Under the pieces are notes generated by a model, which was not told the DNA's origin, did not search any database, and worked only from the letters and a program-made list of their open reading frames with translations. Below are positions 1 to 64,000 of a DNA stretch of 64,000 bases, one piece after another. How positions within the stretch are numbered: position 1 is the stretch's first letter; the number at the start of each line of letters is the position of its first letter. Location: contig JBDRBF010000041.1 in the NCBI GenBank assembly GCA_043822925.1, forward strand, positions 1-64,000. The letters are read 5' to 3'. The position numbers and the translations under genes were made by a program. The stretch comes from a bacterium (GTDB lineage Bacteria; Babelota; Babeliae; Babelales; RVW-14).

Positions 1-69
1 ACAACAATTAGAATCACAAAACTAAACAATTCTTTTATACTCATGCTCTCAAAAATAAGAAAGCTTCGC

Positions 70-816
70 ATGAATAAATATCTTTTAACGCTACTTGCAG
101 CAGCCAATCTTTTTACACTCAGTAGCACTCACGGCATGCAATTGCAAGTAATCACCGAACCGACTCAAAACCTTTTTTCGACACTCGACGAATTAACCAT
201 TAAAGACGCACTCAAAACCGACAACTTAAAACTATTCTTAAAAATAGTCGGAAAAATTGATTACCCAACATTTACAAAAGATATGATGTTCGGAAAAATG
301 GTAAAATTCGACCAAATTTTACGTATCATCATGCTCACCAAAACAGCGACGCCTGACAAAATTAAAAATCATGTAAAAGAAGATCTAGTCACCTGTATTA
401 GTGAATACGTAAACAAACATAGAGATTTGAAAGAACACGCGGCCATAATATCTCAACTGTGTAACTTAAACGCACAGTACATCTACCTCTCTTATAACCA
501 AAAATACGCTATCTATACATGGTATGAAAGTAATATCCCTTATTTGTTCAGAATTTGTTACCACTTAAAAAACAATAATTTAACAAAAATGCTTATGGCA
601 ATAAGATTAAGTTTTGAACTCTCACCAGATATAAAAGATAGCGACATTGACAATCACCTGAGCCCCATTCAAGAAAAATTCTGGAAAGAATTTGGCAAGA
701 TAATATATGCAATCAAAAAACACGAGAATCTGATTCCTGCAATAAAACAAACAATCAAAGAATTCCCCACCTCTCAATATCCCCTAATCTACTGGAACAG
801 AGACGGGACTTTATGA
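70..816 (+). CDS. Hypothetical exported protein
   Basis: ORF 43..816; the ATG at 70 gives a signal peptide (MNKYLLTLLAAANLFTLSSTHG-M). No recognisable domain. Confidence 0.6.
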   Translation: MNKYLLTLLAAANLFTLSSTHGMQLQVITEPTQNLFSTLDELTIKDALKTDNLKLFLKIVGKIDYPTFTKDMMFGKMVKFDQILRIIMLTKTATPDKIKNHVKEDLVTCISEYVNKHRDLKEHAAIISQLCNLNAQYIYLSYNQKYAIYTWYESNIPYLFRICYHLKNNNLTKMLMAIRLSFELSPDIKDSDIDNHLSPIQEKFWKEFGKIIYAIKKHENLIPAIKQTIKEFPTSQYPLIYWNRDGTL

Positions 817-848
817 TCCAAATAATCCAAAACAAGACGACCCAAAGC

Positions 849-1379
849 TTACTTATCTGATATTTGCGAAAAAGCTGGTATTTTAAGCATAAATGCATCG
901 TAAAGTGCAACTCTAAAGGCCGTGTCGGCTAAACTTTCTCGCACACAGATAATAGGCGTATTAAACACAAGCCAGTCATCGATAAAGCTCATAAAAACAG
1001 GTGTAAAAGAGCCGTCATAGTTAGTCAGGGGAAAGTCGGTAAAATTGCACATTTCGATCAGAACTTTGCCCCGGGACCGATCACGCACCTCAAAAATTTG
1101 CTGGTCGTTAATAACTAGACGCCATATGTATGGTAACTTGGCGTCAATTTTACGCTGTATCTTTTCTTTAGCCAAAATCCCACAGGTACGGTCATAACGG
1201 GCCAATTTGCCAGCCTGTAATTGGGCATATTGTTTTTCTTCCAGCACATCACGCCGACAAAAGCATCTATATACTTTATTATGCCCAACGAGCTCAGCCA
1301 ACTTGGCTGCATACAAATGCAAACGCTCTAACTGGGCGTCATCCAGACGACTATGGGTATTATCACTATTATTTGGCAT
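849..1379 (-). CDS. Standalone glutamyl-tRNA synthetase-like fragment (Zn/CP-insertion region only)
   Basis: YRCFC...YDRTC, PYIWRL, DFPL..DGSFT..F..DDW match the GluRS central region. HIGH and KMSKS motifs are absent. GGGG SD-like sequence upstream. Confidence 0.65.
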   Translation of the reverse strand: MPNNSDNTHSRLDDAQLERLHLYAAKLAELVGHNKVYRCFCRRDVLEEKQYAQLQAGKLARYDRTCGILAKEKIQRKIDAKLPYIWRLVINDQQIFEVRDRSRGKVLIEMCNFTDFPLTNYDGSFTPVFMSFIDDWLVFNTPIICVRESLADTAFRVALYDAFMLKIPAFSQISDK

Positions 1380-1512
1380 TACTAAACCCCTTATAAATCT
1401 GTTAAAAAATGCACAAAAGTCTTACTTAATTTGATTTTTTACCCGATAATTATACCATTATTATAACATTTATAAGCCCCTTACTTAACCACTCTTGAAT
1501 TGAAGGCACACA

Positions 1513-2505
1513 ATGAATACAAAAAACCAGAAAAAAAACTTTAAAACCCTTCTTGAATGCGTTGGCCACACACCTCTAGCTAAACTAGAATTCGGAACAA
1601 AGCCAACTTTGCTCGCCAAGCTTGAGTTTCTTAGTTTAGGCGGCAGCGTAAAAGATAGAAGCTCTCTTTCTATGATAGAACAAGCAGAAAAAGACGGCCT
1701 ACTCAAACCAGGCGGAACGATCGTCGAAGCCTCATCAGGAAACCAAGGTATAGCATGCGCCATGATCGGCGCCCTTAAAGGCTACCGTGTTATTATCACC
1801 GTCCCAGATAGAACATCATCTGAAAAAGTTGCTATTCTTAAAGCATACGGCGCAGAAGTACACGTATGCCCTAACGTAGATTCGCATCATGACCCTCGCG
1901 GCTGCAGCGCAAAAGCTGAACATTTAGCCAAAAGTATTCCTGGCGCATTTATGCCTAACCAATATTTTAATCCAGCCAATGCACATGCTCACTATCTTTC
2001 TACTGGACCAGAAATTTGGGAACAAACAGAAGGCACCGTAACACACTTTATGTGCGCAGCTGGATCATGTGGCACAATATCAGGCGTTGGTAAATATTTG
2101 AAAGAAAAGAACCCAGATATCAAAATTATTGGCGTTGATGCAGCAACATCTTTCTTTTCAAGTAAAACACCAAAAGCATATGAAGCTGAAGGCATTGGTA
2201 TCGATGTCGTCAGTGACGTATTTAACCAAGCAGTTGTTGACCAAATTATTCCCGTTACAGATGCTGATGCTTTTAACATGACACGCACTCTTGCTCAAGA
2301 TCACGGCTTACTTGTTGGCATTAGCAGTGGAGCAGTTATGCACATTGCTCTTGAATATGCAAAGACGTTAACTGAAAAAGACATTTTAGTTGTGATACTC
2401 GCAGATTCTGGCCGTTCATACATCAGTAAGGTTTTTGCTAAACAAGCAGAAGAAAACAAACAAAGCCAAGAATGCAAAAAAACTTGTGAAAACGCACAGG
2501 TTTAA
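1513..2505 (+). CDS. PLP-dependent cysteine synthase / cystathionine beta-synthase family protein
   Basis: GHTPL, GGSVKDR (PLP lysine), EASSGNQG, NQYFNPAN, EGIG, GISSG, DSGRSY. Confidence 0.9.
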   Translation: MNTKNQKKNFKTLLECVGHTPLAKLEFGTKPTLLAKLEFLSLGGSVKDRSSLSMIEQAEKDGLLKPGGTIVEASSGNQGIACAMIGALKGYRVIITVPDRTSSEKVAILKAYGAEVHVCPNVDSHHDPRGCSAKAEHLAKSIPGAFMPNQYFNPANAHAHYLSTGPEIWEQTEGTVTHFMCAAGSCGTISGVGKYLKEKNPDIKIIGVDAATSFFSSKTPKAYEAEGIGIDVVSDVFNQAVVDQIIPVTDADAFNMTRTLAQDHGLLVGISSGAVMHIALEYAKTLTEKDILVVILADSGRSYISKVFAKQAEENKQSQECKKTCENAQV

Positions 2506-2507
2506 AC

Positions 2508-3413
2508 GTGCAAAAGCAAGTAAAGAAAAACACAGACACTAATCTTGAGTTTATAAAATACCAGTCTCTAGGTAACGATTTTGTATTATTTGACTGGCTC
2601 AATAATTCTGAACAAAATATTCAAGAAATAACAGGAGACAAAAGCTTTTCAGCTTTTGTCTCCAAACTTTGTGACCGACATTTTGGCATCGGCGCCGACG
2701 GCATCATAATTCTCAAAAAAATCACAAAAAATATGCCAGAGATGCTCATCTATAATGCTGATGGTTCTCAAGCAGAAATATGCTTAAATGGGTTACGCTG
2801 TGTCGCACATTATCTATATACACAAAACAAACAAATTAGTTTCGAAATAATGGCCGGCCCACACACGGCACACTGTACTATCGCACAAGATAATCCCGAA
2901 GATCTCTCTAACATACAAATAATCACAGCCCTACCAATATCAAAAAGCGCACAAAACTTAAACACGTGCCCAAGCTCACAGAGCTCACAAAATAATCTTG
3001 AGCCAATAATAGCTCAAATTTCACAAGCACGTTTTGCTGGCTACCCAATAAATATCGGCAACCCACATTTTATTATCTTACAAAAAACAACATCAGAATG
3101 GCTTGACGCTTACGGCAAAGAACTAGAACAACACAAATTATTCCCGCAAAAAACAAATGTCGAATTCGTCTGGCAACAAGACCAAAATACCTATAACGTT
3201 TTAGTCTATGAACGCGGCTGCGGGCGCACACTTGCATGTGGCTCAGGCGCTGTTGCCATCACAACACTTTTTTATCTCCAAGAAAAAATTAAGTCCCAAG
3301 AAAAAATCACGCTGATTATGCAAGGCGGCTCACTTACTTGCTGGGTCGAGAATAACCAAGTTTTCTTACAAGCCCCTGCTTGCCCAGTTTTTACCGGGAC
3401 AATCTTTAAATAA
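2508..3413 (+). CDS. dapF: Diaminopimelate epimerase
   Basis: KYQSLGNDF, RHFGIGADG, NADGS.AEICLNG.RC, GNPH, NVEF, ERGCG.TLACGSG. Confidence 0.95.
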   Translation: MQKQVKKNTDTNLEFIKYQSLGNDFVLFDWLNNSEQNIQEITGDKSFSAFVSKLCDRHFGIGADGIIILKKITKNMPEMLIYNADGSQAEICLNGLRCVAHYLYTQNKQISFEIMAGPHTAHCTIAQDNPEDLSNIQIITALPISKSAQNLNTCPSSQSSQNNLEPIIAQISQARFAGYPINIGNPHFIILQKTTSEWLDAYGKELEQHKLFPQKTNVEFVWQQDQNTYNVLVYERGCGRTLACGSGAVAITTLFYLQEKIKSQEKITLIMQGGSLTCWVENNQVFLQAPACPVFTGTIFK

Positions 3414-3436
3414 CAATTATTTGTTAATAAGTGCAC

Positions 3437-3493
3437 TCACCCTGAGCTTGTCGAAGGGTCTTTTTTGTGTGCCCTTCGACAAGCTCAGGGTGA
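3437..3493. repeat. REP-like 22-bp perfect inverted repeat
   Basis: tcaccctgagcttgtcgaaggg (3437-3458) pairs with cccttcgacaagctcagggtga (3472-3493). Related half-sites at about 4513, 34140 and 59811. Confidence 0.85.
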
Positions 3494-3590
3494 ACGCGAA
3501 TACTAAGTTTATAGTCCCAATTATTGCTTTTACGTGCAACAAAATATACGCTCAAATAAGTTAAATAAAAATTATTAAAAGGGACAAATT

Positions 3591-4499
3591 ATGAAGCAAA
3601 AGATAGTAATACCATTAACCGTACCAAAAACAAAACAAGCTCTGTATAAAAAAAATTATATGCTCGCAACGCAAGAAACGGGCAACTTATTTCTTTTTGC
3701 TGGAGACCAAAAAATAGAACACTTAAATGCTAACTTTCGTATATCAGGCACACAAACTTTTATCGAGCCCGAATATTTATTTGAAATTGCGAGTAAAGCG
3801 CGCATAGGCGTATTTGCAGCACAAATGGGTCTTATTTCCCGTTACGCAGACAAATATCGTAACGTAAATTACTTAGTAAAAATAAATAGTAAATCAAATA
3901 TTTTACCCGCAAACATACAAGACCCATTATCAGCACAACTTAACTCGGTACAACAAGTAGTAGATTTCAAGAAAAGCTCCGGACTATCGATAGTAGGCGT
4001 AGGCTTTACGCTTTATTTAGGAAGCGAATACGAAGCCTCTATGATGGAACAAGCAAGCCAAGCAATTATAGAAGCACACAAACATGGGCTTATTGCCGTA
4101 CTCTGGATATATCCACGTGGCCAAGCAGTCGCAAGCGAACTCGACGAAAATATTATTGCAGGAGCCGCAGGTGTAGCTACAACGTTAGGCGCCGACTTTG
4201 TTAAAGTAAATCCACCAAAAGCACACAATAATCTTGAAAGTGCAAAAAAACTTATACAAGCAACAACAGCTGCTGGCAACACTGGCGTTGTATGTTCAGG
4301 AGGCTCTCTCAAAAATACTGAACAGTTTCTTGAAGAACTCTATAATCAAATAAATACGGGCAAAACACGCGGAGCGGCTATCGGGCGCAATATCTATCAA
4401 AAGCACCTACCTGAAGCGCTTGCTTTTTGTACTGCAGCAGCTGCGATTATTTTTGATAGTGAAAATTACGAAACGGCAAAAAAGTTACTAAAAAAATAA
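3591..4499 (+). CDS. Class I fructose-bisphosphate aldolase (DhnA/FbaB family)
   Basis: AGDQKIEH, VLWIYPRG, LGADFVKV (Schiff-base Lys), SGG, GRNIYQ. Confidence 0.85.
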   Translation: MKQKIVIPLTVPKTKQALYKKNYMLATQETGNLFLFAGDQKIEHLNANFRISGTQTFIEPEYLFEIASKARIGVFAAQMGLISRYADKYRNVNYLVKINSKSNILPANIQDPLSAQLNSVQQVVDFKKSSGLSIVGVGFTLYLGSEYEASMMEQASQAIIEAHKHGLIAVLWIYPRGQAVASELDENIIAGAAGVATTLGADFVKVNPPKAHNNLESAKKLIQATTAAGNTGVVCSGGSLKNTEQFLEELYNQINTGKTRGAAIGRNIYQKHLPEALAFCTAAAAIIFDSENYETAKKLLKK

Positions 4500-4504
4500 T
4501 TACT

Positions 4505-4592
4505 TAGATCCAGCCCTTCGACCCTACTACGACCTGCGTGGCTTCGAAGGGCCGGCAAGGCTCAAGGTGAGCGCGGGCCAGGACGACAAGTA
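4505..4592. repeat. Composite (nested) REP-like element
   Basis: agatcc...ccaggacgacaagta encloses gcccttcgac[cctactacg...ggccggc]aaggctcaaggtgagcgcg. Confidence 0.65.
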
Positions 4593-4612
4593 TTAATATT
4601 GGAGAACAAAAA

Positions 4613-5329
4613 GTGAGCATATTTACAAGGCTAGGCTACTTTTTTAAAGATCTCAAAAGTCTTTTAATTCTCAATGTGAGACTTATCTCCGGAATGTGGA
4701 GACTCACAAAATTACCACATCCAATTGTCACGGTATTTGGAGGATCACGAATTACTCCAGATAGTCCATACGCAAGAAAAGCACAATATCTAACAAAAAT
4801 GCTTGCCGCTGAAGGATACTCAATAGTCACCGGCGGTGGCCCTGGCATTATGGAAGCCGCCAATAAGGGAGCCATGGATCACTTAAGAGAATGCCATTTG
4901 GGGGACTGGGAATGCCCACCAATTCTATCGGCCGGGATAGGACTCGTCCGTTTAAATAAAGAAAAAGCAAACCCCTTTGTTCAAGAAAATATTATCGAAG
5001 AATATTTTTTTGCACGTAAATGGTTACTCGTACGCTACTCAACAGCTTTTGTTATTTTCCCCGGCGGATTTGGTACGCTGGACGAACTCTTTGAAATTGT
5101 AACACTCGCTCAAACAGACCACATGCAAAAAGCCCCCATTATTCTTATGGAATCTCATTACTGGCAACCAATTATTGATTGGGCTGAAACAAGAGCGTTA
5201 AAAGAAAATCTTATTACACTTGAAGACATTAAACTAATTCAAGTCGTCGATGACTCTGAGACCGCTTTTGAAATTATTAATAAAAGCTTCATAAGAAAAA
5301 AAAACGGGAACCTAGATCATCAGATGTAA
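4613..5329 (+). CDS. LOG family (TIGR00730-type) nucleotide phosphoribohydrolase
   Basis: VFGGSR, TGGGPGIMEAANKGA, FFARK, PGGFGTLDE. Confidence 0.9.
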   Translation: MSIFTRLGYFFKDLKSLLILNVRLISGMWRLTKLPHPIVTVFGGSRITPDSPYARKAQYLTKMLAAEGYSIVTGGGPGIMEAANKGAMDHLRECHLGDWECPPILSAGIGLVRLNKEKANPFVQENIIEEYFFARKWLLVRYSTAFVIFPGGFGTLDELFEIVTLAQTDHMQKAPIILMESHYWQPIIDWAETRALKENLITLEDIKLIQVVDDSETAFEIINKSFIRKKNGNLDHQM

Positions 5330-5350
5330 TCGACTGAAACTTATTCCAGC

Positions 5351-5368
5351 CTAGGGTTGAAACCCTAG
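5351..5368. repeat. Short palindrome between convergent genes (REP-like or terminator)
   Basis: ctagggtt-ga-aaccctag; same family as the palindromes at 28019 and 28164. Confidence 0.5.
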
Positions 5369-5372
5369 ATTA

Positions 5373-7799
5373 TTACGCTTTACTCTTTTTTCTACGTTTG
5401 AGTGTCTCTTTACTTTTTTTGATCGTCTCAGAAGACCGATAATACGTATCTTCTTTAATATTTACCATTTTGGGACGATCTTTGCCAAGTGCAAAATCAT
5501 CAATAAGAGGAACTCTTCCTTTTGCAACATCTTCAAGTTTGCGTTTTACACTATAGTGTTCTGGTTTAAAAAACCAACGCTGAATAGGGTCTTTATCTTT
5601 AGAAAATTCGTCGCTATTTATAATTTGATATTTTGCATAATCTAACTTTAACTGTGTATATTCATCAGGAGCCCCTTCAAACTGAGGCTTAATAATACTT
5701 GGTCGTATAAAAATATATAAATTTTCGTCATCTTTTTTTTTGCTTTTCCATTTAAATAAATTTCCTAAAATTGGAATATCTCCCAAAATTGGTGTTTTAG
5801 AAATACTCATCTGTTGATTGGTTTTTTTCATACCGCCTAAAACAAGAACCTGGCCAGCAAGTAAGCTTGTTTGTGTAACTATCGAACGCTTCATAGTGGT
5901 CGGAGTATCGGCGGCACTATCCGGAGTAAATTCATCAATGCATACCTCAATTTCCAAAATAACTACCCCGTCAGAATTAATATGAGGTTTTAATTTTACT
6001 TTATTCGTTGCCTTGGCCGAAACCCATGTATTTACCGTTTTTACACCTCCATCAGCCCGTTGCAAGCCGCCCTTTACTTGTCTATCTTCTCCAATTTCAA
6101 CAGAACATTCTTGATGGTTATTTGCAACAACATACGGCTGAGAAATAATATGAGAATTTTGTTGCCACAGAACACTTTTTACAAGCGCCCAAATATTCAT
6201 AGACTCATCAGAATCAGAACGACCAAGTGTCATAAATGACGCATAACCATCTTTATCACCAGATGCTATTTCAATAAACTTTGCCATAGGAATTGCCGTA
6301 GGATCTTTAGGCCGATCAGTTTTTTTCTCAGATAATTCTGCACCTGTAATATTCATAAACTGCGTTCTATTAATACCCATACCGAGCTGTTTTCCATCTT
6401 TACTTTGCAACTGAGTACCCAACTCTTTTTCCTGCTTCTCATTAATAACAACCACGAGAACTTCAAATGCTACCTGAGCCTCAGGTTTATCAAGTTTATC
6501 GATAAATGTATTTAGACGAACCCAATCATCTTCATTACATGCAACAAGAAGTCTATTACCACTACCTCTAACGCCTTCAGCTGCAGCTTCTGCAACGACT
6601 GTTGCATCTTCAAAAAACTTATATTTACCAACCAATATTCCCTTGCCCGTTTGTTGCCCTGCAGGAGGCTTTAAGATATCTTGCACTATTGCTTGTATAT
6701 CTTCAGATTTTGCATAGCGAATTTCTTTAATATGAATTCGCGATTCAGCAGTACCAACAGGCACATCAACATATTTGAAAATAAAGTCAGTTAAACGTTC
6801 AAGATTTTTTTCTGTCCCCAATAAAATAAGCGATTGCTTAATAGGGTCAGGAATTATCTTTGTAGAAGACGAGAAATAAAAAGACTCTTTATGAGGCCCA
6901 ACCGGAAACCTAAAACTTTTTTGTTTATCACCTTCTAATATTTTATCAAAAAGTTCTTTCACATCATGTGCATCTGCATAATTAAGACGAATAATTTTTA
7001 TAGACTCTCGCAACCCACCAGTATCAAGTTCTTTAACGATTTTCATGGCAGCTTTAATGTTAAAGCATTTTTCTTTAAGTATGACAGCCTGAAGATCTTG
7101 ATTAATCTGAACGGCACCATCTTCAAGCAACTTACTCAAAATATCTTGCGCCATTTCTGGCTTTGTATTTTTGCAAAAATAAATATAGCGTACTATTAAG
7201 TCACTATCGGGTAAATTGTCAGAGTCTGTACCAGTTTTTGATGAATATATAGGTAATGGCTGCATGCCACTTTCTTTATTTGAAACAACACGGAACAAAT
7301 TATCAACTTTTACTATAGAAAAATTATTCATTTCAAGAAGCGTTAAAAGCACGTTCCAAGCACGCTCAAGCGTTAACGGATTACGTGTTGCAAGCGTAAC
7401 TTTACAATTATCTAAATCTTTATGAGGCAGAATATTAATCTTTTTTTGTTCAGCAAGATAATTCATAACGCTGCCAAGTGACGTATTTTCAAAATTAAGA
7501 TAAATATCTGAATCGCCCGTCTGCCCAGGAGCTAGTGGCGTTACATGTGGATGCGGCACTAATTGCATAATCGGCTGAGAAAGTGTTTTTCCTGTTACAA
7601 CATTGCTCGGATTTACATCAATAGAAACGTTAGGTTCTGCAATATTTAATGGTTTTACTGGCAAAAGTTGGGCGGCAGGAAGACTTATTGAGTTTGACGG
7701 CACTGATGGCATATCTAAAAGAAAAACAGACACGGGCATAAATAAAACTAGATATAAGACTAAAAAAAACAGACTAATTTTACGATTACTTAAAGCCAT
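5373..7799 (-). CDS. gspD: Type II secretion secretin GspD, copy 2
   Basis: Signal peptide, N0 (IYLNFENTSL), N-domains, LDKPEAQV, secretin core GQVLVLGG...KTPILGDIPILGNLF...IFIRPSII. Confidence 0.85.
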   Translation of the reverse strand: MALSNRKISLFFLVLYLVLFMPVSVFLLDMPSVPSNSISLPAAQLLPVKPLNIAEPNVSIDVNPSNVVTGKTLSQPIMQLVPHPHVTPLAPGQTGDSDIYLNFENTSLGSVMNYLAEQKKINILPHKDLDNCKVTLATRNPLTLERAWNVLLTLLEMNNFSIVKVDNLFRVVSNKESGMQPLPIYSSKTGTDSDNLPDSDLIVRYIYFCKNTKPEMAQDILSKLLEDGAVQINQDLQAVILKEKCFNIKAAMKIVKELDTGGLRESIKIIRLNYADAHDVKELFDKILEGDKQKSFRFPVGPHKESFYFSSSTKIIPDPIKQSLILLGTEKNLERLTDFIFKYVDVPVGTAESRIHIKEIRYAKSEDIQAIVQDILKPPAGQQTGKGILVGKYKFFEDATVVAEAAAEGVRGSGNRLLVACNEDDWVRLNTFIDKLDKPEAQVAFEVLVVVINEKQEKELGTQLQSKDGKQLGMGINRTQFMNITGAELSEKKTDRPKDPTAIPMAKFIEIASGDKDGYASFMTLGRSDSDESMNIWALVKSVLWQQNSHIISQPYVVANNHQECSVEIGEDRQVKGGLQRADGGVKTVNTWVSAKATNKVKLKPHINSDGVVILEIEVCIDEFTPDSAADTPTTMKRSIVTQTSLLAGQVLVLGGMKKTNQQMSISKTPILGDIPILGNLFKWKSKKKDDENLYIFIRPSIIKPQFEGAPDEYTQLKLDYAKYQIINSDEFSKDKDPIQRWFFKPEHYSVKRKLEDVAKGRVPLIDDFALGKDRPKMVNIKEDTYYRSSETIKKSKETLKRRKKSKA

Positions 7800-7822
7800 T
7801 GCGCGTACCCCTCTATTACGTT

Positions 7823-8359
7823 CTATTTTTCTTTTAACGTCGAAAGCGTTATATCAAACGTAATCCGCTTATTTTTTTCAGTTTTTATGTGCACTTTTTT
7901 TACATATACAATTTTAGTTTTATCTATTTCTTCCAATATCTTCACCATTTTTTCAGTCGTTTGATCTTTAAACGTAGCTGATAATTCCATTTCATCAAAC
8001 TTTGAGTTAATGACATTTGGAGACTCTCGCCATCCGTCCTCAGGTTTAATATTTTGCCGCTTATAAAATGTTTCAAAATAACTATTAAGACTAAAATCTT
8101 TATTTTGAGCCAAAAGATCCGCCAACCGTACTTCTTCAGTTTGTATTTTCTCAAATTGCTGACGCAAAATAAGAGCTTTATCTGACAATTTTTCTATCTT
8201 TTTAAAATGCATCATCAATTCATTATTTTGCGAATAAATATAATAGACTATACCTATTACTATAACACCAACCCCCGCAAGAAAAATACCTAGATATCGT
8301 TGAAAATCTTTCTTACTCAAGTAATGAATTGTATCGGCAAGCTTTGAGATAAATTCCAT
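7823..8359 (-). CDS. GspM/PilO-like inner-membrane assembly platform protein
   Basis: Single N-terminal TM, coiled coil, ferredoxin-like C-terminus; directly follows the GspL-like gene. Confidence 0.6.
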   Translation of the reverse strand: MEFISKLADTIHYLSKKDFQRYLGIFLAGVGVIVIGIVYYIYSQNNELMMHFKKIEKLSDKALILRQQFEKIQTEEVRLADLLAQNKDFSLNSYFETFYKRQNIKPEDGWRESPNVINSKFDEMELSATFKDQTTEKMVKILEEIDKTKIVYVKKVHIKTEKNKRITFDITLSTLKEK

Positions 8360-8360
8360 A

Positions 8361-10034
8361 TTATTCTTCTTTTTTCGTAAGTTTTAAAGTGAATTGCACA
8401 CCTTTTTCAGCAGCTGAATGCACTTCTTCTTCTTTGTCATCACGAACTAAAAGCCGAGAGTCATCAAAACGTTTTTTAAATTCAAAGAAAGCTTTAAAAT
8501 GCTCCGCACCTTCACGTGATTTCAAAAAACCATCAACTGTAACTTCAGGCTTTCCTGCGATTTTTTCATCAATTGCAATTTCGCTAATATCAATATCAAA
8601 CCGCTTTTTATCCATGATGCTGGTTAATTCAAAAAGAATATCAAGACAACGAACACGCTCCTGGGCAAAAGGCGCACAAACTTCCTGTTTTTCTTTTAAA
8701 ATTTTTTCAGCTTGAGCTATAACAGCAGCAAGCGACTTAGTTTTTGGTCTCTGAGCGCGAGGAATATTGTCTATGATCCGGCCAATTTCATTGTTTTCAA
8801 TTTTGCTAACATATGCTGACAACTTACTTAATTGCAAGTAGCCCCGTACACCAATAAACGAAAGCAATATAAGCGCAAAAGAAAATCCAGCAATTAACTG
8901 TTTTTTAATTAACGGACGACGATCAAGAACAAACATTTTACGACGAAGATCAAATTCTACTTGTTCAGGTGATGGAATCGCCGTACCAAGAGCAATGGCA
9001 TAATTACTTAAATTTGGGATTTGGCCAGAAATCTTATTCTGAATTAGCTTATTCATAAAAAGCTTTAATGGATCAAATATTTCACAATGTACTTGAAGTA
9101 TATCACTCGCAAATTGAGCCAAATCACTCACTTCTGCCGTTTTACCTGCAAATAAAACTTTACTAACGCCTTTATAGTAATTTAATTTTAAACTAAATGA
9201 ATTAAGCGTAAACTGAATATCATTAAAAAACTGCATCATGTATTTTTGAACAACGCGATCATATTCAAGGTCCCCCGTAGACTTAATCCCAATAGCTTTT
9301 AATTTTTTTAATACTTCTTCTTCTGTTACACTCGTATCTTTACTAATATGGTCGACGATTGTTAATAAACCCTTTTGGATAGAACGCGTCAAACGCAATT
9401 TACCTTCATAAATAAACGAAATTTGTGTTACATTTACACCGACGTCAATCAAAGCGCTCCCTTGTTCAGTATTTTGATACTCAGGAATTTGCTGGTATAA
9501 ACTATAAAGGGCAAATAAATCAAGCGTAATACTCTGTGGCTCTATGCCTGCTTGACTAGTAATATCCAAAATACTTTGAATATCCTGATTTCTTACAGCA
9601 GCGACAAAAATATGCGAACTTTTCTGTTCTGGTAACTTTTCTGTCACTATAAAGTCAATACTTGCTTCATCGACAGAAAACGGCAACATAGACTCTATCT
9701 CATAATCAAGAACCATTCGTATACGCTCAGTATCAATAAACGGCACCACAAGTTCTTTAAAAACAGCGGCTGTCGGAATAGAAATACGAACCTGATCATA
9801 ACGTTTAACCTGAGGCATTATTTTTTTTATTGCATCAATTGTACGCTGAGACTGTGTTTTTTCATCACCAGGCTCAAGAACTTCTTTAAACAATTTTTCT
9901 ACTACTGTACAAGACCTTTTTGCATGCACAAGCGCTGCATACACCGTATCATCTTGCGTATCTATCGCCAAAATTCTCTGTGCATAAATACGTCGATTAC
10001 CTATTCTTTCTGGAAGAAATAATTCTTTTATCAT
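8361..10034 (-). CDS. GspL / PilM-PilN fusion-like protein
   Basis: Actin-like cytoplasmic domain (EIESMLPF, IDF, ALIDVG), one TM, periplasmic domain; T2SS context. Confidence 0.75.
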   Translation of the reverse strand: MIKELFLPERIGNRRIYAQRILAIDTQDDTVYAALVHAKRSCTVVEKLFKEVLEPGDEKTQSQRTIDAIKKIMPQVKRYDQVRISIPTAAVFKELVVPFIDTERIRMVLDYEIESMLPFSVDEASIDFIVTEKLPEQKSSHIFVAAVRNQDIQSILDITSQAGIEPQSITLDLFALYSLYQQIPEYQNTEQGSALIDVGVNVTQISFIYEGKLRLTRSIQKGLLTIVDHISKDTSVTEEEVLKKLKAIGIKSTGDLEYDRVVQKYMMQFFNDIQFTLNSFSLKLNYYKGVSKVLFAGKTAEVSDLAQFASDILQVHCEIFDPLKLFMNKLIQNKISGQIPNLSNYAIALGTAIPSPEQVEFDLRRKMFVLDRRPLIKKQLIAGFSFALILLSFIGVRGYLQLSKLSAYVSKIENNEIGRIIDNIPRAQRPKTKSLAAVIAQAEKILKEKQEVCAPFAQERVRCLDILFELTSIMDKKRFDIDISEIAIDEKIAGKPEVTVDGFLKSREGAEHFKAFFEFKKRFDDSRLLVRDDKEEEVHSAAEKGVQFTLKLTKKEE

Positions 10035-12868
10035 GGAACTGAACCCTCAGTTTTCACAGGGATTTCTGAAAAAAACTTTTTGAGACTTTCTCTTTTCTCC
10101 TGCTGCACAGGAACTTCTTGTTGCACATTTTCTAGTTTGGGTTGGGAAAAAAATTTTTTAAGCTGCTCACGCTTTGGACTTTCAGAAATAAACTGTTTCA
10201 GCTTTTCTTTCTTATCTATCTGCCCATCTTGTACACTTTGAACACTAGTTATAGAAGCCTGTGAAAGAACATTTTTTAATTGTTCTCTACGCTCATCTAA
10301 ATCAGTATCAACAACTGTTTGACCTGTATTATATATAGGCTCTTGCATAATAGGCTTTTGAGATAATTGCTTAAGTAATGGCGTTGTCCCCATTATTTCT
10401 TGTTTTTCAGGTGTTACTGGCGCCATAGGCTCTATTCTTGCTACTTTTTGCGCATCTGCCCCCGCAACAGAAACGGGACCAACAGGCATGTCTGCTTGAG
10501 TAAGTATTTTCTTATCTTGCACTGGCACCGTAATTCTTTCAGCTACTTCTTCTTTAAGCTCTTCGCGCTTTGTCTGAGATCTATAATACGGATCATTTTG
10601 CATGTCTACCGTTGTTGGCTGATAACGCGCATTGGCAAAATCAACAACTTTATGTGAATAATTTTCTGACTCAGCATCAAAGAACCAATTAAAAATTGGA
10701 TCCCGAGTCTTTCTCGTCTCTACACCATTTTCAATACCCTCTGTAACTTGATGCATTTTCATTTTGGTATACAATTCCATACCAGGCAACTGACGAGGCT
10801 TAATAATTGTTGGAGCCATAAAAACAAAAACATACGTTTTTGATATATCTCGTCTTTGTTTTTTAAATAACCACCCCAAAATTGGTATATCAGCCAAAAT
10901 TGGCGTTTTTGTATTTTCATCCGATACTTTTGTTTTAACAAAACCACCAAGAACCAAAACCTGCCCATCAGCAACTGTCACCTGCGTTGTAAGATTTTTT
11001 GTCGTTTTATTCCCAGTATCTTCACGAATAAAATCATCAATGGTAAGCACTATGTCCATTTTAATAATTCCATCAAGATTTATTTGAGGGGTCAATTTAA
11101 TGTTTGTATCTGCCTTAAGCGTAGTAAAACCTTTAGCTGTTGTGCTTGGATCAAGTTCCTGTGAAACACGAACCTCTTTACCAAATGATATTGTAGCTTC
11201 TTTCTTATTAGCTACCGTTAAAAAAGGCTTTGATAAAATAGTCGCATTCGTTTGAGTCTTAAGTGCCTGAAAAACTCCCCAAATATTAGCATTTTTTCCA
11301 AACGTTAATGTTGCAGCACCATGAGAAGCCGCAACTTGCCCAAGCATACGACCAAGTAAATTAAGCGGATTTGTATTATCCGGAGCAAAAGACGGACTTC
11401 CTGATATAGCTGCTGACTGAAAATTAATAGAATTTCCCAACTGTCCCTCTTTTTTATTACGCAGAGCTCCACCGATATCTTTTATATTCGATGAATCAAC
11501 CGACACAATAAGTGTTTCTATAGCAACTTGAGGCTGAGGTTTGTCCAAATCTCTAATTGTTTTTTTTAGAAGCTTCCAGTCTTGTTTATCTGTCGAAGAG
11601 ACAACAAGACGATTACCACTTTTATCTACCTTAAATTTCATCTGCTTAAAATATTTTACCCCACCGCGAATAGACCCATACTTTGCGGCCTCTGCACCCC
11701 CCTCACTCTCCGGAGCCGCAGTAACCTCCTGCAATATTTGAGCAATTTGAGTTGCATCGGCATACTGTAGTTCAAAAATATGTAATGGCGATTCTACAGC
11801 TTTAAGTTCTGTATCAATATGATTAACAATAAAATCTTCAATTTTTTTAATAGGCCCAGCTGTCCCAAGCATTACTAAAGAATTTGTACGCGGTATCGTG
11901 AAAATTTTAATACCTGCCGGGAAATACTCTAACCCGCCCTCTGCTGCGCCACCAAATAAACGAGCAAGCGCTCCACCTTCAGACTTTTTGGTCATCAAAC
12001 CCTCAAGAAGCTCTTTCACGTCAGTTGCATTTGCATTTTTAAGCCTAAGAACAACAACACTCTCTGACTGCCCAGACCGATCAAGCTCTTGTACTAATTT
12101 AACCGCAGATTTTATGTTAAGAGACTTATCTGTAATAATAAACCCGTTCACATCCGTTTGAGTTATTAACTGGTGCTTATCACTCAAAAGACTCTCAAGT
12201 AAAGTTGTGATTGACTCAGTCGGTAAATTTTGTAAGAAAAACACATAACGAATAGTTATGTCACTATCGGGAAGCGTTTCAGCCGGAACGTTAATATATG
12301 ATGGTAAGGGTTCTGTAAGTTTTTTATCTTTTGGAATAACTTTATAAACATCGCCAACTTGAACAATACTAAACCCAGCCATTTCTAGCACGGTTAAGAA
12401 AATTTTATACGCACCATCAAGCGTTAGGGGGTCGCGTATTGATAAAGAAATTTTTGCGCCTTCTAAAGCTTTATCTGGAATCAAATTAAATTTTTTCAGT
12501 TCTGCCATGTAGTTTACAAAATTTGATAATTCTGTATTTTCAAAATTCAAATAAATATCGCGCTCTTCTTTTACTTCTTGCTGACCAGTTTTTTTTATTT
12601 GATCTGAATCAGATTTTATTCGAGCATTAGATTTTAGACTTGCAGGCTGAAGAACTTCTAACTGCTTAGCCAAAACTTGATCTGACTTTTCTATTTTAGT
12701 TTGAGCCAATTGCGGCTGCACCTGAGCTGCAGAATCAACCTGAACTTGAGCTACAGTTATAGGCTGCTGCTGTATACTCTGAGCTGCTGGCATGGCACTT
12801 AACAATGGAAATAATCCACCAACAAAACATCCCACAAACAAGGCTCTCGTCTCGAACAAAGCCCTCAT
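10031..12868 (-). CDS. gspD: Type II secretion secretin GspD, copy 1, with long C-terminal extension
   Basis: IYLNFENTEL, LDKPQPQVAIE, LTPQIN, VADGQVLVLGG, KTPILADIPILGWLFK. Confidence 0.9.
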   Translation of the reverse strand: MRALFETRALFVGCFVGGLFPLLSAMPAAQSIQQQPITVAQVQVDSAAQVQPQLAQTKIEKSDQVLAKQLEVLQPASLKSNARIKSDSDQIKKTGQQEVKEERDIYLNFENTELSNFVNYMAELKKFNLIPDKALEGAKISLSIRDPLTLDGAYKIFLTVLEMAGFSIVQVGDVYKVIPKDKKLTEPLPSYINVPAETLPDSDITIRYVFFLQNLPTESITTLLESLLSDKHQLITQTDVNGFIITDKSLNIKSAVKLVQELDRSGQSESVVVLRLKNANATDVKELLEGLMTKKSEGGALARLFGGAAEGGLEYFPAGIKIFTIPRTNSLVMLGTAGPIKKIEDFIVNHIDTELKAVESPLHIFELQYADATQIAQILQEVTAAPESEGGAEAAKYGSIRGGVKYFKQMKFKVDKSGNRLVVSSTDKQDWKLLKKTIRDLDKPQPQVAIETLIVSVDSSNIKDIGGALRNKKEGQLGNSINFQSAAISGSPSFAPDNTNPLNLLGRMLGQVAASHGAATLTFGKNANIWGVFQALKTQTNATILSKPFLTVANKKEATISFGKEVRVSQELDPSTTAKGFTTLKADTNIKLTPQINLDGIIKMDIVLTIDDFIREDTGNKTTKNLTTQVTVADGQVLVLGGFVKTKVSDENTKTPILADIPILGWLFKKQRRDISKTYVFVFMAPTIIKPRQLPGMELYTKMKMHQVTEGIENGVETRKTRDPIFNWFFDAESENYSHKVVDFANARYQPTTVDMQNDPYYRSQTKREELKEEVAERITVPVQDKKILTQADMPVGPVSVAGADAQKVARIEPMAPVTPEKQEIMGTTPLLKQLSQKPIMQEPIYNTGQTVVDTDLDERREQLKNVLSQASITSVQSVQDGQIDKKEKLKQFISESPKREQLKKFFSQPKLENVQQEVPVQQEKRESLKKFFSEIPVKTEGSVP

Positions 12869-12898
12869 CGACTTTTCCTACCTATTTTTTTATACGGC

Positions 12899-14026
12899 CT
12901 ATCTAACACGCGAATCATGCATGCGCATCTTCAAATTATTTAATAATCTTTCTCGTATACGAGCTATCGCATCTTTTTGTTCTGTACTTGAATGCTGCTG
13001 CCTAAATTGTCTAATCATGTCTTCTCGTTTTTGCTGTCTACTTTGGTCAAAGACTTCCGGCTTCTTCTCTTCTGGCTTTCCACCGGTAAATATTTTTTGA
13101 GAAGCCTTACTTATCTTGGCAAATTCATACAATAAAGTTTCATCCTGGCCGCCTCGTTTGACGACTAAACTAAACTTATCACCAATCTTGCCATCTGCTA
13201 TAGTATCATAAATATGTAATCTGCTCTTTAAGTCCGCTGTAGGAAGCTTATTGACTGACAATAGTATATCATTTTTTTGAAGGCCCAAAGCGCCCCCAAT
13301 ATCTCCTTGATCAAGTAGCCCAACTTTTAATCCAATCGGCTTACCAGTCTGATACGCCGTACCTATTATTGCTGCGCGTTCAATAAAGCTACCCAGTCCA
13401 TCAATCTCGTCTTTAAAATTATCTGGATCTATTTGATATGTTCTATCTTCTATTCTTTTAACGATATACTTCCAACGCTCTTCTGGCTTAGAATTATCTT
13501 TAAGATCATCTTTTCTTAAATAAAAAATCTCTTGCTGACCATTACCCCGAAGCAACACAATTCTGTTACGTGCGATTTTAACAATTTGAGCATCTTTAAT
13601 TTTTTCACCCAAATGATATAAGCCTTCTTTTTTAGTTTCATCTTCTATCATGGCAACGTTTTGATTTTCATCAGCAGAAATTATAATCCCCTTAATAATT
13701 ACTGTAAGAGGCGCAATAAACGACTGTTTTTGTAATTCAGGAACGGGAACGATTTCTGCCGGCTTTGGTTGTGGTACAGGAGTCACAAGCTCTTTTTTAA
13801 CAAGCTCAACTTTTTCTGGTACATACGTATCAAAAAGATCTTCTTTGTATATTTTTTCCAAACTTACAGGAAAAACAGCTTCTTTTTTCTTTTCTAAATC
13901 AAGGCTCACTGTTTTTGGACGAAAAACGGGAATCTGCACTTGAACAAATTGGCCTGTTACAAATGCAACAACAAACATCATTAAAAGTGCACTGTTCAGC
14001 ATCCACAATTGTGGCTTCATAACCAC
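12899..14026 (-). CDS. gspC: Type II secretion protein GspC (HR + PDZ domains)
   Basis: N-terminal TM, HR-like GII..AMIED...IVKIARNRIVL, PDZ-like LGLQKNDILLSVN; directly upstream of gspD. Confidence 0.75.
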   Translation of the reverse strand: MVMKPQLWMLNSALLMMFVVAFVTGQFVQVQIPVFRPKTVSLDLEKKKEAVFPVSLEKIYKEDLFDTYVPEKVELVKKELVTPVPQPKPAEIVPVPELQKQSFIAPLTVIIKGIIISADENQNVAMIEDETKKEGLYHLGEKIKDAQIVKIARNRIVLLRGNGQQEIFYLRKDDLKDNSKPEERWKYIVKRIEDRTYQIDPDNFKDEIDGLGSFIERAAIIGTAYQTGKPIGLKVGLLDQGDIGGALGLQKNDILLSVNKLPTADLKSRLHIYDTIADGKIGDKFSLVVKRGGQDETLLYEFAKISKASQKIFTGGKPEEKKPEVFDQSRQQKREDMIRQFRQQHSSTEQKDAIARIRERLLNNLKMRMHDSRVR

Positions 14027-14053
14027 TTACCCTTTTTGATAATGTCCCCTGTT

Positions 14054-15040
14054 TTATGGGGAAGGCACCGTACGCAAAATCTGTTGAATAATCTGATCTG
14101 TCGTAATATTCTCAGCCTCAGCTTCGTACGTCAATAAAATTCTATGTCTCAAAATATCTATAGCTACCGCTTTTACGTCATCTGGAATAACAAAATGCCG
14201 TTTTCTTAATAATGCATGCGCTCTGGCCGCGTGATTTAGCGCCAACGTCGCCCGAGGAGAAGCGCCATAATCAATAAAATATTGAATATCTTCAAGTTTA
14301 TATTCTTGCGGACTGCGCGTCGCAAAAACAAGAGATAAAATATATTCAGTAACTTTATCGTCAATGTAAACGTCTTGAACTAATTTTTTCGCCTCTTGCA
14401 TCTCAAGCTTGCCCATAATACTAAATACTTCTTGAGGTTGAAAGACTTTCTTTATAATTTGCTTTTCTTCACTTATCGTTGGATAATTTACCAATAATTT
14501 AAACATGAAACGATCCACTTGCGCTTCTGGAAGACGATACGTGCCTTCTTGATCTATCGGATTCTGTGTAGCAAGCACAAGAAACTCATCTTCAAGCTTA
14601 AACGTCTGATCGCCAATCGTAACTTGTCGCTCTTGCATCGCTTCAAGCAATGCTGATTGTACTTTTGCAGGGGCTCTGTTTATTTCATCAGCTAATAATA
14701 AATTTGTAAAAATTGGACCTTTTTTAGTCTGAAACTCTTGCGTCTTGGGATTATACACCAACGTTCCAATCAGATCTGCTGGAAGCAAATCGGGAGTAAA
14801 TTGAATCCGCTTGAAACCCAAACGTAACGTTTTTGCAATAGTATTAACCAATGTTGTTTTAGCGAGTCCCGGAACACCCTCTAAAAGAATGTGCCCATTA
14901 CAAAGCAACCCAATAAAAATACGATCTATAATATAATCTTGTCCGACTACAACTTTGCTAATTTCATTTTTTAGCGCAGTCCATTGAGCACTTTGTTCTT
15001 TTATTTTTTCTACTATTTGAGGTGAAACCTGATTTTCCAT
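14054..15040 (-). CDS. moxR: MoxR family AAA+ ATPase
   Basis: GVPGLAKT, RIQFTPDLLPAD, LADEINRAPAKVQSALLEAM, ATQNP, GASPRA. Confidence 0.95.
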   Translation of the reverse strand: MENQVSPQIVEKIKEQSAQWTALKNEISKVVVGQDYIIDRIFIGLLCNGHILLEGVPGLAKTTLVNTIAKTLRLGFKRIQFTPDLLPADLIGTLVYNPKTQEFQTKKGPIFTNLLLADEINRAPAKVQSALLEAMQERQVTIGDQTFKLEDEFLVLATQNPIDQEGTYRLPEAQVDRFMFKLLVNYPTISEEKQIIKKVFQPQEVFSIMGKLEMQEAKKLVQDVYIDDKVTEYILSLVFATRSPQEYKLEDIQYFIDYGASPRATLALNHAARAHALLRKRHFVIPDDVKAVAIDILRHRILLTYEAEAENITTDQIIQQILRTVPSP

Positions 15041-15206
15041 GGTATTTTTCCCATATGAAAATTATATTCTTTTTATTCTACACCTACCCAGAACTATCCA
15101 GGTACCTCTTCAATATATTTGAAAAAACAATATAACAAAATATAATTTTTGATAAAGTTGATCACAAAACTTTTTTAGCGTGAAATTAAGACCCGGACAT
15201 AAACAA

Positions 15207-16511
15207 TTACTTTGCTTTATTTATATCAATATTTAACGCCAATAACTTAGCACGCAACTGAGGAACCTCTAAATTCAACCGCTCACAAACTTGGCCCAAA
15301 TCATAATGACTATTTTTTAAATGATAAAGTAAAAAATTTTTTTCGAAAGCCTTTGTGGCATCTTGCAACGTATTAAACGTAATAAATACCTGTTCATCAA
15401 TAAATTGAGTATCTTTTTCACCCAAATATTTTCGCAAGACATCTGGCATTACTACAAAATCACCTTCTGGCGCAAGACAAACAATTTTTTTTATACACGA
15501 ACGTAACTGAGCAACATTGCCAAGCCACGTATAATTTCGCATAAGCCGCACACTCGAATTTGAAAAAATAACAGATTTAGCCTGGAGTCCATTTTCAATA
15601 TTAACAAAATAATTTATAAGCAATGGAATATCAAAGCGACGTTTACATAAAGACGGAATTTCGACTGGAATCATGTTTAACTTATGAAAAAGAGCACTAC
15701 TAAACCGTTCTTTTCTCACTAAATCAAACAAAGACGCCGTTGACGATGCTATAATCTTCACAACGTTGAAATCGCACTGCTCAATTAAAGACAATATTTT
15801 TTTTTGATGCTCAAGAGAAAGTGCCTGTATATTTTTGAAATAAAGCGTCTTACTTGAAGTATCTATAATATAACTATCAAGCAACCCGAAATCAGGTTCT
15901 CCTGCGCAATTTATCTCAATAAACCGAGCAGAAGATAATTCACACGTCTTTAGATTTTTACGATGAACATAAGAAGCGATAAGACTTTTTCCACTCCCAT
16001 GTGGACCATAAATAAGCAACGGCAAATTTAATGCTTCAATTTTTCTTACGTGATACATAAGCTCTTGAAACAAGAAACTTTTCCCCACAATACCATAATT
16101 CTCATAGTCGTGTTCATAGTTAATCTCAGAGTCCAAATCGCTAGAATTCTGTTTCAAGTCTGCCACTTTTGAAAGAATATCATCAAGATTTAATGGTTTT
16201 TCAATAAAATCGACAGCGCCTTTACTCACCGCTTGAAGCGCCATTGGTATATTACCAAACCCCGATATAATTATAACTTTTTGCTGAGGAAACTCTTTTT
16301 TTATACGCTCTAATAAATCTAACCCATTAATATTAGGCATAAAAATATCAAGAAAAATAAGATCTGGAATAAACTTGCCTATAACTGCTATAGCTTTTGA
16401 CGCATCAGCTACCGTCTGAACGATATAACCCTCGTCCTCTAAAACTTCTTGCAATGTTTTAAGAATTGCTTCTTCGTCATCTATAACAAGAATAACCGGT
16501 TTTTTGTTCAT
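15207..16511 (-). CDS. NtrC/NtrX-family response regulator (REC-AAA-HTH) with degenerate AAA domain
   Basis: REC (DDE, LDIFMP, KP), Walker A GPHGSGKS, INC, YTWLGNVAQL; no GAFTGA loop. Confidence 0.8.
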   Translation of the reverse strand: MNKKPVILVIDDEEAILKTLQEVLEDEGYIVQTVADASKAIAVIGKFIPDLIFLDIFMPNINGLDLLERIKKEFPQQKVIIISGFGNIPMALQAVSKGAVDFIEKPLNLDDILSKVADLKQNSSDLDSEINYEHDYENYGIVGKSFLFQELMYHVRKIEALNLPLLIYGPHGSGKSLIASYVHRKNLKTCELSSARFIEINCAGEPDFGLLDSYIIDTSSKTLYFKNIQALSLEHQKKILSLIEQCDFNVVKIIASSTASLFDLVRKERFSSALFHKLNMIPVEIPSLCKRRFDIPLLINYFVNIENGLQAKSVIFSNSSVRLMRNYTWLGNVAQLRSCIKKIVCLAPEGDFVVMPDVLRKYLGEKDTQFIDEQVFITFNTLQDATKAFEKNFLLYHLKNSHYDLGQVCERLNLEVPQLRAKLLALNIDINKAK

Positions 16512-16513
16512 TT

Positions 16514-17296
16514 TTATTGCCCATCGCCTGCAGAACTAGATCCTGATACCTGAACATCACTCATCATAGGACCAGTTGGCAATCCACGAATAAATTGATA
16601 CACATATGGATTATCCGATTCCCAGATATCTTTGGCTAGTCCCTTATACACAATTTTACCCATATGAAGCATGGCAACATGAGTCGCGTATTTAAAAACT
16701 TCTATGTCGTGCGAAATAACGATTGTCGTTGCTCCCAATTTATCATGAGTCTCTTTTATCAGTTCATGAATTAATCGTACTGTAACGGGATCTAGACCAG
16801 TTGTTGGCTCATCATAAATAAGAACACTTGGAGTTAACATTAACGTCCTGGCCAAACCAACACGTTTTTTCATACCACCAGACAATTCATCCGGAAATTT
16901 TTCAAGAACATCTTCCCCTAATCCAACACTTTTTATTTTTTCAGCAACGAGTGGCCGCACTTTATCTGGATGCATACCGTCTTCAAGCAAAGTTATTCCG
17001 ACATTTTCTAAAACATTAAGAGAATCAAGCAACGCTGCAAACTGAAATACATAACCACATTTTTTAAAAACAGATTGAAGCTCTGAGCCCTTTAATAACG
17101 TTATATCTTGCCCGTCGATAAGCACATTCCCGCTATCCGGATGGATAAGTCCAATAATTTGCTTGAGAAGAACAGATTTGCCTTCACCTGAACGACCAAT
17201 AATTGCAAGAAATTCTCGATCTCCAATTTCAAGATCAAGATCCCTCGTAATAACTTTAGAACCAAAGGCTTTTCTTACTTTTTTTAATTCTATCAT
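16514..17296 (-). CDS. mlaF: MlaF-type ABC transporter ATP-binding protein
   Basis: GRSGEGKS, LSGGMKKRVGLAR, YDEPTTGLDP. Confidence 0.85.
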   Translation of the reverse strand: MIELKKVRKAFGSKVITRDLDLEIGDREFLAIIGRSGEGKSVLLKQIIGLIHPDSGNVLIDGQDITLLKGSELQSVFKKCGYVFQFAALLDSLNVLENVGITLLEDGMHPDKVRPLVAEKIKSVGLGEDVLEKFPDELSGGMKKRVGLARTLMLTPSVLIYDEPTTGLDPVTVRLIHELIKETHDKLGATTIVISHDIEVFKYATHVAMLHMGKIVYKGLAKDIWESDNPYVYQFIRGLPTGPMMSDVQVSGSSSAGDGQ

Positions 17297-17311
17297 TTTT
17301 AAAACAAAAAC

Positions 17312-18085
17312 TTAAAACAAAAACGAAGTTAATATGTAATTTGCGACAAACACCGTTACGTTAGAATAGACAACGCTCTCTGTCGTGGCGATTCCAACAC
17401 CCTTAGAGCCGCCCTTAGTTACGTACCCTTTATAGGTACTAATAACCGTCAAAAGAAAACCAAAAGCTGTTGCCTTTATAAGACCAGAGGTAAAATCAGA
17501 AAACTCTACAGCTGCCCGTACCGCCTCAGAGTAAATCTCGGGATTAATATCAAGTAAATAAACCGATGTTAAATATCCAGCCGTAACGCCAAATAAAACA
17601 CAACATATAGATAAAAATGGCAAAATTATAGTACCTGCAATAATACGCGGAACAATAAGATACTGCTGCACATCTATACACAATGTCTGTAAAGCATCTA
17701 TTTGCTCCGTAATTCGCATAGTTCCAATCTCAGCTGTCATTGCTGATCCAGCCCGACCTATAACCATAATCGCCGTAAAGACTGGTCCAAATTCGCGCAA
17801 CATAGATAAATAAACAATTGGCCCAACAAAATGCTCTTGCCCAAACCGATGCAAGCCAATATAGCTTTGAAGCGCCAAAACAGCGCCGCCGAGTATTCCA
17901 ACCAATGCAACAACAGTCAAAGAACTCACACCGATATAGTGCATGTGGTAAAAAACCTTCTTGACCTTTAGCCTCGTTGTAAACATAGTACGAAAAGAAT
18001 CGATCAAAAATATTCCGATCTTTCCCATTCTTTCACAACTGTTTATCGCAATTCGACCTACAAGATCAAGAAGTCTTACAACCAC
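17312..18085 (-). CDS. mlaE: MlaE permease
   Basis: REFGPVFTAIMVIGRAGSAMTAEIGTMRITEQIDAL, GVGIATT.SVV. Confidence 0.9.
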   Translation of the reverse strand: MVVRLLDLVGRIAINSCERMGKIGIFLIDSFRTMFTTRLKVKKVFYHMHYIGVSSLTVVALVGILGGAVLALQSYIGLHRFGQEHFVGPIVYLSMLREFGPVFTAIMVIGRAGSAMTAEIGTMRITEQIDALQTLCIDVQQYLIVPRIIAGTIILPFLSICCVLFGVTAGYLTSVYLLDINPEIYSEAVRAAVEFSDFTSGLIKATAFGFLLTVISTYKGYVTKGGSKGVGIATTESVVYSNVTVFVANYILTSFLF

Positions 18086-18111
18086 TCTTTGATCCTAAAA
18101 CTTTTATTTTT

Positions 18112-18567
18112 TTACTTTTTCTCAGACGCTTCAGGCGCTTTATTTTCTTCTGTTTTTTTTGACTCTGTATTTACTGCAGGTTCAACTGGAACCTGAGTTT
18201 CTGCCTGTTTTTTTTGTATAAGCTCATCTTTAATATCTTGAGCTTCTTGAACAGCTTGTGCATTCTGAGTCGTTGGCAAACTTTGCTCTTTTTGTACTTT
18301 TTGCGTTGCCACAAAATCACCAAGACGGGACTGACGAGTTTCTTTGGATTTTAATATAGCAAGACCAAGTGAGCCCAAAATAAATATTGAACCAAGAATC
18401 CATGTCGTTCTTTGGAAAAACTCTTGGCCACCAGACCCACCAAAGAGCATTTGCGAACCCCCGCCTAAAGCTCCAAGACCCATATCACCTTTACCCTGCT
18501 GCAAAAGAATAAAGAAACCAAGAACAACACACAGTATAATAAAAAGAACCATCAAAAATCCGTACAT
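18112..18567 (-). CDS. secG: Preprotein translocase subunit SecG
   Basis: ILLQQGKG, Gly-rich loop, second TM; tpiA-secG synteny. Confidence 0.9.
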   Translation of the reverse strand: MYGFLMVLFIILCVVLGFFILLQQGKGDMGLGALGGGSQMLFGGSGGQEFFQRTTWILGSIFILGSLGLAILKSKETRQSRLGDFVATQKVQKEQSLPTTQNAQAVQEAQDIKDELIQKKQAETQVPVEPAVNTESKKTEENKAPEASEKK

Positions 18568-18622
18568 GCTGTGACCTCTCGTTCATCTAAAAATATAATA
18601 TGCTCGTTTTTTATCTTACGCC

Positions 18623-19408
18623 TTATTTAATAAGTGTACAGTGTACTATTTTTTTTAACTCTTGAAAATCCAAACTTGCCCCACCAATCAAAAAACCATC
18701 AATAAATTCATTTTTTGCTATAGAAACAATATTTTTTGATACCACACTACCCCCATAAATAAGCTTCCAATCGATATATGGGGCAATTTTTTTCACTTTA
18801 ACTGAAATCCAGGAAAATATGTTCTCTAGATGGTCTTTGGAGGGAACATCTCCCGTACCAATCGACCAAACCGGCTCATAAGCAATACAAACAGACAAAT
18901 TTTGATCTAAATACTGTTTTGCATTAATAGAATCCAAAATAGTATCCAGTTGCTGGGAGATAATATCTATAGTACGGCCAGACTCAAATTGGTCTTTACT
19001 TTCGCCTATACATATAATAGGCGTTATGTTTTCTTTAATTAATTGGGCAAATTTATGGGCAATCATACTATCTGTCTGCCCAGACAACAACCGTTGCTCA
19101 CTGTGCCCAATAATACAATATTCACAGCCAACTTGCTTAAGACTTTCCGCTGAAACTTGCCCTGTAAATGCTCCCTTACTATGGTCCGAGCAATCTTGAG
19201 CCCCAAAAGCCATATTTGTTGTTTTGAAAATCTGAGATAAAGTACTTAGTACAATCATCGATGGACATATTATAAGATTATGTTTTTCTCGATCTAAATC
19301 TATAACCAACTGGACAAGCTCATCATAATATTGAGTCGCAAAATCAATGCTCTCTTCAAACGTAAAATACATTTTCCAATTCAGAACAAACAAATATTTT
19401 TTCTTCAT
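18623..19408 (-). CDS. tpiA: Triosephosphate isomerase
   Basis: NWKM, GAFTG, IGHSE, AYEPVWSIGTG, YGGSV, GGASL; start placed at MKKKYLF (19408). Confidence 0.95.
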   Translation of the reverse strand: MKKKYLFVLNWKMYFTFEESIDFATQYYDELVQLVIDLDREKHNLIICPSMIVLSTLSQIFKTTNMAFGAQDCSDHSKGAFTGQVSAESLKQVGCEYCIIGHSEQRLLSGQTDSMIAHKFAQLIKENITPIICIGESKDQFESGRTIDIISQQLDTILDSINAKQYLDQNLSVCIAYEPVWSIGTGDVPSKDHLENIFSWISVKVKKIAPYIDWKLIYGGSVVSKNIVSIAKNEFIDGFLIGGASLDFQELKKIVHCTLIK

Positions 19409-19617
19409 GATTATTTCTTCGTTTTTTTTCAAATTGCTTCGGAGACTACTCTCTTTCAAACTTTTACTATTCTTTTGACATAAAATATATGATTTGTACA
19501 CAAATTTTTCACTTCCTAACCCAATCAAAGATTCTTGACTAAAACTAAATTTAACGTAATCTCAAAACTTGCATTTGTAGGGTGTTTTTATTACATATTT
19601 TTATTCGGTGACAAAGA

Positions 19618-20937
19618 ATGATTTATAGAAAAAAAATTCAGGCACTTTTACTTACAGGATGTTTACTCAGCCTTTCAAGTCAATTACTTGCGAGTCATAA
19701 TACCAGTAAATATTCACTCTTTCTGGAGCGTCCAGACAATTACTCATACAGAAAAAAGCCATATCTACATGCTTCGCTATTTTATACATCAGCATCGACG
19801 GCGTTTCATCGCTATGGTGGCAACGCAGGTTTATATGAACTTTCAGGAAAATACGATTTACAAAACATTTTTGACAGCCTAAAAACCGCTCACGCAACAG
19901 ATGTAGCACTTAAGCCACAATTAGATCTCTGGGAGAGACAACTTGCTGGCTATGCAAATAAAACCGAATTTACAGCAGAAGGCAAATGCAAAGCAAGAGG
20001 CTTTGCACTTCAATACGATTGCGATCTTAAATGGAACAATCTTGTGGTTGGAGCATCTATTCCATTTATATCAATAAATACAACCAGTCGCCTTAATCCA
20101 TCAAATAAATCTTTGTCTGCAAGCGACCAACTAAATCTCAGTAAGATACGAAGAGAAATTCATGACACACTTGATCTTCGCGAAAATAACTGGGACAAAG
20201 GCGGGATTGGTGACGTAGACGTTTATCTCCGCTGGAATTATTTTTTAGATCATAAGCTTTTAATGCGCAGTATTAATCTCAATTTCCAATTTGGTTGCCT
20301 AGCCCCTACCGGCATCAGCCAAGACACCTCATACTTTTCATCTGTTCCTGTCATGGGCAATGGACATTGCGGACTTTATCTAGACTTTGTTCCCGAATTT
20401 GAACTTAAACAAAATTTAAAAGTCGGCTTCATGGTCGGTAACATTTATCAATTCAAAAACACAAAAATAATGCGCTTGCCTACGTATAAAGAACCTGCAA
20501 TTTTTAGCCCTATTGTTGGAGATGTTAGTATTGAGCCTGGCTACACACTTAAACTAGCTCCCTATGTGATTCTTGAAAATCTTACAAACGGTGTTCATTT
20601 TCAAGCCCGTTATTCTTATTTGCGCCACAGCACTGATTCATGGAAAGATGCTCGCTCGACCGACGAAAAAACAAGCACCCCAAGCTATTTAAATATGAAG
20701 CCAGACATTGCAAATAACATAACTCAGGAAAATATAAACGATAATATAGCAAGTAAGAAAAATTTAACAAAATGGCGCGCACACTACATCACGCTGCAAT
20801 TTTTATATAACTCAAAAGATGCATTACATAATCTTGTTTTTGATCCCAACGTTTATATTTCCTATGATCTTCCAATTGCTGGTCGCGGTATAAGTAAAAC
20901 ACATCAGATTACACTCGGTGCTGAATTACACTTTTAA
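19618..20937 (+). CDS. Putative outer-membrane beta-barrel protein
   Basis: Signal peptide, GGIGDV motif, alternating beta-strands, C-terminal ITLGAELHF (BamA-type beta signal). Confidence 0.55.
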   Translation: MIYRKKIQALLLTGCLLSLSSQLLASHNTSKYSLFLERPDNYSYRKKPYLHASLFYTSASTAFHRYGGNAGLYELSGKYDLQNIFDSLKTAHATDVALKPQLDLWERQLAGYANKTEFTAEGKCKARGFALQYDCDLKWNNLVVGASIPFISINTTSRLNPSNKSLSASDQLNLSKIRREIHDTLDLRENNWDKGGIGDVDVYLRWNYFLDHKLLMRSINLNFQFGCLAPTGISQDTSYFSSVPVMGNGHCGLYLDFVPEFELKQNLKVGFMVGNIYQFKNTKIMRLPTYKEPAIFSPIVGDVSIEPGYTLKLAPYVILENLTNGVHFQARYSYLRHSTDSWKDARSTDEKTSTPSYLNMKPDIANNITQENINDNIASKKNLTKWRAHYITLQFLYNSKDALHNLVFDPNVYISYDLPIAGRGISKTHQITLGAELHF

Positions 20938-20967
20938 TAAATACTTATAAAATTAAAGGGTCTTTAT

Positions 20968-22005
20968 ATGAAATTTTGGCCTGCACGCAAATTATTCGAT
21001 CTCTTTTCAAACGATATGGCAATTGACCTTGGAACAGCAAACACTGTTATCTATATAAAAGGCCAAGGTATTATTCTAGATCAACCTTCAGTTGTCGCCG
21101 TAAAAGCATCAACAAACGAAGTACTTGCAGCGGGAAACAAAGCCAAATCTATGTTAGGCAAAACGCCAGAAAGCATCATAGCCTGTCGCCCAATGCGCGA
21201 CGGCGTTATCGCAAATTTTGAACTTACTGAAGCCATGCTTCGCTATTTTATTTTAGACGCAAATAATAACCGTAAAACATTTGTCCGTCCCCGCATGATC
21301 ATCGGCGTCCCATCAGGTATCACCCAAGTAGAAAAACGCGCTGTCGAAGATTCAGCAAAACAAGCTGGCGCTCGTGAAGTGTTTACCATCATGGAACCAA
21401 TGGCTGCGGCTATCGGCGCCGGACTTCCTGTTGTAGAACCAACCGGAAACATGATTGTTGATATCGGCGGTGGCACCACTGAAGTTGCGATTATTTCTCT
21501 TAAAGACATCGTATATTGCAAATCTGTACGCGTTGGTGGCGATGAAATGGATCGCGCAATCGTTCAATACATTAAACGAAAATATAACGTTCTGATCGGT
21601 GAAAAAACAGCCGAATTAATTAAAATAACTATTGGTACCGCTATATTATCTGAAGAAGTAAGACAAATACCTGTTAAAGGGCGCGATTTAATAACTGGCG
21701 TACCAAAAACACTCTTACTCAGCGACACTGAAGTTTTCGAAGCCGTCGCTGAACCTATTTCAGTAATTATTGACGCAGTCAGATCTGCTCTTGAAAATGC
21801 ACCGCCAGAACTTTCATCAGACCTTGTTGACCGTGGCATCATGATGTCCGGCGGAGGCTCACTGCTCAAAAACTTAGATCTTTTAATTTCAAAAGAAACA
21901 GGATTGCCCGTTCAAGTGGCTAACGACCCACTACGTTGCGTTGTACTTGGCGCAGGGAAAGTTCTCGAAGAACTCGACTTCTTTAGAGAAGCAGTTTTGA
22001 GATAA
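20968..22005 (+). CDS. mreB: Rod shape-determining protein MreB
   Basis: IDLGTANT, RPMRDGVIA, EPMAAAIGAG, DIGGGTTE. Confidence 0.97.
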   Translation: MKFWPARKLFDLFSNDMAIDLGTANTVIYIKGQGIILDQPSVVAVKASTNEVLAAGNKAKSMLGKTPESIIACRPMRDGVIANFELTEAMLRYFILDANNNRKTFVRPRMIIGVPSGITQVEKRAVEDSAKQAGAREVFTIMEPMAAAIGAGLPVVEPTGNMIVDIGGGTTEVAIISLKDIVYCKSVRVGGDEMDRAIVQYIKRKYNVLIGEKTAELIKITIGTAILSEEVRQIPVKGRDLITGVPKTLLLSDTEVFEAVAEPISVIIDAVRSALENAPPELSSDLVDRGIMMSGGGSLLKNLDLLISKETGLPVQVANDPLRCVVLGAGKVLEELDFFREAVLR

Positions 22006-22036
22006 CACGTTACTCTAAAAACAAATTCTAACCTTA

Positions 22037-22068
22037 AAAGGCTCGTAAAATATTACGGGCCTTTTTTT
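22037..22068 (+). terminator. Rho-independent terminator after mreB
   Basis: aaaaggctcgtaa-aata-ttacgggcc-ttttttt. Confidence 0.8.
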
Positions 22069-22191
22069 ATACAAAAAAAAGAACTCCTATATTCGCAAAG
22101 CTTTACAAGCAGTAATATTATAAGTAATACTAGAAAATATCTTGCGCATAAATTTAAAACAAAAGTCTTGAAGTGGACTTAAATAAGCGCT

Positions 22192-22218
22192 CGTGAATAA
22201 CGTGAATAACGTGAATAA
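22192..22218 (+). repeat. 3 x 9-bp tandem repeat (cgtgaataa) next to the Shine-Dalgarno
   Basis: Exact copies at 22192, 22201 and 22210, followed by aaggag. Confidence 0.9.
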
Positions 22219-22233
22219 AAGGAGAATAGTACA

Positions 22234-23925
22234 ATGACCAGAAATCTTTGTCATCATTTTTACAAAATTCAAATCTTTTTATTCTTATCTCTTTTCTCTT
22301 CACCAGTAATCGCAAACATCTCTTTTCATAGCAAAAGTTCTGCCTGGATTGTAAGCGAGGGAGAAATTATTGTATCAGATACAACTCATCTTTATGGATG
22401 GAAAGATGCATCGGTAATAAAAGATAATGCTTATACCGGGAACAATTGGACTGGATACCCATCATCCCCCTGGAACTATGCAAATTTACCAAGTTTAGAC
22501 GTCATAAACAATAGTAATGCCATAAATTACTATGCACCAACTATTAGAAATAACTCCCGCTTATTAAGCCAGACAAGCAACGCACTTATAACAGATATTG
22601 GCAACTTGCGAACAACAAGTAATGCCCTCCTATATGGACTAAGAATTAATAGTAATGCTATCGTAACAAACGCTATTAATATCAAAACAAACAGTAACAG
22701 CATCGTAAAAAACAACATAGATATAAAATCGAACAGCAATGCCATTATTTCTCTGGCTGCATCTGGCATGGGAGTTCTCGCAACCCAAAATAGCAACGCC
22801 ATAAATTACTACGCACCAATAATTAGAAACGATTCAAGATTATTAAAACAAACAAGTGATGCGTTTATATATAATCTTAACACAAGCGGCGCCGAGGGAA
22901 TTAAAAACAATAGCAATGCAATAATAGTATTAGACAAGCTCACTAAACAAAACAGCAATGCTATAGTAAGTGGTGGCGGAGGAAGTGAAATAAACTATGA
23001 AGGCAACCTCACTATTGCTGGCCCAACCTATACATTGGCCCATAACCGATTTGCCAACCCAGTTTCTTCAAATATTTACTTCACTGGAAATACAACTTTT
23101 AATGGCAATAATAATTATATACAATTCAGCGATAGTCCTAGCTCTATTCACGTATCTCCTGGTGTAACTGTTATTTTCTCAAATACCATATTTAAAGATC
23201 TTACTGATACAGTATTTAACTTAAGTGCCGGAGCTCAAGTAATATTTGATACAGGAACCGTTATTGAAATAATGCGACCAACAACATTAAATCAAAACTG
23301 GATTTTCACAGGAGATTCTCTTATTTATGGTTACAATAATACACTCGATCTAGCAAATTCTAACATTCAAATATCAAGCAATAGCACATTAACAATACAC
23401 AGCCTAAATATAACTGGCCTCAAAAATAATAACTTATCGGCTACCAGCTCAAACGACCGAATTACGCTACAAAATGCTGCACTTATACTCTCAAACAACT
23501 TTAGCTATAGCACCGGCGCATTAAGATTCGAAAACGATGTTTTAATTACCGGTACAAATACATTTACCTACGCAACAGATCAAATATCAACTATAGCATC
23601 GCAATCACACGTAATTCTGGATACCGGAGTAACGTTTGAATATAACGCCCCTATCGCAAATAGAGACCTACTGACCATGACAGATCAAACATCACGCTTA
23701 ATCTTAAACGGCTGCACCCTATCTTCAACGACAACAGGCCTGCGTTTAACCAAAGGAACATTAGTTATTGAACACAAAAACAACCTATACAACACAGGCG
23801 CAACATCTTTATCAGAAGCTATTAACTTAGGTAACGGCACTCCAAATGGCGAACTGACGATTGAAATAAAACCAGGAGCATCAATAGATCTTAAATCGGG
23901 AATCTTAAATTATGAAAATGTATAA
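22234..23925 (+). CDS. Exported protein A: small head + SNA-repeat stalk + beta-rich C-terminal domain
   Basis: Signal peptide, NSNAI/TSNAL repeats, C-terminal LNGCTLSSTTTGLRLTKG motif shared with its neighbours. Confidence 0.75.
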   Translation: MTRNLCHHFYKIQIFLFLSLFSSPVIANISFHSKSSAWIVSEGEIIVSDTTHLYGWKDASVIKDNAYTGNNWTGYPSSPWNYANLPSLDVINNSNAINYYAPTIRNNSRLLSQTSNALITDIGNLRTTSNALLYGLRINSNAIVTNAINIKTNSNSIVKNNIDIKSNSNAIISLAASGMGVLATQNSNAINYYAPIIRNDSRLLKQTSDAFIYNLNTSGAEGIKNNSNAIIVLDKLTKQNSNAIVSGGGGSEINYEGNLTIAGPTYTLAHNRFANPVSSNIYFTGNTTFNGNNNYIQFSDSPSSIHVSPGVTVIFSNTIFKDLTDTVFNLSAGAQVIFDTGTVIEIMRPTTLNQNWIFTGDSLIYGYNNTLDLANSNIQISSNSTLTIHSLNITGLKNNNLSATSSNDRITLQNAALILSNNFSYSTGALRFENDVLITGTNTFTYATDQISTIASQSHVILDTGVTFEYNAPIANRDLLTMTDQTSRLILNGCTLSSTTTGLRLTKGTLVIEHKNNLYNTGATSLSEAINLGNGTPNGELTIEIKPGASIDLKSGILNYENV

Positions 23926-23947
23926 AAAATAAAAAAAACCTGGCTCC

Positions 23948-24005
23948 TGGATCCCTACTACACCCAGGTGGCTTGGAAGGCCAGACGAGTCCTGGATAAC
24001 AAGTA
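23948..24005. repeat. Composite REP-like element
   Basis: tggatc[cctactacacccaggtggcttggaaggccagac]gagtcctggataacaagta; resembles the 4505-4592 element. Confidence 0.55.
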
Positions 24006-24023
24006 AAAAAGAAAGAGAGAGTT

Positions 24024-26024
24024 ATGAAGAAAAATATGAGACTATTTTTATACCTGTTTTTTGCACTATTCTTTATGCAGCAAAAAACTCATGCCTCGTT
24101 CTTTAATCCATCCCCATACACTCTAGATTACGGAACAACAGCGTCAACCGCTCGCTGGAATGCAAATGGCACATATCTAGCCGTCGGAGGAACTAACTTT
24201 CCAACCGATCTCACTATATACGGTTTTGATGGCACATACGTAACACCAAAAGCAACAGAATCTTTTGGCAACGGAGCCTTTGCTGTCGATTGGTCACCAA
24301 ACGGACAATATCTGGCCATTGGTGGAGACTACTCGACCAATGCTCTTATTATTTATAAATGGGACGGAGTAGATACAACACTTAGCACATCAAAATATCA
24401 CGGCTCATATGTAACTGCTGTCGCATGGAACCCCGCTGGAAACGCTCTTGCCGTTGGTGGCAACTGGAACAACAACAATCTTGCACTTTATAATTGGGAT
24501 GGATATAACACGCTCTCGCTCACCACATCAAAATATTATGGCACACAGGTTAACGGCCTCGCTTGGAATCCAGCAGGAACTAAGCTAGCTGTTGCCGGTC
24601 AAAATCGTTACTGTGGACTAAGCCTCTACGACTGGAATGGCTCAACCCTTACGCTCACCACATCAAAATATCACGGAATTTCCGCAAATGCTCTTGCCTG
24701 GACAAGTACCGGAACGTATCTCGCTGTTGGTGGAAACTATAATACAAACAATGTTATTATCTATACTTTAAGCGGACCCTCATCACTCACACTCACAACA
24801 TCGATTTCTTTTGGAACAAATGCTAACACGCTTTCTTGGAGTTATGATGACCGCTATTTAACCGTCGGTGGAGACAATAGCTCTGCTGATTTGACAACCT
24901 ACGAATGGAACGGCTCAACACTCACACCAATACCAAATTCACAAGCAAGTTACGGCAACGGAGTCTATGGTGCCAGCTGGAGCCCCTACTCAGATTATCT
25001 GGCTGTCGCTGGAAATAACAGCTCAAACGACTTCACACTCTATACAAGCAATGGTTATTTAAATGGCACAAAAAATAACGTAACCCTCTCAAATCATTAC
25101 TTATTTACAGATGGCGGCTATGCAAACGGTCTTGTTAATTTTACTAATGGTTGCACCGTACTTCCTGGCAAAAAACTTAAACTTGCACTACTTACACCAT
25201 TTTCCGGTGGTCTAGATTTACGAGACACAGCAACCTTACAACTTGAAGACGATTTATATTTAGACGCAGACGTCACCCTCACAACTGGCGGCTATATTTA
25301 TGGGCAAGGACATGCAATCTATTTAGAAAATGATTTAACAATTCCAGATAACACCATCATGCACATCAGTAATGATACTATAATTGATGGAAATGGGCAT
25401 AAACTTAACTTAGGACACGAAAGTCAATTATTTATAGATTGGGGAGTAACGCTCACACTTAGAAATATGACATTCAAAAACACCGTTAACAATCAAGATA
25501 CTCCACCAGTAAGACTTAATGGAAAAACAAGCAAACTTGCTTTGGATAACATTCATCTTGAATTATCCAGTGACTTCTCATTTACCTACGGCCAACTCTT
25601 TATTCATAACGATGTTTTAGTTACCGGCACTTCAAAGTTCAATTATCTCTCATCACATCAAAGCTACATAGATACATGCAGTACTCTTTACTTTGACCTT
25701 GGCACTACCTTTTCTTTTGCCCCATATTTATCGACTAATAAAGATCTTATTTACATGAAAGATGCATCAGCGACACTATATCTTAATGGTACCACGCTTG
25801 CAATAACACACACTGGATTACGTCTAACCAGAGGCCGTTTATTAATAGATAATACAGTAACGTTCACCAGTCAATATTATGAAGGAAGTCACAAACAAGC
25901 ACCAAGCAACGGGCTTATTTTTGGCAACGCTATATTTAGCGACTCTATATACGATCTAGATGTGCACCTTTTGGGTGGAGCAAATATTGGCCAATACACG
26001 TTAGTAAAAGTTGACGAAATATAA
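24024..26024 (+). CDS. Exported protein B: 7-bladed WD40-like beta-propeller + beta-rich C-terminal domain
   Basis: Seven W-x-x-x-G-x-x-L-A-V-G-G type blades; IDGNGH; LAITHTGLRLTRG. Confidence 0.8.
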   Translation: MKKNMRLFLYLFFALFFMQQKTHASFFNPSPYTLDYGTTASTARWNANGTYLAVGGTNFPTDLTIYGFDGTYVTPKATESFGNGAFAVDWSPNGQYLAIGGDYSTNALIIYKWDGVDTTLSTSKYHGSYVTAVAWNPAGNALAVGGNWNNNNLALYNWDGYNTLSLTTSKYYGTQVNGLAWNPAGTKLAVAGQNRYCGLSLYDWNGSTLTLTTSKYHGISANALAWTSTGTYLAVGGNYNTNNVIIYTLSGPSSLTLTTSISFGTNANTLSWSYDDRYLTVGGDNSSADLTTYEWNGSTLTPIPNSQASYGNGVYGASWSPYSDYLAVAGNNSSNDFTLYTSNGYLNGTKNNVTLSNHYLFTDGGYANGLVNFTNGCTVLPGKKLKLALLTPFSGGLDLRDTATLQLEDDLYLDADVTLTTGGYIYGQGHAIYLENDLTIPDNTIMHISNDTIIDGNGHKLNLGHESQLFIDWGVTLTLRNMTFKNTVNNQDTPPVRLNGKTSKLALDNIHLELSSDFSFTYGQLFIHNDVLVTGTSKFNYLSSHQSYIDTCSTLYFDLGTTFSFAPYLSTNKDLIYMKDASATLYLNGTTLAITHTGLRLTRGRLLIDNTVTFTSQYYEGSHKQAPSNGLIFGNAIFSDSIYDLDVHLLGGANIGQYTLVKVDEI

Positions 26025-26103
26025 AAAATCTATGCACAAAGTTAAAAATAAAACCTTAAAGTTAACTTTAACCGGCACCTGAAAATAAAGGGAGAAGAGT
26101 AAA

Positions 26104-28014
26104 ATGGCCAGAAATATTAATAGCCGTTTTTATAGCACTCGAATTTTATTATTTCTATTTCTTTTTTTCTCAACAATAAATGCAAAAATAACTTTTCAGA
26201 ACAAAAATTCAGATTGGGTTATATGCGAAAACAATACGCTTTATTTAAACACAGCAAACACCTATGGATGGCAAGCGTCATCAATTACAAAAAACAATGG
26301 GTACACAGGCGCAGCTAATACATGGACCGGATACCCAGCAGCACCATGGACCGCCACAAACATACCAAGCTTAGATGTCATCAATAATAGTAACGCTATC
26401 AATTACAATACCCCCATTATCAGAACAAATAGCAACGCCATAAACTATTACGCCCCAATAATACGTAACAACTCATATCTTCTAAATCAAACAAGTAACG
26501 CTCTGGTCAAAAACACTCTTAATATCAGAACAAATAGTAACGCTCTGGTTAAAAACACTCTTGATATTAGAACCAACAGTAACGCAATACTCTACGGCGA
26601 CAGAACAAATAGCAACGCCATAAACTATTACACCCCAATAATACGTAACAACTCATATCTTCTGAACCAAACAAGTAACGCTCTGGTCAAAAACACTATC
26701 GATACCAGAACAAATAGTAACGCTCTGGTTAAAAACACTCTTGATATCAGAACAAATAGTAACGCTCTGGTTAAAAACACTCTTGATATTAGAACCAACA
26801 GTAACGCTCTGACGTACAATACCGATAACATCAAAAATAATAGTAATACTATCGTAGCGACTAATAGACTCACCAAACAAAATAGCAGCGCCATTATTAA
26901 AAATACGGCTGATATTTCTGCCATACCGAGCAATACAGTCGTCGTCGGGACAAGTAACGCGATGGTTTATTATGCGCCTATGATCAGAAACAACTCATAT
27001 CTTCTGAACCAAACAAGTAACGCTCTGGTCAAAAACACTCTTAATATCAGAACCAACAGTAACGCAATACTCTACGGCGACAAAACAAATAGCAACGCCA
27101 TAAACTATTACGCACCAATAATACGCAATAACTCATATCTCTTAAAACAAACGAGTAACTCCATAGCCAACCCACTTATAAAAACAAGCAACCATCTAAG
27201 TACAGGAGCCCTCATCCTAACCAGCGATTTACTGCTCACGGCAAACTGCACCGTAGATCCCACCTCTTGCAACATCTATGGCAATGGCCACACGATTTAC
27301 TTAGGCGGAGATTTAGTCCTTCCCGACGATTATATAATGCTAATTGGCAGCGACACCATTATCGATGGTAATGGACATTCATTAATCTTAGGGAAAAGAA
27401 GTGAAATCGCTCCTGAATATACCCTCACTCTTACACTCAGGAATCTCACGCTCAAAAATATACTTAACCCACTACCTGACGCGACTCCTATTTATTTCGA
27501 CGCTTCCAATTGCAACCTCGCGCTTGATAACGTCACTATGGCGCTAACCGATGACTTCCCTTTTGACAATTACAATAATGGCGCAAAACTATTCATTCAC
27601 AATGACGTCATTTTCACCGGAACATCTAAGTTTATCTACCAATCCGATAAACCAGCATACATAGATGGCAAAAGTACTTTCTATTTTGATAACAACACTA
27701 CATTTTCTTTTGCTCCTCTCTCGACCAATAAAGATCTTATTTACATGAAAGATAAAACATCAACGCTCTATCTTAATAACGCCACACTTGCAATAACACA
27801 CACCGGGCTGAGACTAACCAAAGGCAACCTGTTACTGGAAAACAATGTAACTTTTACCAGCCAACGCTACGAAGGATCCCATAAACAAGCGCTCTCAAAT
27901 TCATTTGTTTTTGGTAACGCAACATTAGGTGAAAATTACGACTTAAACGTACAAATATTAAACAACGCGAAACTTAATGTAAAAGGCATGATTAAGAATA
28001 ATAACATTAACTAG
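26104..28014 (+). CDS. Exported protein C: A-type head + long SNA-repeat stalk + B-type C-terminal domain
   Basis: N-terminus homologous to A (WTGYP..PW...N.PSLDVINNSNAINY); C-terminus close to B (STNKDLIYMKD...YEGSHKQA). Confidence 0.8.
   Translation: MARNINSRFYSTRILLFLFLFFSTINAKITFQNKNSDWVICENNTLYLNTANTYGWQASSITKNNGYTGAANTWTGYPAAPWTATNIPSLDVINNSNAINYNTPIIRTNSNAINYYAPIIRNNSYLLNQTSNALVKNTLNIRTNSNALVKNTLDIRTNSNAILYGDRTNSNAINYYTPIIRNNSYLLNQTSNALVKNTIDTRTNSNALVKNTLDIRTNSNALVKNTLDIRTNSNALTYNTDNIKNNSNTIVATNRLTKQNSSAIIKNTADISAIPSNTVVVGTSNAMVYYAPMIRNNSYLLNQTSNALVKNTLNIRTNSNAILYGDKTNSNAINYYAPIIRNNSYLLKQTSNSIANPLIKTSNHLSTGALILTSDLLLTANCTVDPTSCNIYGNGHTIYLGGDLVLPDDYIMLIGSDTIIDGNGHSLILGKRSEIAPEYTLTLTLRNLTLKNILNPLPDATPIYFDASNCNLALDNVTMALTDDFPFDNYNNGAKLFIHNDVIFTGTSKFIYQSDKPAYIDGKSTFYFDNNTTFSFAPLSTNKDLIYMKDKTSTLYLNNATLAITHTGLRLTKGNLLLENNVTFTSQRYEGSHKQALSNSFVFGNATLGENYDLNVQILNNAKLNVKGMIKNNNIN
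26385..27165 (+). repeat. Intragenic tandem coding repeats (42-bp units and ~180-bp blocks)
   Basis: RTNSNALVKNTLDI units; block starting 26422 recurs at 26602 and, in part, near 27000-27150. Confidence 0.9.
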
Positions 28015-28018
28015 AAAA

Positions 28019-28181
28019 CCGGGGTTAAAACCCCGGCCTAACAAGAGCTTCGTGCTACCGCACGAGAAAGCTTCGATGAACATGAAAACCGATAAATGTA
28101 AAATTCCTAAACCCTTACAATTAAAGGCGAGATCATCATGCAGAGCCTGAAATTTGCAATAGCCTGGGGTTTTAACCCCAG
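28019..28181. repeat. Inverted pair of REP-like palindromes (REPIN-like doublet)
   Basis: ccggggttaaaaccccgg (28019-28036) and ctggggttttaaccccag (28164-28181) have reverse-complementary cores; extra hairpin tcgtgc-tacc-gcacga at 28050-28065. Confidence 0.65.
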
Positions 28182-30219
28182 ACTGAAAAAAAAACTATTA
28201 CTTCTGTTCCTGTTTTTTACTCTATTTTTTATAACACAAAAAATAGAAGCTTCTTTCTTTGATCCTTCTCCATTCACTCAAGATTATGGAGATGGCATTT
28301 TGCACGCCTACGCGACCCAATGGAACCCAGCCGGAACACACCTGGCCGTTGGTGGCATAAATTATCCAAACGATGTAACGATATACGAATGGGATGGCCA
28401 GTATCTCGAGACAACAAATAGTATCAATTTTGGCGCAGGCGCTTTTGCACTGAGCTGGTCACCAAACGGGCAATATTTAGCCGTTGGCGGCGACCATAAT
28501 TACAATTCACTTATTATTTATAAATGGGACGGCGTATCGCTCACGCTTACGACATCAAAATATCACGGCACACAAGTTAACGCTGTATCCTGGAACCCGG
28601 CTGGCGACACGCTCGCAGTCGGCGGCGTGTGGGGCAATAACCCGCTTGTTATGTATAGTTGGGATGGCTTAAATTCGCTCACGCTCACGACGTCAAAATA
28701 TCACGGCACGCAAGTTAATACGCTTGCCTGGCACCCAGACGGAACTAAACTGGCCGTGGGGGGAATTTATGGAACCCGCGACGTCATACTCTATGGCTGG
28801 AGCAACCCAACACTGACGCCTATAACATCTCTTGACCATGGGTCTGAAACCAACGCACTTGACTGGAGCTCAACGGGTTCTTTTTTGGCTGTCGGCGGCG
28901 CCAACACGCCAAACGACATTGGGATCTATATGCTCAGCGGCTCTACGTTAATACAAAAAACAACTGCAACTTTCGGAACAAAAGCAAAAACACTCGCTTT
29001 TAGTTTTGACGACACGATACTTGCTGTCGGCGGCATTAATCCCGGCTCTGATTTGTTAGTATATCAAACATCTATCGTTTCTGCTTACCCAGGCTTCGCG
29101 TACCTCAACCCAGTGAGCAGTTCACAAACAAGTTATGGCAACGGTGTTTATAGTGTTGCCTGGACCCCATACTCAGATTATCTGGCTGTCGCTGGCGATA
29201 ATGGCTCAAGCGATTTAACCATCTACAAAAATCACAACTACTTAAATGGCACTAAAAATAATATTACCCTCACAGACAAGTACGTATTTAGTGGTGATGG
29301 CGTCGGCTTTGTAATCGGTTCTGTTACATTCAAAAACGGCTGCGACATGGGAAACACCTGGATAACAATGGCCCTTACCGAACCATTTTCTGGAGAACTT
29401 GCAAATGCTAGTGAGCTCATACTAGAAAACGATTTATATCTCAATTCAAACACTACCATAGCCTCAGTAGAACTCGGGTTTTACGGTAACGGCCACACAA
29501 TTCATTTGGGCGGAGATTTAATCATCCCGGATGCTTCAACATTCTACATCGATAACGACACAGCCATTGACGGGAATGGACACTCGTTAATTTTGGGCAA
29601 CCAGAGTAACCTTAATGTAGGCAACACGGTCACGCTCACACTCAGAAATCTAACACTCAAAAACACGGTTAACACACAAGCTCTTCCCCCTATCGTTGCG
29701 TCTTCAAGTACCGCCAAAATCGCCCTCGATAACGTCAAGCTCGCGCTTACCGATGATTTCTATTTCCCCACCGGCCAGCTCTTTATCCACAATGACGTTA
29801 TGTTTACCGGAACATCGAAGTTTATCTACAAATCACCATATCAAAGCTATATTACCAAAAATGCAACGCTCTACTTCGGCCCACACACAATATTTAAGTA
29901 CAATCCAAACTCAACAAATAATAATTTAATTGCTATGCAAGATGCTTCGTCAAGCCTGTATCTAGACGGCTGCACGCTACAACTTACACACACAGGGCTG
30001 CGCTTATCAAAAGGACAAATATACCTGGAAAATAGTGTCACATTCACCAGCCCATATTCAGAAATAAACCCATCTGATGCATCAACAAGTTATCAGTCAG
30101 CATCTACTGGCTTAATTTTAGGCAATTCTATATTGGGACCAGATTATAACTTAAATATAGATGTTTTGGGTGGAGCGAATATTAATCAGCATTGTTTTGT
30201 AACATTTGATGAGGCATAG
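28138..30219 (+). CDS. Exported protein D: 7-bladed WD40-like propeller + beta-rich C-terminal domain
   Basis: Paralog of B (ASFF.PSP.T.DYG, LTTSKYHGTQVN, YSDYLAVAG, LTHTGLRLSKG); start codon uncertain. Confidence 0.8.
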   Translation: MQSLKFAIAWGFNPRLKKKLLLLFLFFTLFFITQKIEASFFDPSPFTQDYGDGILHAYATQWNPAGTHLAVGGINYPNDVTIYEWDGQYLETTNSINFGAGAFALSWSPNGQYLAVGGDHNYNSLIIYKWDGVSLTLTTSKYHGTQVNAVSWNPAGDTLAVGGVWGNNPLVMYSWDGLNSLTLTTSKYHGTQVNTLAWHPDGTKLAVGGIYGTRDVILYGWSNPTLTPITSLDHGSETNALDWSSTGSFLAVGGANTPNDIGIYMLSGSTLIQKTTATFGTKAKTLAFSFDDTILAVGGINPGSDLLVYQTSIVSAYPGFAYLNPVSSSQTSYGNGVYSVAWTPYSDYLAVAGDNGSSDLTIYKNHNYLNGTKNNITLTDKYVFSGDGVGFVIGSVTFKNGCDMGNTWITMALTEPFSGELANASELILENDLYLNSNTTIASVELGFYGNGHTIHLGGDLIIPDASTFYIDNDTAIDGNGHSLILGNQSNLNVGNTVTLTLRNLTLKNTVNTQALPPIVASSSTAKIALDNVKLALTDDFYFPTGQLFIHNDVMFTGTSKFIYKSPYQSYITKNATLYFGPHTIFKYNPNSTNNNLIAMQDASSSLYLDGCTLQLTHTGLRLSKGQIYLENSVTFTSPYSEINPSDASTSYQSASTGLILGNSILGPDYNLNIDVLGGANINQHCFVTFDEA

Positions 30220-30266
30220 GGAAAATAGAACAAATGACAAATCAAGAACAGAACAACATTCGATAA

Positions 30267-31805
30267 ATCGGGGAGGAGAAGCTCGCGCAAGCGGGCTTCG
30301 TCCTCCCACACCACCGTACGTACTCATCGTATACGGCGGTTTCTTCTAACTTTTTTTTCACAAAGATTCGAAAATCTCACAAATACTTATAAACCCGTTC
30401 ATTCTCCACCATTCAACACCCATAGCTTTATGTGCTTGTGGGATAAGAGCTAATCGCCACCATCCATTTCCAGATGTTGCCGCCATCCAGGCTCTCGCCA
30501 GTCTAATGCCGCGTTGTATCAACATTGTTGCAATTGTCTTTGCTCTCTTTAATTGTTTTAGTCGATAACAGCGAAGTTTATGCCGAATCCATCCATCAAG
30601 TTCTTTCAATGTGCTTTCGGATTCTGCATACCTAAAGTATCACATCCATCCAGGCAAAATAGTGTTGATTTCTCGAATCACCTCTTCCAAACTCTTTCCA
30701 CGATTTCTCTTTGTTGCCGCTCGCATTTTATCTTTGAATCGCTCGATACTTTGTTGCGCGATTCTTAAGATGCCTCTACGATCAATACGATAGCCAAGAA
30801 ACTTCCGAGCCCCTACCGGGAGCCACCGTGCTTTTCTTCTGGTTGATTTTCAGCCTGAGCTTGGTTTCTAGAAATTCTCTAATTGATTGCATTACTCGTT
30901 CTCCTGCTCTTTCTGATTGCACATAGATATTACAATCATCTGCGTAGCGACAAAATTTGTGTCCTCTTCTTTCTAGCTCCTTATTACCCGAGACATGAGA
31001 ATATCGTGATTTACCCGATCAAAGAATTTCGCTAGATCAATATCAACGACCCATAGTCGATCCTCACGCACATATTCTTGTGCCTGTTTTATCGCTTGAT
31101 GGGCACTTCTTCCAGGCCTAAATCCGTAGCTTGAATTTGAAAAAATATTGTTCGAATATTGGAGAGAGCGCTTGAAGAAGCGCTTGTTGAACGAGTCTAT
31201 CAATGACCGTCGGAATACCCAAGTCTCTTTGACCACCTCCTGGTTTTGGTATGCTTACACGTTTTACCGGTTGCACTTTATACCTATCGCCCAAAAGAGA
31301 GTCTACTAATTCTTGTTCATTCTCAACGTACCATTGCTTCAGTGTATTAACGGTCATTCCATCAACGCCAGCGGCGCCTTTGTTTGCCATAACACGCTGC
31401 AGAGCCTGCCTCAAGTTATCCCTTTGGCAGACTACCTCCATTTTTTTTCCGCTACTACGGCTTCTGCTAACTTCTCTGCAACATCTCCATATTGTTGCCA
31501 ATATAGCCGCTTAGTTTTACTCAGCTATTTGCAAAAATCTCCCGGGGTAATGCACACTTCCTTCACATCGGCTCCACTGGATTTACTACCACGATATACG
31601 AGTGACTATATGGCTTCTTCGTCTATAGCCGAATTACCTATCGCGTAGGCCTTATATCCAGTTTCTGTTCGTTGGATCCATGTTTTCGTCGTCAGCTTCC
31701 TTCAGATTTTACCTCACGGTGAACACCATTGCCTAGACGTAGAGTTCCGGTCACTCGGTCTGTGGGAGACTTTCACTCCTGGAAAGTGCGCCATGCCCGG
31801 CACAC
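30267..31805 (-). mobile_element. Group IIC intron (degenerate)
   Basis: 5' end GTGTGCCGGGCATGG at 31805, just downstream of a terminator hairpin; domain V AACCGCCGTATACG...CGTACGGTGGT (CGC triad); 3' end ...CCCGAT at 30267; RT remnants inside. Confidence 0.9.
30358..31501 (-). pseudogene. ltrA: Group II intron reverse transcriptase/maturase pseudogene
   Basis: NKGAAGVDG, IPKPGG.R.LGIPTVIDR, SYGFRPGRSAH, VDIDLAKFFD, RYADD (YADD at 30935-30946). Frameshifts near 31140 and 30818, deletion of the PQG region near 30985, in-frame TGA at 30640-30642. Confidence 0.92.
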
Positions 31806-31806
31806 T

Positions 31807-31837
31807 AATAAAAGGGCCCGTAATTTCTTACGGGCCC
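31807..31837 (-). terminator. Rho-independent terminator of the 31911-32660 gene (intron target site)
   Basis: Minus strand: gggcccgtaa-gaaa-ttacgggccc-ttttatt. Confidence 0.85.
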
Positions 31838-31910
31838 CAAATTAAAGACAAAAACTAGGAAACCAGGATAATAAAAAAAATATATACTTCACGTATTAAC
31901 GTGTATAAAT

Positions 31911-32660
31911 TTATGCGCCAATATATGCAGGAAACACAACTTTAAAAAGCCCGCAAGCTTTTCCAAATGCGTCATACATAGCAGCAGTCATGGCAGTAAC
32001 TAAAGCTCCAGGGGCTTTATCTATAACAAAATTAACATCAAAATTTTTTACGACACGCTCTTGCAGCCTCGTTAATTTTTCTTTTAAAACAGGCGAACAA
32101 CATTTAAAATTCACACAATCTTTCAATGTAGTTTTTAAACCAATAAGAACATTTTTAGTAATATTACCTGATAAATATGCCAAATATGGCACCAAAATTT
32201 TTGCCAGATTTTTTGTTAAAACAAAAGCATTACGTACATTAAATAAACCAAGAGATAGATAAGTAAAAAGAACCACCATTAAAAATGCTTTAATAGCAAA
32301 AATAAATTGCGCCGTATTTATGCTTATTTTGTCAGTCTCTCGTATTTTATTATACGTTTCTTTAATAACTTCACGCGTAAGCTGACAAACGTCTTTAATC
32401 TCACTAAATTTATCAGAAACTTTATTTTGAATACTTTTTTCCAAATCAAACACAAAAGAGACTATTTTCTCAAATGTGCTATGCAAGCGCAGAGCACTCT
32501 CTGGTGTGATATTTTTTTCAAGATTAAATTCTCGAGTAGTTTCTTGATTATTAAGCATAACGTTATTATTTTGACAATTATTAATCGATAAACAGATGAT
32601 ATTAAAAAGTAAAAACATACTTAAAAAAGGTGCATGTGTGCGCAAATAAGATAATGACAT
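31911..32660 (-). CDS. Hypothetical membrane protein
   Basis: 249-aa ORF, GGGG SD, hydrophobic N-terminus and a central TM, own terminator. Confidence 0.55.
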   Translation of the reverse strand: MSLSYLRTHAPFLSMFLLFNIICLSINNCQNNNVMLNNQETTREFNLEKNITPESALRLHSTFEKIVSFVFDLEKSIQNKVSDKFSEIKDVCQLTREVIKETYNKIRETDKISINTAQFIFAIKAFLMVVLFTYLSLGLFNVRNAFVLTKNLAKILVPYLAYLSGNITKNVLIGLKTTLKDCVNFKCCSPVLKEKLTRLQERVVKNFDVNFVIDKAPGALVTAMTAAMYDAFGKACGLFKVVFPAYIGA

Positions 32661-32784
32661 AATATAACCCCCTATTATTACTTAAAACCCATTTATAGGA
32701 CAACTTTAAGTATAACAAATTGGCCAAATATGTCAAATAGGCAATATAGTATGATTTTAGGGTCCCTAGGTGGAAAAATAAAAG

Positions 32785-33024
32785 CTATATTTTTTCGGGT
32801 ATTTTTAATAATTCGATTTTGCGATAAAGCGTACTCCGGCTAATACCAAGCATCTTAGATGCTACAACGTAATTATAATCAGTTTCCTGAAGCACAAGTT
32901 CAATAAGATATTTTTCTATTTCACCTATAATCAGTGGGTGTATATTGCCCTGGCCGTCTTTACCAATGCCAATGACCATCTGTTTTACTTCTTTTTTTAA
33001 CAAATCATAGAGCGATACTGACAT
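32785..33024 (-). CDS. Fis-family helix-turn-helix protein
   Basis: EKYLIELVL...NYVVASKMLGISRSTLYRKI. Confidence 0.8.
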   Translation of the reverse strand: MSVSLYDLLKKEVKQMVIGIGKDGQGNIHPLIIGEIEKYLIELVLQETDYNYVVASKMLGISRSTLYRKIELLKIPEKI

Positions 33025-33042
33025 AAAAACTCTCCCCCTACA

Positions 33043-34038
33043 CTAACTGGCCGTAGATATAGACATGGTTAAAAAATGTTTACAATACATCAGATCTAAC
33101 GCACCAGAAAAAGTTGTCCCCTTTTTAAAAGCAAAATCAATATCATACAAAAATTGATGCAGAGATGTTAAATAATTCACATTTACACGCTTATAGTCAC
33201 GGTCAATATATGAATGTGGCAACCGATAACCAACACGTCTGGCTTGTACAAAGTCTTTATCATACAAACACTTAGTAACATGATAAGCCTGCCAAAACTG
33301 CTCAGACCAAAAAGCTAACCAAAACATATCTGAATACGAATCTTTTATTAAAGCCCAGAGTTTAAAGAATTGTTGTGGCTTGCTTCCAAAAAAATACTCA
33401 GATAACTGGAATAATGACGGCTCGGCAGAAATACCAGCAGATAAATATATAAAAAATTCGTCAGCAAACTTTACATTTATAAGTTCAAGATATTCGCATA
33501 AGAAACAGACAAAATCCAACTGAAGCTCTTTACTTTGAGCAAAAAATCGTTTAACCAATTCATATTTTTCTGAAGAAAAATTATACCCAAAAAATACTGC
33601 TATAGATTTAAATTCTAAGAACGTTACAGTAGTTTTGATATCGATGCGCGTAAATTGATTATTTTCTAATTTCCTACCCGAAACAAGCTTTGTTTCTGAA
33701 GAAAGAAAAAAAAGTGCAGTATTTGGTCCCTGATAATTTATAAGCAAATCTATTATTTTTTTTTGAGCAGCTGCTTTTGCTTCAGAAATATCACCAAGCC
33801 AATAAAAACTATACTGGCCCAAGATACACTGATTTAAATACATGCATAATTGATCATAGTCAGAAGAAATATGTGCTATCTTTTTAATAGAACAAGAAAG
33901 TATGTTTTTTCGCTCTAAATATCTAAACAGCAAAAAGAAAAACATATATGGATAACTCTCACCTTGAAAACAAAAAGTTTTTTTTGTAGCCCAAAAAGAT
34001 TGCTCTTTAGCTTCTTTTAAAAATTCGTTGAGATTCAT
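33043..34038 (-). CDS. holA: Probable DNA polymerase III delta subunit (divergent)
   Basis: Size, FQGESY N-terminus, LFQL, LYDIDFAFKKG C-terminus, position after the lptE-like gene. Confidence 0.55.
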   Translation of the reverse strand: MNLNEFLKEAKEQSFWATKKTFCFQGESYPYMFFFLLFRYLERKNILSCSIKKIAHISSDYDQLCMYLNQCILGQYSFYWLGDISEAKAAAQKKIIDLLINYQGPNTALFFLSSETKLVSGRKLENNQFTRIDIKTTVTFLEFKSIAVFFGYNFSSEKYELVKRFFAQSKELQLDFVCFLCEYLELINVKFADEFFIYLSAGISAEPSLFQLSEYFFGSKPQQFFKLWALIKDSYSDMFWLAFWSEQFWQAYHVTKCLYDKDFVQARRVGYRLPHSYIDRDYKRVNVNYLTSLHQFLYDIDFAFKKGTTFSGALDLMYCKHFLTMSISTAS

Positions 34039-34064
34039 TGTTTTGTTTTTCTTTCAAAAAGTAC

Positions 34065-34700
34065 TCATGCTGCCGTGTCAGGCGAAGCCTGGAAACTTGC
34101 CTGCCTCGCCGAAGCTACACAAGAGCGTAGGCGGGTCGAAACATCGAAAGGCTTGCCCACAAAAGCATCTTTTAAATATGGTCTAAAATATTGTTCAATG
34201 CGTGGCACTGACCGTTTCATAAGCTTTTCATATTCAAAAATCAAGAAACTACTCGTAAGGATAGGATTTCTTGGTTTACATATCAAGGTAGAAAAATAAA
34301 ATGTCTTTTCAGTAACAAGCTTTCGAGCAAAATTATATAATTGGCAGTGCAATTCTAATTTAACTTCCAGATGAAAAACAAGAACGTCTGGTGAAACATA
34401 CTTTTGATAGGGATCTATTTTTTTAATTATCGTCTTCAAAGCGTACCCATTATTTTCTTGGCATGCAAGCGTATACCCAACTTTTTGAAAATGCTGAAAT
34501 AACGCCTGATACATAAGAGGGGCAACGTTTTCAAACACAAAGTTACTTTGCGGCATACTTACAAAAACCGGAACATATTCGTGAGATTTGATACTCGTCG
34601 ATATAAATGTTTTTTTATACACACACGAAGAAAGAGAGAGAAGAAGCGCTAACGCTAATAATAAACAAGAAACTAAAGTTCGATTTTTTAATATACACAT
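34065..34700 (-). CDS. LptE-like lipoprotein
   Basis: Lipobox LSSC after a hydrophobic stretch (start 34700); lptE-holA synteny; C-terminus runs through a repeat element. Confidence 0.5.
   Translation of the reverse strand: MCILKNRTLVSCLLLALALLLSLSSCVYKKTFISTSIKSHEYVPVFVSMPQSNFVFENVAPLMYQALFQHFQKVGYTLACQENNGYALKTIIKKIDPYQKYVSPDVLVFHLEVKLELHCQLYNFARKLVTEKTFYFSTLICKPRNPILTSSFLIFEYEKLMKRSVPRIEQYFRPYLKDAFVGKPFDVSTRLRSCVASARQASFQASPDTAA
34085..34152 (-). repeat. REP-like composite element inside the 3' end of the lptE-like gene
   Basis: Minus strand: cctttcgatgtttcgac[ccgcctacgctcttgtgtagcttcggcgaggcaggc]aagtttccaggc. Confidence 0.6.
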
Positions 34701-34707
34701 AAATTTG

Positions 34708-35619
34708 CTAAAATTTGCCAATACGTTTACCAAGACTAAATGGCGCTACTTTAGCATCAAAAGCTTCTTGTTCTGATTTTACCTGAGATTTTTGTTGATT
34801 TTGCTTTTGCTGGTAATTTTGTTTTTGTTGGCTTTGCTTTGTTTGATAAGCAGGTTGTATTTGTTTATTTTGATACAAAAGCGTTATGGGATGAAAATTC
34901 GTAGGAGCAGGAAACTGAGAACAAGAATCAAAAAGATCTTGAGCCCCTTTGATAGCAAGAACTTTAAAAGCATCAAAATGTTCCCATGCCAGAGGCATTT
35001 TTTCAGCCGTCCCCTGAATTTCTATTAATTTTCCAGATTTAGTTAAAACAAAATTAAAATCAGCATCAGTATTGTTATCTTCTTGACAGCACAAATCAAG
35101 ACAAGAAATCCCGTCAAGATTGCCAACAGAAATCGCCGCAATAGAATCTTTAATAACAGAAGCATCAAAGATAGAAGCTTGGATCCAGCGCTGACATGCA
35201 AGATTAAGAGCTAAACTCGCAGCTGTAATACAAGCGACACGGGTGCCACCATCAGCTTGCAAAACATCGCAATCGACAATAATTGTTTTTTCGCCAAGTT
35301 TATCTAGGTCGACAATAGATCTTAAACTACGACCAATAAGGCGTGAAATTTCAACGCTACGAGCATTTCTTTGTTGTTGCGTAGATTCTCTATCGCTACG
35401 CTTATGCGTCGAACAGGGGAGCATTGCATATTCGGCAGTAAGCCAACCAGTTTGTTGTCCTCTTAAAAAAGCGGGTACACCAATTTGCAAGTATACAGAT
35501 GCCAAAACTTTTGTATGGCCGATAGAAAAAAGAACGCTCGCATTGGAGTATCCTAAAATATCATATTCCAAAGAAATAGGGCGCAACTGATTAGTTGCGC
35601 GCCCATCTATTCTTAACAT
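34708..35619 (-). CDS. rph: Ribonuclease PH with Gln-rich C-terminal extension
   Basis: RIDGR, GWLTAEYAMLP, EISRLIGRSLR, DCDVLQADGGTR, EIQGTAE. Confidence 0.95.
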   Translation of the reverse strand: MLRIDGRATNQLRPISLEYDILGYSNASVLFSIGHTKVLASVYLQIGVPAFLRGQQTGWLTAEYAMLPCSTHKRSDRESTQQQRNARSVEISRLIGRSLRSIVDLDKLGEKTIIVDCDVLQADGGTRVACITAASLALNLACQRWIQASIFDASVIKDSIAAISVGNLDGISCLDLCCQEDNNTDADFNFVLTKSGKLIEIQGTAEKMPLAWEHFDAFKVLAIKGAQDLFDSCSQFPAPTNFHPITLLYQNKQIQPAYQTKQSQQKQNYQQKQNQQKSQVKSEQEAFDAKVAPFSLGKRIGKF

Positions 35620-35630
35620 AAAATATCGAT

Positions 35631-37727
35631 TTATTTAGGTTCTACGAGACTGAGACGAACTCTACCGGTGCTCTTTTCATAAGCAACGACTTGAACTTTG
35701 AGTTTGTCACCAGTTCTGTAGTTATCATTAAGATTTCTTTGTAAATCACGTGGTATCGAAGATATATGAACTAACCCTTCTTTACCCGCAACGAGTTCAA
35801 CAAATAAACCAAATTCAGCTACTTTTTTAATTATGCCTTCGAATTCAGAACCAACCTCAATTTCACCGACAAGAGTTCTGATCCAAGCTTCAGCAGCTCT
35901 TGCAGACTCTGTACTGTGAGCATATATATTTATTGTTCCATCATCTTCGATATCAATTTGTGCTTCAGTCTTAGCAACAATTTCTTTAATATTTTTGCCA
36001 CCAGGCCCGATAATAGCACCAATTTTATCTTGAGGAACTTTCATTGTAAATATTTGAGGAGCTAAGTCTGAAATCTTATCTCTTGGAGCGGTCATTGTTT
36101 TTCTCATCTCTTGCAAGATGTGAAGACGACCAACTTTTGCTTGAGTTAACGCTTTTACCAAAAGATCCTGAGATAGCCCTATTTTACTTTTTACATCCAA
36201 CTGAAACGCCATGATACCATGGTCTGTTCCAGTTACTTTAAAGTCCATAAGACCAAGAGCATCTTCTGTACCGAGAATATCGGTAAGAATATGATAATTG
36301 CCCGATGAATCTTTAATCATACCCATTGCAACGCCACTGACCATTTCTTTAATTGGCACACCAGCATCCATGAGAGCAAGCGTTGTTGCGCAAACTGTAG
36401 CCATTGATGATGAACCGTTAGATTCTAAAATATCAACGACAGCACGAATCGTGTATGGGAAACTTTTTTGATCAGGCAAAACATTCATAAACGATTGCTC
36501 AGCTAAATATCCGTGTCCTACTTCACGTCTTCCCACTCCACGCATAGGCTTTACTTCGCCTGTTGCAAATGGCAAGAAATTATAATGAAGCATAAACGAA
36601 CGTTCAATTGTTCCACCAAGAAGAGTATCTACTTTTTGAGCATCTTGAGCGGTTCCAAGCGTAAGACTTGTAATAGCCTGCGTTTCTCCACGAAGAAAAG
36701 TTGCAGAACCGTGAACACATGGAAGTAAACTTACTTCAGATGTGATCAGTCTGACTTCCTCAAAATTACGCATATCGATGCGTTGTTTTTTCTTGGCCAT
36801 AACGTTTGGCATAACTTCTTTTACAAGTTCACCACAAAGATATTTAATTACTGACCCAGAAACAATTCCTGCTTCTATTTCTTTATTAAAAGTAGCAACT
36901 ATCTCTGACTGCAATGCATCCAGAGCAGCGCTGCGCTCAGACTTTGTCTTACCAAAAACATTTTCTATAGCTTGCTCAGAGACAAGAGCTTTAACTTTAG
37001 TCGTCCAACCTGCCCAATCAATACCATCACCAGCGCTCATCTTTTCTTTTCCGCACTCTTTTTGAATAGCTAACTGCCACTCAACTTGTTGCTTAATAAG
37101 ATCATGAGCTGCCAATAAAAGCTTGATAAGCTCTTCTTCTGGAAGATTATTACAATAACCTTCGACCATTGAGATACCTGTTTTTGTTCCTGCAATAGTA
37201 ACCAGAGTATCTGAAGAAGATATTTGCGTATGACTTGGATTAAAATGCCATTCGTTAGCAATCCTGCACGCTTGAACAGCTCCAACTGGATCTAAAAATG
37301 GGATGTCAGAAATCACCAAAGCTAAAGATGAACCTATCATCGCCAGAATATCTACTGGAAAATTACCATCTGAAGAATACACAGTGGCAAGAACTTGAAC
37401 TTCATTAAAAAAATCAGATGGAAAAAGAGGACGTATTGGACGATCAATAAGACGAGATGTCAAAACTTCTCTATCAGACAGACGGCCCTCTCTCTTCAAA
37501 TAACCACCCGGAATTTTACCTGCAGCAGAAACAAGTTCCCGATACTGTACAGATAATGGGAAAAAGCCCATAAAGTCTTTTGGTTCTGAAGCTGCTACCG
37601 CTGTTGCCAGGACAATATTTTTACCGGATTTTATCCATGCTGCGCCATTTGCTTGACGAGCAAATTTACCGATTTCAACTTCTAATCCTAACTCTGGAAG
37701 GCTAAATTTCTTAAGCATAATACTCAT
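35631..37727 (-). CDS. pnp: Polyribonucleotide nucleotidyltransferase
   Basis: FFPLSV, SRLIDRPIRPLFP, RREVGHG, ESNGSSSMA, KH and S1 domains. Confidence 0.97.
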   Translation of the reverse strand: MSIMLKKFSLPELGLEVEIGKFARQANGAAWIKSGKNIVLATAVAASEPKDFMGFFPLSVQYRELVSAAGKIPGGYLKREGRLSDREVLTSRLIDRPIRPLFPSDFFNEVQVLATVYSSDGNFPVDILAMIGSSLALVISDIPFLDPVGAVQACRIANEWHFNPSHTQISSSDTLVTIAGTKTGISMVEGYCNNLPEEELIKLLLAAHDLIKQQVEWQLAIQKECGKEKMSAGDGIDWAGWTTKVKALVSEQAIENVFGKTKSERSAALDALQSEIVATFNKEIEAGIVSGSVIKYLCGELVKEVMPNVMAKKKQRIDMRNFEEVRLITSEVSLLPCVHGSATFLRGETQAITSLTLGTAQDAQKVDTLLGGTIERSFMLHYNFLPFATGEVKPMRGVGRREVGHGYLAEQSFMNVLPDQKSFPYTIRAVVDILESNGSSSMATVCATTLALMDAGVPIKEMVSGVAMGMIKDSSGNYHILTDILGTEDALGLMDFKVTGTDHGIMAFQLDVKSKIGLSQDLLVKALTQAKVGRLHILQEMRKTMTAPRDKISDLAPQIFTMKVPQDKIGAIIGPGGKNIKEIVAKTEAQIDIEDDGTINIYAHSTESARAAEAWIRTLVGEIEVGSEFEGIIKKVAEFGLFVELVAGKEGLVHISSIPRDLQRNLNDNYRTGDKLKVQVVAYEKSTGRVRLSLVEPK

Positions 37728-37803
37728 ACCTCACTAACAGCTACCAATATGGATAAATCACAAGCCTAACAAAAGCGAGTAACCAAAAAACAAACTATTT
37801 AAA

Positions 37804-38079
37804 TTAAACAGCGCTGGTTGTTTTTTTCGTAGACTTCAAACAGCTCTCATAAAGAGCAAAATTTGTATTTTTTAAATATTTAAGTTGCTTGTTTCTTTTG
37901 CCAACAAGCCCAATTAAACCACGACGAGAGTGCGTGTCTTTAGGATAAACTTTTAAATGTCCTGATATTTGCTCAATACGAGCTGTAAAAATAGCTATTT
38001 GAACTTCGCTTGAACCTGTATCGCCTTTAGTTCTAGCAGCTTTTGCCACTATGTTGCTTTTCTCTTCTTTACCTAACAT
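37804..38079 (-). CDS. rpsO: 30S ribosomal protein S15
   Basis: DTGSSEVQIA, KDTHSRRGL. Confidence 0.95.
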   Translation of the reverse strand: MLGKEEKSNIVAKAARTKGDTGSSEVQIAIFTARIEQISGHLKVYPKDTHSRRGLIGLVGKRNKQLKYLKNTNFALYESCLKSTKKTTSAV

Positions 38080-38182
38080 GTCTATTATCTCCGAATTACA
38101 AGTAATTTTAATCTAACTGGTCTAATAATTATTATAACGACTTACACATACGTTAGCAAACGCCTCGGTTTACTTAACAATA

Positions 38183-38258
38183 TGGTAGGCACGAGCGGAC
38201 TCGAACCGCTGACCCTTGCTACGTCAAAGCAATGCTCTACCAACTGAGCTACGCGCCT
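38183..38258 (-). tRNA. tRNA-Val(GAC)
   Basis: Cloverleaf, anticodon arm ttgct-ttGACgt-agcaa, GTTCGA, encoded CCA. Confidence 0.95.
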
Positions 38259-38268
38259 ATCAAATACC

Positions 38269-41200
38269 CTATTTATCTAGAGATATGCTATCTAAGCCTA
38301 TCTCTAGCTCTTCTTCTTCTCGAGCTCTTTTTTCAAAATCCGAAAGCTCTTCGCCTATGTATTTCAATCTAAAAGCTTCAACTCCAGTCCCAGCAGGAAT
38401 CAGTTTACCAATAACTACGTTTTCTTTCAACCCATAAAGACAATCAACTTGACCAACTAAAGAAGCCTCAGTTAAAACTCTTGTTGTCTCTTGGAAAGAC
38501 GCAGCAGAAATAAAGCTTTCTGTTCCAAGCGAAGCTTTAGTTATGCCCATCAATATAGGTTTCGCAACTGCAACTTTCTTACCTGCTTTAACCATAAGCC
38601 TATTAACAACTTGTAGATGATTTTTATCTACACGATCTCCAACAACAAACGTTGTATCTCCAGGCTCGGTTACACGAACTTTTCTTAACATTTGTTTTAC
38701 GATTACTTCAATATGCTTATCGTTAATTTCAACACCTTGCAAAGTATAAATTTCCTGAATTTCTTTTACAAGATATTGTTGAGCTTCATTTGGACCAAGA
38801 ATCCGCAAAATATCATGAACATTAGGAACACCAGAACTCAAAGCTTCTCCAGCCTTTACAAATTCGCCGTCCTCTATGTTCAAATGTCTACTACGAGGAA
38901 CGCTGTATTCAAACACTTCATTCGTCTCAGTTGTAACACTGATACGTCTTTGTCCTCGATGTAAACCGCCAAATTTTACCTGACCATCAACATCACTGAT
39001 AATAGCCGTATCTTTAGGAATTCGAGCTTCAAAGAGTTCTGCAACTCGAGGAAGACCTCCGGTAATATCTTTCGTTTTCTTTTCTTTTCTAGGTAACTTT
39101 GCAAGAACATCACCCGGCTTTACGCTATCACCATCATGAACAGTAAGAATAGCTTCTGTAGGCAAGAAATAACGACCTTCTTCTTCACCATATTCATTGA
39201 CAACAGCGATACAAGGCTGCCTCTTTTCTTCTCTTCTTTCAAGAATCACTTTACTTGTTTGTTTTGTAGCTTCATCAAAGTGATCTTGATACGTAACATT
39301 CTCAACTAAATCTATAAAGCGCACTGTTCCAATTTTTTCTGTAACAATAACTTTATACGGTTCCCATTCAGCAAGCTTTTGTTTCGCTTTTATTTTTGTA
39401 TTATTCTCAACAAGAATCACAGCTCCATACTCAAGACGAAACTCTTCAAGTTCTCTACCATCATCAGAGATAATAACGAGGCTTGATTTTCTGTTCATAA
39501 CTGTCCAAAAATTATCTCTATTTTTTACAGCACGAACATCTCTGTAGACAAGCGTACCTGTCGATTTTGACAAATAAAACGGTTCTTCAACCAAACCACT
39601 AGCCGTACCACCAATATGGAAAGTTCTCATAGTAAGCTGCGTACCTGGTTCACCAATCGATTGTGCAGCAATAATACCGACAGCGGCTCCTTTATCAACA
39701 GATTTTTGTGTCGACAAATCCATACCATAACACATAGCACACACACCACGTTTTGCCTGACACGTAAGAACAGAACGAATATTCACATGTGTAACAGCAG
39801 AATCACTAATTTGCTCTATAAGAGCATCTGTTAGCAATTGACCTTGTTGTACTATTAATTTACCCGTTATTGGATCCTTAAGATCCTCTGCAACAACTCT
39901 ACCATAAATTCGTTTTGCTAATGATTCAATAACCGCACCCGATTCAGAAATATCGCTGACCGTGATATAACCAAGAGTATTACAATCCATTTGAGTAATA
40001 ACAACATCCTGTGCTACATCAACAAGTCTTCTTGTTAAATATCCAGAATCTGCGGTTTTAAGTGCTGTATCTGCTAACCCTTTTCGAGCTCCGTGAGTTG
40101 AAATAAAATATTCAAAACAACTGAGACCTTCTTTAAAGTTTGCAAGAATTGGCGTTTCCATAATTTCACCGGACGGTTTTGCCATCAAACCTCTCATTCC
40201 AGCAAGCTGTCTAATCTGTTGATGAGATCCTTTTGCTCCGGAAGCCAACATCATAAATACTGAATTAAACGGAAGATTTAGCTTATCTTCATTAAGATAT
40301 GCATCATTATCAGACTTCTCAAGCACTGACATCATTTCGGCAGCAACCTCTTCCGTTGCACGCGCCCAAATCTGAACAATCTTATTATATCGTTCACCGT
40401 TGGTGATAACACCATCCATGTACAATTTTTCTGCTTGAGTAACTTCTTTTTTACATTTCTTTAAGATATTTTCTTTTGTTTCAGGAATAATCAAATTATC
40501 AATAGAAAGAGAAATACCACCAGTTGTTGCATTAGAAAAACCAAGATATTTAATCTTGTCGAGAGTTATTACCGTCTCTTCTGCGCCAAACTTTTTATAA
40601 ATTGTATAAATAAGCTTAACCAAATCTTTCTTTTTTACTGCTTTATTAATCCAACTAACATCAGAACCTTTTGGCAAAGCTTCAAATAAAAGCATTCGAC
40701 CAACAGTTGTTTCAACAATTTCCTGCACAGACAACCGCACTGAAATTGGAGCCTGAATATTTACCGCACCTCTTTGATACGCAAAAATAACTTCTTCTAT
40801 TCCAGAAAACTTAAGACCTTCTCCCTTAACATTTTTTCGAGCTTTTGTCATATAATAAAGCCCCAAAATCATGTCTTGAGATGGGACCGCAAGCGGTCTA
40901 CCACTTGAAGGAGATAAAATATTCTTGACTGACAACATAAGATTTCTTGCTTCAGTCTGAGCTTTTTTACTTAACAATAAATGAACCGCCATTTGATCAC
41001 CGTCAAAATCTGCGTTAAAAGCGGCGCAAACAAGAGGATGAATCTTAATAGCTTTACCTTCTACCAATATTGGGAAGAAAGCTTGAATACCTAAGCGATG
41101 CAATGTTGGTGCACGATTCAACAAAATAGGTCTATCTTTAACTATTTCTTCAAGCGCTGCCCATACTTCTGGAGACATTTCTTCTACCATGCGTTTGGCA

Positions 41201-42384
41201 ACACGTAAATTACTTGCGCATTCTGTACGCTGAAGTTCGACATACACATATGGTTTAAAAAGCTCAAGAGCCATTAATTTAGGCAAACCACATTGGTGCA
41301 TCTTTAATTCAGGGTCAACAACAATAACTGATCGACCTGAATAATCAACGCGTTTACCAAGCAAGTTTTGTCTAAATCGTCCCTGTTTTCCACGAAGCAT
41401 CTCACTCAATGATTTTAGCGGACGACGATTTGAACCTCTAACAGGTTGACCTCTACGACCATTATCAATAAGAGCATCAACGGCTTCTTGAAGCATTCGC
41501 TTTTCATTTTTTATAATAACACTTGGAGCTTCAAGTTCTATAAGTCTGCGTAATCGTATATTTCTATTCAGAACACGTCTATAAAGATCGTTTAAATCTG
41601 AGCTTGCAAACCGACCACCCTCAAGTGGAACAAGTGGACGTAAATCCGGTGGAATCACCGGCAATTCTTCCATAATGATCCATTCTGGTCGAATATTTGC
41701 ATGCACTAAACCTGCAAGAACTTTATAACGTTTTATCAAGCGATGCTTAACCGCCGCAGATGCCGTTTTCTTATATTCTTCTTCTATTCTTCGCACTTCA
41801 AAGTTTAGATCCATAGCTGAAAGAAGCGTGCGAATAGCTTCGGCACCCATTCCAGCCTGAAACGTTATATCTTCTTCGCTCGCCTTATTATATTCTTCAT
41901 ATTCTCGACTTCCAAGTAACGTCTTAACTGGATATGGCGAATGTCCCTGATTTAAAACAATATAACTATCAAAATAAATTACACGTTCCAAATCACGAAC
42001 AGTCATACCCAAGATCAAACTCAAATAACTTGGAATGCCCTTCAAAAACCAAATATGACACACCGGTGAAACAAGATTAATGTGTCCCATACGTTCACGA
42101 CGAACACGCGCTTGAATTACTTCAACACCACATTTTTCGCAGGTAACGCCACGATGTTTCATGCGTTTATATTTACCGCAATTACATTCCCAATCTTTAA
42201 TAGGTCCAAAAATACGCGCACAAAAAAGACCATCACGTTCCGGCTTTAATGTGCGATAATTTATAGTCTCTATCTTTTTTACTTCGCCATAGGAAAGAGA
42301 TTTGATTTTTTCAGGAGATGCGATACTTACTCGCATCGCATTAAACTGAGAAGTGTTGATGTATTCTCGAAATCTCTCTAGCAT
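38269..42384 (-). CDS. rpoC: RNA polymerase beta' subunit
   Basis: NADFDGD, Zn-finger CNCGKYK..CEKC; start at MLERF (42384). Confidence 0.98.
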
Positions 42385-42388
42385 TCTG

Positions 42389-45300
42389 TTATTCACCAAC
42401 CTGCTCCTTACTTGTCTTAAATAAATCAACTTGCAAACCAAGACTCTGAAGCTCTTTTACCAATACGTTAAACGATTCTGGTATTCCTGGCTCAGGGACC
42501 TCGTCGCCTCGAACTATCGCTTCATACGCTTTAATTCGACCGTTCACATCATCAGACTTGACTGTTAACATTTCTTGTAAAGTATAAGCAGCTCCATATG
42601 CATACAGTGCCCACACTTCCATTTCTCCAAGTCTTTGTCCACCGAACTGCGCTTTACCACCGAGCGGTTGTTGTGTAATTAAAGAATACGGCCCAACAGA
42701 ACGAGCATGAAGTTTATCATCAGCTAAGTGATTCAATTTCATCATATAAATATAACCAACAGTTACCGGTTGATCGAGTTCTTCTCCCGTCATGCCGTTA
42801 TAAAGCGTGAACGTTCCATTAATTGGTAACCCAGCTTTTTTCAACATTGGTTGTACATCATCTTGATAATTTGCGCCTTCAAAAACTGGACTCTTTACAA
42901 ATATCCCTTTTTTAGCCGTTTTCTGCGCAATATCATTAAGCGTTTCTTTTCCATACGTTTTTTCAATATTATCGACGACTTCTTTGCCGTAATAATCACA
43001 CAAATGTGCTTTTATTTCTTTATCAGAGAGATCATTAAGCTGTTTAGCAAAATCAGCACTAATCTTCTTACTTGCCATTCCTAACATTGTTTCTAATATC
43101 TGTCCTAAGTTCATACGAGCTGGCACACCAACAGGATTAAGAACTATATCAACAGCCGTTCCATCTTCAAGATATGGCATATCTTCAATGTTTACGATGC
43201 GAGAAACCACACCTTTATTACCATGTCGTCCAGCCATTTTATCACCAACAGATAAATGTCTCTTCTTGGCAACATAAACTTTAACCATCTTAATAACACC
43301 GGACGGCAAATCATCGCCTTTTCTTAAGCGATTAATCTTCTCTTCTTTAAGAGCTTTTAGAATTAAAAACTGATTCGACAGCATTTCTTTATATTGTTTA
43401 ATCTTTGCTGTAACATCTCTGTCTTTTGTTTCTATTTCAAGCAATTCATTAATTTCTGTATTCTTAAGCAACTCTTTTGAAAACTTATCTTTATTTAAAA
43501 ATTTCTTATATGTTGCAACATCTTTTGGGGTCTGGTTATGGAGAAGCTCAAGCGTGCTGCTCTTTATTCTCTCATGTATAACATCTACCTGATAAGAAAA
43601 GTTTTCTTCAATTTTCTTTGTTTCTATTTGTACGACTTCTTTATATCGCTTGTCTTTTCGAATACCACTACGTGAAAATACTTTAACGTCGATAACAGTT
43701 GCTTCTACTCCAGGCGGTACTCTCAAAGATGTATCTCGCACTTCACGAGATTTTTCTCCAAATATAGCCCTTAATAATTTTTCTTCAGGTGAAACTTGAA
43801 CGTCTCCCTTAAGAGTAACTTTACCAACTAAAATATCCCCAGGCTTTACACGCGTGCCTATTTTGACTATTCCATCATCATCAAGAGCTTCTAAGCTTTT
43901 TTCTGACACATTAGGAATATCACGCGTTATTTCTTCAGCTCCAAGTTTTGTATCTCGAGCTTCAACTACAAATTCTTCGACGTGAATAGAGGTAAAAACA
44001 TCCTCAGAAACAAGACGCTTGCTTACAACAATAGCGTCCTCGAAGTTGTATCCATTCCATGGCATAAACGCAACCACGATATTGCTTCCCAACGCAAGCT
44101 CGCCATTTGTAGTAGCAGGACCGTCAGTAAGAACATCGCCTTTTTTAACCGTCTCACCAACCTTGACAATAGGTCTATGATGAACCCATGTGTTATGACT
44201 TGATCGACCAAATTTCTTTAATTCATAAATATCGACAGCCCCAAGTAACCAATCTCTTTCCGTCAACTCTTGTGATCCAGGTCTTTCAACCCTAACAACA
44301 ACTTTTTCTGCTGACACATAAATTACAGTTCCCGGGTTTTTGGCGATAAGCACAACGCCTTCAGATCGACCAAGTTCTTTTTCCATACCAGTTCCAACGA
44401 GAGGAACCTCACACTTAACCAAAGGAACAGCTTGACGCTGCATGTTTGAACCCATAAGAGCTCGATTAGCATCGTCGTTTTCCAAGAATGGAATAAGTGA
44501 AGTCGGAACAGAAAACAATTGCCTTGGAGAAGCATCAACATAATTAACTTCTTCTGCTTCAACAAGAATATAATCACCATCTTTTCTAATCAAAACTCTT
44601 GGCTGCTCAAATCTATTTTTCGAATCTAATACTTCTGTTGATTGGGCAATTTTCTCACCAATTTCTTCAAATGCATCCAAATACACAGTTTCTTCTTGAA
44701 CAACACCATTTTTTACTTTTCTATACGGCGTTTCTATAAATCCAAGCTCATTAACACGTGCATACGTTGCAAGCGAAGAAATAAGACCAATATTTTGACC
44801 TTCAGGAGTTTCGATTGGACAAATTCGTCCATAATGAGAAGCATGTACGTCTCGCACTTCAAATGTCGCACGCTCTCGCGTAATACCGCCAGGTCCAAGA
44901 GCCGATAAACGTCTCTTGTGTGCCATCTCAGCAAGTGGGTTCGTTTGATCCATAAATTGAGAAAGTTGGCCTGTTCCAAAGAACTCTCTTAACACAGCAG
45001 CCAGTGGCTTTACATTAAGAAAATCATATGGCATAAGAGCAGCTGAATTTTCTTGTAGTCTAAATCTTTCTTTAACAATTCGCTCTATACGCGCAAACCC
45101 AACATATAATTGACTTTGCAATAACTCACCAACTAATCGAATGCAACGGTTTCCCAAATGATCAATATCATCCAAAACGCCTTCGCCTCGTTCTTTCAAT
45201 CCTATAAGATACTTGAGTGTCGCAACAATATCTTCTTTAGTTAAATGCGTAATAGATTCATCAATCTTTAGACCCAGTTTTCTGTTCGTTCTAATACGTC

Positions 45301-46729
45301 CGACAATCGTTAAATCATAAAATCTAGGATTAAAAAACAAATTATTAATATACTCAACCATGACCTTAGTATTTGGAATATCACCAGGCTTTAATTTACT
45401 AAAGACATCTTTAAGAGCTTCTTCATAAGAAGAAGTTTGATCATGAGCAAATGTTAATGCCATACTTGGCTGTAAAAGATACCCTGATGATTTCACCAAA
45501 TATATCGTGCAATCATCAAGACTAGCTATAACATCAATAATTTCTTCTGTGAGAATCATTCCCTGACTAACAAGAACTTCTCCCGTTGAGGGATCGATAA
45601 CATCTTGTGCAAGAATTTTACTGTTTAAACTATTTGTTCGAACCAAAAGAGTCTCAACACCTTCTTTACGCATTTTCTCTACATCGGCTTTTGTAATACG
45701 CTTACCGATAGTAAATTTATCTTCAATATCTTTTGGCAACGAACCTATTTCTAAACGTTGATCAACCAAATCTGAATCAACTTTTTTATAAAATATATTT
45801 TTTTTAAGATCTACTTTTTCAAAATCATAAAACGTAGACAAAATTGATTTTCTATCAATACCTATTGCTTGTAAAAAAGTAGAAACAAGAATTTTTTTCT
45901 TTTTATCTATTCTAACATATAAAAGATCATTATGATCATATTCAAAATCTACCCACGAGCCCCTACTTGGAATAATTCGAGCAATGTGATAAGGATAACC
46001 TCGAAAATCTTTTATTTTTTTACTTAACGAGAACATGACGCCCGGAGCTCTATGAATTTGACTAACAACAACACGGTCTACGCCATTAATAAGAAACGTA
46101 CCCTGATTTCCAAGATTAAAAACATCTTCCGAATCTTCATACAAGTCAACCATGACAGGAAAATCACAAAAGAACACATCTTGCTCTTTTATATCACGAA
46201 CAACTTTTTTTGCAGTTTCTGGATCAACATCCCAACTCACCAATTGCATTTTAACTTTTAACGGCATAGAAAACGTTTTGCCACTAAATCTGCTTTCGGT
46301 AACAGTTAGATCTGTCTTAATAGAAACACGAGAAAAACATTTTTTACAATGAATATAACTCGCTGTAGACTTTTTACATTCTGGACACTTTGAATCTTTT
46401 AGTTTACTGCATCCACCCTTTTTGCACGAAGAGCATGTCCATTTATAACGATTTTCAATCCCTGTAAGCACGCCACAAACGCATGCCCAATTACCAAGTT
46501 CATAACTAACGTATTCTAATGATATACGATCATTGTGTTCAATAGGAAAAGTATCATGTAATACTTTTTCTAATCCCATATTTTTACGTTCAGACGGAAG
46601 ACAGTCCAACTGTACAAAGTTATTAAACGACTTCGACTGAACTTCTATAAGATTGGGCAATGAGACAGCCTCATTGATTTTACCAAATGACTTCCTTAAA
46701 GAACCCTCACCTCTGCCAAATTGAGACAT
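42389..46729 (-). CDS. rpoB: RNA polymerase beta subunit
   Basis: GDKMAGRHGNKG, ETPEGQNIGL, GQRLGEME; Cys-rich N-terminal insertion. Confidence 0.98.
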   Translation of the reverse strand: MSQFGRGEGSLRKSFGKINEAVSLPNLIEVQSKSFNNFVQLDCLPSERKNMGLEKVLHDTFPIEHNDRISLEYVSYELGNWACVCGVLTGIENRYKWTCSSCKKGGCSKLKDSKCPECKKSTASYIHCKKCFSRVSIKTDLTVTESRFSGKTFSMPLKVKMQLVSWDVDPETAKKVVRDIKEQDVFFCDFPVMVDLYEDSEDVFNLGNQGTFLINGVDRVVVSQIHRAPGVMFSLSKKIKDFRGYPYHIARIIPSRGSWVDFEYDHNDLLYVRIDKKKKILVSTFLQAIGIDRKSILSTFYDFEKVDLKKNIFYKKVDSDLVDQRLEIGSLPKDIEDKFTIGKRITKADVEKMRKEGVETLLVRTNSLNSKILAQDVIDPSTGEVLVSQGMILTEEIIDVIASLDDCTIYLVKSSGYLLQPSMALTFAHDQTSSYEEALKDVFSKLKPGDIPNTKVMVEYINNLFFNPRFYDLTIVGRIRTNRKLGLKIDESITHLTKEDIVATLKYLIGLKERGEGVLDDIDHLGNRCIRLVGELLQSQLYVGFARIERIVKERFRLQENSAALMPYDFLNVKPLAAVLREFFGTGQLSQFMDQTNPLAEMAHKRRLSALGPGGITRERATFEVRDVHASHYGRICPIETPEGQNIGLISSLATYARVNELGFIETPYRKVKNGVVQEETVYLDAFEEIGEKIAQSTEVLDSKNRFEQPRVLIRKDGDYILVEAEEVNYVDASPRQLFSVPTSLIPFLENDDANRALMGSNMQRQAVPLVKCEVPLVGTGMEKELGRSEGVVLIAKNPGTVIYVSAEKVVVRVERPGSQELTERDWLLGAVDIYELKKFGRSSHNTWVHHRPIVKVGETVKKGDVLTDGPATTNGELALGSNIVVAFMPWNGYNFEDAIVVSKRLVSEDVFTSIHVEEFVVEARDTKLGAEEITRDIPNVSEKSLEALDDDGIVKIGTRVKPGDILVGKVTLKGDVQVSPEEKLLRAIFGEKSREVRDTSLRVPPGVEATVIDVKVFSRSGIRKDKRYKEVVQIETKKIEENFSYQVDVIHERIKSSTLELLHNQTPKDVATYKKFLNKDKFSKELLKNTEINELLEIETKDRDVTAKIKQYKEMLSNQFLILKALKEEKINRLRKGDDLPSGVIKMVKVYVAKKRHLSVGDKMAGRHGNKGVVSRIVNIEDMPYLEDGTAVDIVLNPVGVPARMNLGQILETMLGMASKKISADFAKQLNDLSDKEIKAHLCDYYGKEVVDNIEKTYGKETLNDIAQKTAKKGIFVKSPVFEGANYQDDVQPMLKKAGLPINGTFTLYNGMTGEELDQPVTVGYIYMMKLNHLADDKLHARSVGPYSLITQQPLGGKAQFGGQRLGEMEVWALYAYGAAYTLQEMLTVKSDDVNGRIKAYEAIVRGDEVPEPGIPESFNVLVKELQSLGLQVDLFKTSKEQVGE

Positions 46730-46790
46730 CCACTCGCTCCTAACCAGTAATTGCCCAACACATTACTAAAAACAAATTCACATGATAAAA

Positions 46791-46837
46791 GAGTCCCATT
46801 TTAAAAACTCAATTATAAGTTTTTAAAATGGGGACTC
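46791..46837 (-). terminator. Hairpin (terminator/attenuator) between rplL and rpoB
   Basis: gagtcccattttaaaaact...agtttttaaaatggggactc, followed by a T-run on the minus strand. Confidence 0.75.
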
Positions 46838-46871
46838 AAAAACGAATCACTCTTACAAAATTGAATTATGC

Positions 46872-47243
46872 TTAAGATAACTCAACTTTTGCACCAGACT
46901 CTTCCAAAGCTTTCTTTATTTTTTCAGCTTCTTCTTTAGTTGTTGATTCACTAATAACGAAAGGTGTATTTTCTACAGCTTTCTTTGCATCACCAAGATT
47001 CAAAGTCGTTACTGAACGCAACGCTTTAATAACCTTTATTTTTTCGCCAGGTGCATCCTTAAGAGTCACAGTATATGAACTCTTTTCTTCTTGCTCAGCA
47101 GGAGCAGCAGCAGCTGTTGCAGCTGCAACAGGAGCAGCAGCAGCCATATCAGGAATATTAAAGGTTTCTTTAAGTTCTTTAATAAGTCCTGCAAGTTCCA
47201 TTACGGACATTTTACCTATTTCTTCTACGAATTTTGATGACAT
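46872..47243 (-). CDS. rplL: 50S ribosomal protein L7/L12
   Basis: Ala-rich hinge, KIKVIKALR, LGDAKKAVE. Confidence 0.95.
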   Translation of the reverse strand: MSSKFVEEIGKMSVMELAGLIKELKETFNIPDMAAAAPVAAATAAAAPAEQEEKSSYTVTLKDAPGEKIKVIKALRSVTTLNLGDAKKAVENTPFVISESTTKEEAEKIKKALEESGAKVELS

Positions 47244-47288
47244 AATAGTAACTCCTTAAAGTATAATAAAATCAGTTTTAAATAATAA

Positions 47289-47822
47289 CTATTCGCTTTT
47301 TTGGTTGCTAATTTGTTCTAAAGAATAAACAAATTGGGTCAACAAAGCTTGCAAAGAGTGCGTAAGGTGCATTGTTGGTCCGCGCATAGCAAGTAAGAGC
47401 ATAGCCAACAAAACATCTCTGGACGGAAGAGAAGCCAAAGCAACTACATCTTCCTTTGTCATCACTCTTGATTCAAACAAAGCAGATAAAACCCGTAAAT
47501 TTTCAGTTTCTTTTGAAAAATTTACAAGTTTTTTCGCAAGAGAAGATACATCACCATTAGCGAAAACTACTCCGACTTGATTTTTAAAGTGCTCTTGAAA
47601 AGCATCAACGCCACCAACTTCCTGAGCAACGTTTTGCGCTGCTTTTTTCATAAGTCGGGCCTTCATCACTCTAAAAACGCCGTCAACATCTCGCAATTGC
47701 TTTCTAAAGTCTCGCGTCAAAGGAACATTAAGACCTTTGTAATCCACCAAAAAAGCCGCTTTTGACTGTACAAACAATTCTCCAAAATCAGAGACAACTT
47801 TTTCTTTTTCTTGACGATTCAT
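47289..47822 (-). CDS. rplJ: 50S ribosomal protein L10
   Basis: MNRQEK, DYKGL, LASLPSRD; synteny. Confidence 0.93.
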   Translation of the reverse strand: MNRQEKEKVVSDFGELFVQSKAAFLVDYKGLNVPLTRDFRKQLRDVDGVFRVMKARLMKKAAQNVAQEVGGVDAFQEHFKNQVGVVFANGDVSSLAKKLVNFSKETENLRVLSALFESRVMTKEDVVALASLPSRDVLLAMLLLAMRGPTMHLTHSLQALLTQFVYSLEQISNQKSE

Positions 47823-47843
47823 TTTTTCAATACCTCTTGAAAG

Positions 47844-48536
47844 TTATATCATCTCGTCAGGTACTATTGATACACCAACCCCCATGGAAGATGAAATAGT
47901 AATTTTTCTAATAAATCTACCCTTAGAAGATGCAGGCTTACTTGACTGAATTGCTCGAATGAGAGCCTGATAATTGTCCAACAACTTTTCAATTCCAAAT
48001 GAAACTTTTCCAAATGGCGCGTGAAGCACTCCTCCCTTATCATTTCGGAAGGAAACACGCCCTTTTTTCAAGTCAGATACAATACTTGCAACATCAAATG
48101 TAACTGTTCCAAGCTTTTTATTTGGAAGCAAACCTCGGGGCCCAAGAATTTTAGCAACTTTTCCAACAAGCCCCATCATATCAGGAGTTGCTACAGCTAC
48201 ATCAAAATCCATCCAACCAGCAAGTATCTTATCTATGAGATCGTCAGATCCAACAAAATCAGCACCTGCCGCTTTTGCTTCATCTTCATATGTGCCTTTT
48301 GTAAAGACAAGAACTTTGAGCTTTTTGCCTGTTCCATGCGGCAAAAGAACAGAACCTCTCACGGTTTGCTCGCCTTTTAATGGATCTATACCAAGAACAA
48401 TACTTACATCAACTGTTTCATCAAATTTTACATGAGCATTGCTTACAGAAAACTGTAAAGCCTCCCGTGCATTAGTAATCTTAATAGACGCCAATTTTTC
48501 TTTGGCATCTGCGTGCTTTTTACCTGCCTTGCTCAT
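47844..48536 (-). CDS. rplA: 50S ribosomal protein L1
   Basis: KFDETVD, LPHGTGK, LGPRGLLPN. Confidence 0.97.
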   Translation of the reverse strand: MSKAGKKHADAKEKLASIKITNAREALQFSVSNAHVKFDETVDVSIVLGIDPLKGEQTVRGSVLLPHGTGKKLKVLVFTKGTYEDEAKAAGADFVGSDDLIDKILAGWMDFDVAVATPDMMGLVGKVAKILGPRGLLPNKKLGTVTFDVASIVSDLKKGRVSFRNDKGGVLHAPFGKVSFGIEKLLDNYQALIRAIQSSKPASSKGRFIRKITISSSMGVGVSIVPDEMI

Positions 48537-48584
48537 AAGAAAGCCCTATCTCAAAATTAACATCGTTACTTATTATCAACAACC

Positions 48585-49019
48585 TTAATCAACAACCGCA
48601 AGGCCCATGCTCTTAGCACTACCTGCTATACTTTTTTTTGCAGCATCTAAATCAAACGCATTCAAATCTGGCAATTTTATCTTTGCGATTTCTTCTACGT
48701 CTCTCATCGAAATTGTACCAACTTGTTGTTTTCCAGGCGTACTCGCCCCTTTGGTTATTTTCGCTCTTTTAAAAATGAGCTCAGAAACAGGAGGAGTTTT
48801 TGTAATAAAATCAAATGTCTTATCTACATAAACCGTAATCTGTACGGGAACCGTTTCTCCCTTACGGCTCGCAGTCAAGGCATTAAATTTCTTACAAAAA
48901 TCCATTATGTTCGCACCATGCTGACCCAAAGACGATCCAACAGGAGGGGCAGGAGTAGCTCCACCAGCCGGAATCTGAAGCTTAAGATTAGCTTTTATTT
49001 TTTTGCCATAATCAATCAC
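48585..49019 (-). CDS. rplK: 50S ribosomal protein L11 (start anomalous, see findings)
   Basis: [28 protein letters not shown]. Confidence 0.95.
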
Positions 49020-49042
49020 CTAACATCGTTTACGCGATAACT

Positions 49043-49561
49043 TTACTTTTTAATTTGATCGAAACCAAGCTCGACGGGAGTAAGCCTTCCGAAGATACTG
49101 ACCAAAACAGTTAAACGCTCTTTATCTTCATCAACCTTATCCACAATTCCAACAAAACCCGAAAAAGGACCACTGTTGATGTGCACTTCGCTCCCAACTG
49201 AAAAAACTTCTTTTTCGCTCGCCAGAGCCAACTTGCCTTCCATTTGGGAGAAAATTCTGTCAACTTCTTTATCAGAAAGGGGAACTGGACTTTCACCCCC
49301 TAAAAAACGCGTCACTCGCGGAGTTGATAAAACTATTCTAAAAGCCTCAGGAGCTGATTCCAGATTAACAAGTAGATACCCAGGAAAAATCTTCTCTTTC
49401 TTTGTCCCTGTGTCAGAGAAAAAAGAAGCCATTTCACCTTCTGGGATTAATATATCTCCGATAAGGTCTTCAGCGTTCTCTTCTTGAGCCCGCATCTTTA
49501 AATCGTTCTTTACGAACTCTTCAAACCCTGTGTATACCTGTACTACATACCAACGCTTCAT
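49043..49561 (-). CDS. nusG: Transcription factor NusG
   Basis: WYVVQ, FPGY, KOW GPFSGF.G, SIFGRLTPVEL. Confidence 0.97.
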   Translation of the reverse strand: MKRWYVVQVYTGFEEFVKNDLKMRAQEENAEDLIGDILIPEGEMASFFSDTGTKKEKIFPGYLLVNLESAPEAFRIVLSTPRVTRFLGGESPVPLSDKEVDRIFSQMEGKLALASEKEVFSVGSEVHINSGPFSGFVGIVDKVDEDKERLTVLVSIFGRLTPVELGFDQIKK

Positions 49562-49627
49562 TCTGACCTACAAACTCTGCGACTAACGAGTCACCTATCT
49601 GATACAACTTACTTATTTTAATAACGC

Positions 49628-49810
49628 TTAAAGAATAAAATGTCTTATAACATAGTTAAAAATAAAATCCATAGATCCAAGAATAAATGAAAAAATCAGT
49701 GTTACTATGCATACTATTATCGTTGACCCGACTAATTCATCACGGCTAGGCCATGTAATTCTCTTAATTTCATTTTTAACTTCGTTAACAAACGTTATAA
49801 CTTTATTCAT
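49628..49810 (-). CDS. secE: Preprotein translocase subunit SecE
   Basis: EIKRITWPSRDE plus TM. Confidence 0.93.
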   Translation of the reverse strand: MNKVITFVNEVKNEIKRITWPSRDELVGSTIIVCIVTLIFSFILGSMDFIFNYVIRHFIL

Positions 49811-49835
49811 CCTTTACAACCCTCGGTCGATTTTG

Positions 49836-49911
49836 TGGCAGGCCAGGAGGGACTCGAACCCCCAACACGCGGATTTGGAGTCCGCTGCTCTACCATTGGA
49901 GCTACTGACCT
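49836..49911 (-). tRNA. tRNA-Trp(CCA)
   Basis: Anticodon arm gcgga-ctCCAaa-tccgc; CCA end. Confidence 0.95.
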
Positions 49912-49929
49912 TCAAAACAACTCTCAAAC

Positions 49930-50088
49930 CTACTTCGTCTCTTTGTGCGCAGAATGCTTTCTGCAACCAGCACAAAACTTCTGCAGCTCCAGTTTCCCGA
50001 AAGCTCTCTTCTTAGAAACTTTTTTGCTGTAGTTTCTAATCTTACAAATCCCACATTCAAGATGAACTATCGTTCTATTTTTTGCCAT
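49930..50088 (-). CDS. rpmG: 50S ribosomal protein L33 (Zn-binding type)
   Basis: MAKNRTIVHLECGIC..RNY...LELQKFCAGCRKH..HKETK. Confidence 0.93.
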   Translation of the reverse strand: MAKNRTIVHLECGICKIRNYSKKVSKKRAFGKLELQKFCAGCRKHSAHKETK

Positions 50089-50137
50089 AGTAAAAAACTT
50101 TCTATCTAACCTTGGGGCTGAAACCACAAACTGCAAG

Positions 50138-50213
50138 TGGAGCCCGCGACCGGGATTGAACCGGTGACCTCTCCCTTACCAAGGAAGTGCTCTACCAACT
50201 GAGCTACGTGGGC
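50138..50213 (-). tRNA. tRNA-Thr(GGT)
   Basis: cttcc-ttGGTaa-gggag; CCA end. Confidence 0.95.
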
Positions 50214-50419
50214 AACAATTTATGCCTATAAACAATCAATCCACATAATCCACAAATCTATAAGGCAACCAATCATTAAATATCGATATAAAACACTCTT
50301 TGTTTTTATATCTCATAATCTAATTAGAATCTTAAAAAATTTAGCACATTCCAACGGTTATAACAAGCACTATTTACATTGCAAAACACAATTTACACCG
50401 AAAGAACATGTCTTATTCA

Positions 50420-50495
50420 TGGAGCTGGCAACTGGACTCGAACCAGCGACCTGCTGATTACAAATCAGCTGCTCTACCAACTGAGCTATGCCAGC
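50420..50495 (-). tRNA. tRNA-Thr(TGT)
   Basis: gctga-ttTGTaa-tcagc; CCA end. Confidence 0.95.
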
Positions 50496-50503
50496 ACTCG
50501 TTC

Positions 50504-50580
50504 TGGAGCGGGAAACGGGGCTCGAACCCGCAACCTACAGCTTGGAAGGCTGTCGCTCTAGCCAATTGAGCTATTCCCGC
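50504..50580 (-). tRNA. tRNA-Gly(TCC)
   Basis: acagc-ctTCCaa-gctgt; CCA end. Confidence 0.95.
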
Positions 50581-50637
50581 TTATAAAATTTCTATTTCAA
50601 TAGCATTTAACTGCACCAATCATCTTTTCCAAAGAGA

Positions 50638-50722
50638 TGGTGGGGAGAACAGGATTCGAACCTGTGAAGGCGTAGCCAACGGATTTACAGTCCGTCCCCT
50701 TTGACCGCTCGGGAATCTCCCC
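50638..50722 (-). tRNA. tRNA-Tyr(GTA)
   Basis: acgga-ctGTAaa-tccgt, long variable arm, CCA end. Confidence 0.95.
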
Positions 50723-50918
50723 TATTTATATATATTTCACACCTAAAAACCGAGAATCTCACAATAAAAACAACGCTTTAGCGCCACCTACTGCAGGTAC
50801 CGACTATAGGCACTCTTATTCAAGTGACAATAATGATAAATGCTTTAATCAAAGATTTCAACTTTTAAATTAAATTTTTCACGCTTTTTACCACATTTAC
50901 TAATCACACAGTCTTAAA

Positions 50919-51383
50919 CTAAAACTTCACAACCCTTTTATGTATATTTTCATTGTGATAAGAAATATCGATTTTACGTACTTTTTCATACAATGCAAGA
51001 GATTCTAATAACGAACTTATAATTTCTGGCCATTCGATAAAATTAAAAGTGTTTGGAGCGCACAAAAACTCATCAAATCCCGCATGCACAAATGACTCCA
51101 AAGAATCAAGACGATAAAGATCAAAATGATTGTAAGTCACACCGCCAGATCCTTTATAGCTTTTTACATAACCAAAAGTCGGACTATTTACAACCTCTGT
51201 AACGCCACACTGCTTTAATATTTCTTTAATAATTGTTGTTTTCCCCGCACCTAATGGGCCATTGAATGCAAAAATTGCATGTGTTTTCAAACACGGCACA
51301 AATCCCTCTTTTACTACTACTTCAAGTTGATCAAAAGAAAATACAATCTCTACTTCTTCTTTAACCTGCTTTATATTCTTCAT
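50919..51383 (-). CDS. tsaE: tRNA t6A biosynthesis ATPase TsaE
   Basis: GPLGAGKTT, VNSPTF, HFDLYRL, IEWPE. Confidence 0.93.
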   Translation of the reverse strand: MKNIKQVKEEVEIVFSFDQLEVVVKEGFVPCLKTHAIFAFNGPLGAGKTTIIKEILKQCGVTEVVNSPTFGYVKSYKGSGGVTYNHFDLYRLDSLESFVHAGFDEFLCAPNTFNFIEWPEIISSLLESLALYEKVRKIDISYHNENIHKRVVKF

Positions 51384-51399
51384 AATCTCACACATATTA

Positions 51400-52041
51400 T
51401 TATCGTATTTTTTTCAGAACAGAATAAATCTTACGCTCTTGCTTAGATAACTTCGTTGAACTTTTATTTATTTTCTTATTAATTAATTCATCGTCACTCT
51501 TTTTATCTTTTACAAAAATATGAAAACTAGCTTGCTCCATCAACAAATCAAGCGCCTTGCTGTCAATTTTTCCTTGACCAACAACATCTTGATCATGCTT
51601 AAACTTTTTAAATTCAGAAGAAACTTCAAGAGAACTTTTACACTCTTGCCCTTTTATTATACTATCTTTAACAATCGCATAAAACTCAAAAACGTCCATA
51701 GAAACTGTATTATATTTTTCACATCGCCGAATAAGTTCACGGTCAAGTGTTACGAGTAGTTTTTCTTGATCTTTATATCTTTCTACGTATTCCTCAATCC
51801 AGTCATCAGCGGTACTTTTTTGCCCAGAAAACATTACAACAACACCGCCACAAACATCTCGTGTAGCATGAGAACAAGGCCCAGCATCAAACACTACAAT
51901 CACATCTTTAAGCTCTTGCCCCTTTTTTTGCCTATAATATGCCAAAAACTTAACAAAATGCTTTCGTTGCCCTTCCAGGCAACCCTTGACTCGCGGGTAC
52001 ACTTGCCGCAACAAATTATAGCCATCTATAATTATAATCAT
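51400..52041 (-). CDS. NYN-domain (YacP/Rae1-like) ribonuclease
   Basis: IIDGYNL, VVFDA, TADDWI, VTLDREL. Confidence 0.85.
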   Translation of the reverse strand: MIIIIDGYNLLRQVYPRVKGCLEGQRKHFVKFLAYYRQKKGQELKDVIVVFDAGPCSHATRDVCGGVVVMFSGQKSTADDWIEEYVERYKDQEKLLVTLDRELIRRCEKYNTVSMDVFEFYAIVKDSIIKGQECKSSLEVSSEFKKFKHDQDVVGQGKIDSKALDLLMEQASFHIFVKDKKSDDELINKKINKSSTKLSKQERKIYSVLKKIR

Positions 52042-52232
52042 AAAAAACCACACTATAACTCAAATACTCACTTTTATACTACCCTATGCTAGTTTAGCAT
52101 AATGAACAGGAACAAAAGAACATTGTTACTCTTTTCATTTGTAAAACAAGTTTTTTTTGACTACTTTAATGCTATAAACATTAAACGTTCAACCAACCTC
52201 TCTTTCAAATGCTAAGAAAATAAGGAAATATA

Positions 52233-53183
52233 GTGTCGCAACTTATACAATTACGACAAAAAATCAAAGCCATCAAAAATACCCAAAAAATAACACACGC
52301 CGTTCGATTAGTATCTATGTCTTTATACGCTAAACTCGAAAAAAAACACATAGCATTACGATATTACATGCAAAATATTAAAAAACTTTTTGCCCAGACC
52401 ATTGTGCAAGTTCCCAAATGGAAAAATCCACTTCTCTTTCCTGATGACATTTGCGATAAAAACCCACTTTTTGTTATTGTTTCTACTTCAAAGGGATTAT
52501 GCGGAAGCTTAAATCAAAATCTTTTTCATTACATCGACCAATCACTTACTATCGATCCAAAACAAACCCCTCACTTTATAACCATTGGCAAAAAAGCAAT
52601 CAACTTTTTACAACCAAAATATCCAGACAATATTTTATGTAATTATACTGAATTAAACTCAAACAATTACACTATCATAGCAAGCGATCTAATAGATAAA
52701 ATCATGCTTGGACCCATTAAATTTTCATCGGTAACATTTTACAGCAGCCAACTCAAAAACACCTTTTTCGTACAAATGCCGAAAAAATCAACCCTCATCC
52801 CGTTTGTATACGATGAATTAGAAGAAAAATTAGATAAAAACGAAAAAGCATCGAAAACGACTCAAATAAGCACAAAAGCTGAAAATGAAGACATTAAAGA
52901 TCTGCAAACTCCTACATCAGAATTAAAAAACACAGATCTCATTTGGGAGCAAGATTTTGTTGAAACTCTCGATTATTTAGCGACATGCTACGTAAAAGAA
53001 TTTATCACGAATTTACTCTATCAAGGTCTTTTAGCTGAGCAAGCTGCACGATTTATAGCAATGGACGGTTCAACAACCAATGCCAATAAATATCTAGAAA
53101 AACTTACCTTAATCTATAATAAACAAAGACAAGCGCTGATAACCCGCGAAGTTTCCGAACTATCAGCTGCCTCAGCAAAATAA
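52233..53183 (+). CDS. atpG: ATP synthase F1 gamma subunit (orphan)
   Basis: IKAIKNTQKITHAVRLVS, KGLCGSLN, EQAARFIAMD.ST.NA, YNKQRQALITREVSE. Confidence 0.92.
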   Translation: MSQLIQLRQKIKAIKNTQKITHAVRLVSMSLYAKLEKKHIALRYYMQNIKKLFAQTIVQVPKWKNPLLFPDDICDKNPLFVIVSTSKGLCGSLNQNLFHYIDQSLTIDPKQTPHFITIGKKAINFLQPKYPDNILCNYTELNSNNYTIIASDLIDKIMLGPIKFSSVTFYSSQLKNTFFVQMPKKSTLIPFVYDELEEKLDKNEKASKTTQISTKAENEDIKDLQTPTSELKNTDLIWEQDFVETLDYLATCYVKEFITNLLYQGLLAEQAARFIAMDGSTTNANKYLEKLTLIYNKQRQALITREVSELSAASAK

Positions 53184-53226
53184 TATTAAAGTTACGTAAA
53201 TAAGTTATAGAGCGACAGAGCAGAAA

Positions 53227-54534
53227 CTACTCGCTCTTAGAAGAAAACAACGTTATATGTGCTCCTAAAACATGTAGCTTTTCTTCAAGATTATCATACC
53301 CGCGTCTCCAATGATGATCCCCTATAATTTTTGTTTCGCCTTCAGCAACAAAACCAGCCAAAACCAACGCACACGAAGCTCGAATATCAGTCGCAATAAC
53401 TTCGCACCCATATAAATGATCAACACCTCTAATCACAGCTTTAGAGCCCTTGAGCGTAATTTGCGCCCCCATTTTCTGCAACTCTTGAACATGAATAAGT
53501 CTATTCTCAAAAACAGTTTCTTCTACCGTACTTGTCCCATTCGCCAAACACAATGCAGCCATAAGCGGGGCCTGCAAATCTGTTGGAAAACAAGGATAAG
53601 GCCCCGTTTTAACAGAAATAGCACGAGGCTCTCTCGTTGCTTGTAAACGGATACCCTGTAAAGGCAACTCTTGTGTTGCATTTGTCCCGCATGTGATTAA
53701 ATGACCCATTTCTTTTAGTTTTTCTAAAAACGTATCCATATGATCAGCTCGTGCAGTAGGTAAATCAATAGTGCCACCGGTCATAGCAGCGCTTAATAAA
53801 ACAGCTCCAGCTTCAAGGCGATCAGGGATCACCGAATGTTCTACACCAGACAAGACATCAACGCCTTGAATAGTTATAATAGAGCCTTCATAAACTATCT
53901 TAGCGCCCATTTTTCTTAGTAAATCAATTAAATCAAGCACTTCTGGCTCAAGAGCTGCATTAACAATAACAGTCAGTCCTGGCTGTAGAGTTGCAAACAT
54001 CATAATATTTTCCGTTGCCCCAACGCTTGGATATTCAAGAACTATGCGTCGAGACAAATTTAAACCAGTACCTGCTATCTCTGCATCAAGAAACGGGATA
54101 TTGTCTTCAGTCTTTACACCCATCTGCCGAAAGCCCTTTAAATGATAATCGATTGGACGTGCGCCTATTAAACACCCGCCAGGCAAAGCAACTTTAGCTT
54201 TACCAAAACGAGCCAGAAGTGGCCCCATAACAAGAATAGACGCCCGCATCTTATTCATAATTTCAGGCTTTACTTCAAAACTGTTAATACTTGAAGTGTC
54301 AGCTATCAATATTTTAGCTTTCGCATCAAATTCTATATGAGCACCCAAATCACGCAACAGCATAATCATATACTGAACATCCACAGAGCTGGGTACATTA
54401 GAAATTATTGATTTGCCCCGGGTCAAAATTAACGATGCGATAATAACAAGCACCGCATTTTTTGCCCCAACCAATTCGACAGATCCATTTATGACAGGAG
54501 ACTTACGAACAAGAAGATATCCGTGTGCTGGCAT
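53227..54534 (-). CDS. murA: UDP-N-acetylglucosamine 1-carboxyvinyltransferase
   Basis: GAKNA, MRASILVMGPLLAR, PGGCLIGARP (Cys-type active site), FPTDLQ, RGY. Confidence 0.97.
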   Translation of the reverse strand: MPAHGYLLVRKSPVINGSVELVGAKNAVLVIIASLILTRGKSIISNVPSSVDVQYMIMLLRDLGAHIEFDAKAKILIADTSSINSFEVKPEIMNKMRASILVMGPLLARFGKAKVALPGGCLIGARPIDYHLKGFRQMGVKTEDNIPFLDAEIAGTGLNLSRRIVLEYPSVGATENIMMFATLQPGLTVIVNAALEPEVLDLIDLLRKMGAKIVYEGSIITIQGVDVLSGVEHSVIPDRLEAGAVLLSAAMTGGTIDLPTARADHMDTFLEKLKEMGHLITCGTNATQELPLQGIRLQATREPRAISVKTGPYPCFPTDLQAPLMAALCLANGTSTVEETVFENRLIHVQELQKMGAQITLKGSKAVIRGVDHLYGCEVIATDIRASCALVLAGFVAEGETKIIGDHHWRRGYDNLEEKLHVLGAHITLFSSKSE

Positions 54535-54675
54535 ATGAATTCCTATAAATTTACTTTTCTCTATTTTATGTCAAACTTAATTACACTTTTTATTATAATT
54601 TTCTTATTATAAAAGGCTTTTATTACACCACATTTTAAATATATTTTAAATAAAAACTTTTGGAAACTTTTAACT

Positions 54676-55443
54676 ATGCTTAAAAATAAAAAAATTGCCT
54701 GCATTATTCCAGCTCGTCTGGCTTCAACACGCTTTCCACGTAAAATGCTTGCTACTATACTCGGCAAACCACTTCTCGAATGGGTATGGATCGCAACTCA
54801 GCAAGTAAAACATTTTGATTACGTCGGGTTCGCAATAGACTCTCAAGAAACAGAAGCTATTATAAAAAAAATAACACCTAATTACATTATGACATCGCCT
54901 GAATGCCCATCAGGGACAGACCGTATTATTGAAGTTCTCAATACAAACAAGATAGAAGCTGATATTTGGGTAAATTGGCAAGGTGACGAACCATTCATCT
55001 CACCAGCCATGATCGATACACTTTTACAGTCAATAGACAACCCTTCAAATAAGCCAAACCAAATTTGGACCCTAAAAAAGAAAATATGTAACGAAAACGA
55101 GATACCTTCTCCAAACTTTGCCAAAGTAGTATGCGACATCAACGATAATGCGCTCTATTTTTCGCGTAGCGCAATCCCGTTCTACCGAGAACCTCTTAAT
55201 AGCCCAGAAAAAACATACTACAAACACGTTGGCATTTATGCATATACACCGCAAGCTCTCAAAGAGATAGAGCAAATGGCCCCAAGTCCACTGGAAGACG
55301 CTGAAAAACTTGAGCAACTGAGATACATACAAAACGGGCTATCGATTAAAATACACGAAACTAACGAAGAAGTTATCGGCATAGATATCCCAGAACATCT
55401 TGAGGCAGCAACCGAACGCATGCGCAAACAACTCGGATTATAA
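54676..55443 (+). CDS. kdsB: 3-deoxy-manno-octulosonate cytidylyltransferase
   Basis: IPARLASTRFP.K, SGTDR, QGDEP, ALYFSRS.IP, HVGIYAY, EKLEQLR. Confidence 0.95.
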   Translation: MLKNKKIACIIPARLASTRFPRKMLATILGKPLLEWVWIATQQVKHFDYVGFAIDSQETEAIIKKITPNYIMTSPECPSGTDRIIEVLNTNKIEADIWVNWQGDEPFISPAMIDTLLQSIDNPSNKPNQIWTLKKKICNENEIPSPNFAKVVCDINDNALYFSRSAIPFYREPLNSPEKTYYKHVGIYAYTPQALKEIEQMAPSPLEDAEKLEQLRYIQNGLSIKIHETNEEVIGIDIPEHLEAATERMRKQLGL

Positions 55444-55563
55444 CAGCAACTATAAAAATAATTTCTAAAAGAAAACTTTGCGAGCATTTTAAAAGCACCA
55501 CAAGACTCTTCACGGCTTAAGCCTCAGTTTACGTTAAAACTCAGCTTGTTAAATCTCGAGTTA

Positions 55564-55593
55564 TTGACTTCTTTCTGTTTAACACGCTACAAT
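55564..55593 (+). promoter_or_regulatory. Sigma70-type promoter
   Basis: TTGACT-18 bp-TACAAT; conserved upstream of the paralog at 57143. Confidence 0.6.
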
Positions 55594-55666
55594 AACATTC
55601 ATAAATCTTAAATGCCCGGGGTGGGTCATTAAAAAACACAGTAAATTAGATATAGAAAGGCTCGAT

Positions 55667-56986
55667 ATGTTTAGCGTAGCCAAAAAAACAATACTCGCAA
55701 TATCACTTATTTTTTCACTTATGTGCAGAGAAATTTCCCCAATAGATTCACAAATTTTAACAATAAACTCCCAAACACCCCCTGACAATCAAAAAAACAT
55801 AGATTTAACAGATTGCCCAATAACCCCAAGCATAGATTCAACCCAAAACCCAACCATGAAAAATACACCAAGAATATTCAACATGAGCTCTCTCTTAAAT
55901 ATGATTCGCGACTCAAAAGGTGCTTTAGATTTCCAACGTCTATCAAAAAGAGACGAAATAATAATCGCTCTGGGAGAACTTGTAAAAAATGACTTTTTCC
56001 CAAAAAACTTCGATAACAACTTAATACTTGACCCAAATGTCTATGGGGATCAAGAAAAAATCTTACAGTTAATCGAATATCTAGATAACAATAAAAACAA
56101 CTCCGCAAGCACAGAGCTTTTGGACCATTTAAACGAATTTTACCATATCTGGCTGTATCAATTTATTATCAGCGACATACTTATGCCTAAAGATCTTTCT
56201 ATCTCACTAAATACGTACTATGACGAACTTTATAATAAAAAAATAATAACACAAAAAAATGACCCGATTTTCCCATTCAGAACAACACTAGCAAAAATCA
56301 TGATCTATATTTTAATCATTAATGGCAGTAACGATTCTTATCGCGTCAAACAACAAAACCTCGTTTATTTATTAAATATCATCAAAAACGAATTAATTGA
56401 GATAAATGACAAACTAAAAAATCAAATACCTGAACAAAACATTATCGAACTCATCAAGACACTACAAGCACATACTCTTGACGTCCCAGCCATTCAACCT
56501 AAAAATGTAAGAAAATGGGTAATCGGAGGAACAGTTATTGTCACAGCAACTGTTTTAACTTATGTTTTAATGCAAGAACCAGTCCAAGACTATATAAAAA
56601 ATAAATACCAAAAAGCTAAAGCCGAAGTAAAAGACTGGATCAAAGAAGTAGTGAGAGAATTTGGTAAAGAATTAACCAATGGTATCTTGGAAAATGAAGA
56701 ATTTCAAAAAGCTCTAGATCAAAGCGCTGAAAAAGTATCTCAAAAGGTAGGCAAAGGGGTTGTAATCGGGCTAAACGAAGGGGCAAAAGAAGTAGGATCA
56801 GAAGCTGTAAACACAATCGTGGAAAAAACAAAAGCATTGGGAAATGGGATAAAAAATGGGGCCTCTGACGCATGGGACAAAACCAAAGAATGCGTCGTTA
56901 GCACTAAAGATTTCATAAAAAATTGGTTGAGCCCTAAAAACCAAGAAACAACCCCCGATCAAACACCAACTACAACAAATCAATAA
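55667..56986 (+). CDS. Hypothetical exported/membrane-anchored protein, paralog 1
   Basis: Signal peptide, N-terminal domain shared with the 57289 gene, one TM, helical tail. Confidence 0.7.
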   Translation: MFSVAKKTILAISLIFSLMCREISPIDSQILTINSQTPPDNQKNIDLTDCPITPSIDSTQNPTMKNTPRIFNMSSLLNMIRDSKGALDFQRLSKRDEIIIALGELVKNDFFPKNFDNNLILDPNVYGDQEKILQLIEYLDNNKNNSASTELLDHLNEFYHIWLYQFIISDILMPKDLSISLNTYYDELYNKKIITQKNDPIFPFRTTLAKIMIYILIINGSNDSYRVKQQNLVYLLNIIKNELIEINDKLKNQIPEQNIIELIKTLQAHTLDVPAIQPKNVRKWVIGGTVIVTATVLTYVLMQEPVQDYIKNKYQKAKAEVKDWIKEVVREFGKELTNGILENEEFQKALDQSAEKVSQKVGKGVVIGLNEGAKEVGSEAVNTIVEKTKALGNGIKNGASDAWDKTKECVVSTKDFIKNWLSPKNQETTPDQTPTTTNQ

Positions 56987-57021
56987 TAAAAAATTAAAAG
57001 CCTACCTAATTTCTAAACACA

Positions 57022-57060
57022 AATCCCTGATATGCATCAAAAAAGCGCATATCAGGGATT
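57022..57060 (+). terminator. Hairpin after paralog 1
   Basis: aatccctgatatgc...gcatatcagggatt. Confidence 0.7.
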
Positions 57061-57142
57061 AACTTTTCAATACACTATCTCGTTACAAGTAAAAGATAAA
57101 CTCAAACAAACAAGCCCATTTAATCAGTTAAATCTCCACTTA

Positions 57143-57172
57143 TTGACAGGCTTCTACTTAACGCGATACAAT
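57143..57172 (+). promoter_or_regulatory. Sigma70-type promoter
   Basis: TTGACA-18 bp-TACAAT. Confidence 0.65.
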
Positions 57173-57288
57173 AAATGCCCAATCTAAAAAACTCTTTAAA
57201 TAAATATTTTTGAATATTTAGCAACACGCTACTCTTATAAAAAATATAAACACTAAATTAAGCTTAATTAATAACAGAAAGACTCAAT

Positions 57289-59037
57289 ATGTTCAAAGTA
57301 GCCAAAAAAATAATACTCACAGTTTCTCTTATATTTTTGTTTATATGGGCACAAACTTTACCTGCCGATCAAAAAAATAATATAGATCTAACCAGATGCC
57401 CAATAACCCCAAGCGCAGAATCCATACAAAACTCAACCATAAAAAATACGCCGAAAATTTTCAACTTAAACGCCCTATTAAATCTCGTTCGCGACTCAAA
57501 GGGAGCTTTAGATATTCAGCGCCAATCAAAAAGAAATGAAATAATCTCTACAATTGGTGAATACATAAAAAACGACTTTTTCCCAAAAAACTTTAATGTC
57601 AACCTAATATTTGACCCAAACATTTACGGCGATCAGGAAAAAATTTTACAGTTAATAGAATACCTAGAAAACAACACCAATAACCCATCCAGCGCAGAAT
57701 TACTAAGCATATTTAACGAGTTTTACCATGTCTGGCTATATCAATTTATTTTAAGCTACACAAGTATGCCTAAAGATCTTTCTGTGCCCCTCAATACATA
57801 CTATGACGAACTTTATAATAAAAAAATTAACGCACCGAACAATAATCCAGCCTTCCCGTTTAGAACAACTCTATCAAAAATCATGATCTATATTTTAATC
57901 ATCAATGATAGCAGCAGCAAAGATCCGTACCGTGTCAGACAAGAAAATTTTGTCTATTTATTAAATATTATTAAACAAGAATTGATTGAGATAAATAAAA
58001 AACTAAATGATCAAATCAAAGAACAAAATATTATTGACCTAATCGAAACACTACAAATACATGCTTTTGATGAACCGACCCTACAACCTAAAAACATAAA
58101 AAAATACGTCATTTACAGTTCTCTTATAATAACAATAGCAATTATATGCTATATAGCTTATGACAATGACCTTCGAGAACGATTAAAAACATCTATAAGT
58201 GAATTTTGGCTATGGGACGTCTTAAAAGAAAAAGCGGGAAACATTGTTGAATTTATCGCAGAAAAATTCTTTGATGTTGCTGAACGACGTGCGGCAAAAA
58301 CTGGCCAAAACTTTACAGCCGGCGCCATAAAAGGTGTTGCCCAAGGTAAAAACAAAACAGAGCCAAACCAGACAGCAAATCCCAGTGCAATCAAAACTGA
58401 AAAAGAACCCAACGCAATAGACCATTATAAAGAAAAAGCAGAAGACATCGCTAAATTTACCTCGGAAAAATTCTTTGATGTCGCTGAACGGCGAGAAACC
58501 AAAACGGTGCAAAATCTTGCTAACAGTAACATAAGGGGGATTGAATCTAACGAAGTTAAAACAAAAAACGACATAAAAATAAACCCTGACATTGAATTAC
58601 TCTTGGAACGCTTAGAAAAAACATGTCCAAATATTGGTCAAAAAATTATTGATGGCATACTTCATAAGATCGATTTTCCAGATGAACCTAATCCAAAACT
58701 TGAACTCTTGCTTCAAGGCCTTTTAACAGAAAAAAATCTAAAATTATTAGACGAAGCAGGACTTAGAGCCGGAGACAATTTATTAAACAATCTTCCTGGT
58801 TGGGCAGGCGGCGGCAAAGGCCACAAAATAGAACCCACCGCTCAACAAAATAACAGCGTTACCCAACCAAACATTGCCACACAAAACATGAACCCAAATA
58901 AAAATACACAGCCTATAAACCCTGCAAACGTGCAATCGCAATCTTCTTGGAAAATTCTTCACCCAACAACCTGGCCCATTTTTAAACCCAACGAGGTAAG
59001 CGAAGCTGACATCAAAAAACAGGCTTGCCTTCAATAA
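57289..59037 (+). CDS. Hypothetical exported/membrane-anchored protein, paralog 2
   Basis: NIDLT.CPITPS...YGDQEKILQLIEYL...FPFRTTL shared with paralog 1; different C-terminus. Confidence 0.7.
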   Translation: MFKVAKKIILTVSLIFLFIWAQTLPADQKNNIDLTRCPITPSAESIQNSTIKNTPKIFNLNALLNLVRDSKGALDIQRQSKRNEIISTIGEYIKNDFFPKNFNVNLIFDPNIYGDQEKILQLIEYLENNTNNPSSAELLSIFNEFYHVWLYQFILSYTSMPKDLSVPLNTYYDELYNKKINAPNNNPAFPFRTTLSKIMIYILIINDSSSKDPYRVRQENFVYLLNIIKQELIEINKKLNDQIKEQNIIDLIETLQIHAFDEPTLQPKNIKKYVIYSSLIITIAIICYIAYDNDLRERLKTSISEFWLWDVLKEKAGNIVEFIAEKFFDVAERRAAKTGQNFTAGAIKGVAQGKNKTEPNQTANPSAIKTEKEPNAIDHYKEKAEDIAKFTSEKFFDVAERRETKTVQNLANSNIRGIESNEVKTKNDIKINPDIELLLERLEKTCPNIGQKIIDGILHKIDFPDEPNPKLELLLQGLLTEKNLKLLDEAGLRAGDNLLNNLPGWAGGGKGHKIEPTAQQNNSVTQPNIATQNMNPNKNTQPINPANVQSQSSWKILHPTTWPIFKPNEVSEADIKKQACLQ

Positions 59038-59084
59038 TTTACTTATAATTAGTAGTTAAAAAGCCAAAGCTTTTTGCAAACACA

Positions 59085-59126
59085 AATCCCTGATATACTT
59101 CAAAAAAACATCGTATATCAGGGATT
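59085..59126 (+). terminator. Hairpin after paralog 2
   Basis: aatccctgatatac...gtatatcagggatt, homologous to the 57022 hairpin. Confidence 0.7.
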
Positions 59127-59154
59127 AAATTTTGGAATAAAACTGGAGAAAAAA

Positions 59155-59799
59155 GTGAAGACAAACATAAGACAAAAAGGGTCTCTGGAGGTCGTCTGTG
59201 GCTCAATGTTTTCAGGAAAAACAGAAGAACTTATGCGGCGCCTAAAACGTGCGGAATTTGCTAAACAAAAAGTTTTGACCATCAAACATTACATCGATGT
59301 TCGAAAAAGCCACACGTGCATCGTCTCTCATGATGGCAAAGAACGCGCAGCTTTCCCAATAGGACAAAACGACACCGGAATTGAGCAAATTTTAGAGCTA
59401 GCAAGCAGTGACATAGATGTAGTAGGCATAGACGAGGTCCAGTTTTTTCCAAGCTCTATCGTCTCAATTGTGTCTTATTTAGTCCAACATGGAAAACGCG
59501 TTATTGTTGCTGGGCTTGATTTAGATTTTCGAGGCGAACCATTTGGCACAACCCCAATTCTTATGTCACTGGCTGACAAAGTAACAAAACTCAAAGCTGT
59601 TTGCGTCGTATGTGCACAAGAAGCACATCATACTCAACGCTTAATTAATGGCAAAGCAGCTAACTATGATGATCCAATAATTTTAGTCAGTGGAACAGAA
59701 TATTACGAAGCCCGCTGTCGCAACTGTTTCCAGATAGATAAACAGCCCAAAATAGACATTTTAATACAAAAAAATAAGATTACGAGTGTCCAAATATAA
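59155..59799 (+). CDS. tdk: Thymidine kinase
   Basis: GSMFSGKTEEL, IDEVQF, AGLDLDFRGEPFG, CVVC...RCRNC; GTG start with GGAG SD. Confidence 0.95.
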   Translation: MKTNIRQKGSLEVVCGSMFSGKTEELMRRLKRAEFAKQKVLTIKHYIDVRKSHTCIVSHDGKERAAFPIGQNDTGIEQILELASSDIDVVGIDEVQFFPSSIVSIVSYLVQHGKRVIVAGLDLDFRGEPFGTTPILMSLADKVTKLKAVCVVCAQEAHHTQRLINGKAANYDDPIILVSGTEYYEARCRNCFQIDKQPKIDILIQKNKITSVQI

Positions 59800-59810
59800 G
59801 AAACTAGATG

Positions 59811-59853
59811 CCCCTTCGACAAGCTTCCCCCTACGCTAAATCTGTCGACGGAC
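59811..59853. repeat. REP-like remnant
   Basis: ccccttcgacaagctt followed by cctacgctaaatctgtcgacggac. Confidence 0.5.
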
Positions 59854-59895
59854 TATGTAGCGCTACAAAAAAACCAAGAACTAACAGGAAAAAAT

Positions 59896-61272
59896 TTGGC
59901 AAAAAACAAAATACACTATGAGTGCAGCAATTGTGGACAGTCGAGCTTAAGATGGATCGGCTGCTGCCCATCTTGTAGTGAATGGAATAGTTTTGTCGAG
60001 CACATAGAGCAGCCTGAAGGCTCACTTCTTACGGGAACATTATCAAGCAAAAACACGGGAACAGCACCAGTAAATCTATTACTCTTCTCTCAAATACAAA
60101 CAGAATCACAAGAACGCATGCTTTCTGGCATCAAAGAATGGGATAGAGTTTTAGGCGGTGGGATATTACCAGGATCTTTTACAATTTTAAGCGGGGACCC
60201 TGGCATCGGTAAATCGACGTTACTATTACAAATTGCAGACAAAATTGCACAAAATCACAACGTAATTTACTTTTCTTCAGAAGAATCTCTAAATCAAATA
60301 AAAAACAGAGCTAACAGGCTCAATACAGCTGATTCAAAACTTTTACTTTCAGATCAAGCATGCTTACAAAATATTATTCAAATTAGTGTGGAAAAAAAAC
60401 CCGACCTAGTAATCCTAGATTCTATTCAAAACTGCTATATATCTCTTGATTCATCAACTATCCCTGGAACTATTGGACAGCTGAGAGAAGCGGGATTTCA
60501 CCTGATGAGACTCGCCAAAGAGCATAATATCGCCATTCTTATTACAGGACACGTCACAAAAGACGGCAATTTAGCTGGACCCAAAGTACTTGAACACATA
60601 GTCGACGCCGTTTTTTATCTACAAGCTGAAGACCGCTGGCAAACAAGAATTTTACGGTCAGTAAAAAACAGATTCGGGGCAATAAACGAAGTTGGTTTTT
60701 TCCAAATGTGTGAACAAGGCCTAGAAGAAGTATCAAACATAAATAAGCAATTGCTAGAAGAAACAACATATACACCCGGGGCAGTACTTGTATGCAGTAT
60801 TGAGGGAATACGGCCCATATTATTAGAGCTACAGGCACTATGTATAACCTCAAAGTTGGGCTTTGCGCAACGAGTTGTAACCGGGGTTGACCCCAAGCGT
60901 GTTGTCTTAATCGCAGCTATTCTTGAGAAATACTTACACGTGCAATTAAGTAATCAGGATATATTTTTTAAAGTGAGTGGTGGATTAAAGATAAAAGATA
61001 GTTTAAGTGACCTGGGCATAGCTTTAGCACTACTTTCAAGCTACTTTCAAAAACCATTGCCTCAAAAATCGGTCGCTCTTGCAGAGATCAGTTTAACAGG
61101 GCAAATTAAGCCTATAAACCAAATTGATACCTGTATCAAAGAAGTAGAAAAATTCGGACTCGAAAACATTCTTATCGCTCAAAAACAGAAGGTCAAAAGC
61201 TCTTGCTCAAAGCTTTTGACCTTCTCTAATGTCTATGAATTACTTAGGTTGTTTCCAGAAACTGGAAATTAA
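59896..61272 (+). CDS. radA: DNA repair protein RadA/Sms
   Basis: C4 Zn finger, GDPGIGKSTL, KNRFG, Lon-like C-terminus. Confidence 0.97.
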   Translation: MAKNKIHYECSNCGQSSLRWIGCCPSCSEWNSFVEHIEQPEGSLLTGTLSSKNTGTAPVNLLLFSQIQTESQERMLSGIKEWDRVLGGGILPGSFTILSGDPGIGKSTLLLQIADKIAQNHNVIYFSSEESLNQIKNRANRLNTADSKLLLSDQACLQNIIQISVEKKPDLVILDSIQNCYISLDSSTIPGTIGQLREAGFHLMRLAKEHNIAILITGHVTKDGNLAGPKVLEHIVDAVFYLQAEDRWQTRILRSVKNRFGAINEVGFFQMCEQGLEEVSNINKQLLEETTYTPGAVLVCSIEGIRPILLELQALCITSKLGFAQRVVTGVDPKRVVLIAAILEKYLHVQLSNQDIFFKVSGGLKIKDSLSDLGIALALLSSYFQKPLPQKSVALAEISLTGQIKPINQIDTCIKEVEKFGLENILIAQKQKVKSSCSKLLTFSNVYELLRLFPETGN

Positions 61273-61273
61273 C

Positions 61274-61603
61274 TTAGTATCCACCGCGTGAGCGATATCC
61301 ACCGTCGCGAGATCCGCCGCCGTCACGAGATCCACCAGTGCGAGGGCCACCTTCACGTGATGTTGCTAAATCAACTTTTAATTTTCTGCCATCACATTCA
61401 TGGTCATTCATTTTTTCAATTGCTTGACGAGCTTCTTCTTCAGAAGACATTTCAATGAAACCAAAACCACGTGAACGGCCAGTCATGTTATCTTTAATGA
61501 TTTTTACTGATTCAACTGTACCAGCTTCTTGAAATAAATCGCTTAAGCTGCTTTCTGTTGTTGAATAAGGAAGATTTGCTACGAATAGCTTTTTGTTTGA
61601 CAT
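61274..61603 (-). CDS. RRM RNA-binding protein with Gly/Arg-rich tail (third in transcription order)
   Basis: RNP2 LFVANL, RNP1 RGFGFIEM, GGSRDGG repeats; GGAG SD. Confidence 0.93.
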   Translation of the reverse strand: MSNKKLFVANLPYSTTESSLSDLFQEAGTVESVKIIKDNMTGRSRGFGFIEMSSEEEARQAIEKMNDHECDGRKLKVDLATSREGGPRTGGSRDGGGSRDGGYRSRGGY

Positions 61604-61656
61604 GAAATTCTCCAGATCGTTAAAAAAATATAAAAAGGAACAAATAGTACAAATAC

Positions 61657-61690
61657 TAACGCGTACCAAGCAAAGCTTTAGTAACGCTTA
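61657..61690 (-). promoter_or_regulatory. Candidate structured leader RNA upstream of an RRM gene
   Basis: Hairpin with compensatory changes relative to 62111-62144. Confidence 0.55.
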
Positions 61691-61702
61691 CGAACGATAC
61701 GA

Positions 61703-62059
61703 TTATCTACCGTAGCCGCCATTACCACCACGTGAACCATACCCACCGCCATCGCGAGATCCGCCACGAGATCCGCCATCGCGAGATCCACCTGTGCGAG
61801 GTCCACCTTCACGTGAAGTAGCCATATCAACTTTTAATTTTCTACCATCACATTCATGGTCGTTCATTTTTTCAATAGCTAAACGAGCCTCTTCTTCAGT
61901 AGACATTTCAATAAAACCAAAACCACGTGAGCGGCCGGTCATATTGTCTTTGATAATTTTTACTGATTCGACTGTGCCTGCTTCTTGGAACAAATCGCTC
62001 AATTGTGTTTCTGATATTGAATAAGGAAGATTAGCTACGAACAATTTCTTACTTGACAT
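61703..62059 (-). CDS. RRM RNA-binding protein with Gly/Arg-rich tail (second)
   Basis: RNP1/RNP2 motifs; near-identical to its neighbours. Confidence 0.93.
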   Translation of the reverse strand: MSSKKLFVANLPYSISETQLSDLFQEAGTVESVKIIKDNMTGRSRGFGFIEMSTEEEARLAIEKMNDHECDGRKLKVDMATSREGGPRTGGSRDGGSRGGSRDGGGYGSRGGNGGYGR

Positions 62060-62110
62060 AAAGTTCTCCAGGTCATTAAAAAATAAAAAAATATAAACAA
62101 GTACAATTTC

Positions 62111-62144
62111 TAATGCGAGCCGAGCAAAGCTTCAGCACCACTTA
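62111..62144 (-). promoter_or_regulatory. Candidate structured leader RNA upstream of an RRM gene
   Basis: Hairpin with compensatory changes relative to 61657-61690. Confidence 0.55.
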
Positions 62145-62157
62145 CTAACTAATACGC

Positions 62158-62517
62158 TTATCTACCGTAGCCACCGCCGTTACCGCCACGTGAACCATAT
62201 CCACCACGAGATCCGCCATCACGAGATCTACCGCCATCGCGAGATCCGCCCGTACGAGGTCCGCCTTCACGTGTTGCTGCGATATCAACTTTTAATTTTC
62301 TACCATCGCACTCATGGTCGTTCATTTTTTCAATAGCTTGACGAGCTTCTTCTTCTGTAGCCATTTCAATGAACCCAAAACCACGTGAGCGGCCGGTCAT
62401 GTTGTCTTTGATAATTTTTACTGATTCAACTGTTCCGGCTTCTTGAAATAAATCGCTCAATTGTGTTTCTGATATTGAGTAAGGAAGATTAGCTACGAAC
62501 AATTTCTTGCTTGACAT
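62158..62517 (-). CDS. RRM RNA-binding protein with Gly/Arg-rich tail (first)
   Basis: RNP1/RNP2 motifs; start at MSSKKLF with GGAG SD. Confidence 0.93.
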   Translation of the reverse strand: MSSKKLFVANLPYSISETQLSDLFQEAGTVESVKIIKDNMTGRSRGFGFIEMATEEEARQAIEKMNDHECDGRKLKVDIAATREGGPRTGGSRDGGRSRDGGSRGGYGSRGGNGGGYGR

Positions 62518-62983
62518 AAAGTTCTCCAGACTATTTTTAAGTACTATTGCTAGATTCAAACTACCTAAGCACAAGCGCCCAGAGAAGTTACCTCAAACTA
62601 ATACTACTTATTTTACATATCATTTATTAAAACTAATAATTACTACAAATTTAACTATTTTTTACTTATTTATTATTAAAATCTCTTGGGGACCCTTTCT
62701 AAATTACTCGTACTGGAACTCACAAATACGCTCAAAACTTAAACTAACTGCCGGAATAAGGTACATAGACGTACGTAGTTTGAAAGAGACCCCTAATCCA
62801 GACCTTATATATTTTACTAAATTTCAAAAGCAAAAACACAAATTTCAAATATCTTTCTATCTGTACTACTATACTAGCATAAAAACAAAGTAACTTTTTG
62901 CCATTTCCCAGCTGCTCTATTGTTTATTATAGGAACAGAAACCAAAAGTCGCAAGTCTATTCCCTTTTTTGCCATTTTTGCCA

Positions 62984-64000
62984 CTATTCAACCGTTACCG
63001 ACTTTGCTAAATTTCTTGGCCTATCAACAGGATGATTCAATTTCTTCGTAATATGATACACAAAAAACTGAACTAACCCTGTCATTGCTAACGGTCCAAG
63101 AAGCGGCTTAACACGCGGAATTATAAAGGCATAGTCCGCAAGCTTAATAAGCTCTTTTTGCCCCTCAAAGGCAAATACCAATAAATGTCCCTTACGAGCC
63201 CTGACTTCTTCAGCATTTGATACAATTTTCCAATACACAACGTCATCAAGCGTCGAAAAGATTACAACAGGAGTCAATTGATCAACCAATGCAATAGGAC
63301 CATGCTTTAACTCTCCTGCCGGATAACATTCTGCAAAGATATACGCTATTTCTTTGACTTTAAGAGCAGCCTCAAGGGCAAGGGGGTAACTAATATGTCT
63401 GCCCAAAAAAATATATCTATCAAACTTCGAATATTTTTCGGCTAATTCTTGCGTAATTTTTAATTTATATGTTTCGATTGTTGTTTCCAAAATTTCAGCA
63501 GTAACAAACAAATCTTCTTCAGCTTCGCGCATTTCAGAAATGCTCACAAGCCCCTTCTGCAAAGCAATTCGATGCGCTAACCAATACAACATAGCTAATT
63601 GCGTCGAAAAGGCCTTTGTAGAAGCTACTGATATCTCAGGACCAGCTTGCATTGGTAAAAAACCTGCAGCCTCACGAACAATAGTACTCGAAGCTACATT
63701 AGTCAAAGCAATGGTCGAAATATTATATGAATTTACCAAACGCATAGCCTGAAGCGTATCTGCCGTTTCACCAGATTGCGAAATCGCTACATACACACCA
63801 TTTTCACCTGGAAAAAATGGCATATGCAAAAATTCTGAAGCCAAATGCACCCGTACTGGAATTTTACAAATATATTCGAAAAAAAACTGAGCGACTCGTG
63901 CCGCATGCCACGAAGTTCCGGCTGCAACAAAACCTATATGTGTTAAATTTTTTACCTGCTTACTCGTTAATCCCATTTGGCGCCAAAGACCATCTCCTCC
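62984..64000 (-). CDS. glmS: Glutamine-fructose-6-phosphate aminotransferase, C-terminal SIS domains (5' end outside window)
   Basis: SQSGETADT, AGPEISVASTKAF, ELKHGPIAL, PRNLAKSVTVE; frame stays open to the window edge. Confidence 0.95.
   Translation of the reverse strand, partial: GGDGLWRQMGLTSKQVKNLTHIGFVAAGTSWHAARVAQFFFEYICKIPVRVHLASEFLHMPFFPGENGVYVAISQSGETADTLQAMRLVNSYNISTIALTNVASSTIVREAAGFLPMQAGPEISVASTKAFSTQLAMLYWLAHRIALQKGLVSISEMREAEEDLFVTAEILETTIETYKLKITQELAEKYSKFDRYIFLGRHISYPLALEAALKVKEIAYIFAECYPAGELKHGPIALVDQLTPVVIFSTLDDVVYWKIVSNAEEVRARKGHLLVFAFEGQKELIKLADYAFIIPRVKPLLGPLAMTGLVQFFVYHITKKLNHPVDRPRNLAKSVTVE

What the first reader, a model, noticed from the sequence alone, without database searches (positions are those of the whole stretch)
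22234..30219. Alternating array of modular exported proteins: interchangeable stalk or propeller N-modules on a shared C-terminal domain
Seen: four co-oriented signal-peptide genes in A-B-A'-B' order. A and C carry a homologous small head plus SNA repeats; B and D carry 7-blade propellers. All four end in a related ~250-aa beta-rich domain (NDV..TGT..F.Y...M.D....L.L....L..T.TGLRL..G). C joins an A-type N-terminus to a C-terminus much closer to B (STNKDLIYMKD...VTFTSQ.YEGSHKQA), which points to domain shuffling. None ends in an autotransporter barrel or YadA anchor. Inference: an undescribed surface adhesin/fibre system in which the common C-domain is a polymerisation, anchoring or secretion-targeting module (possibly for the nearby T2SS-like machine) and the N-modules diversify.
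Basis: partly seen in the sequence, partly recalled or inferred. Interest (0 to 1): 0.75.

Follow-up and report, generated by a model that had tools for sequence, protein, structure and literature searches.

The report
Modular secreted beta-helix proteins of Babeliales
Four neighbouring genes of a protist-dependent bacterium encode exported proteins that share a beta-helix domain of an unnamed, much-expanded family, joined either to a WD40 propeller or to a predicted three-stranded stalk, and probably serve in host contact.

Summary
Four co-oriented genes (A 22234-23925, B 24024-26024, C 26104-28014, D 28138-30219) start with signal-peptide-like segments and end in one homologous ~280-aa domain. 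B and D carry seven-repeat WD40 propellers. A and C carry a homologous head plus Asn-rich repeats.

The shared domain models with high confidence (pLDDT 91) as a right-handed parallel beta-helix. Its nearest solved fold is the L. reuteri SRRP adhesin, followed by a continuum of tailspikes, lyases and autotransporter passengers. No Pfam family reaches its cut-off.

The genome is a 1.5-Mb Babeliales (Dependentiae) assembly with 19 ORFs carrying this domain. A public library holds 2,510 representative proteins, some with many units.

Shuffling is supported. The A and C heads are sisters (100), but their helix domains fall in different clades (AU p 0.001).

Three things are new:
- In most relatives the propeller is inserted in a loop near the end of the helix. 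Only this genome's clade has it at the N-terminus.
- The repeats of C are predicted to form a parallel trimeric coiled coil with Asn at position d (ipSAE 0.73, controls 0.00), as in trimeric autotransporter stalks, but without an anchor.
- Nearness to secretins is not conserved (3 of 10 loci).

The reading as an anchoring or targeting module is not supported. Function is inferred.

The parts
22234..23925 (+). Gene A (563 aa): signal-peptide-like N-terminus, head, Asn-rich repeats, 'A-type' beta-helix domain
   Evidence: ORF; no Pfam hit at E<=1 or <=10; hydrophobic N-terminus; helix domain found by the family HMM
22315..22506 (+). A head module (aa 28-91)
   Evidence: Head HMM E 2.8e-18; sister of C's head with SH-aLRT 100. 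Fold unknown.
22507..22983 (+). A Asn-rich (S-N-A) repeat region (aa ~92-250), stalk by analogy with C
   Evidence: 8 motif matches at aa 92-239. Not itself folded as a trimer; the stalk reading is inferred from C.
23122..23925 (+). A beta-helix domain plus tail (aa 297-563), divergent subtype
   Evidence: 28-29% identity to B, C and D. Lies in a starred clade of 21 rows, all head/repeat or plain-helix proteins (95*).
24024..26024 (+). Gene B (666 aa): signal peptide, N-terminal WD40 propeller, beta-helix domain
24111..25058 (+). B WD40 propeller (aa ~30-345), seven repeats
   Evidence: PF00400 55 bits against cut-off 27. 41.6% identical over 308 aa to the inserted propeller of relative P0007.
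25164..26021 (+). B beta-helix domain plus tail (aa 381-666)
   Evidence: AF2 model m2bc524f5b35b: pLDDT 91.3, pTM 0.90, all-beta. VIA-align best match 5nxk_A: Z 16.8, rmsd 4.3, 235 aa aligned. PF20585 24.0 bits, under its 24.3 cut-off.
26104..28014 (+). Gene C (636 aa): signal peptide, head, long repeat stalk, B-like beta-helix (chimeric module combination)
26185..26367 (+). C head module (aa 28-88)
   Evidence: Head HMM E 3.6e-22. None of these residues appears in the confident trimer interface, which starts at aa 88-89.
26368..27162 (+). C repeat stalk (aa 89-353): predicted parallel, in-register three-stranded coiled coil with I/L at a and Asn at d
   Evidence: complex prediction, 3 copies of aa 28-300: ipSAE 0.73/0.71/0.74, best control 0.00, pLDDT 77-78. 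Interface residues fall on L/I and N+T/S every 7 residues. Best PDB sequence match is the SadA stalk fragment 2wpq, E 0.056, not significant. DNA tandem repeats at 26421-26846.
27163..28011 (+). C beta-helix domain plus tail (aa 354-636)
   Evidence: 54% identical to B, 29% to A. pLDDT mostly 75-97 over aa 360-636 in the full-length model.
28138..30219 (+). Gene D (693 aa): signal peptide, N-terminal WD40 propeller, beta-helix domain
28270..29262 (+). D WD40 propeller (aa ~45-375), seven repeats
   Evidence: PF00400 63.6 bits; 7 motifs; 56% identical to B's propeller
29350..30216 (+). D beta-helix domain plus tail (aa 405-693)
   Evidence: 52% identical to B; family HMM 304 bits

Best explanation
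The four genes are one local array of a large, unnamed protein family that I found only in Babeliales (Dependentiae/TM6), bacteria that depend on protist hosts.

Each protein is exported by a Sec-type signal peptide. The constant part is a ~240-aa right-handed parallel beta-helix closed by a ~42-aa tail. Variable parts are attached to it.

The usual attachment in relatives is a seven-bladed WD40 propeller inserted in the loop between helix and tail. In this genome's lineage the same propeller was moved to the N-terminus (B, D). In other members the N-terminus is a ~60-aa head followed by heptad repeats with Ile/Leu at position a and Asn at position d. These repeats most likely form a parallel trimeric coiled-coil stalk, so A and C would be three-chain fibres carrying three beta-helices at the far end.

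C arose by joining an A-like head and stalk to a B-like helix.

I infer that these are extracellular or surface proteins that bind host or prey-cell surface structures during attachment, uptake or life in the vacuole. In this reading the beta-helix is the binding scaffold, and the propeller or stalk sets reach and partner. Tandem duplication, repeat slippage and module exchange diversify the set, much as in the polymorphic membrane proteins of chlamydiae. Export beyond the periplasm would then have to use the type II machinery, the only secretion system reported for a cultured member of the phylum.

Shown: homology, fold prediction, architectures, incongruent trees, family size and distribution.
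Predicted: the trimeric stalk.
Inferred: export, location, binding function.
For: Taxon and family.
- Named homologues are labelled Candidatus Babeliales or Dependentiae, apart from some labelled only 'bacterium' and one labelled Asgard archaeon.
- The family HMM hits 19 own-genome ORFs, about 12,008 aa or 2.4% of the assembly.
- A helix-only profile finds 67 of 201 sampled genomes of the phylum and 23 of 23 in the window's own family.
- One closed relative genome holds 38 domain matches.
- The same profile finds 2,510 representatives at E<=1e-3 and 1,482 at <=1e-30 among 1.84 billion proteins.

Fold.
- AF2 pLDDT 91.3.
- VIA-align gives 140 chains at Z>=8, all those listed being right-handed beta-helices. 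The top match is the SRRP adhesin at Z 16.8.
- Atlas look-alikes are autotransporter passenger types, but all feature scores are below 0.9, so they are leads only.

No enzyme signature.
- Across 10 deep paralogues the invariant positions are G, L, Y, I and one D.
- No lyase or hydrolase Pfam hit.

Propeller insertion and relocation.
- Seen directly in the sequences.
- 37 of 85 rows are helix-with-insert. N-terminal propellers occur only in 4 rows, all from this genome.
- B's propeller aligns full-length with the inserted propellers.

Shuffling.

Trimer: and the weak 2wpq match. The N@d layer of trimeric autotransporter stalks is described in PMC4786415 (passages read).

Secretion context.
- Two gspD copies occur in all TM6 genomes studied (PMC4776705, passages).
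- No type V barrel was found in this genome.

Hydrophobic N-termini: 53 of 70 family proteins that start with M pass a simple hydropathy test.
Against: - There is no experimental or expression evidence. Export, location and binding are all inferred.
- No signal-peptide predictor was available. 17 of 70 family proteins failed my crude test.
- The beta-helix fold is shared equally with polysaccharide lyases, hydrolases and tailspike depolymerases at Z 13-15.6, close to the top adhesin match. Without model coordinates I could not look for a groove or catalytic cluster.
- Within the B-type subfamily D75, R100, H148 and D150 are nearly invariant. That could mark an active or binding site.
- The AF2 monomer gave the head and repeats pLDDT <50 and no helix.
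- The trimer pass may reflect likeness to solved autotransporter stalks. It used three copies and my own alignment, which lies outside the tool's calibration.
- No anchor to the cell was identified.
- The family was not found in 134 of 201 sampled genomes of the phylum, including families f2 0/9, f6 0/13 and f9 0/28. It is therefore not essential to the lifestyle.
Confidence: 0.55

Rival explanations
1. The proteins are secreted polysaccharide-degrading enzymes (pectate-lyase-like, polygalacturonase-like or depolymerase-like). They would be exported by the type II system to digest host or prey cell-surface glycans. The propeller or stalk would act as a carbohydrate- or protein-binding accessory.
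For: - The fold matches many lyases and hydrolases at Z 12-15: xylogalacturonase 4c2l 14.9, alginate lyases 14.3-14.6, chondroitinase B 14.1 and tailspike depolymerases 14-15.6.
- There is a sub-threshold hit to PF20585, the 'pectate lyase-like adhesive domain'.
- From my own knowledge, no call: beta-helix pectate lyases are classic type II substrates in Dickeya.
- D75, R100, H148 and D150 are nearly invariant in the B-type subfamily.
Against: - No enzyme family reaches threshold in Pfam or NCBIfam.
- The polar residues conserved in the B-type are replaced in A-type paralogues (D75 to Y/R, R100 to H/Q/E, H148 to E/Q/V). Family-wide invariants are Gly, hydrophobic residues, one Tyr and one Asp.
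- The best structural match is a non-enzymatic adhesin.
- Dozens of paralogues per genome, and proteins with 3 to 10 tandem units, are more typical of adhesins than of enzymes.
Confidence: 0.15
2. The proteins are effectors delivered into the host cell. There the WD40 propeller mimics eukaryotic scaffold proteins and interferes with host pathways. The beta-helix would be a carrier or a second binding surface.
For: - WD40 proteins of TM6 bacteria have been proposed as secreted host-interaction proteins (PMC4378268 and PMC4776705, passages).
- Signal-peptide-like N-termini.
- The top Pfam propeller models are eukaryotic ones: THOC3, CDC20, WDHD1.
Against: - A and C have no propeller yet share the helix. 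So the constant part is the beta-helix, a fold typical of extracellular proteins.
- The propeller repeats are a family-specific type shared by inserted and N-terminal forms, not a recent eukaryotic acquisition. All eukaryotic whole-propeller models score far under their cut-offs, e.g. 89 against 305 bits.
- No route across a host membrane is known for this phylum.
Confidence: 0.15
3. The proteins are periplasmic or cell-envelope structural proteins (for example a surface layer or envelope scaffold) with no direct role in host contact.
For: - They have a signal peptide but no recognisable outer-membrane anchor or export tag.
- The family occupies a high share of the genome.
Against: - The family is patchy in the phylum: 67 of 201 genomes, and absent from whole families among those searched. 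That is unlike a core envelope component.
- Copy number and architecture vary widely between close relatives.
Confidence: 0.1
4. The genes are remnants of a prophage: tailspike or tail-fibre genes (N-terminal adaptor, trimeric stalk, beta-helix).
For: - The head/stalk/beta-helix layout of A and C resembles tailspikes.
- Tailspikes are among the best fold matches: Fri1 gp49 Z 15.6, CBA120 TSP2 14.3.
Against: - PHROGs gives nothing for C and D, an insignificant hit for A, and only a WD40-type hit of unknown function for B.
- BFVD gives no match at E<=0.001.
- The neighbours are housekeeping genes: mreB, tpiA, secG, pnp, rph.
- The proteins carry signal peptides.
- The family is present in 23 of 23 genomes of the window's own family, with up to 38 domain matches per genome.
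Confidence: 0.03

Closest known systems
Binding region of the serine-rich repeat protein (SRRP) of Limosilactobacillus reuteri (PDB 5nxk/5ny0), and Pfam PF20585 'putative pectate lyase-like adhesive domain'
   Same: Best structural match of the shared domain: Z 16.8, rmsd 4.3 A, 235 residues. It is also the best Foldseek row, E 0.02. A non-enzymatic right-handed beta-helix used for adhesion. PF20585 is the only Pfam model that touches the domain.
   Different: 13% identity. PF20585 is under its cut-off in B (24.0 against 24.3) and D (20.0), and absent in A and C. SRRPs are Gram-positive, wall-anchored and exported by the accessory Sec system (my own knowledge). Here there is a plain signal peptide and no anchor.
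Trimeric autotransporter adhesins (YadA/SadA type), in particular their N@d coiled-coil stalks
   Same: The repeats of C are predicted as a parallel in-register trimeric coiled coil with Asn at d and T/S at e. The best PDB sequence match is the SadA stalk fragment 2wpq. The N@d layer is described in PMC4786415.
   Different: There is no YadA anchor in the proteins or in the genome and no Hep_Hag head repeats. Polarity is reversed: the globular beta-helix lies at the C-terminus, where a TAA has its membrane anchor. The 2wpq match is not significant (E 0.056).
Chlamydial polymorphic membrane proteins (Pmp) and other classical autotransporter passengers (pertactin, Ag43, TibA, UpaB, rickettsial rOmpB)
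   Same: Large paralogous families of beta-helix proteins in host-dependent bacteria. Fold matches to UpaB (Z 13.9) and TibA (Z 12.2). Atlas leads to rOmpB, pertactin, PATR and Chlam_PMP clusters.
   Different: No C-terminal beta-barrel. No GGA[ILV] motif, 0 in all four proteins. PF02415 was not hit. A different way out of the cell must apply.
Phage tailspike proteins (P22/HK620/CBA120 type)
   Same: N-terminal small module, trimer, then right-handed beta-helix. Z 13-15.6.
   Different: Signal peptides, no phage context, no PHROG membership. Chromosomal multigene family across a bacterial order.
Polysaccharide lyases and GH28 hydrolases of the pectate-lyase fold
   Same: Same fold at Z 12-15.
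   Different: No sequence family membership. No family-wide conserved catalytic set.

Membership tests
WD40 beta-propeller (PF00400) - for B and D | Repeats scoring above the Pfam gathering cut-off; seven blades | tested here: met
   55.0 and 63.6 bits against a cut-off of 27. Seven motifs about 45 aa apart. The propeller itself was not folded.
Right-handed parallel beta-helix fold (pectate-lyase-like superfamily) | Stack of three-stranded coils forming a right-handed solenoid | tested here: met
   AF2 pLDDT 91.3, all-beta with short regular strands. 140 chains at Z>=8; the 50 listed are right-handed beta-helix proteins.
PF20585 Pectate_lyase_5 (putative adhesive domain) | Score at or above the gathering cut-off of 24.3 bits | tested here: not met
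   B 24.0 bits, D 20.0 bits, A and C no hit.
Polysaccharide lyase / GH28 enzymes | Conserved catalytic residues (acid/base, Ca2+ ligands) lining a groove | tested here: inconclusive
   No enzyme family hit. Invariant positions in 10 paralogues are G76, L97, G155, Y161, I169, D200, L205, G218, L221 and G224. Coordinates of the model were not available, so a groove could not be inspected.
Trimeric autotransporter adhesin | C-terminal YadA-type membrane anchor (PF03895) | tested here: not met
   No hit in A-D or five relatives at E<=10. No hit in the genome, which is 92.5% complete; the control rang in E. coli.
Trimeric autotransporter adhesin | Trimeric coiled-coil stalk, often with N@d layers | tested here: met
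   By prediction only: ipSAE 0.73 against 0.00 for the controls, with a/d contacts from aa 89 to 300, Asn at d.
Classical autotransporter / chlamydial Pmp | C-terminal 12-stranded barrel (PF03797); GGA[ILV] and FxxN repeats | tested here: not met
   No PF03797 in the proteins or in the genome; the control rang in 3 genomes. GGA[ILV] count is 0 in all four, FxxN 2-4.
Two-partner secretion (TpsA/TpsB) | N-terminal TPS domain in the passenger; ShlB-type transporter in the genome | tested here: inconclusive
   No TPS-domain hit in Pfam. PF03865 found nothing in the genome, but the control rang nowhere.
T9SS cargo | C-terminal Por_Secre_tail domain | tested here: inconclusive
   No hit in the proteins. 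The genome search was negative, but its control rang nowhere.
Type II secretion substrate | Export depends on the GspD machine; no sequence signature is known | not testable with these tools
   Only the context can be examined. There are two secretins in the window and one on contig C34. Proximity is not conserved.

The most novel reading that the evidence does not exclude
Babeliales build surface fibres of a kind not described before. The fibres would be three-chain stalks with Asn-layered coiled coils, as in trimeric autotransporters, but made without any type V anchor. They would be held at or near the N-terminus, tipped by three beta-helix domains, and exported through the only secretion route the phylum has (type II). 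The propeller-bearing paralogues would be alternative tips of the same system. The propeller has 'hopped' between a loop of the helix and the N-terminus, so the family would be a toolkit for attaching to different protist hosts.
Probability: 0.25. Interest if true: 0.75.

Novelty: new variant of a known kind. Interest (0 to 1): 0.55.

Why it matters
Dependentiae are widespread, almost uncultured parasites of protists, and how they recognise and enter hosts is unknown. This family takes up about 2.4% of a 1.5-Mb genome. It reaches dozens of copies in relatives and has no name in the domain libraries.

It is therefore a concrete candidate set for host-range determinants, and a useful marker for annotating these genomes.

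It also offers three clean examples of protein evolution:
- a propeller moved from a loop insertion to the N-terminus;
- a recombinant (C) between two subfamilies;
- an autotransporter-style N@d stalk used outside type V secretion.

Tried and rejected
- Foldseek against the PDB and against BFVD gave no match at E<=0.001. The weak rows were all beta-helices. VIA-align was needed to see the fold.
- The AF2 monomer of full-length C left the head and repeats below pLDDT 50, so the head fold remains unknown.
- Pfam at E<=10 on seven repeat-bearing proteins gave only scattered chance-level hits.
- The first phylum search used an alignment that included the propeller (146 of 201 genomes). It is confounded by WD40-only hits. 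I replaced it with the helix-only profile (67 of 201).
- The promoter and terminator scan gave counts equal to the shuffles (24 against 25.2; 6 against 6.7), so it says nothing about operon structure.
- Secretin proximity looked suggestive in this genome: both secretin loci lie within about 10 kb of family genes. One locus in a closed relative does too. It failed in four further genomes, 0 of 6 loci, and the intervening genes are unrelated housekeeping genes.
- A duplicated A-B cassette is rejected by the helix tree.
- Prophage origin is rejected.
- The search of earlier findings returned nothing for this place.
- Two literature queries failed on term format and were rephrased.
- Papers' supplementary tables, which could list expanded families in TM6 genomes, could not be seen.

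Full report
WHAT IS THERE. Four + strand ORFs lie at the stated coordinates:
- A, 22234-23925, 563 aa
- B, 24024-26024, 666 aa
- C, 26104-28014, 636 aa
- D, 28138-30219, 693 aa

Each begins with 2-5 basic residues, a strongly hydrophobic 12-residue stretch and a small-x-small site, with no Cys lipobox. This is read from the sequence; no signal-peptide predictor was available.

B and D pass the Pfam WD40 cut-off (55.0 and 63.6 bits against 27). Each shows seven W-x-P-x-G-x-x-L-A-V-G-G motifs about 45 residues apart.

A and C have no Pfam or NCBIfam family at all. They share a head that is 52% identical over 73 columns. After the head come Asn-rich repeats, 8 and 16 motif copies. In C these repeats are still visible as 42-bp and 180-bp DNA tandem repeats.

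All four end in one homologous domain. Identities are B-C 54%, B-D 52%, C-D 49%, and A to the others 28-29%.

THE ORGANISM AND THE FAMILY. The window is contig C41 of a 1.52-Mb assembly of 86 contigs, 92.5% complete. Homologues of the shared domain that carry a source name are mostly labelled Candidatus Babeliales or Dependentiae. Some are labelled only 'bacterium' and one 'Asgard group archaeon'.

A profile of the domain finds 19 ORFs in this genome, about 12,008 aa or 2.4% of the assembly. They lie mostly in tandem pairs on contigs C41, C28, C24, C22, C8, C34, C16, C76 and C6.

A helix-only profile (alignment A4, ten own-genome domains) gives these counts:
- 67 of 201 sampled genomes of the phylum match, and 23 of 23 in the window's own family. 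The distribution is patchy elsewhere: f12 8/9, f3 18/66, f2 0/9, f6 0/13, f9 0/28.
- One closed relative genome holds 38 domain matches.
- Among 1.84 billion representative proteins, 2,510 match at E<=1e-3 and 1,482 at <=1e-30.

The highest-scoring representatives are giant proteins. HMMER reports up to 22 matched stretches in one 4,562-aa protein. By my own count of long core matches the listed giants hold 3 to 10 units.

I found no description of this family in full-text searches:
- Dependentiae + WD40
- Babeliales + beta-helix
- Dependentiae + adhesin
- Chromulinavorax
- Babela massiliensis + WD40
- WD40 + beta-helix + signal peptide + intracellular bacteria

Supplements could not be seen.

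THE SHARED DOMAIN. Folded with 40 aligned relatives, B's domain (aa 381-666) gives pLDDT 91.3 and pTM 0.90, all beta.

Foldseek found nothing at E<=0.001 in the PDB or in BFVD, though all weak rows were beta-helices. The full VIA-align scan gave 140 chains at Z>=8:
- L. reuteri SRRP adhesin 5nxk_A: Z 16.8, rmsd 4.3 A, 235 residues, 13% identity
- Fri1 tailspike: Z 15.6
- Fap2: Z 14.9
- then galacturonases, alginate lyases, PfbA and UpaB

The match list is a smooth continuum. It shows the fold, a right-handed parallel beta-helix, and not a function.

Across ten deep paralogues the invariant positions are Gly, Leu, Ile, one Tyr and one Asp. The polar residues that are nearly invariant in the B-type subfamily (D75, R100, H148, D150) are replaced in A-type members. 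That argues for a scaffold or binding domain rather than one conserved active site. Without model coordinates I could not inspect a groove, so the enzyme alternative stays open.

In most relatives the order is signal peptide, beta-helix, WD40 propeller, then a conserved ~42-aa tail (sequences). The propeller therefore sits as an insertion in the loop between the body of the helix and its last coils. In B that loop is only a few residues long and is the least confident part of the model (pLDDT about 69).

The 85 family rows with a near-complete helix divide as follows:

| Architecture | Rows |
|---|---|
| helix with insert | 37 |
| head + repeats + helix | 18 |
| repeats + helix | 10 |
| helix alone | 8 |
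| head + repeats + helix with insert | 4 |
| head + helix, with insert | 2 |
| head + helix, without insert | 2 |
| N-terminal propeller + helix | 3 |
| N-terminal propeller + helix with insert | 1 |

The four rows with an N-terminal propeller all come from this genome. This sample is the top of two searches, not a census.

B's N-terminal propeller aligns over its full length with the inserted propellers of relatives, for example 41.6% over 308 aa with P0007. So it is the same module moved to a new place.

One own-genome paralogue on C24 (1,064 aa) has both an N-terminal and an inserted propeller. A plausible path, by inference only, runs as follows:
1. Two tandem units fuse.
2. The first helix is lost.
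3. The insert is lost.

This architecture shows that the shared domain is not a C-terminal tag.

SHUFFLING.
- In the helix tree (85 rows, 233 columns) A falls in a starred clade of 21 rows made of head/repeat and plain-helix proteins (SH-aLRT 95).
- C sits inside an own-genome clade with B, D and the C28 and C24 paralogues (support 91). That clade is nested in the propeller-associated clade of 49 rows (support 90).
- In the head tree (31 rows, 80 columns) A and C are sisters with support 100 on a long branch.
- Forcing the A and C helices together costs 104.2 log-likelihood units, AU p 0.00098.

At 50-57% identity the event is old, and no DNA breakpoint can be expected.

The A-B-A'-B' order is not a duplicated cassette, because B's closest helix is on contig C28 and A's helix is remote from C's. 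I looked at five loci in relatives, picked because they looked informative. Two show a head/repeat gene beside a propeller gene, one shows five head/repeat or helix-only genes in a row, and one shows four propeller genes in a row.

THE REPEATS. Read in register, the repeats of C are unbroken heptads with Ile/Leu at a, Asn at d and Thr/Ser at e.
- The AF2 monomer left this part below pLDDT 50 and without helices.
- Three copies of aa 28-300 gave ipSAE 0.73, 0.71 and 0.74 against 0.00 for three controls, with pLDDT 77-78 and at least 74% shared contacts between runs.
- The confident contacts run from residue 88-89 to 300 in a 3-4 spacing and are in register, for example 222 with 222. They fall on L/I and on N with T/S.

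The tool's verdict is that this supports binding but does not show it. It also warns that its calibration used two copies and its own alignments, and that likeness to solved complexes can give a pass.

Such complexes exist. The best PDB sequence match, although not significant (E 0.056), is 2wpq, a SadA stalk fragment. The N@d layer of trimeric autotransporter stalks is described in PMC4786415 (passages).

I therefore read A and C as probable three-chain fibres. Roughly 210-260 residues of coiled coil would span some 30-40 nm (my estimate from 0.15 nm per residue), with three beta-helices at the far end. A was not itself tested.

SECRETION AND ANCHORING.
- No autotransporter barrel or YadA anchor exists in the four proteins, or in the assembly as far as it is complete.
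- Searches for ShlB and the T9SS tail were negative, but their controls rang nowhere.
- The window holds two GspD-like secretins, PilM and a GspC-like gene at 5.4-14.0 kb on the other strand. A third secretin lies on C34 about 6.4 kb from two family genes.

That looked like a link, but it does not hold up:
- In a closed relative only 1 of 38 domain matches lies within 10 kb of a secretin, and the genes in between are not those of the window.
- In four more genomes 0 of 6 secretin loci have a family gene nearby.
- Overall 3 of 10 loci do.

Gene order therefore gives no support. The only argument for type II export is by exclusion. It is the only secretion system reported in B. massiliensis (PMC4378268, passages), and two gspD copies are universal in the TM6 genomes studied (PMC4776705, passages).

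VERDICT. The array is a real, well-supported member of a large, unnamed, Babeliales-restricted (as far as seen) family of exported modular beta-helix proteins. The fold and each module are of known kinds. The combination is new in three ways:
- an autotransporter-like beta-helix and an N@d stalk without any type V anchor;
- a propeller that occupies either a loop of the helix or the N-terminus;
- demonstrable module exchange.

The most likely role is binding of host-cell surfaces by secreted or surface-exposed proteins. This is an inference from fold neighbours, family expansion and the parasitic lifestyle, not from any functional test.

Noticed in passing
window 31118-31723 (- strand): Group II intron RNA domains D1-D4 (RF02001, 125.9 bits, E 3.8e-26) at 31552-31723. 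Directly after it, at 31118-31501, is a 127-aa ORF whose sequence reads like the N-terminus of an intron reverse transcriptase; Pfam gave no hit at E<=0.001. No long ORF follows down to 30219, so the intron looks truncated or decayed. G+C is raised (0.42-0.45) over 28-32 kb.
   Followed up: partly
window 19618-20937 (+): A 439-aa exported protein with no Pfam hit, ending in ...GAELHF like an outer-membrane beta-barrel. Atlas structure matches (TM 0.66-0.73) reach clusters with PF13557 Phenol_MetA_deg-type barrels. It is separated from gene A by mreB. No evidence links it to the family.
   Followed up: partly
window 22192-22218: A perfect 9-bp tandem repeat, CGTGAATAA x3, ends 16 bp before the start codon of gene A. 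Possibly a regulatory or slippage-prone element.
   Followed up: no
window 5373-14026 (-) and L034 (G000:C34) 3323-6068 (-): This genome has three secretins: two GspD-like genes flanking pilM in the window, and a third, shorter one (570 aa) with GspC-like and PilO-like genes on contig C34. Three relatives of the same family also have three; two more distant ones have two.
   Followed up: partly
G000 contigs C16:3-1433 and C76:5080-6564: Two nearly identical family members (tree branches 0.02-0.05), both at contig ends. They have a helix of a very divergent subtype and a long extra C-terminal region. They could be a recent duplicate or one locus assembled twice.
   Followed up: no
G000 contigs C24:39795-41327 and C22:1-396: A propeller+helix gene runs off the end of C24 at helix position 122, and a helix+tail fragment starts C22 at position 155. 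They are probably one gene split by an assembly gap, which would make a tandem pair with the 1,064-aa double-propeller paralogue on C24.
   Followed up: no
proteins P0094, P0095, P0132 (public collections): Giant relatives of 3,366 and 4,562 aa with 8-10 long helix units by my count (22 matched stretches in P0095 by HMMER). A 2,263-aa protein repeats the whole head-helix-propeller-tail unit three times in one frame. These may be true polyproteins or fused gene calls.
   Followed up: partly
G167:C8:106808-108853 and G071:C6:69360-70001: Family matches in relatives with 1-2 in-frame TAG codons. These may be pseudogenes or sequencing errors; not examined.
   Followed up: no
window 24156-24599 (B aa 45-192): B's propeller matches phrog_19311 (unknown function, 1,023-position profile) at E 3.7e-15, while D matches nothing in PHROGs. 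This is probably a generic WD40 likeness.
   Followed up: no
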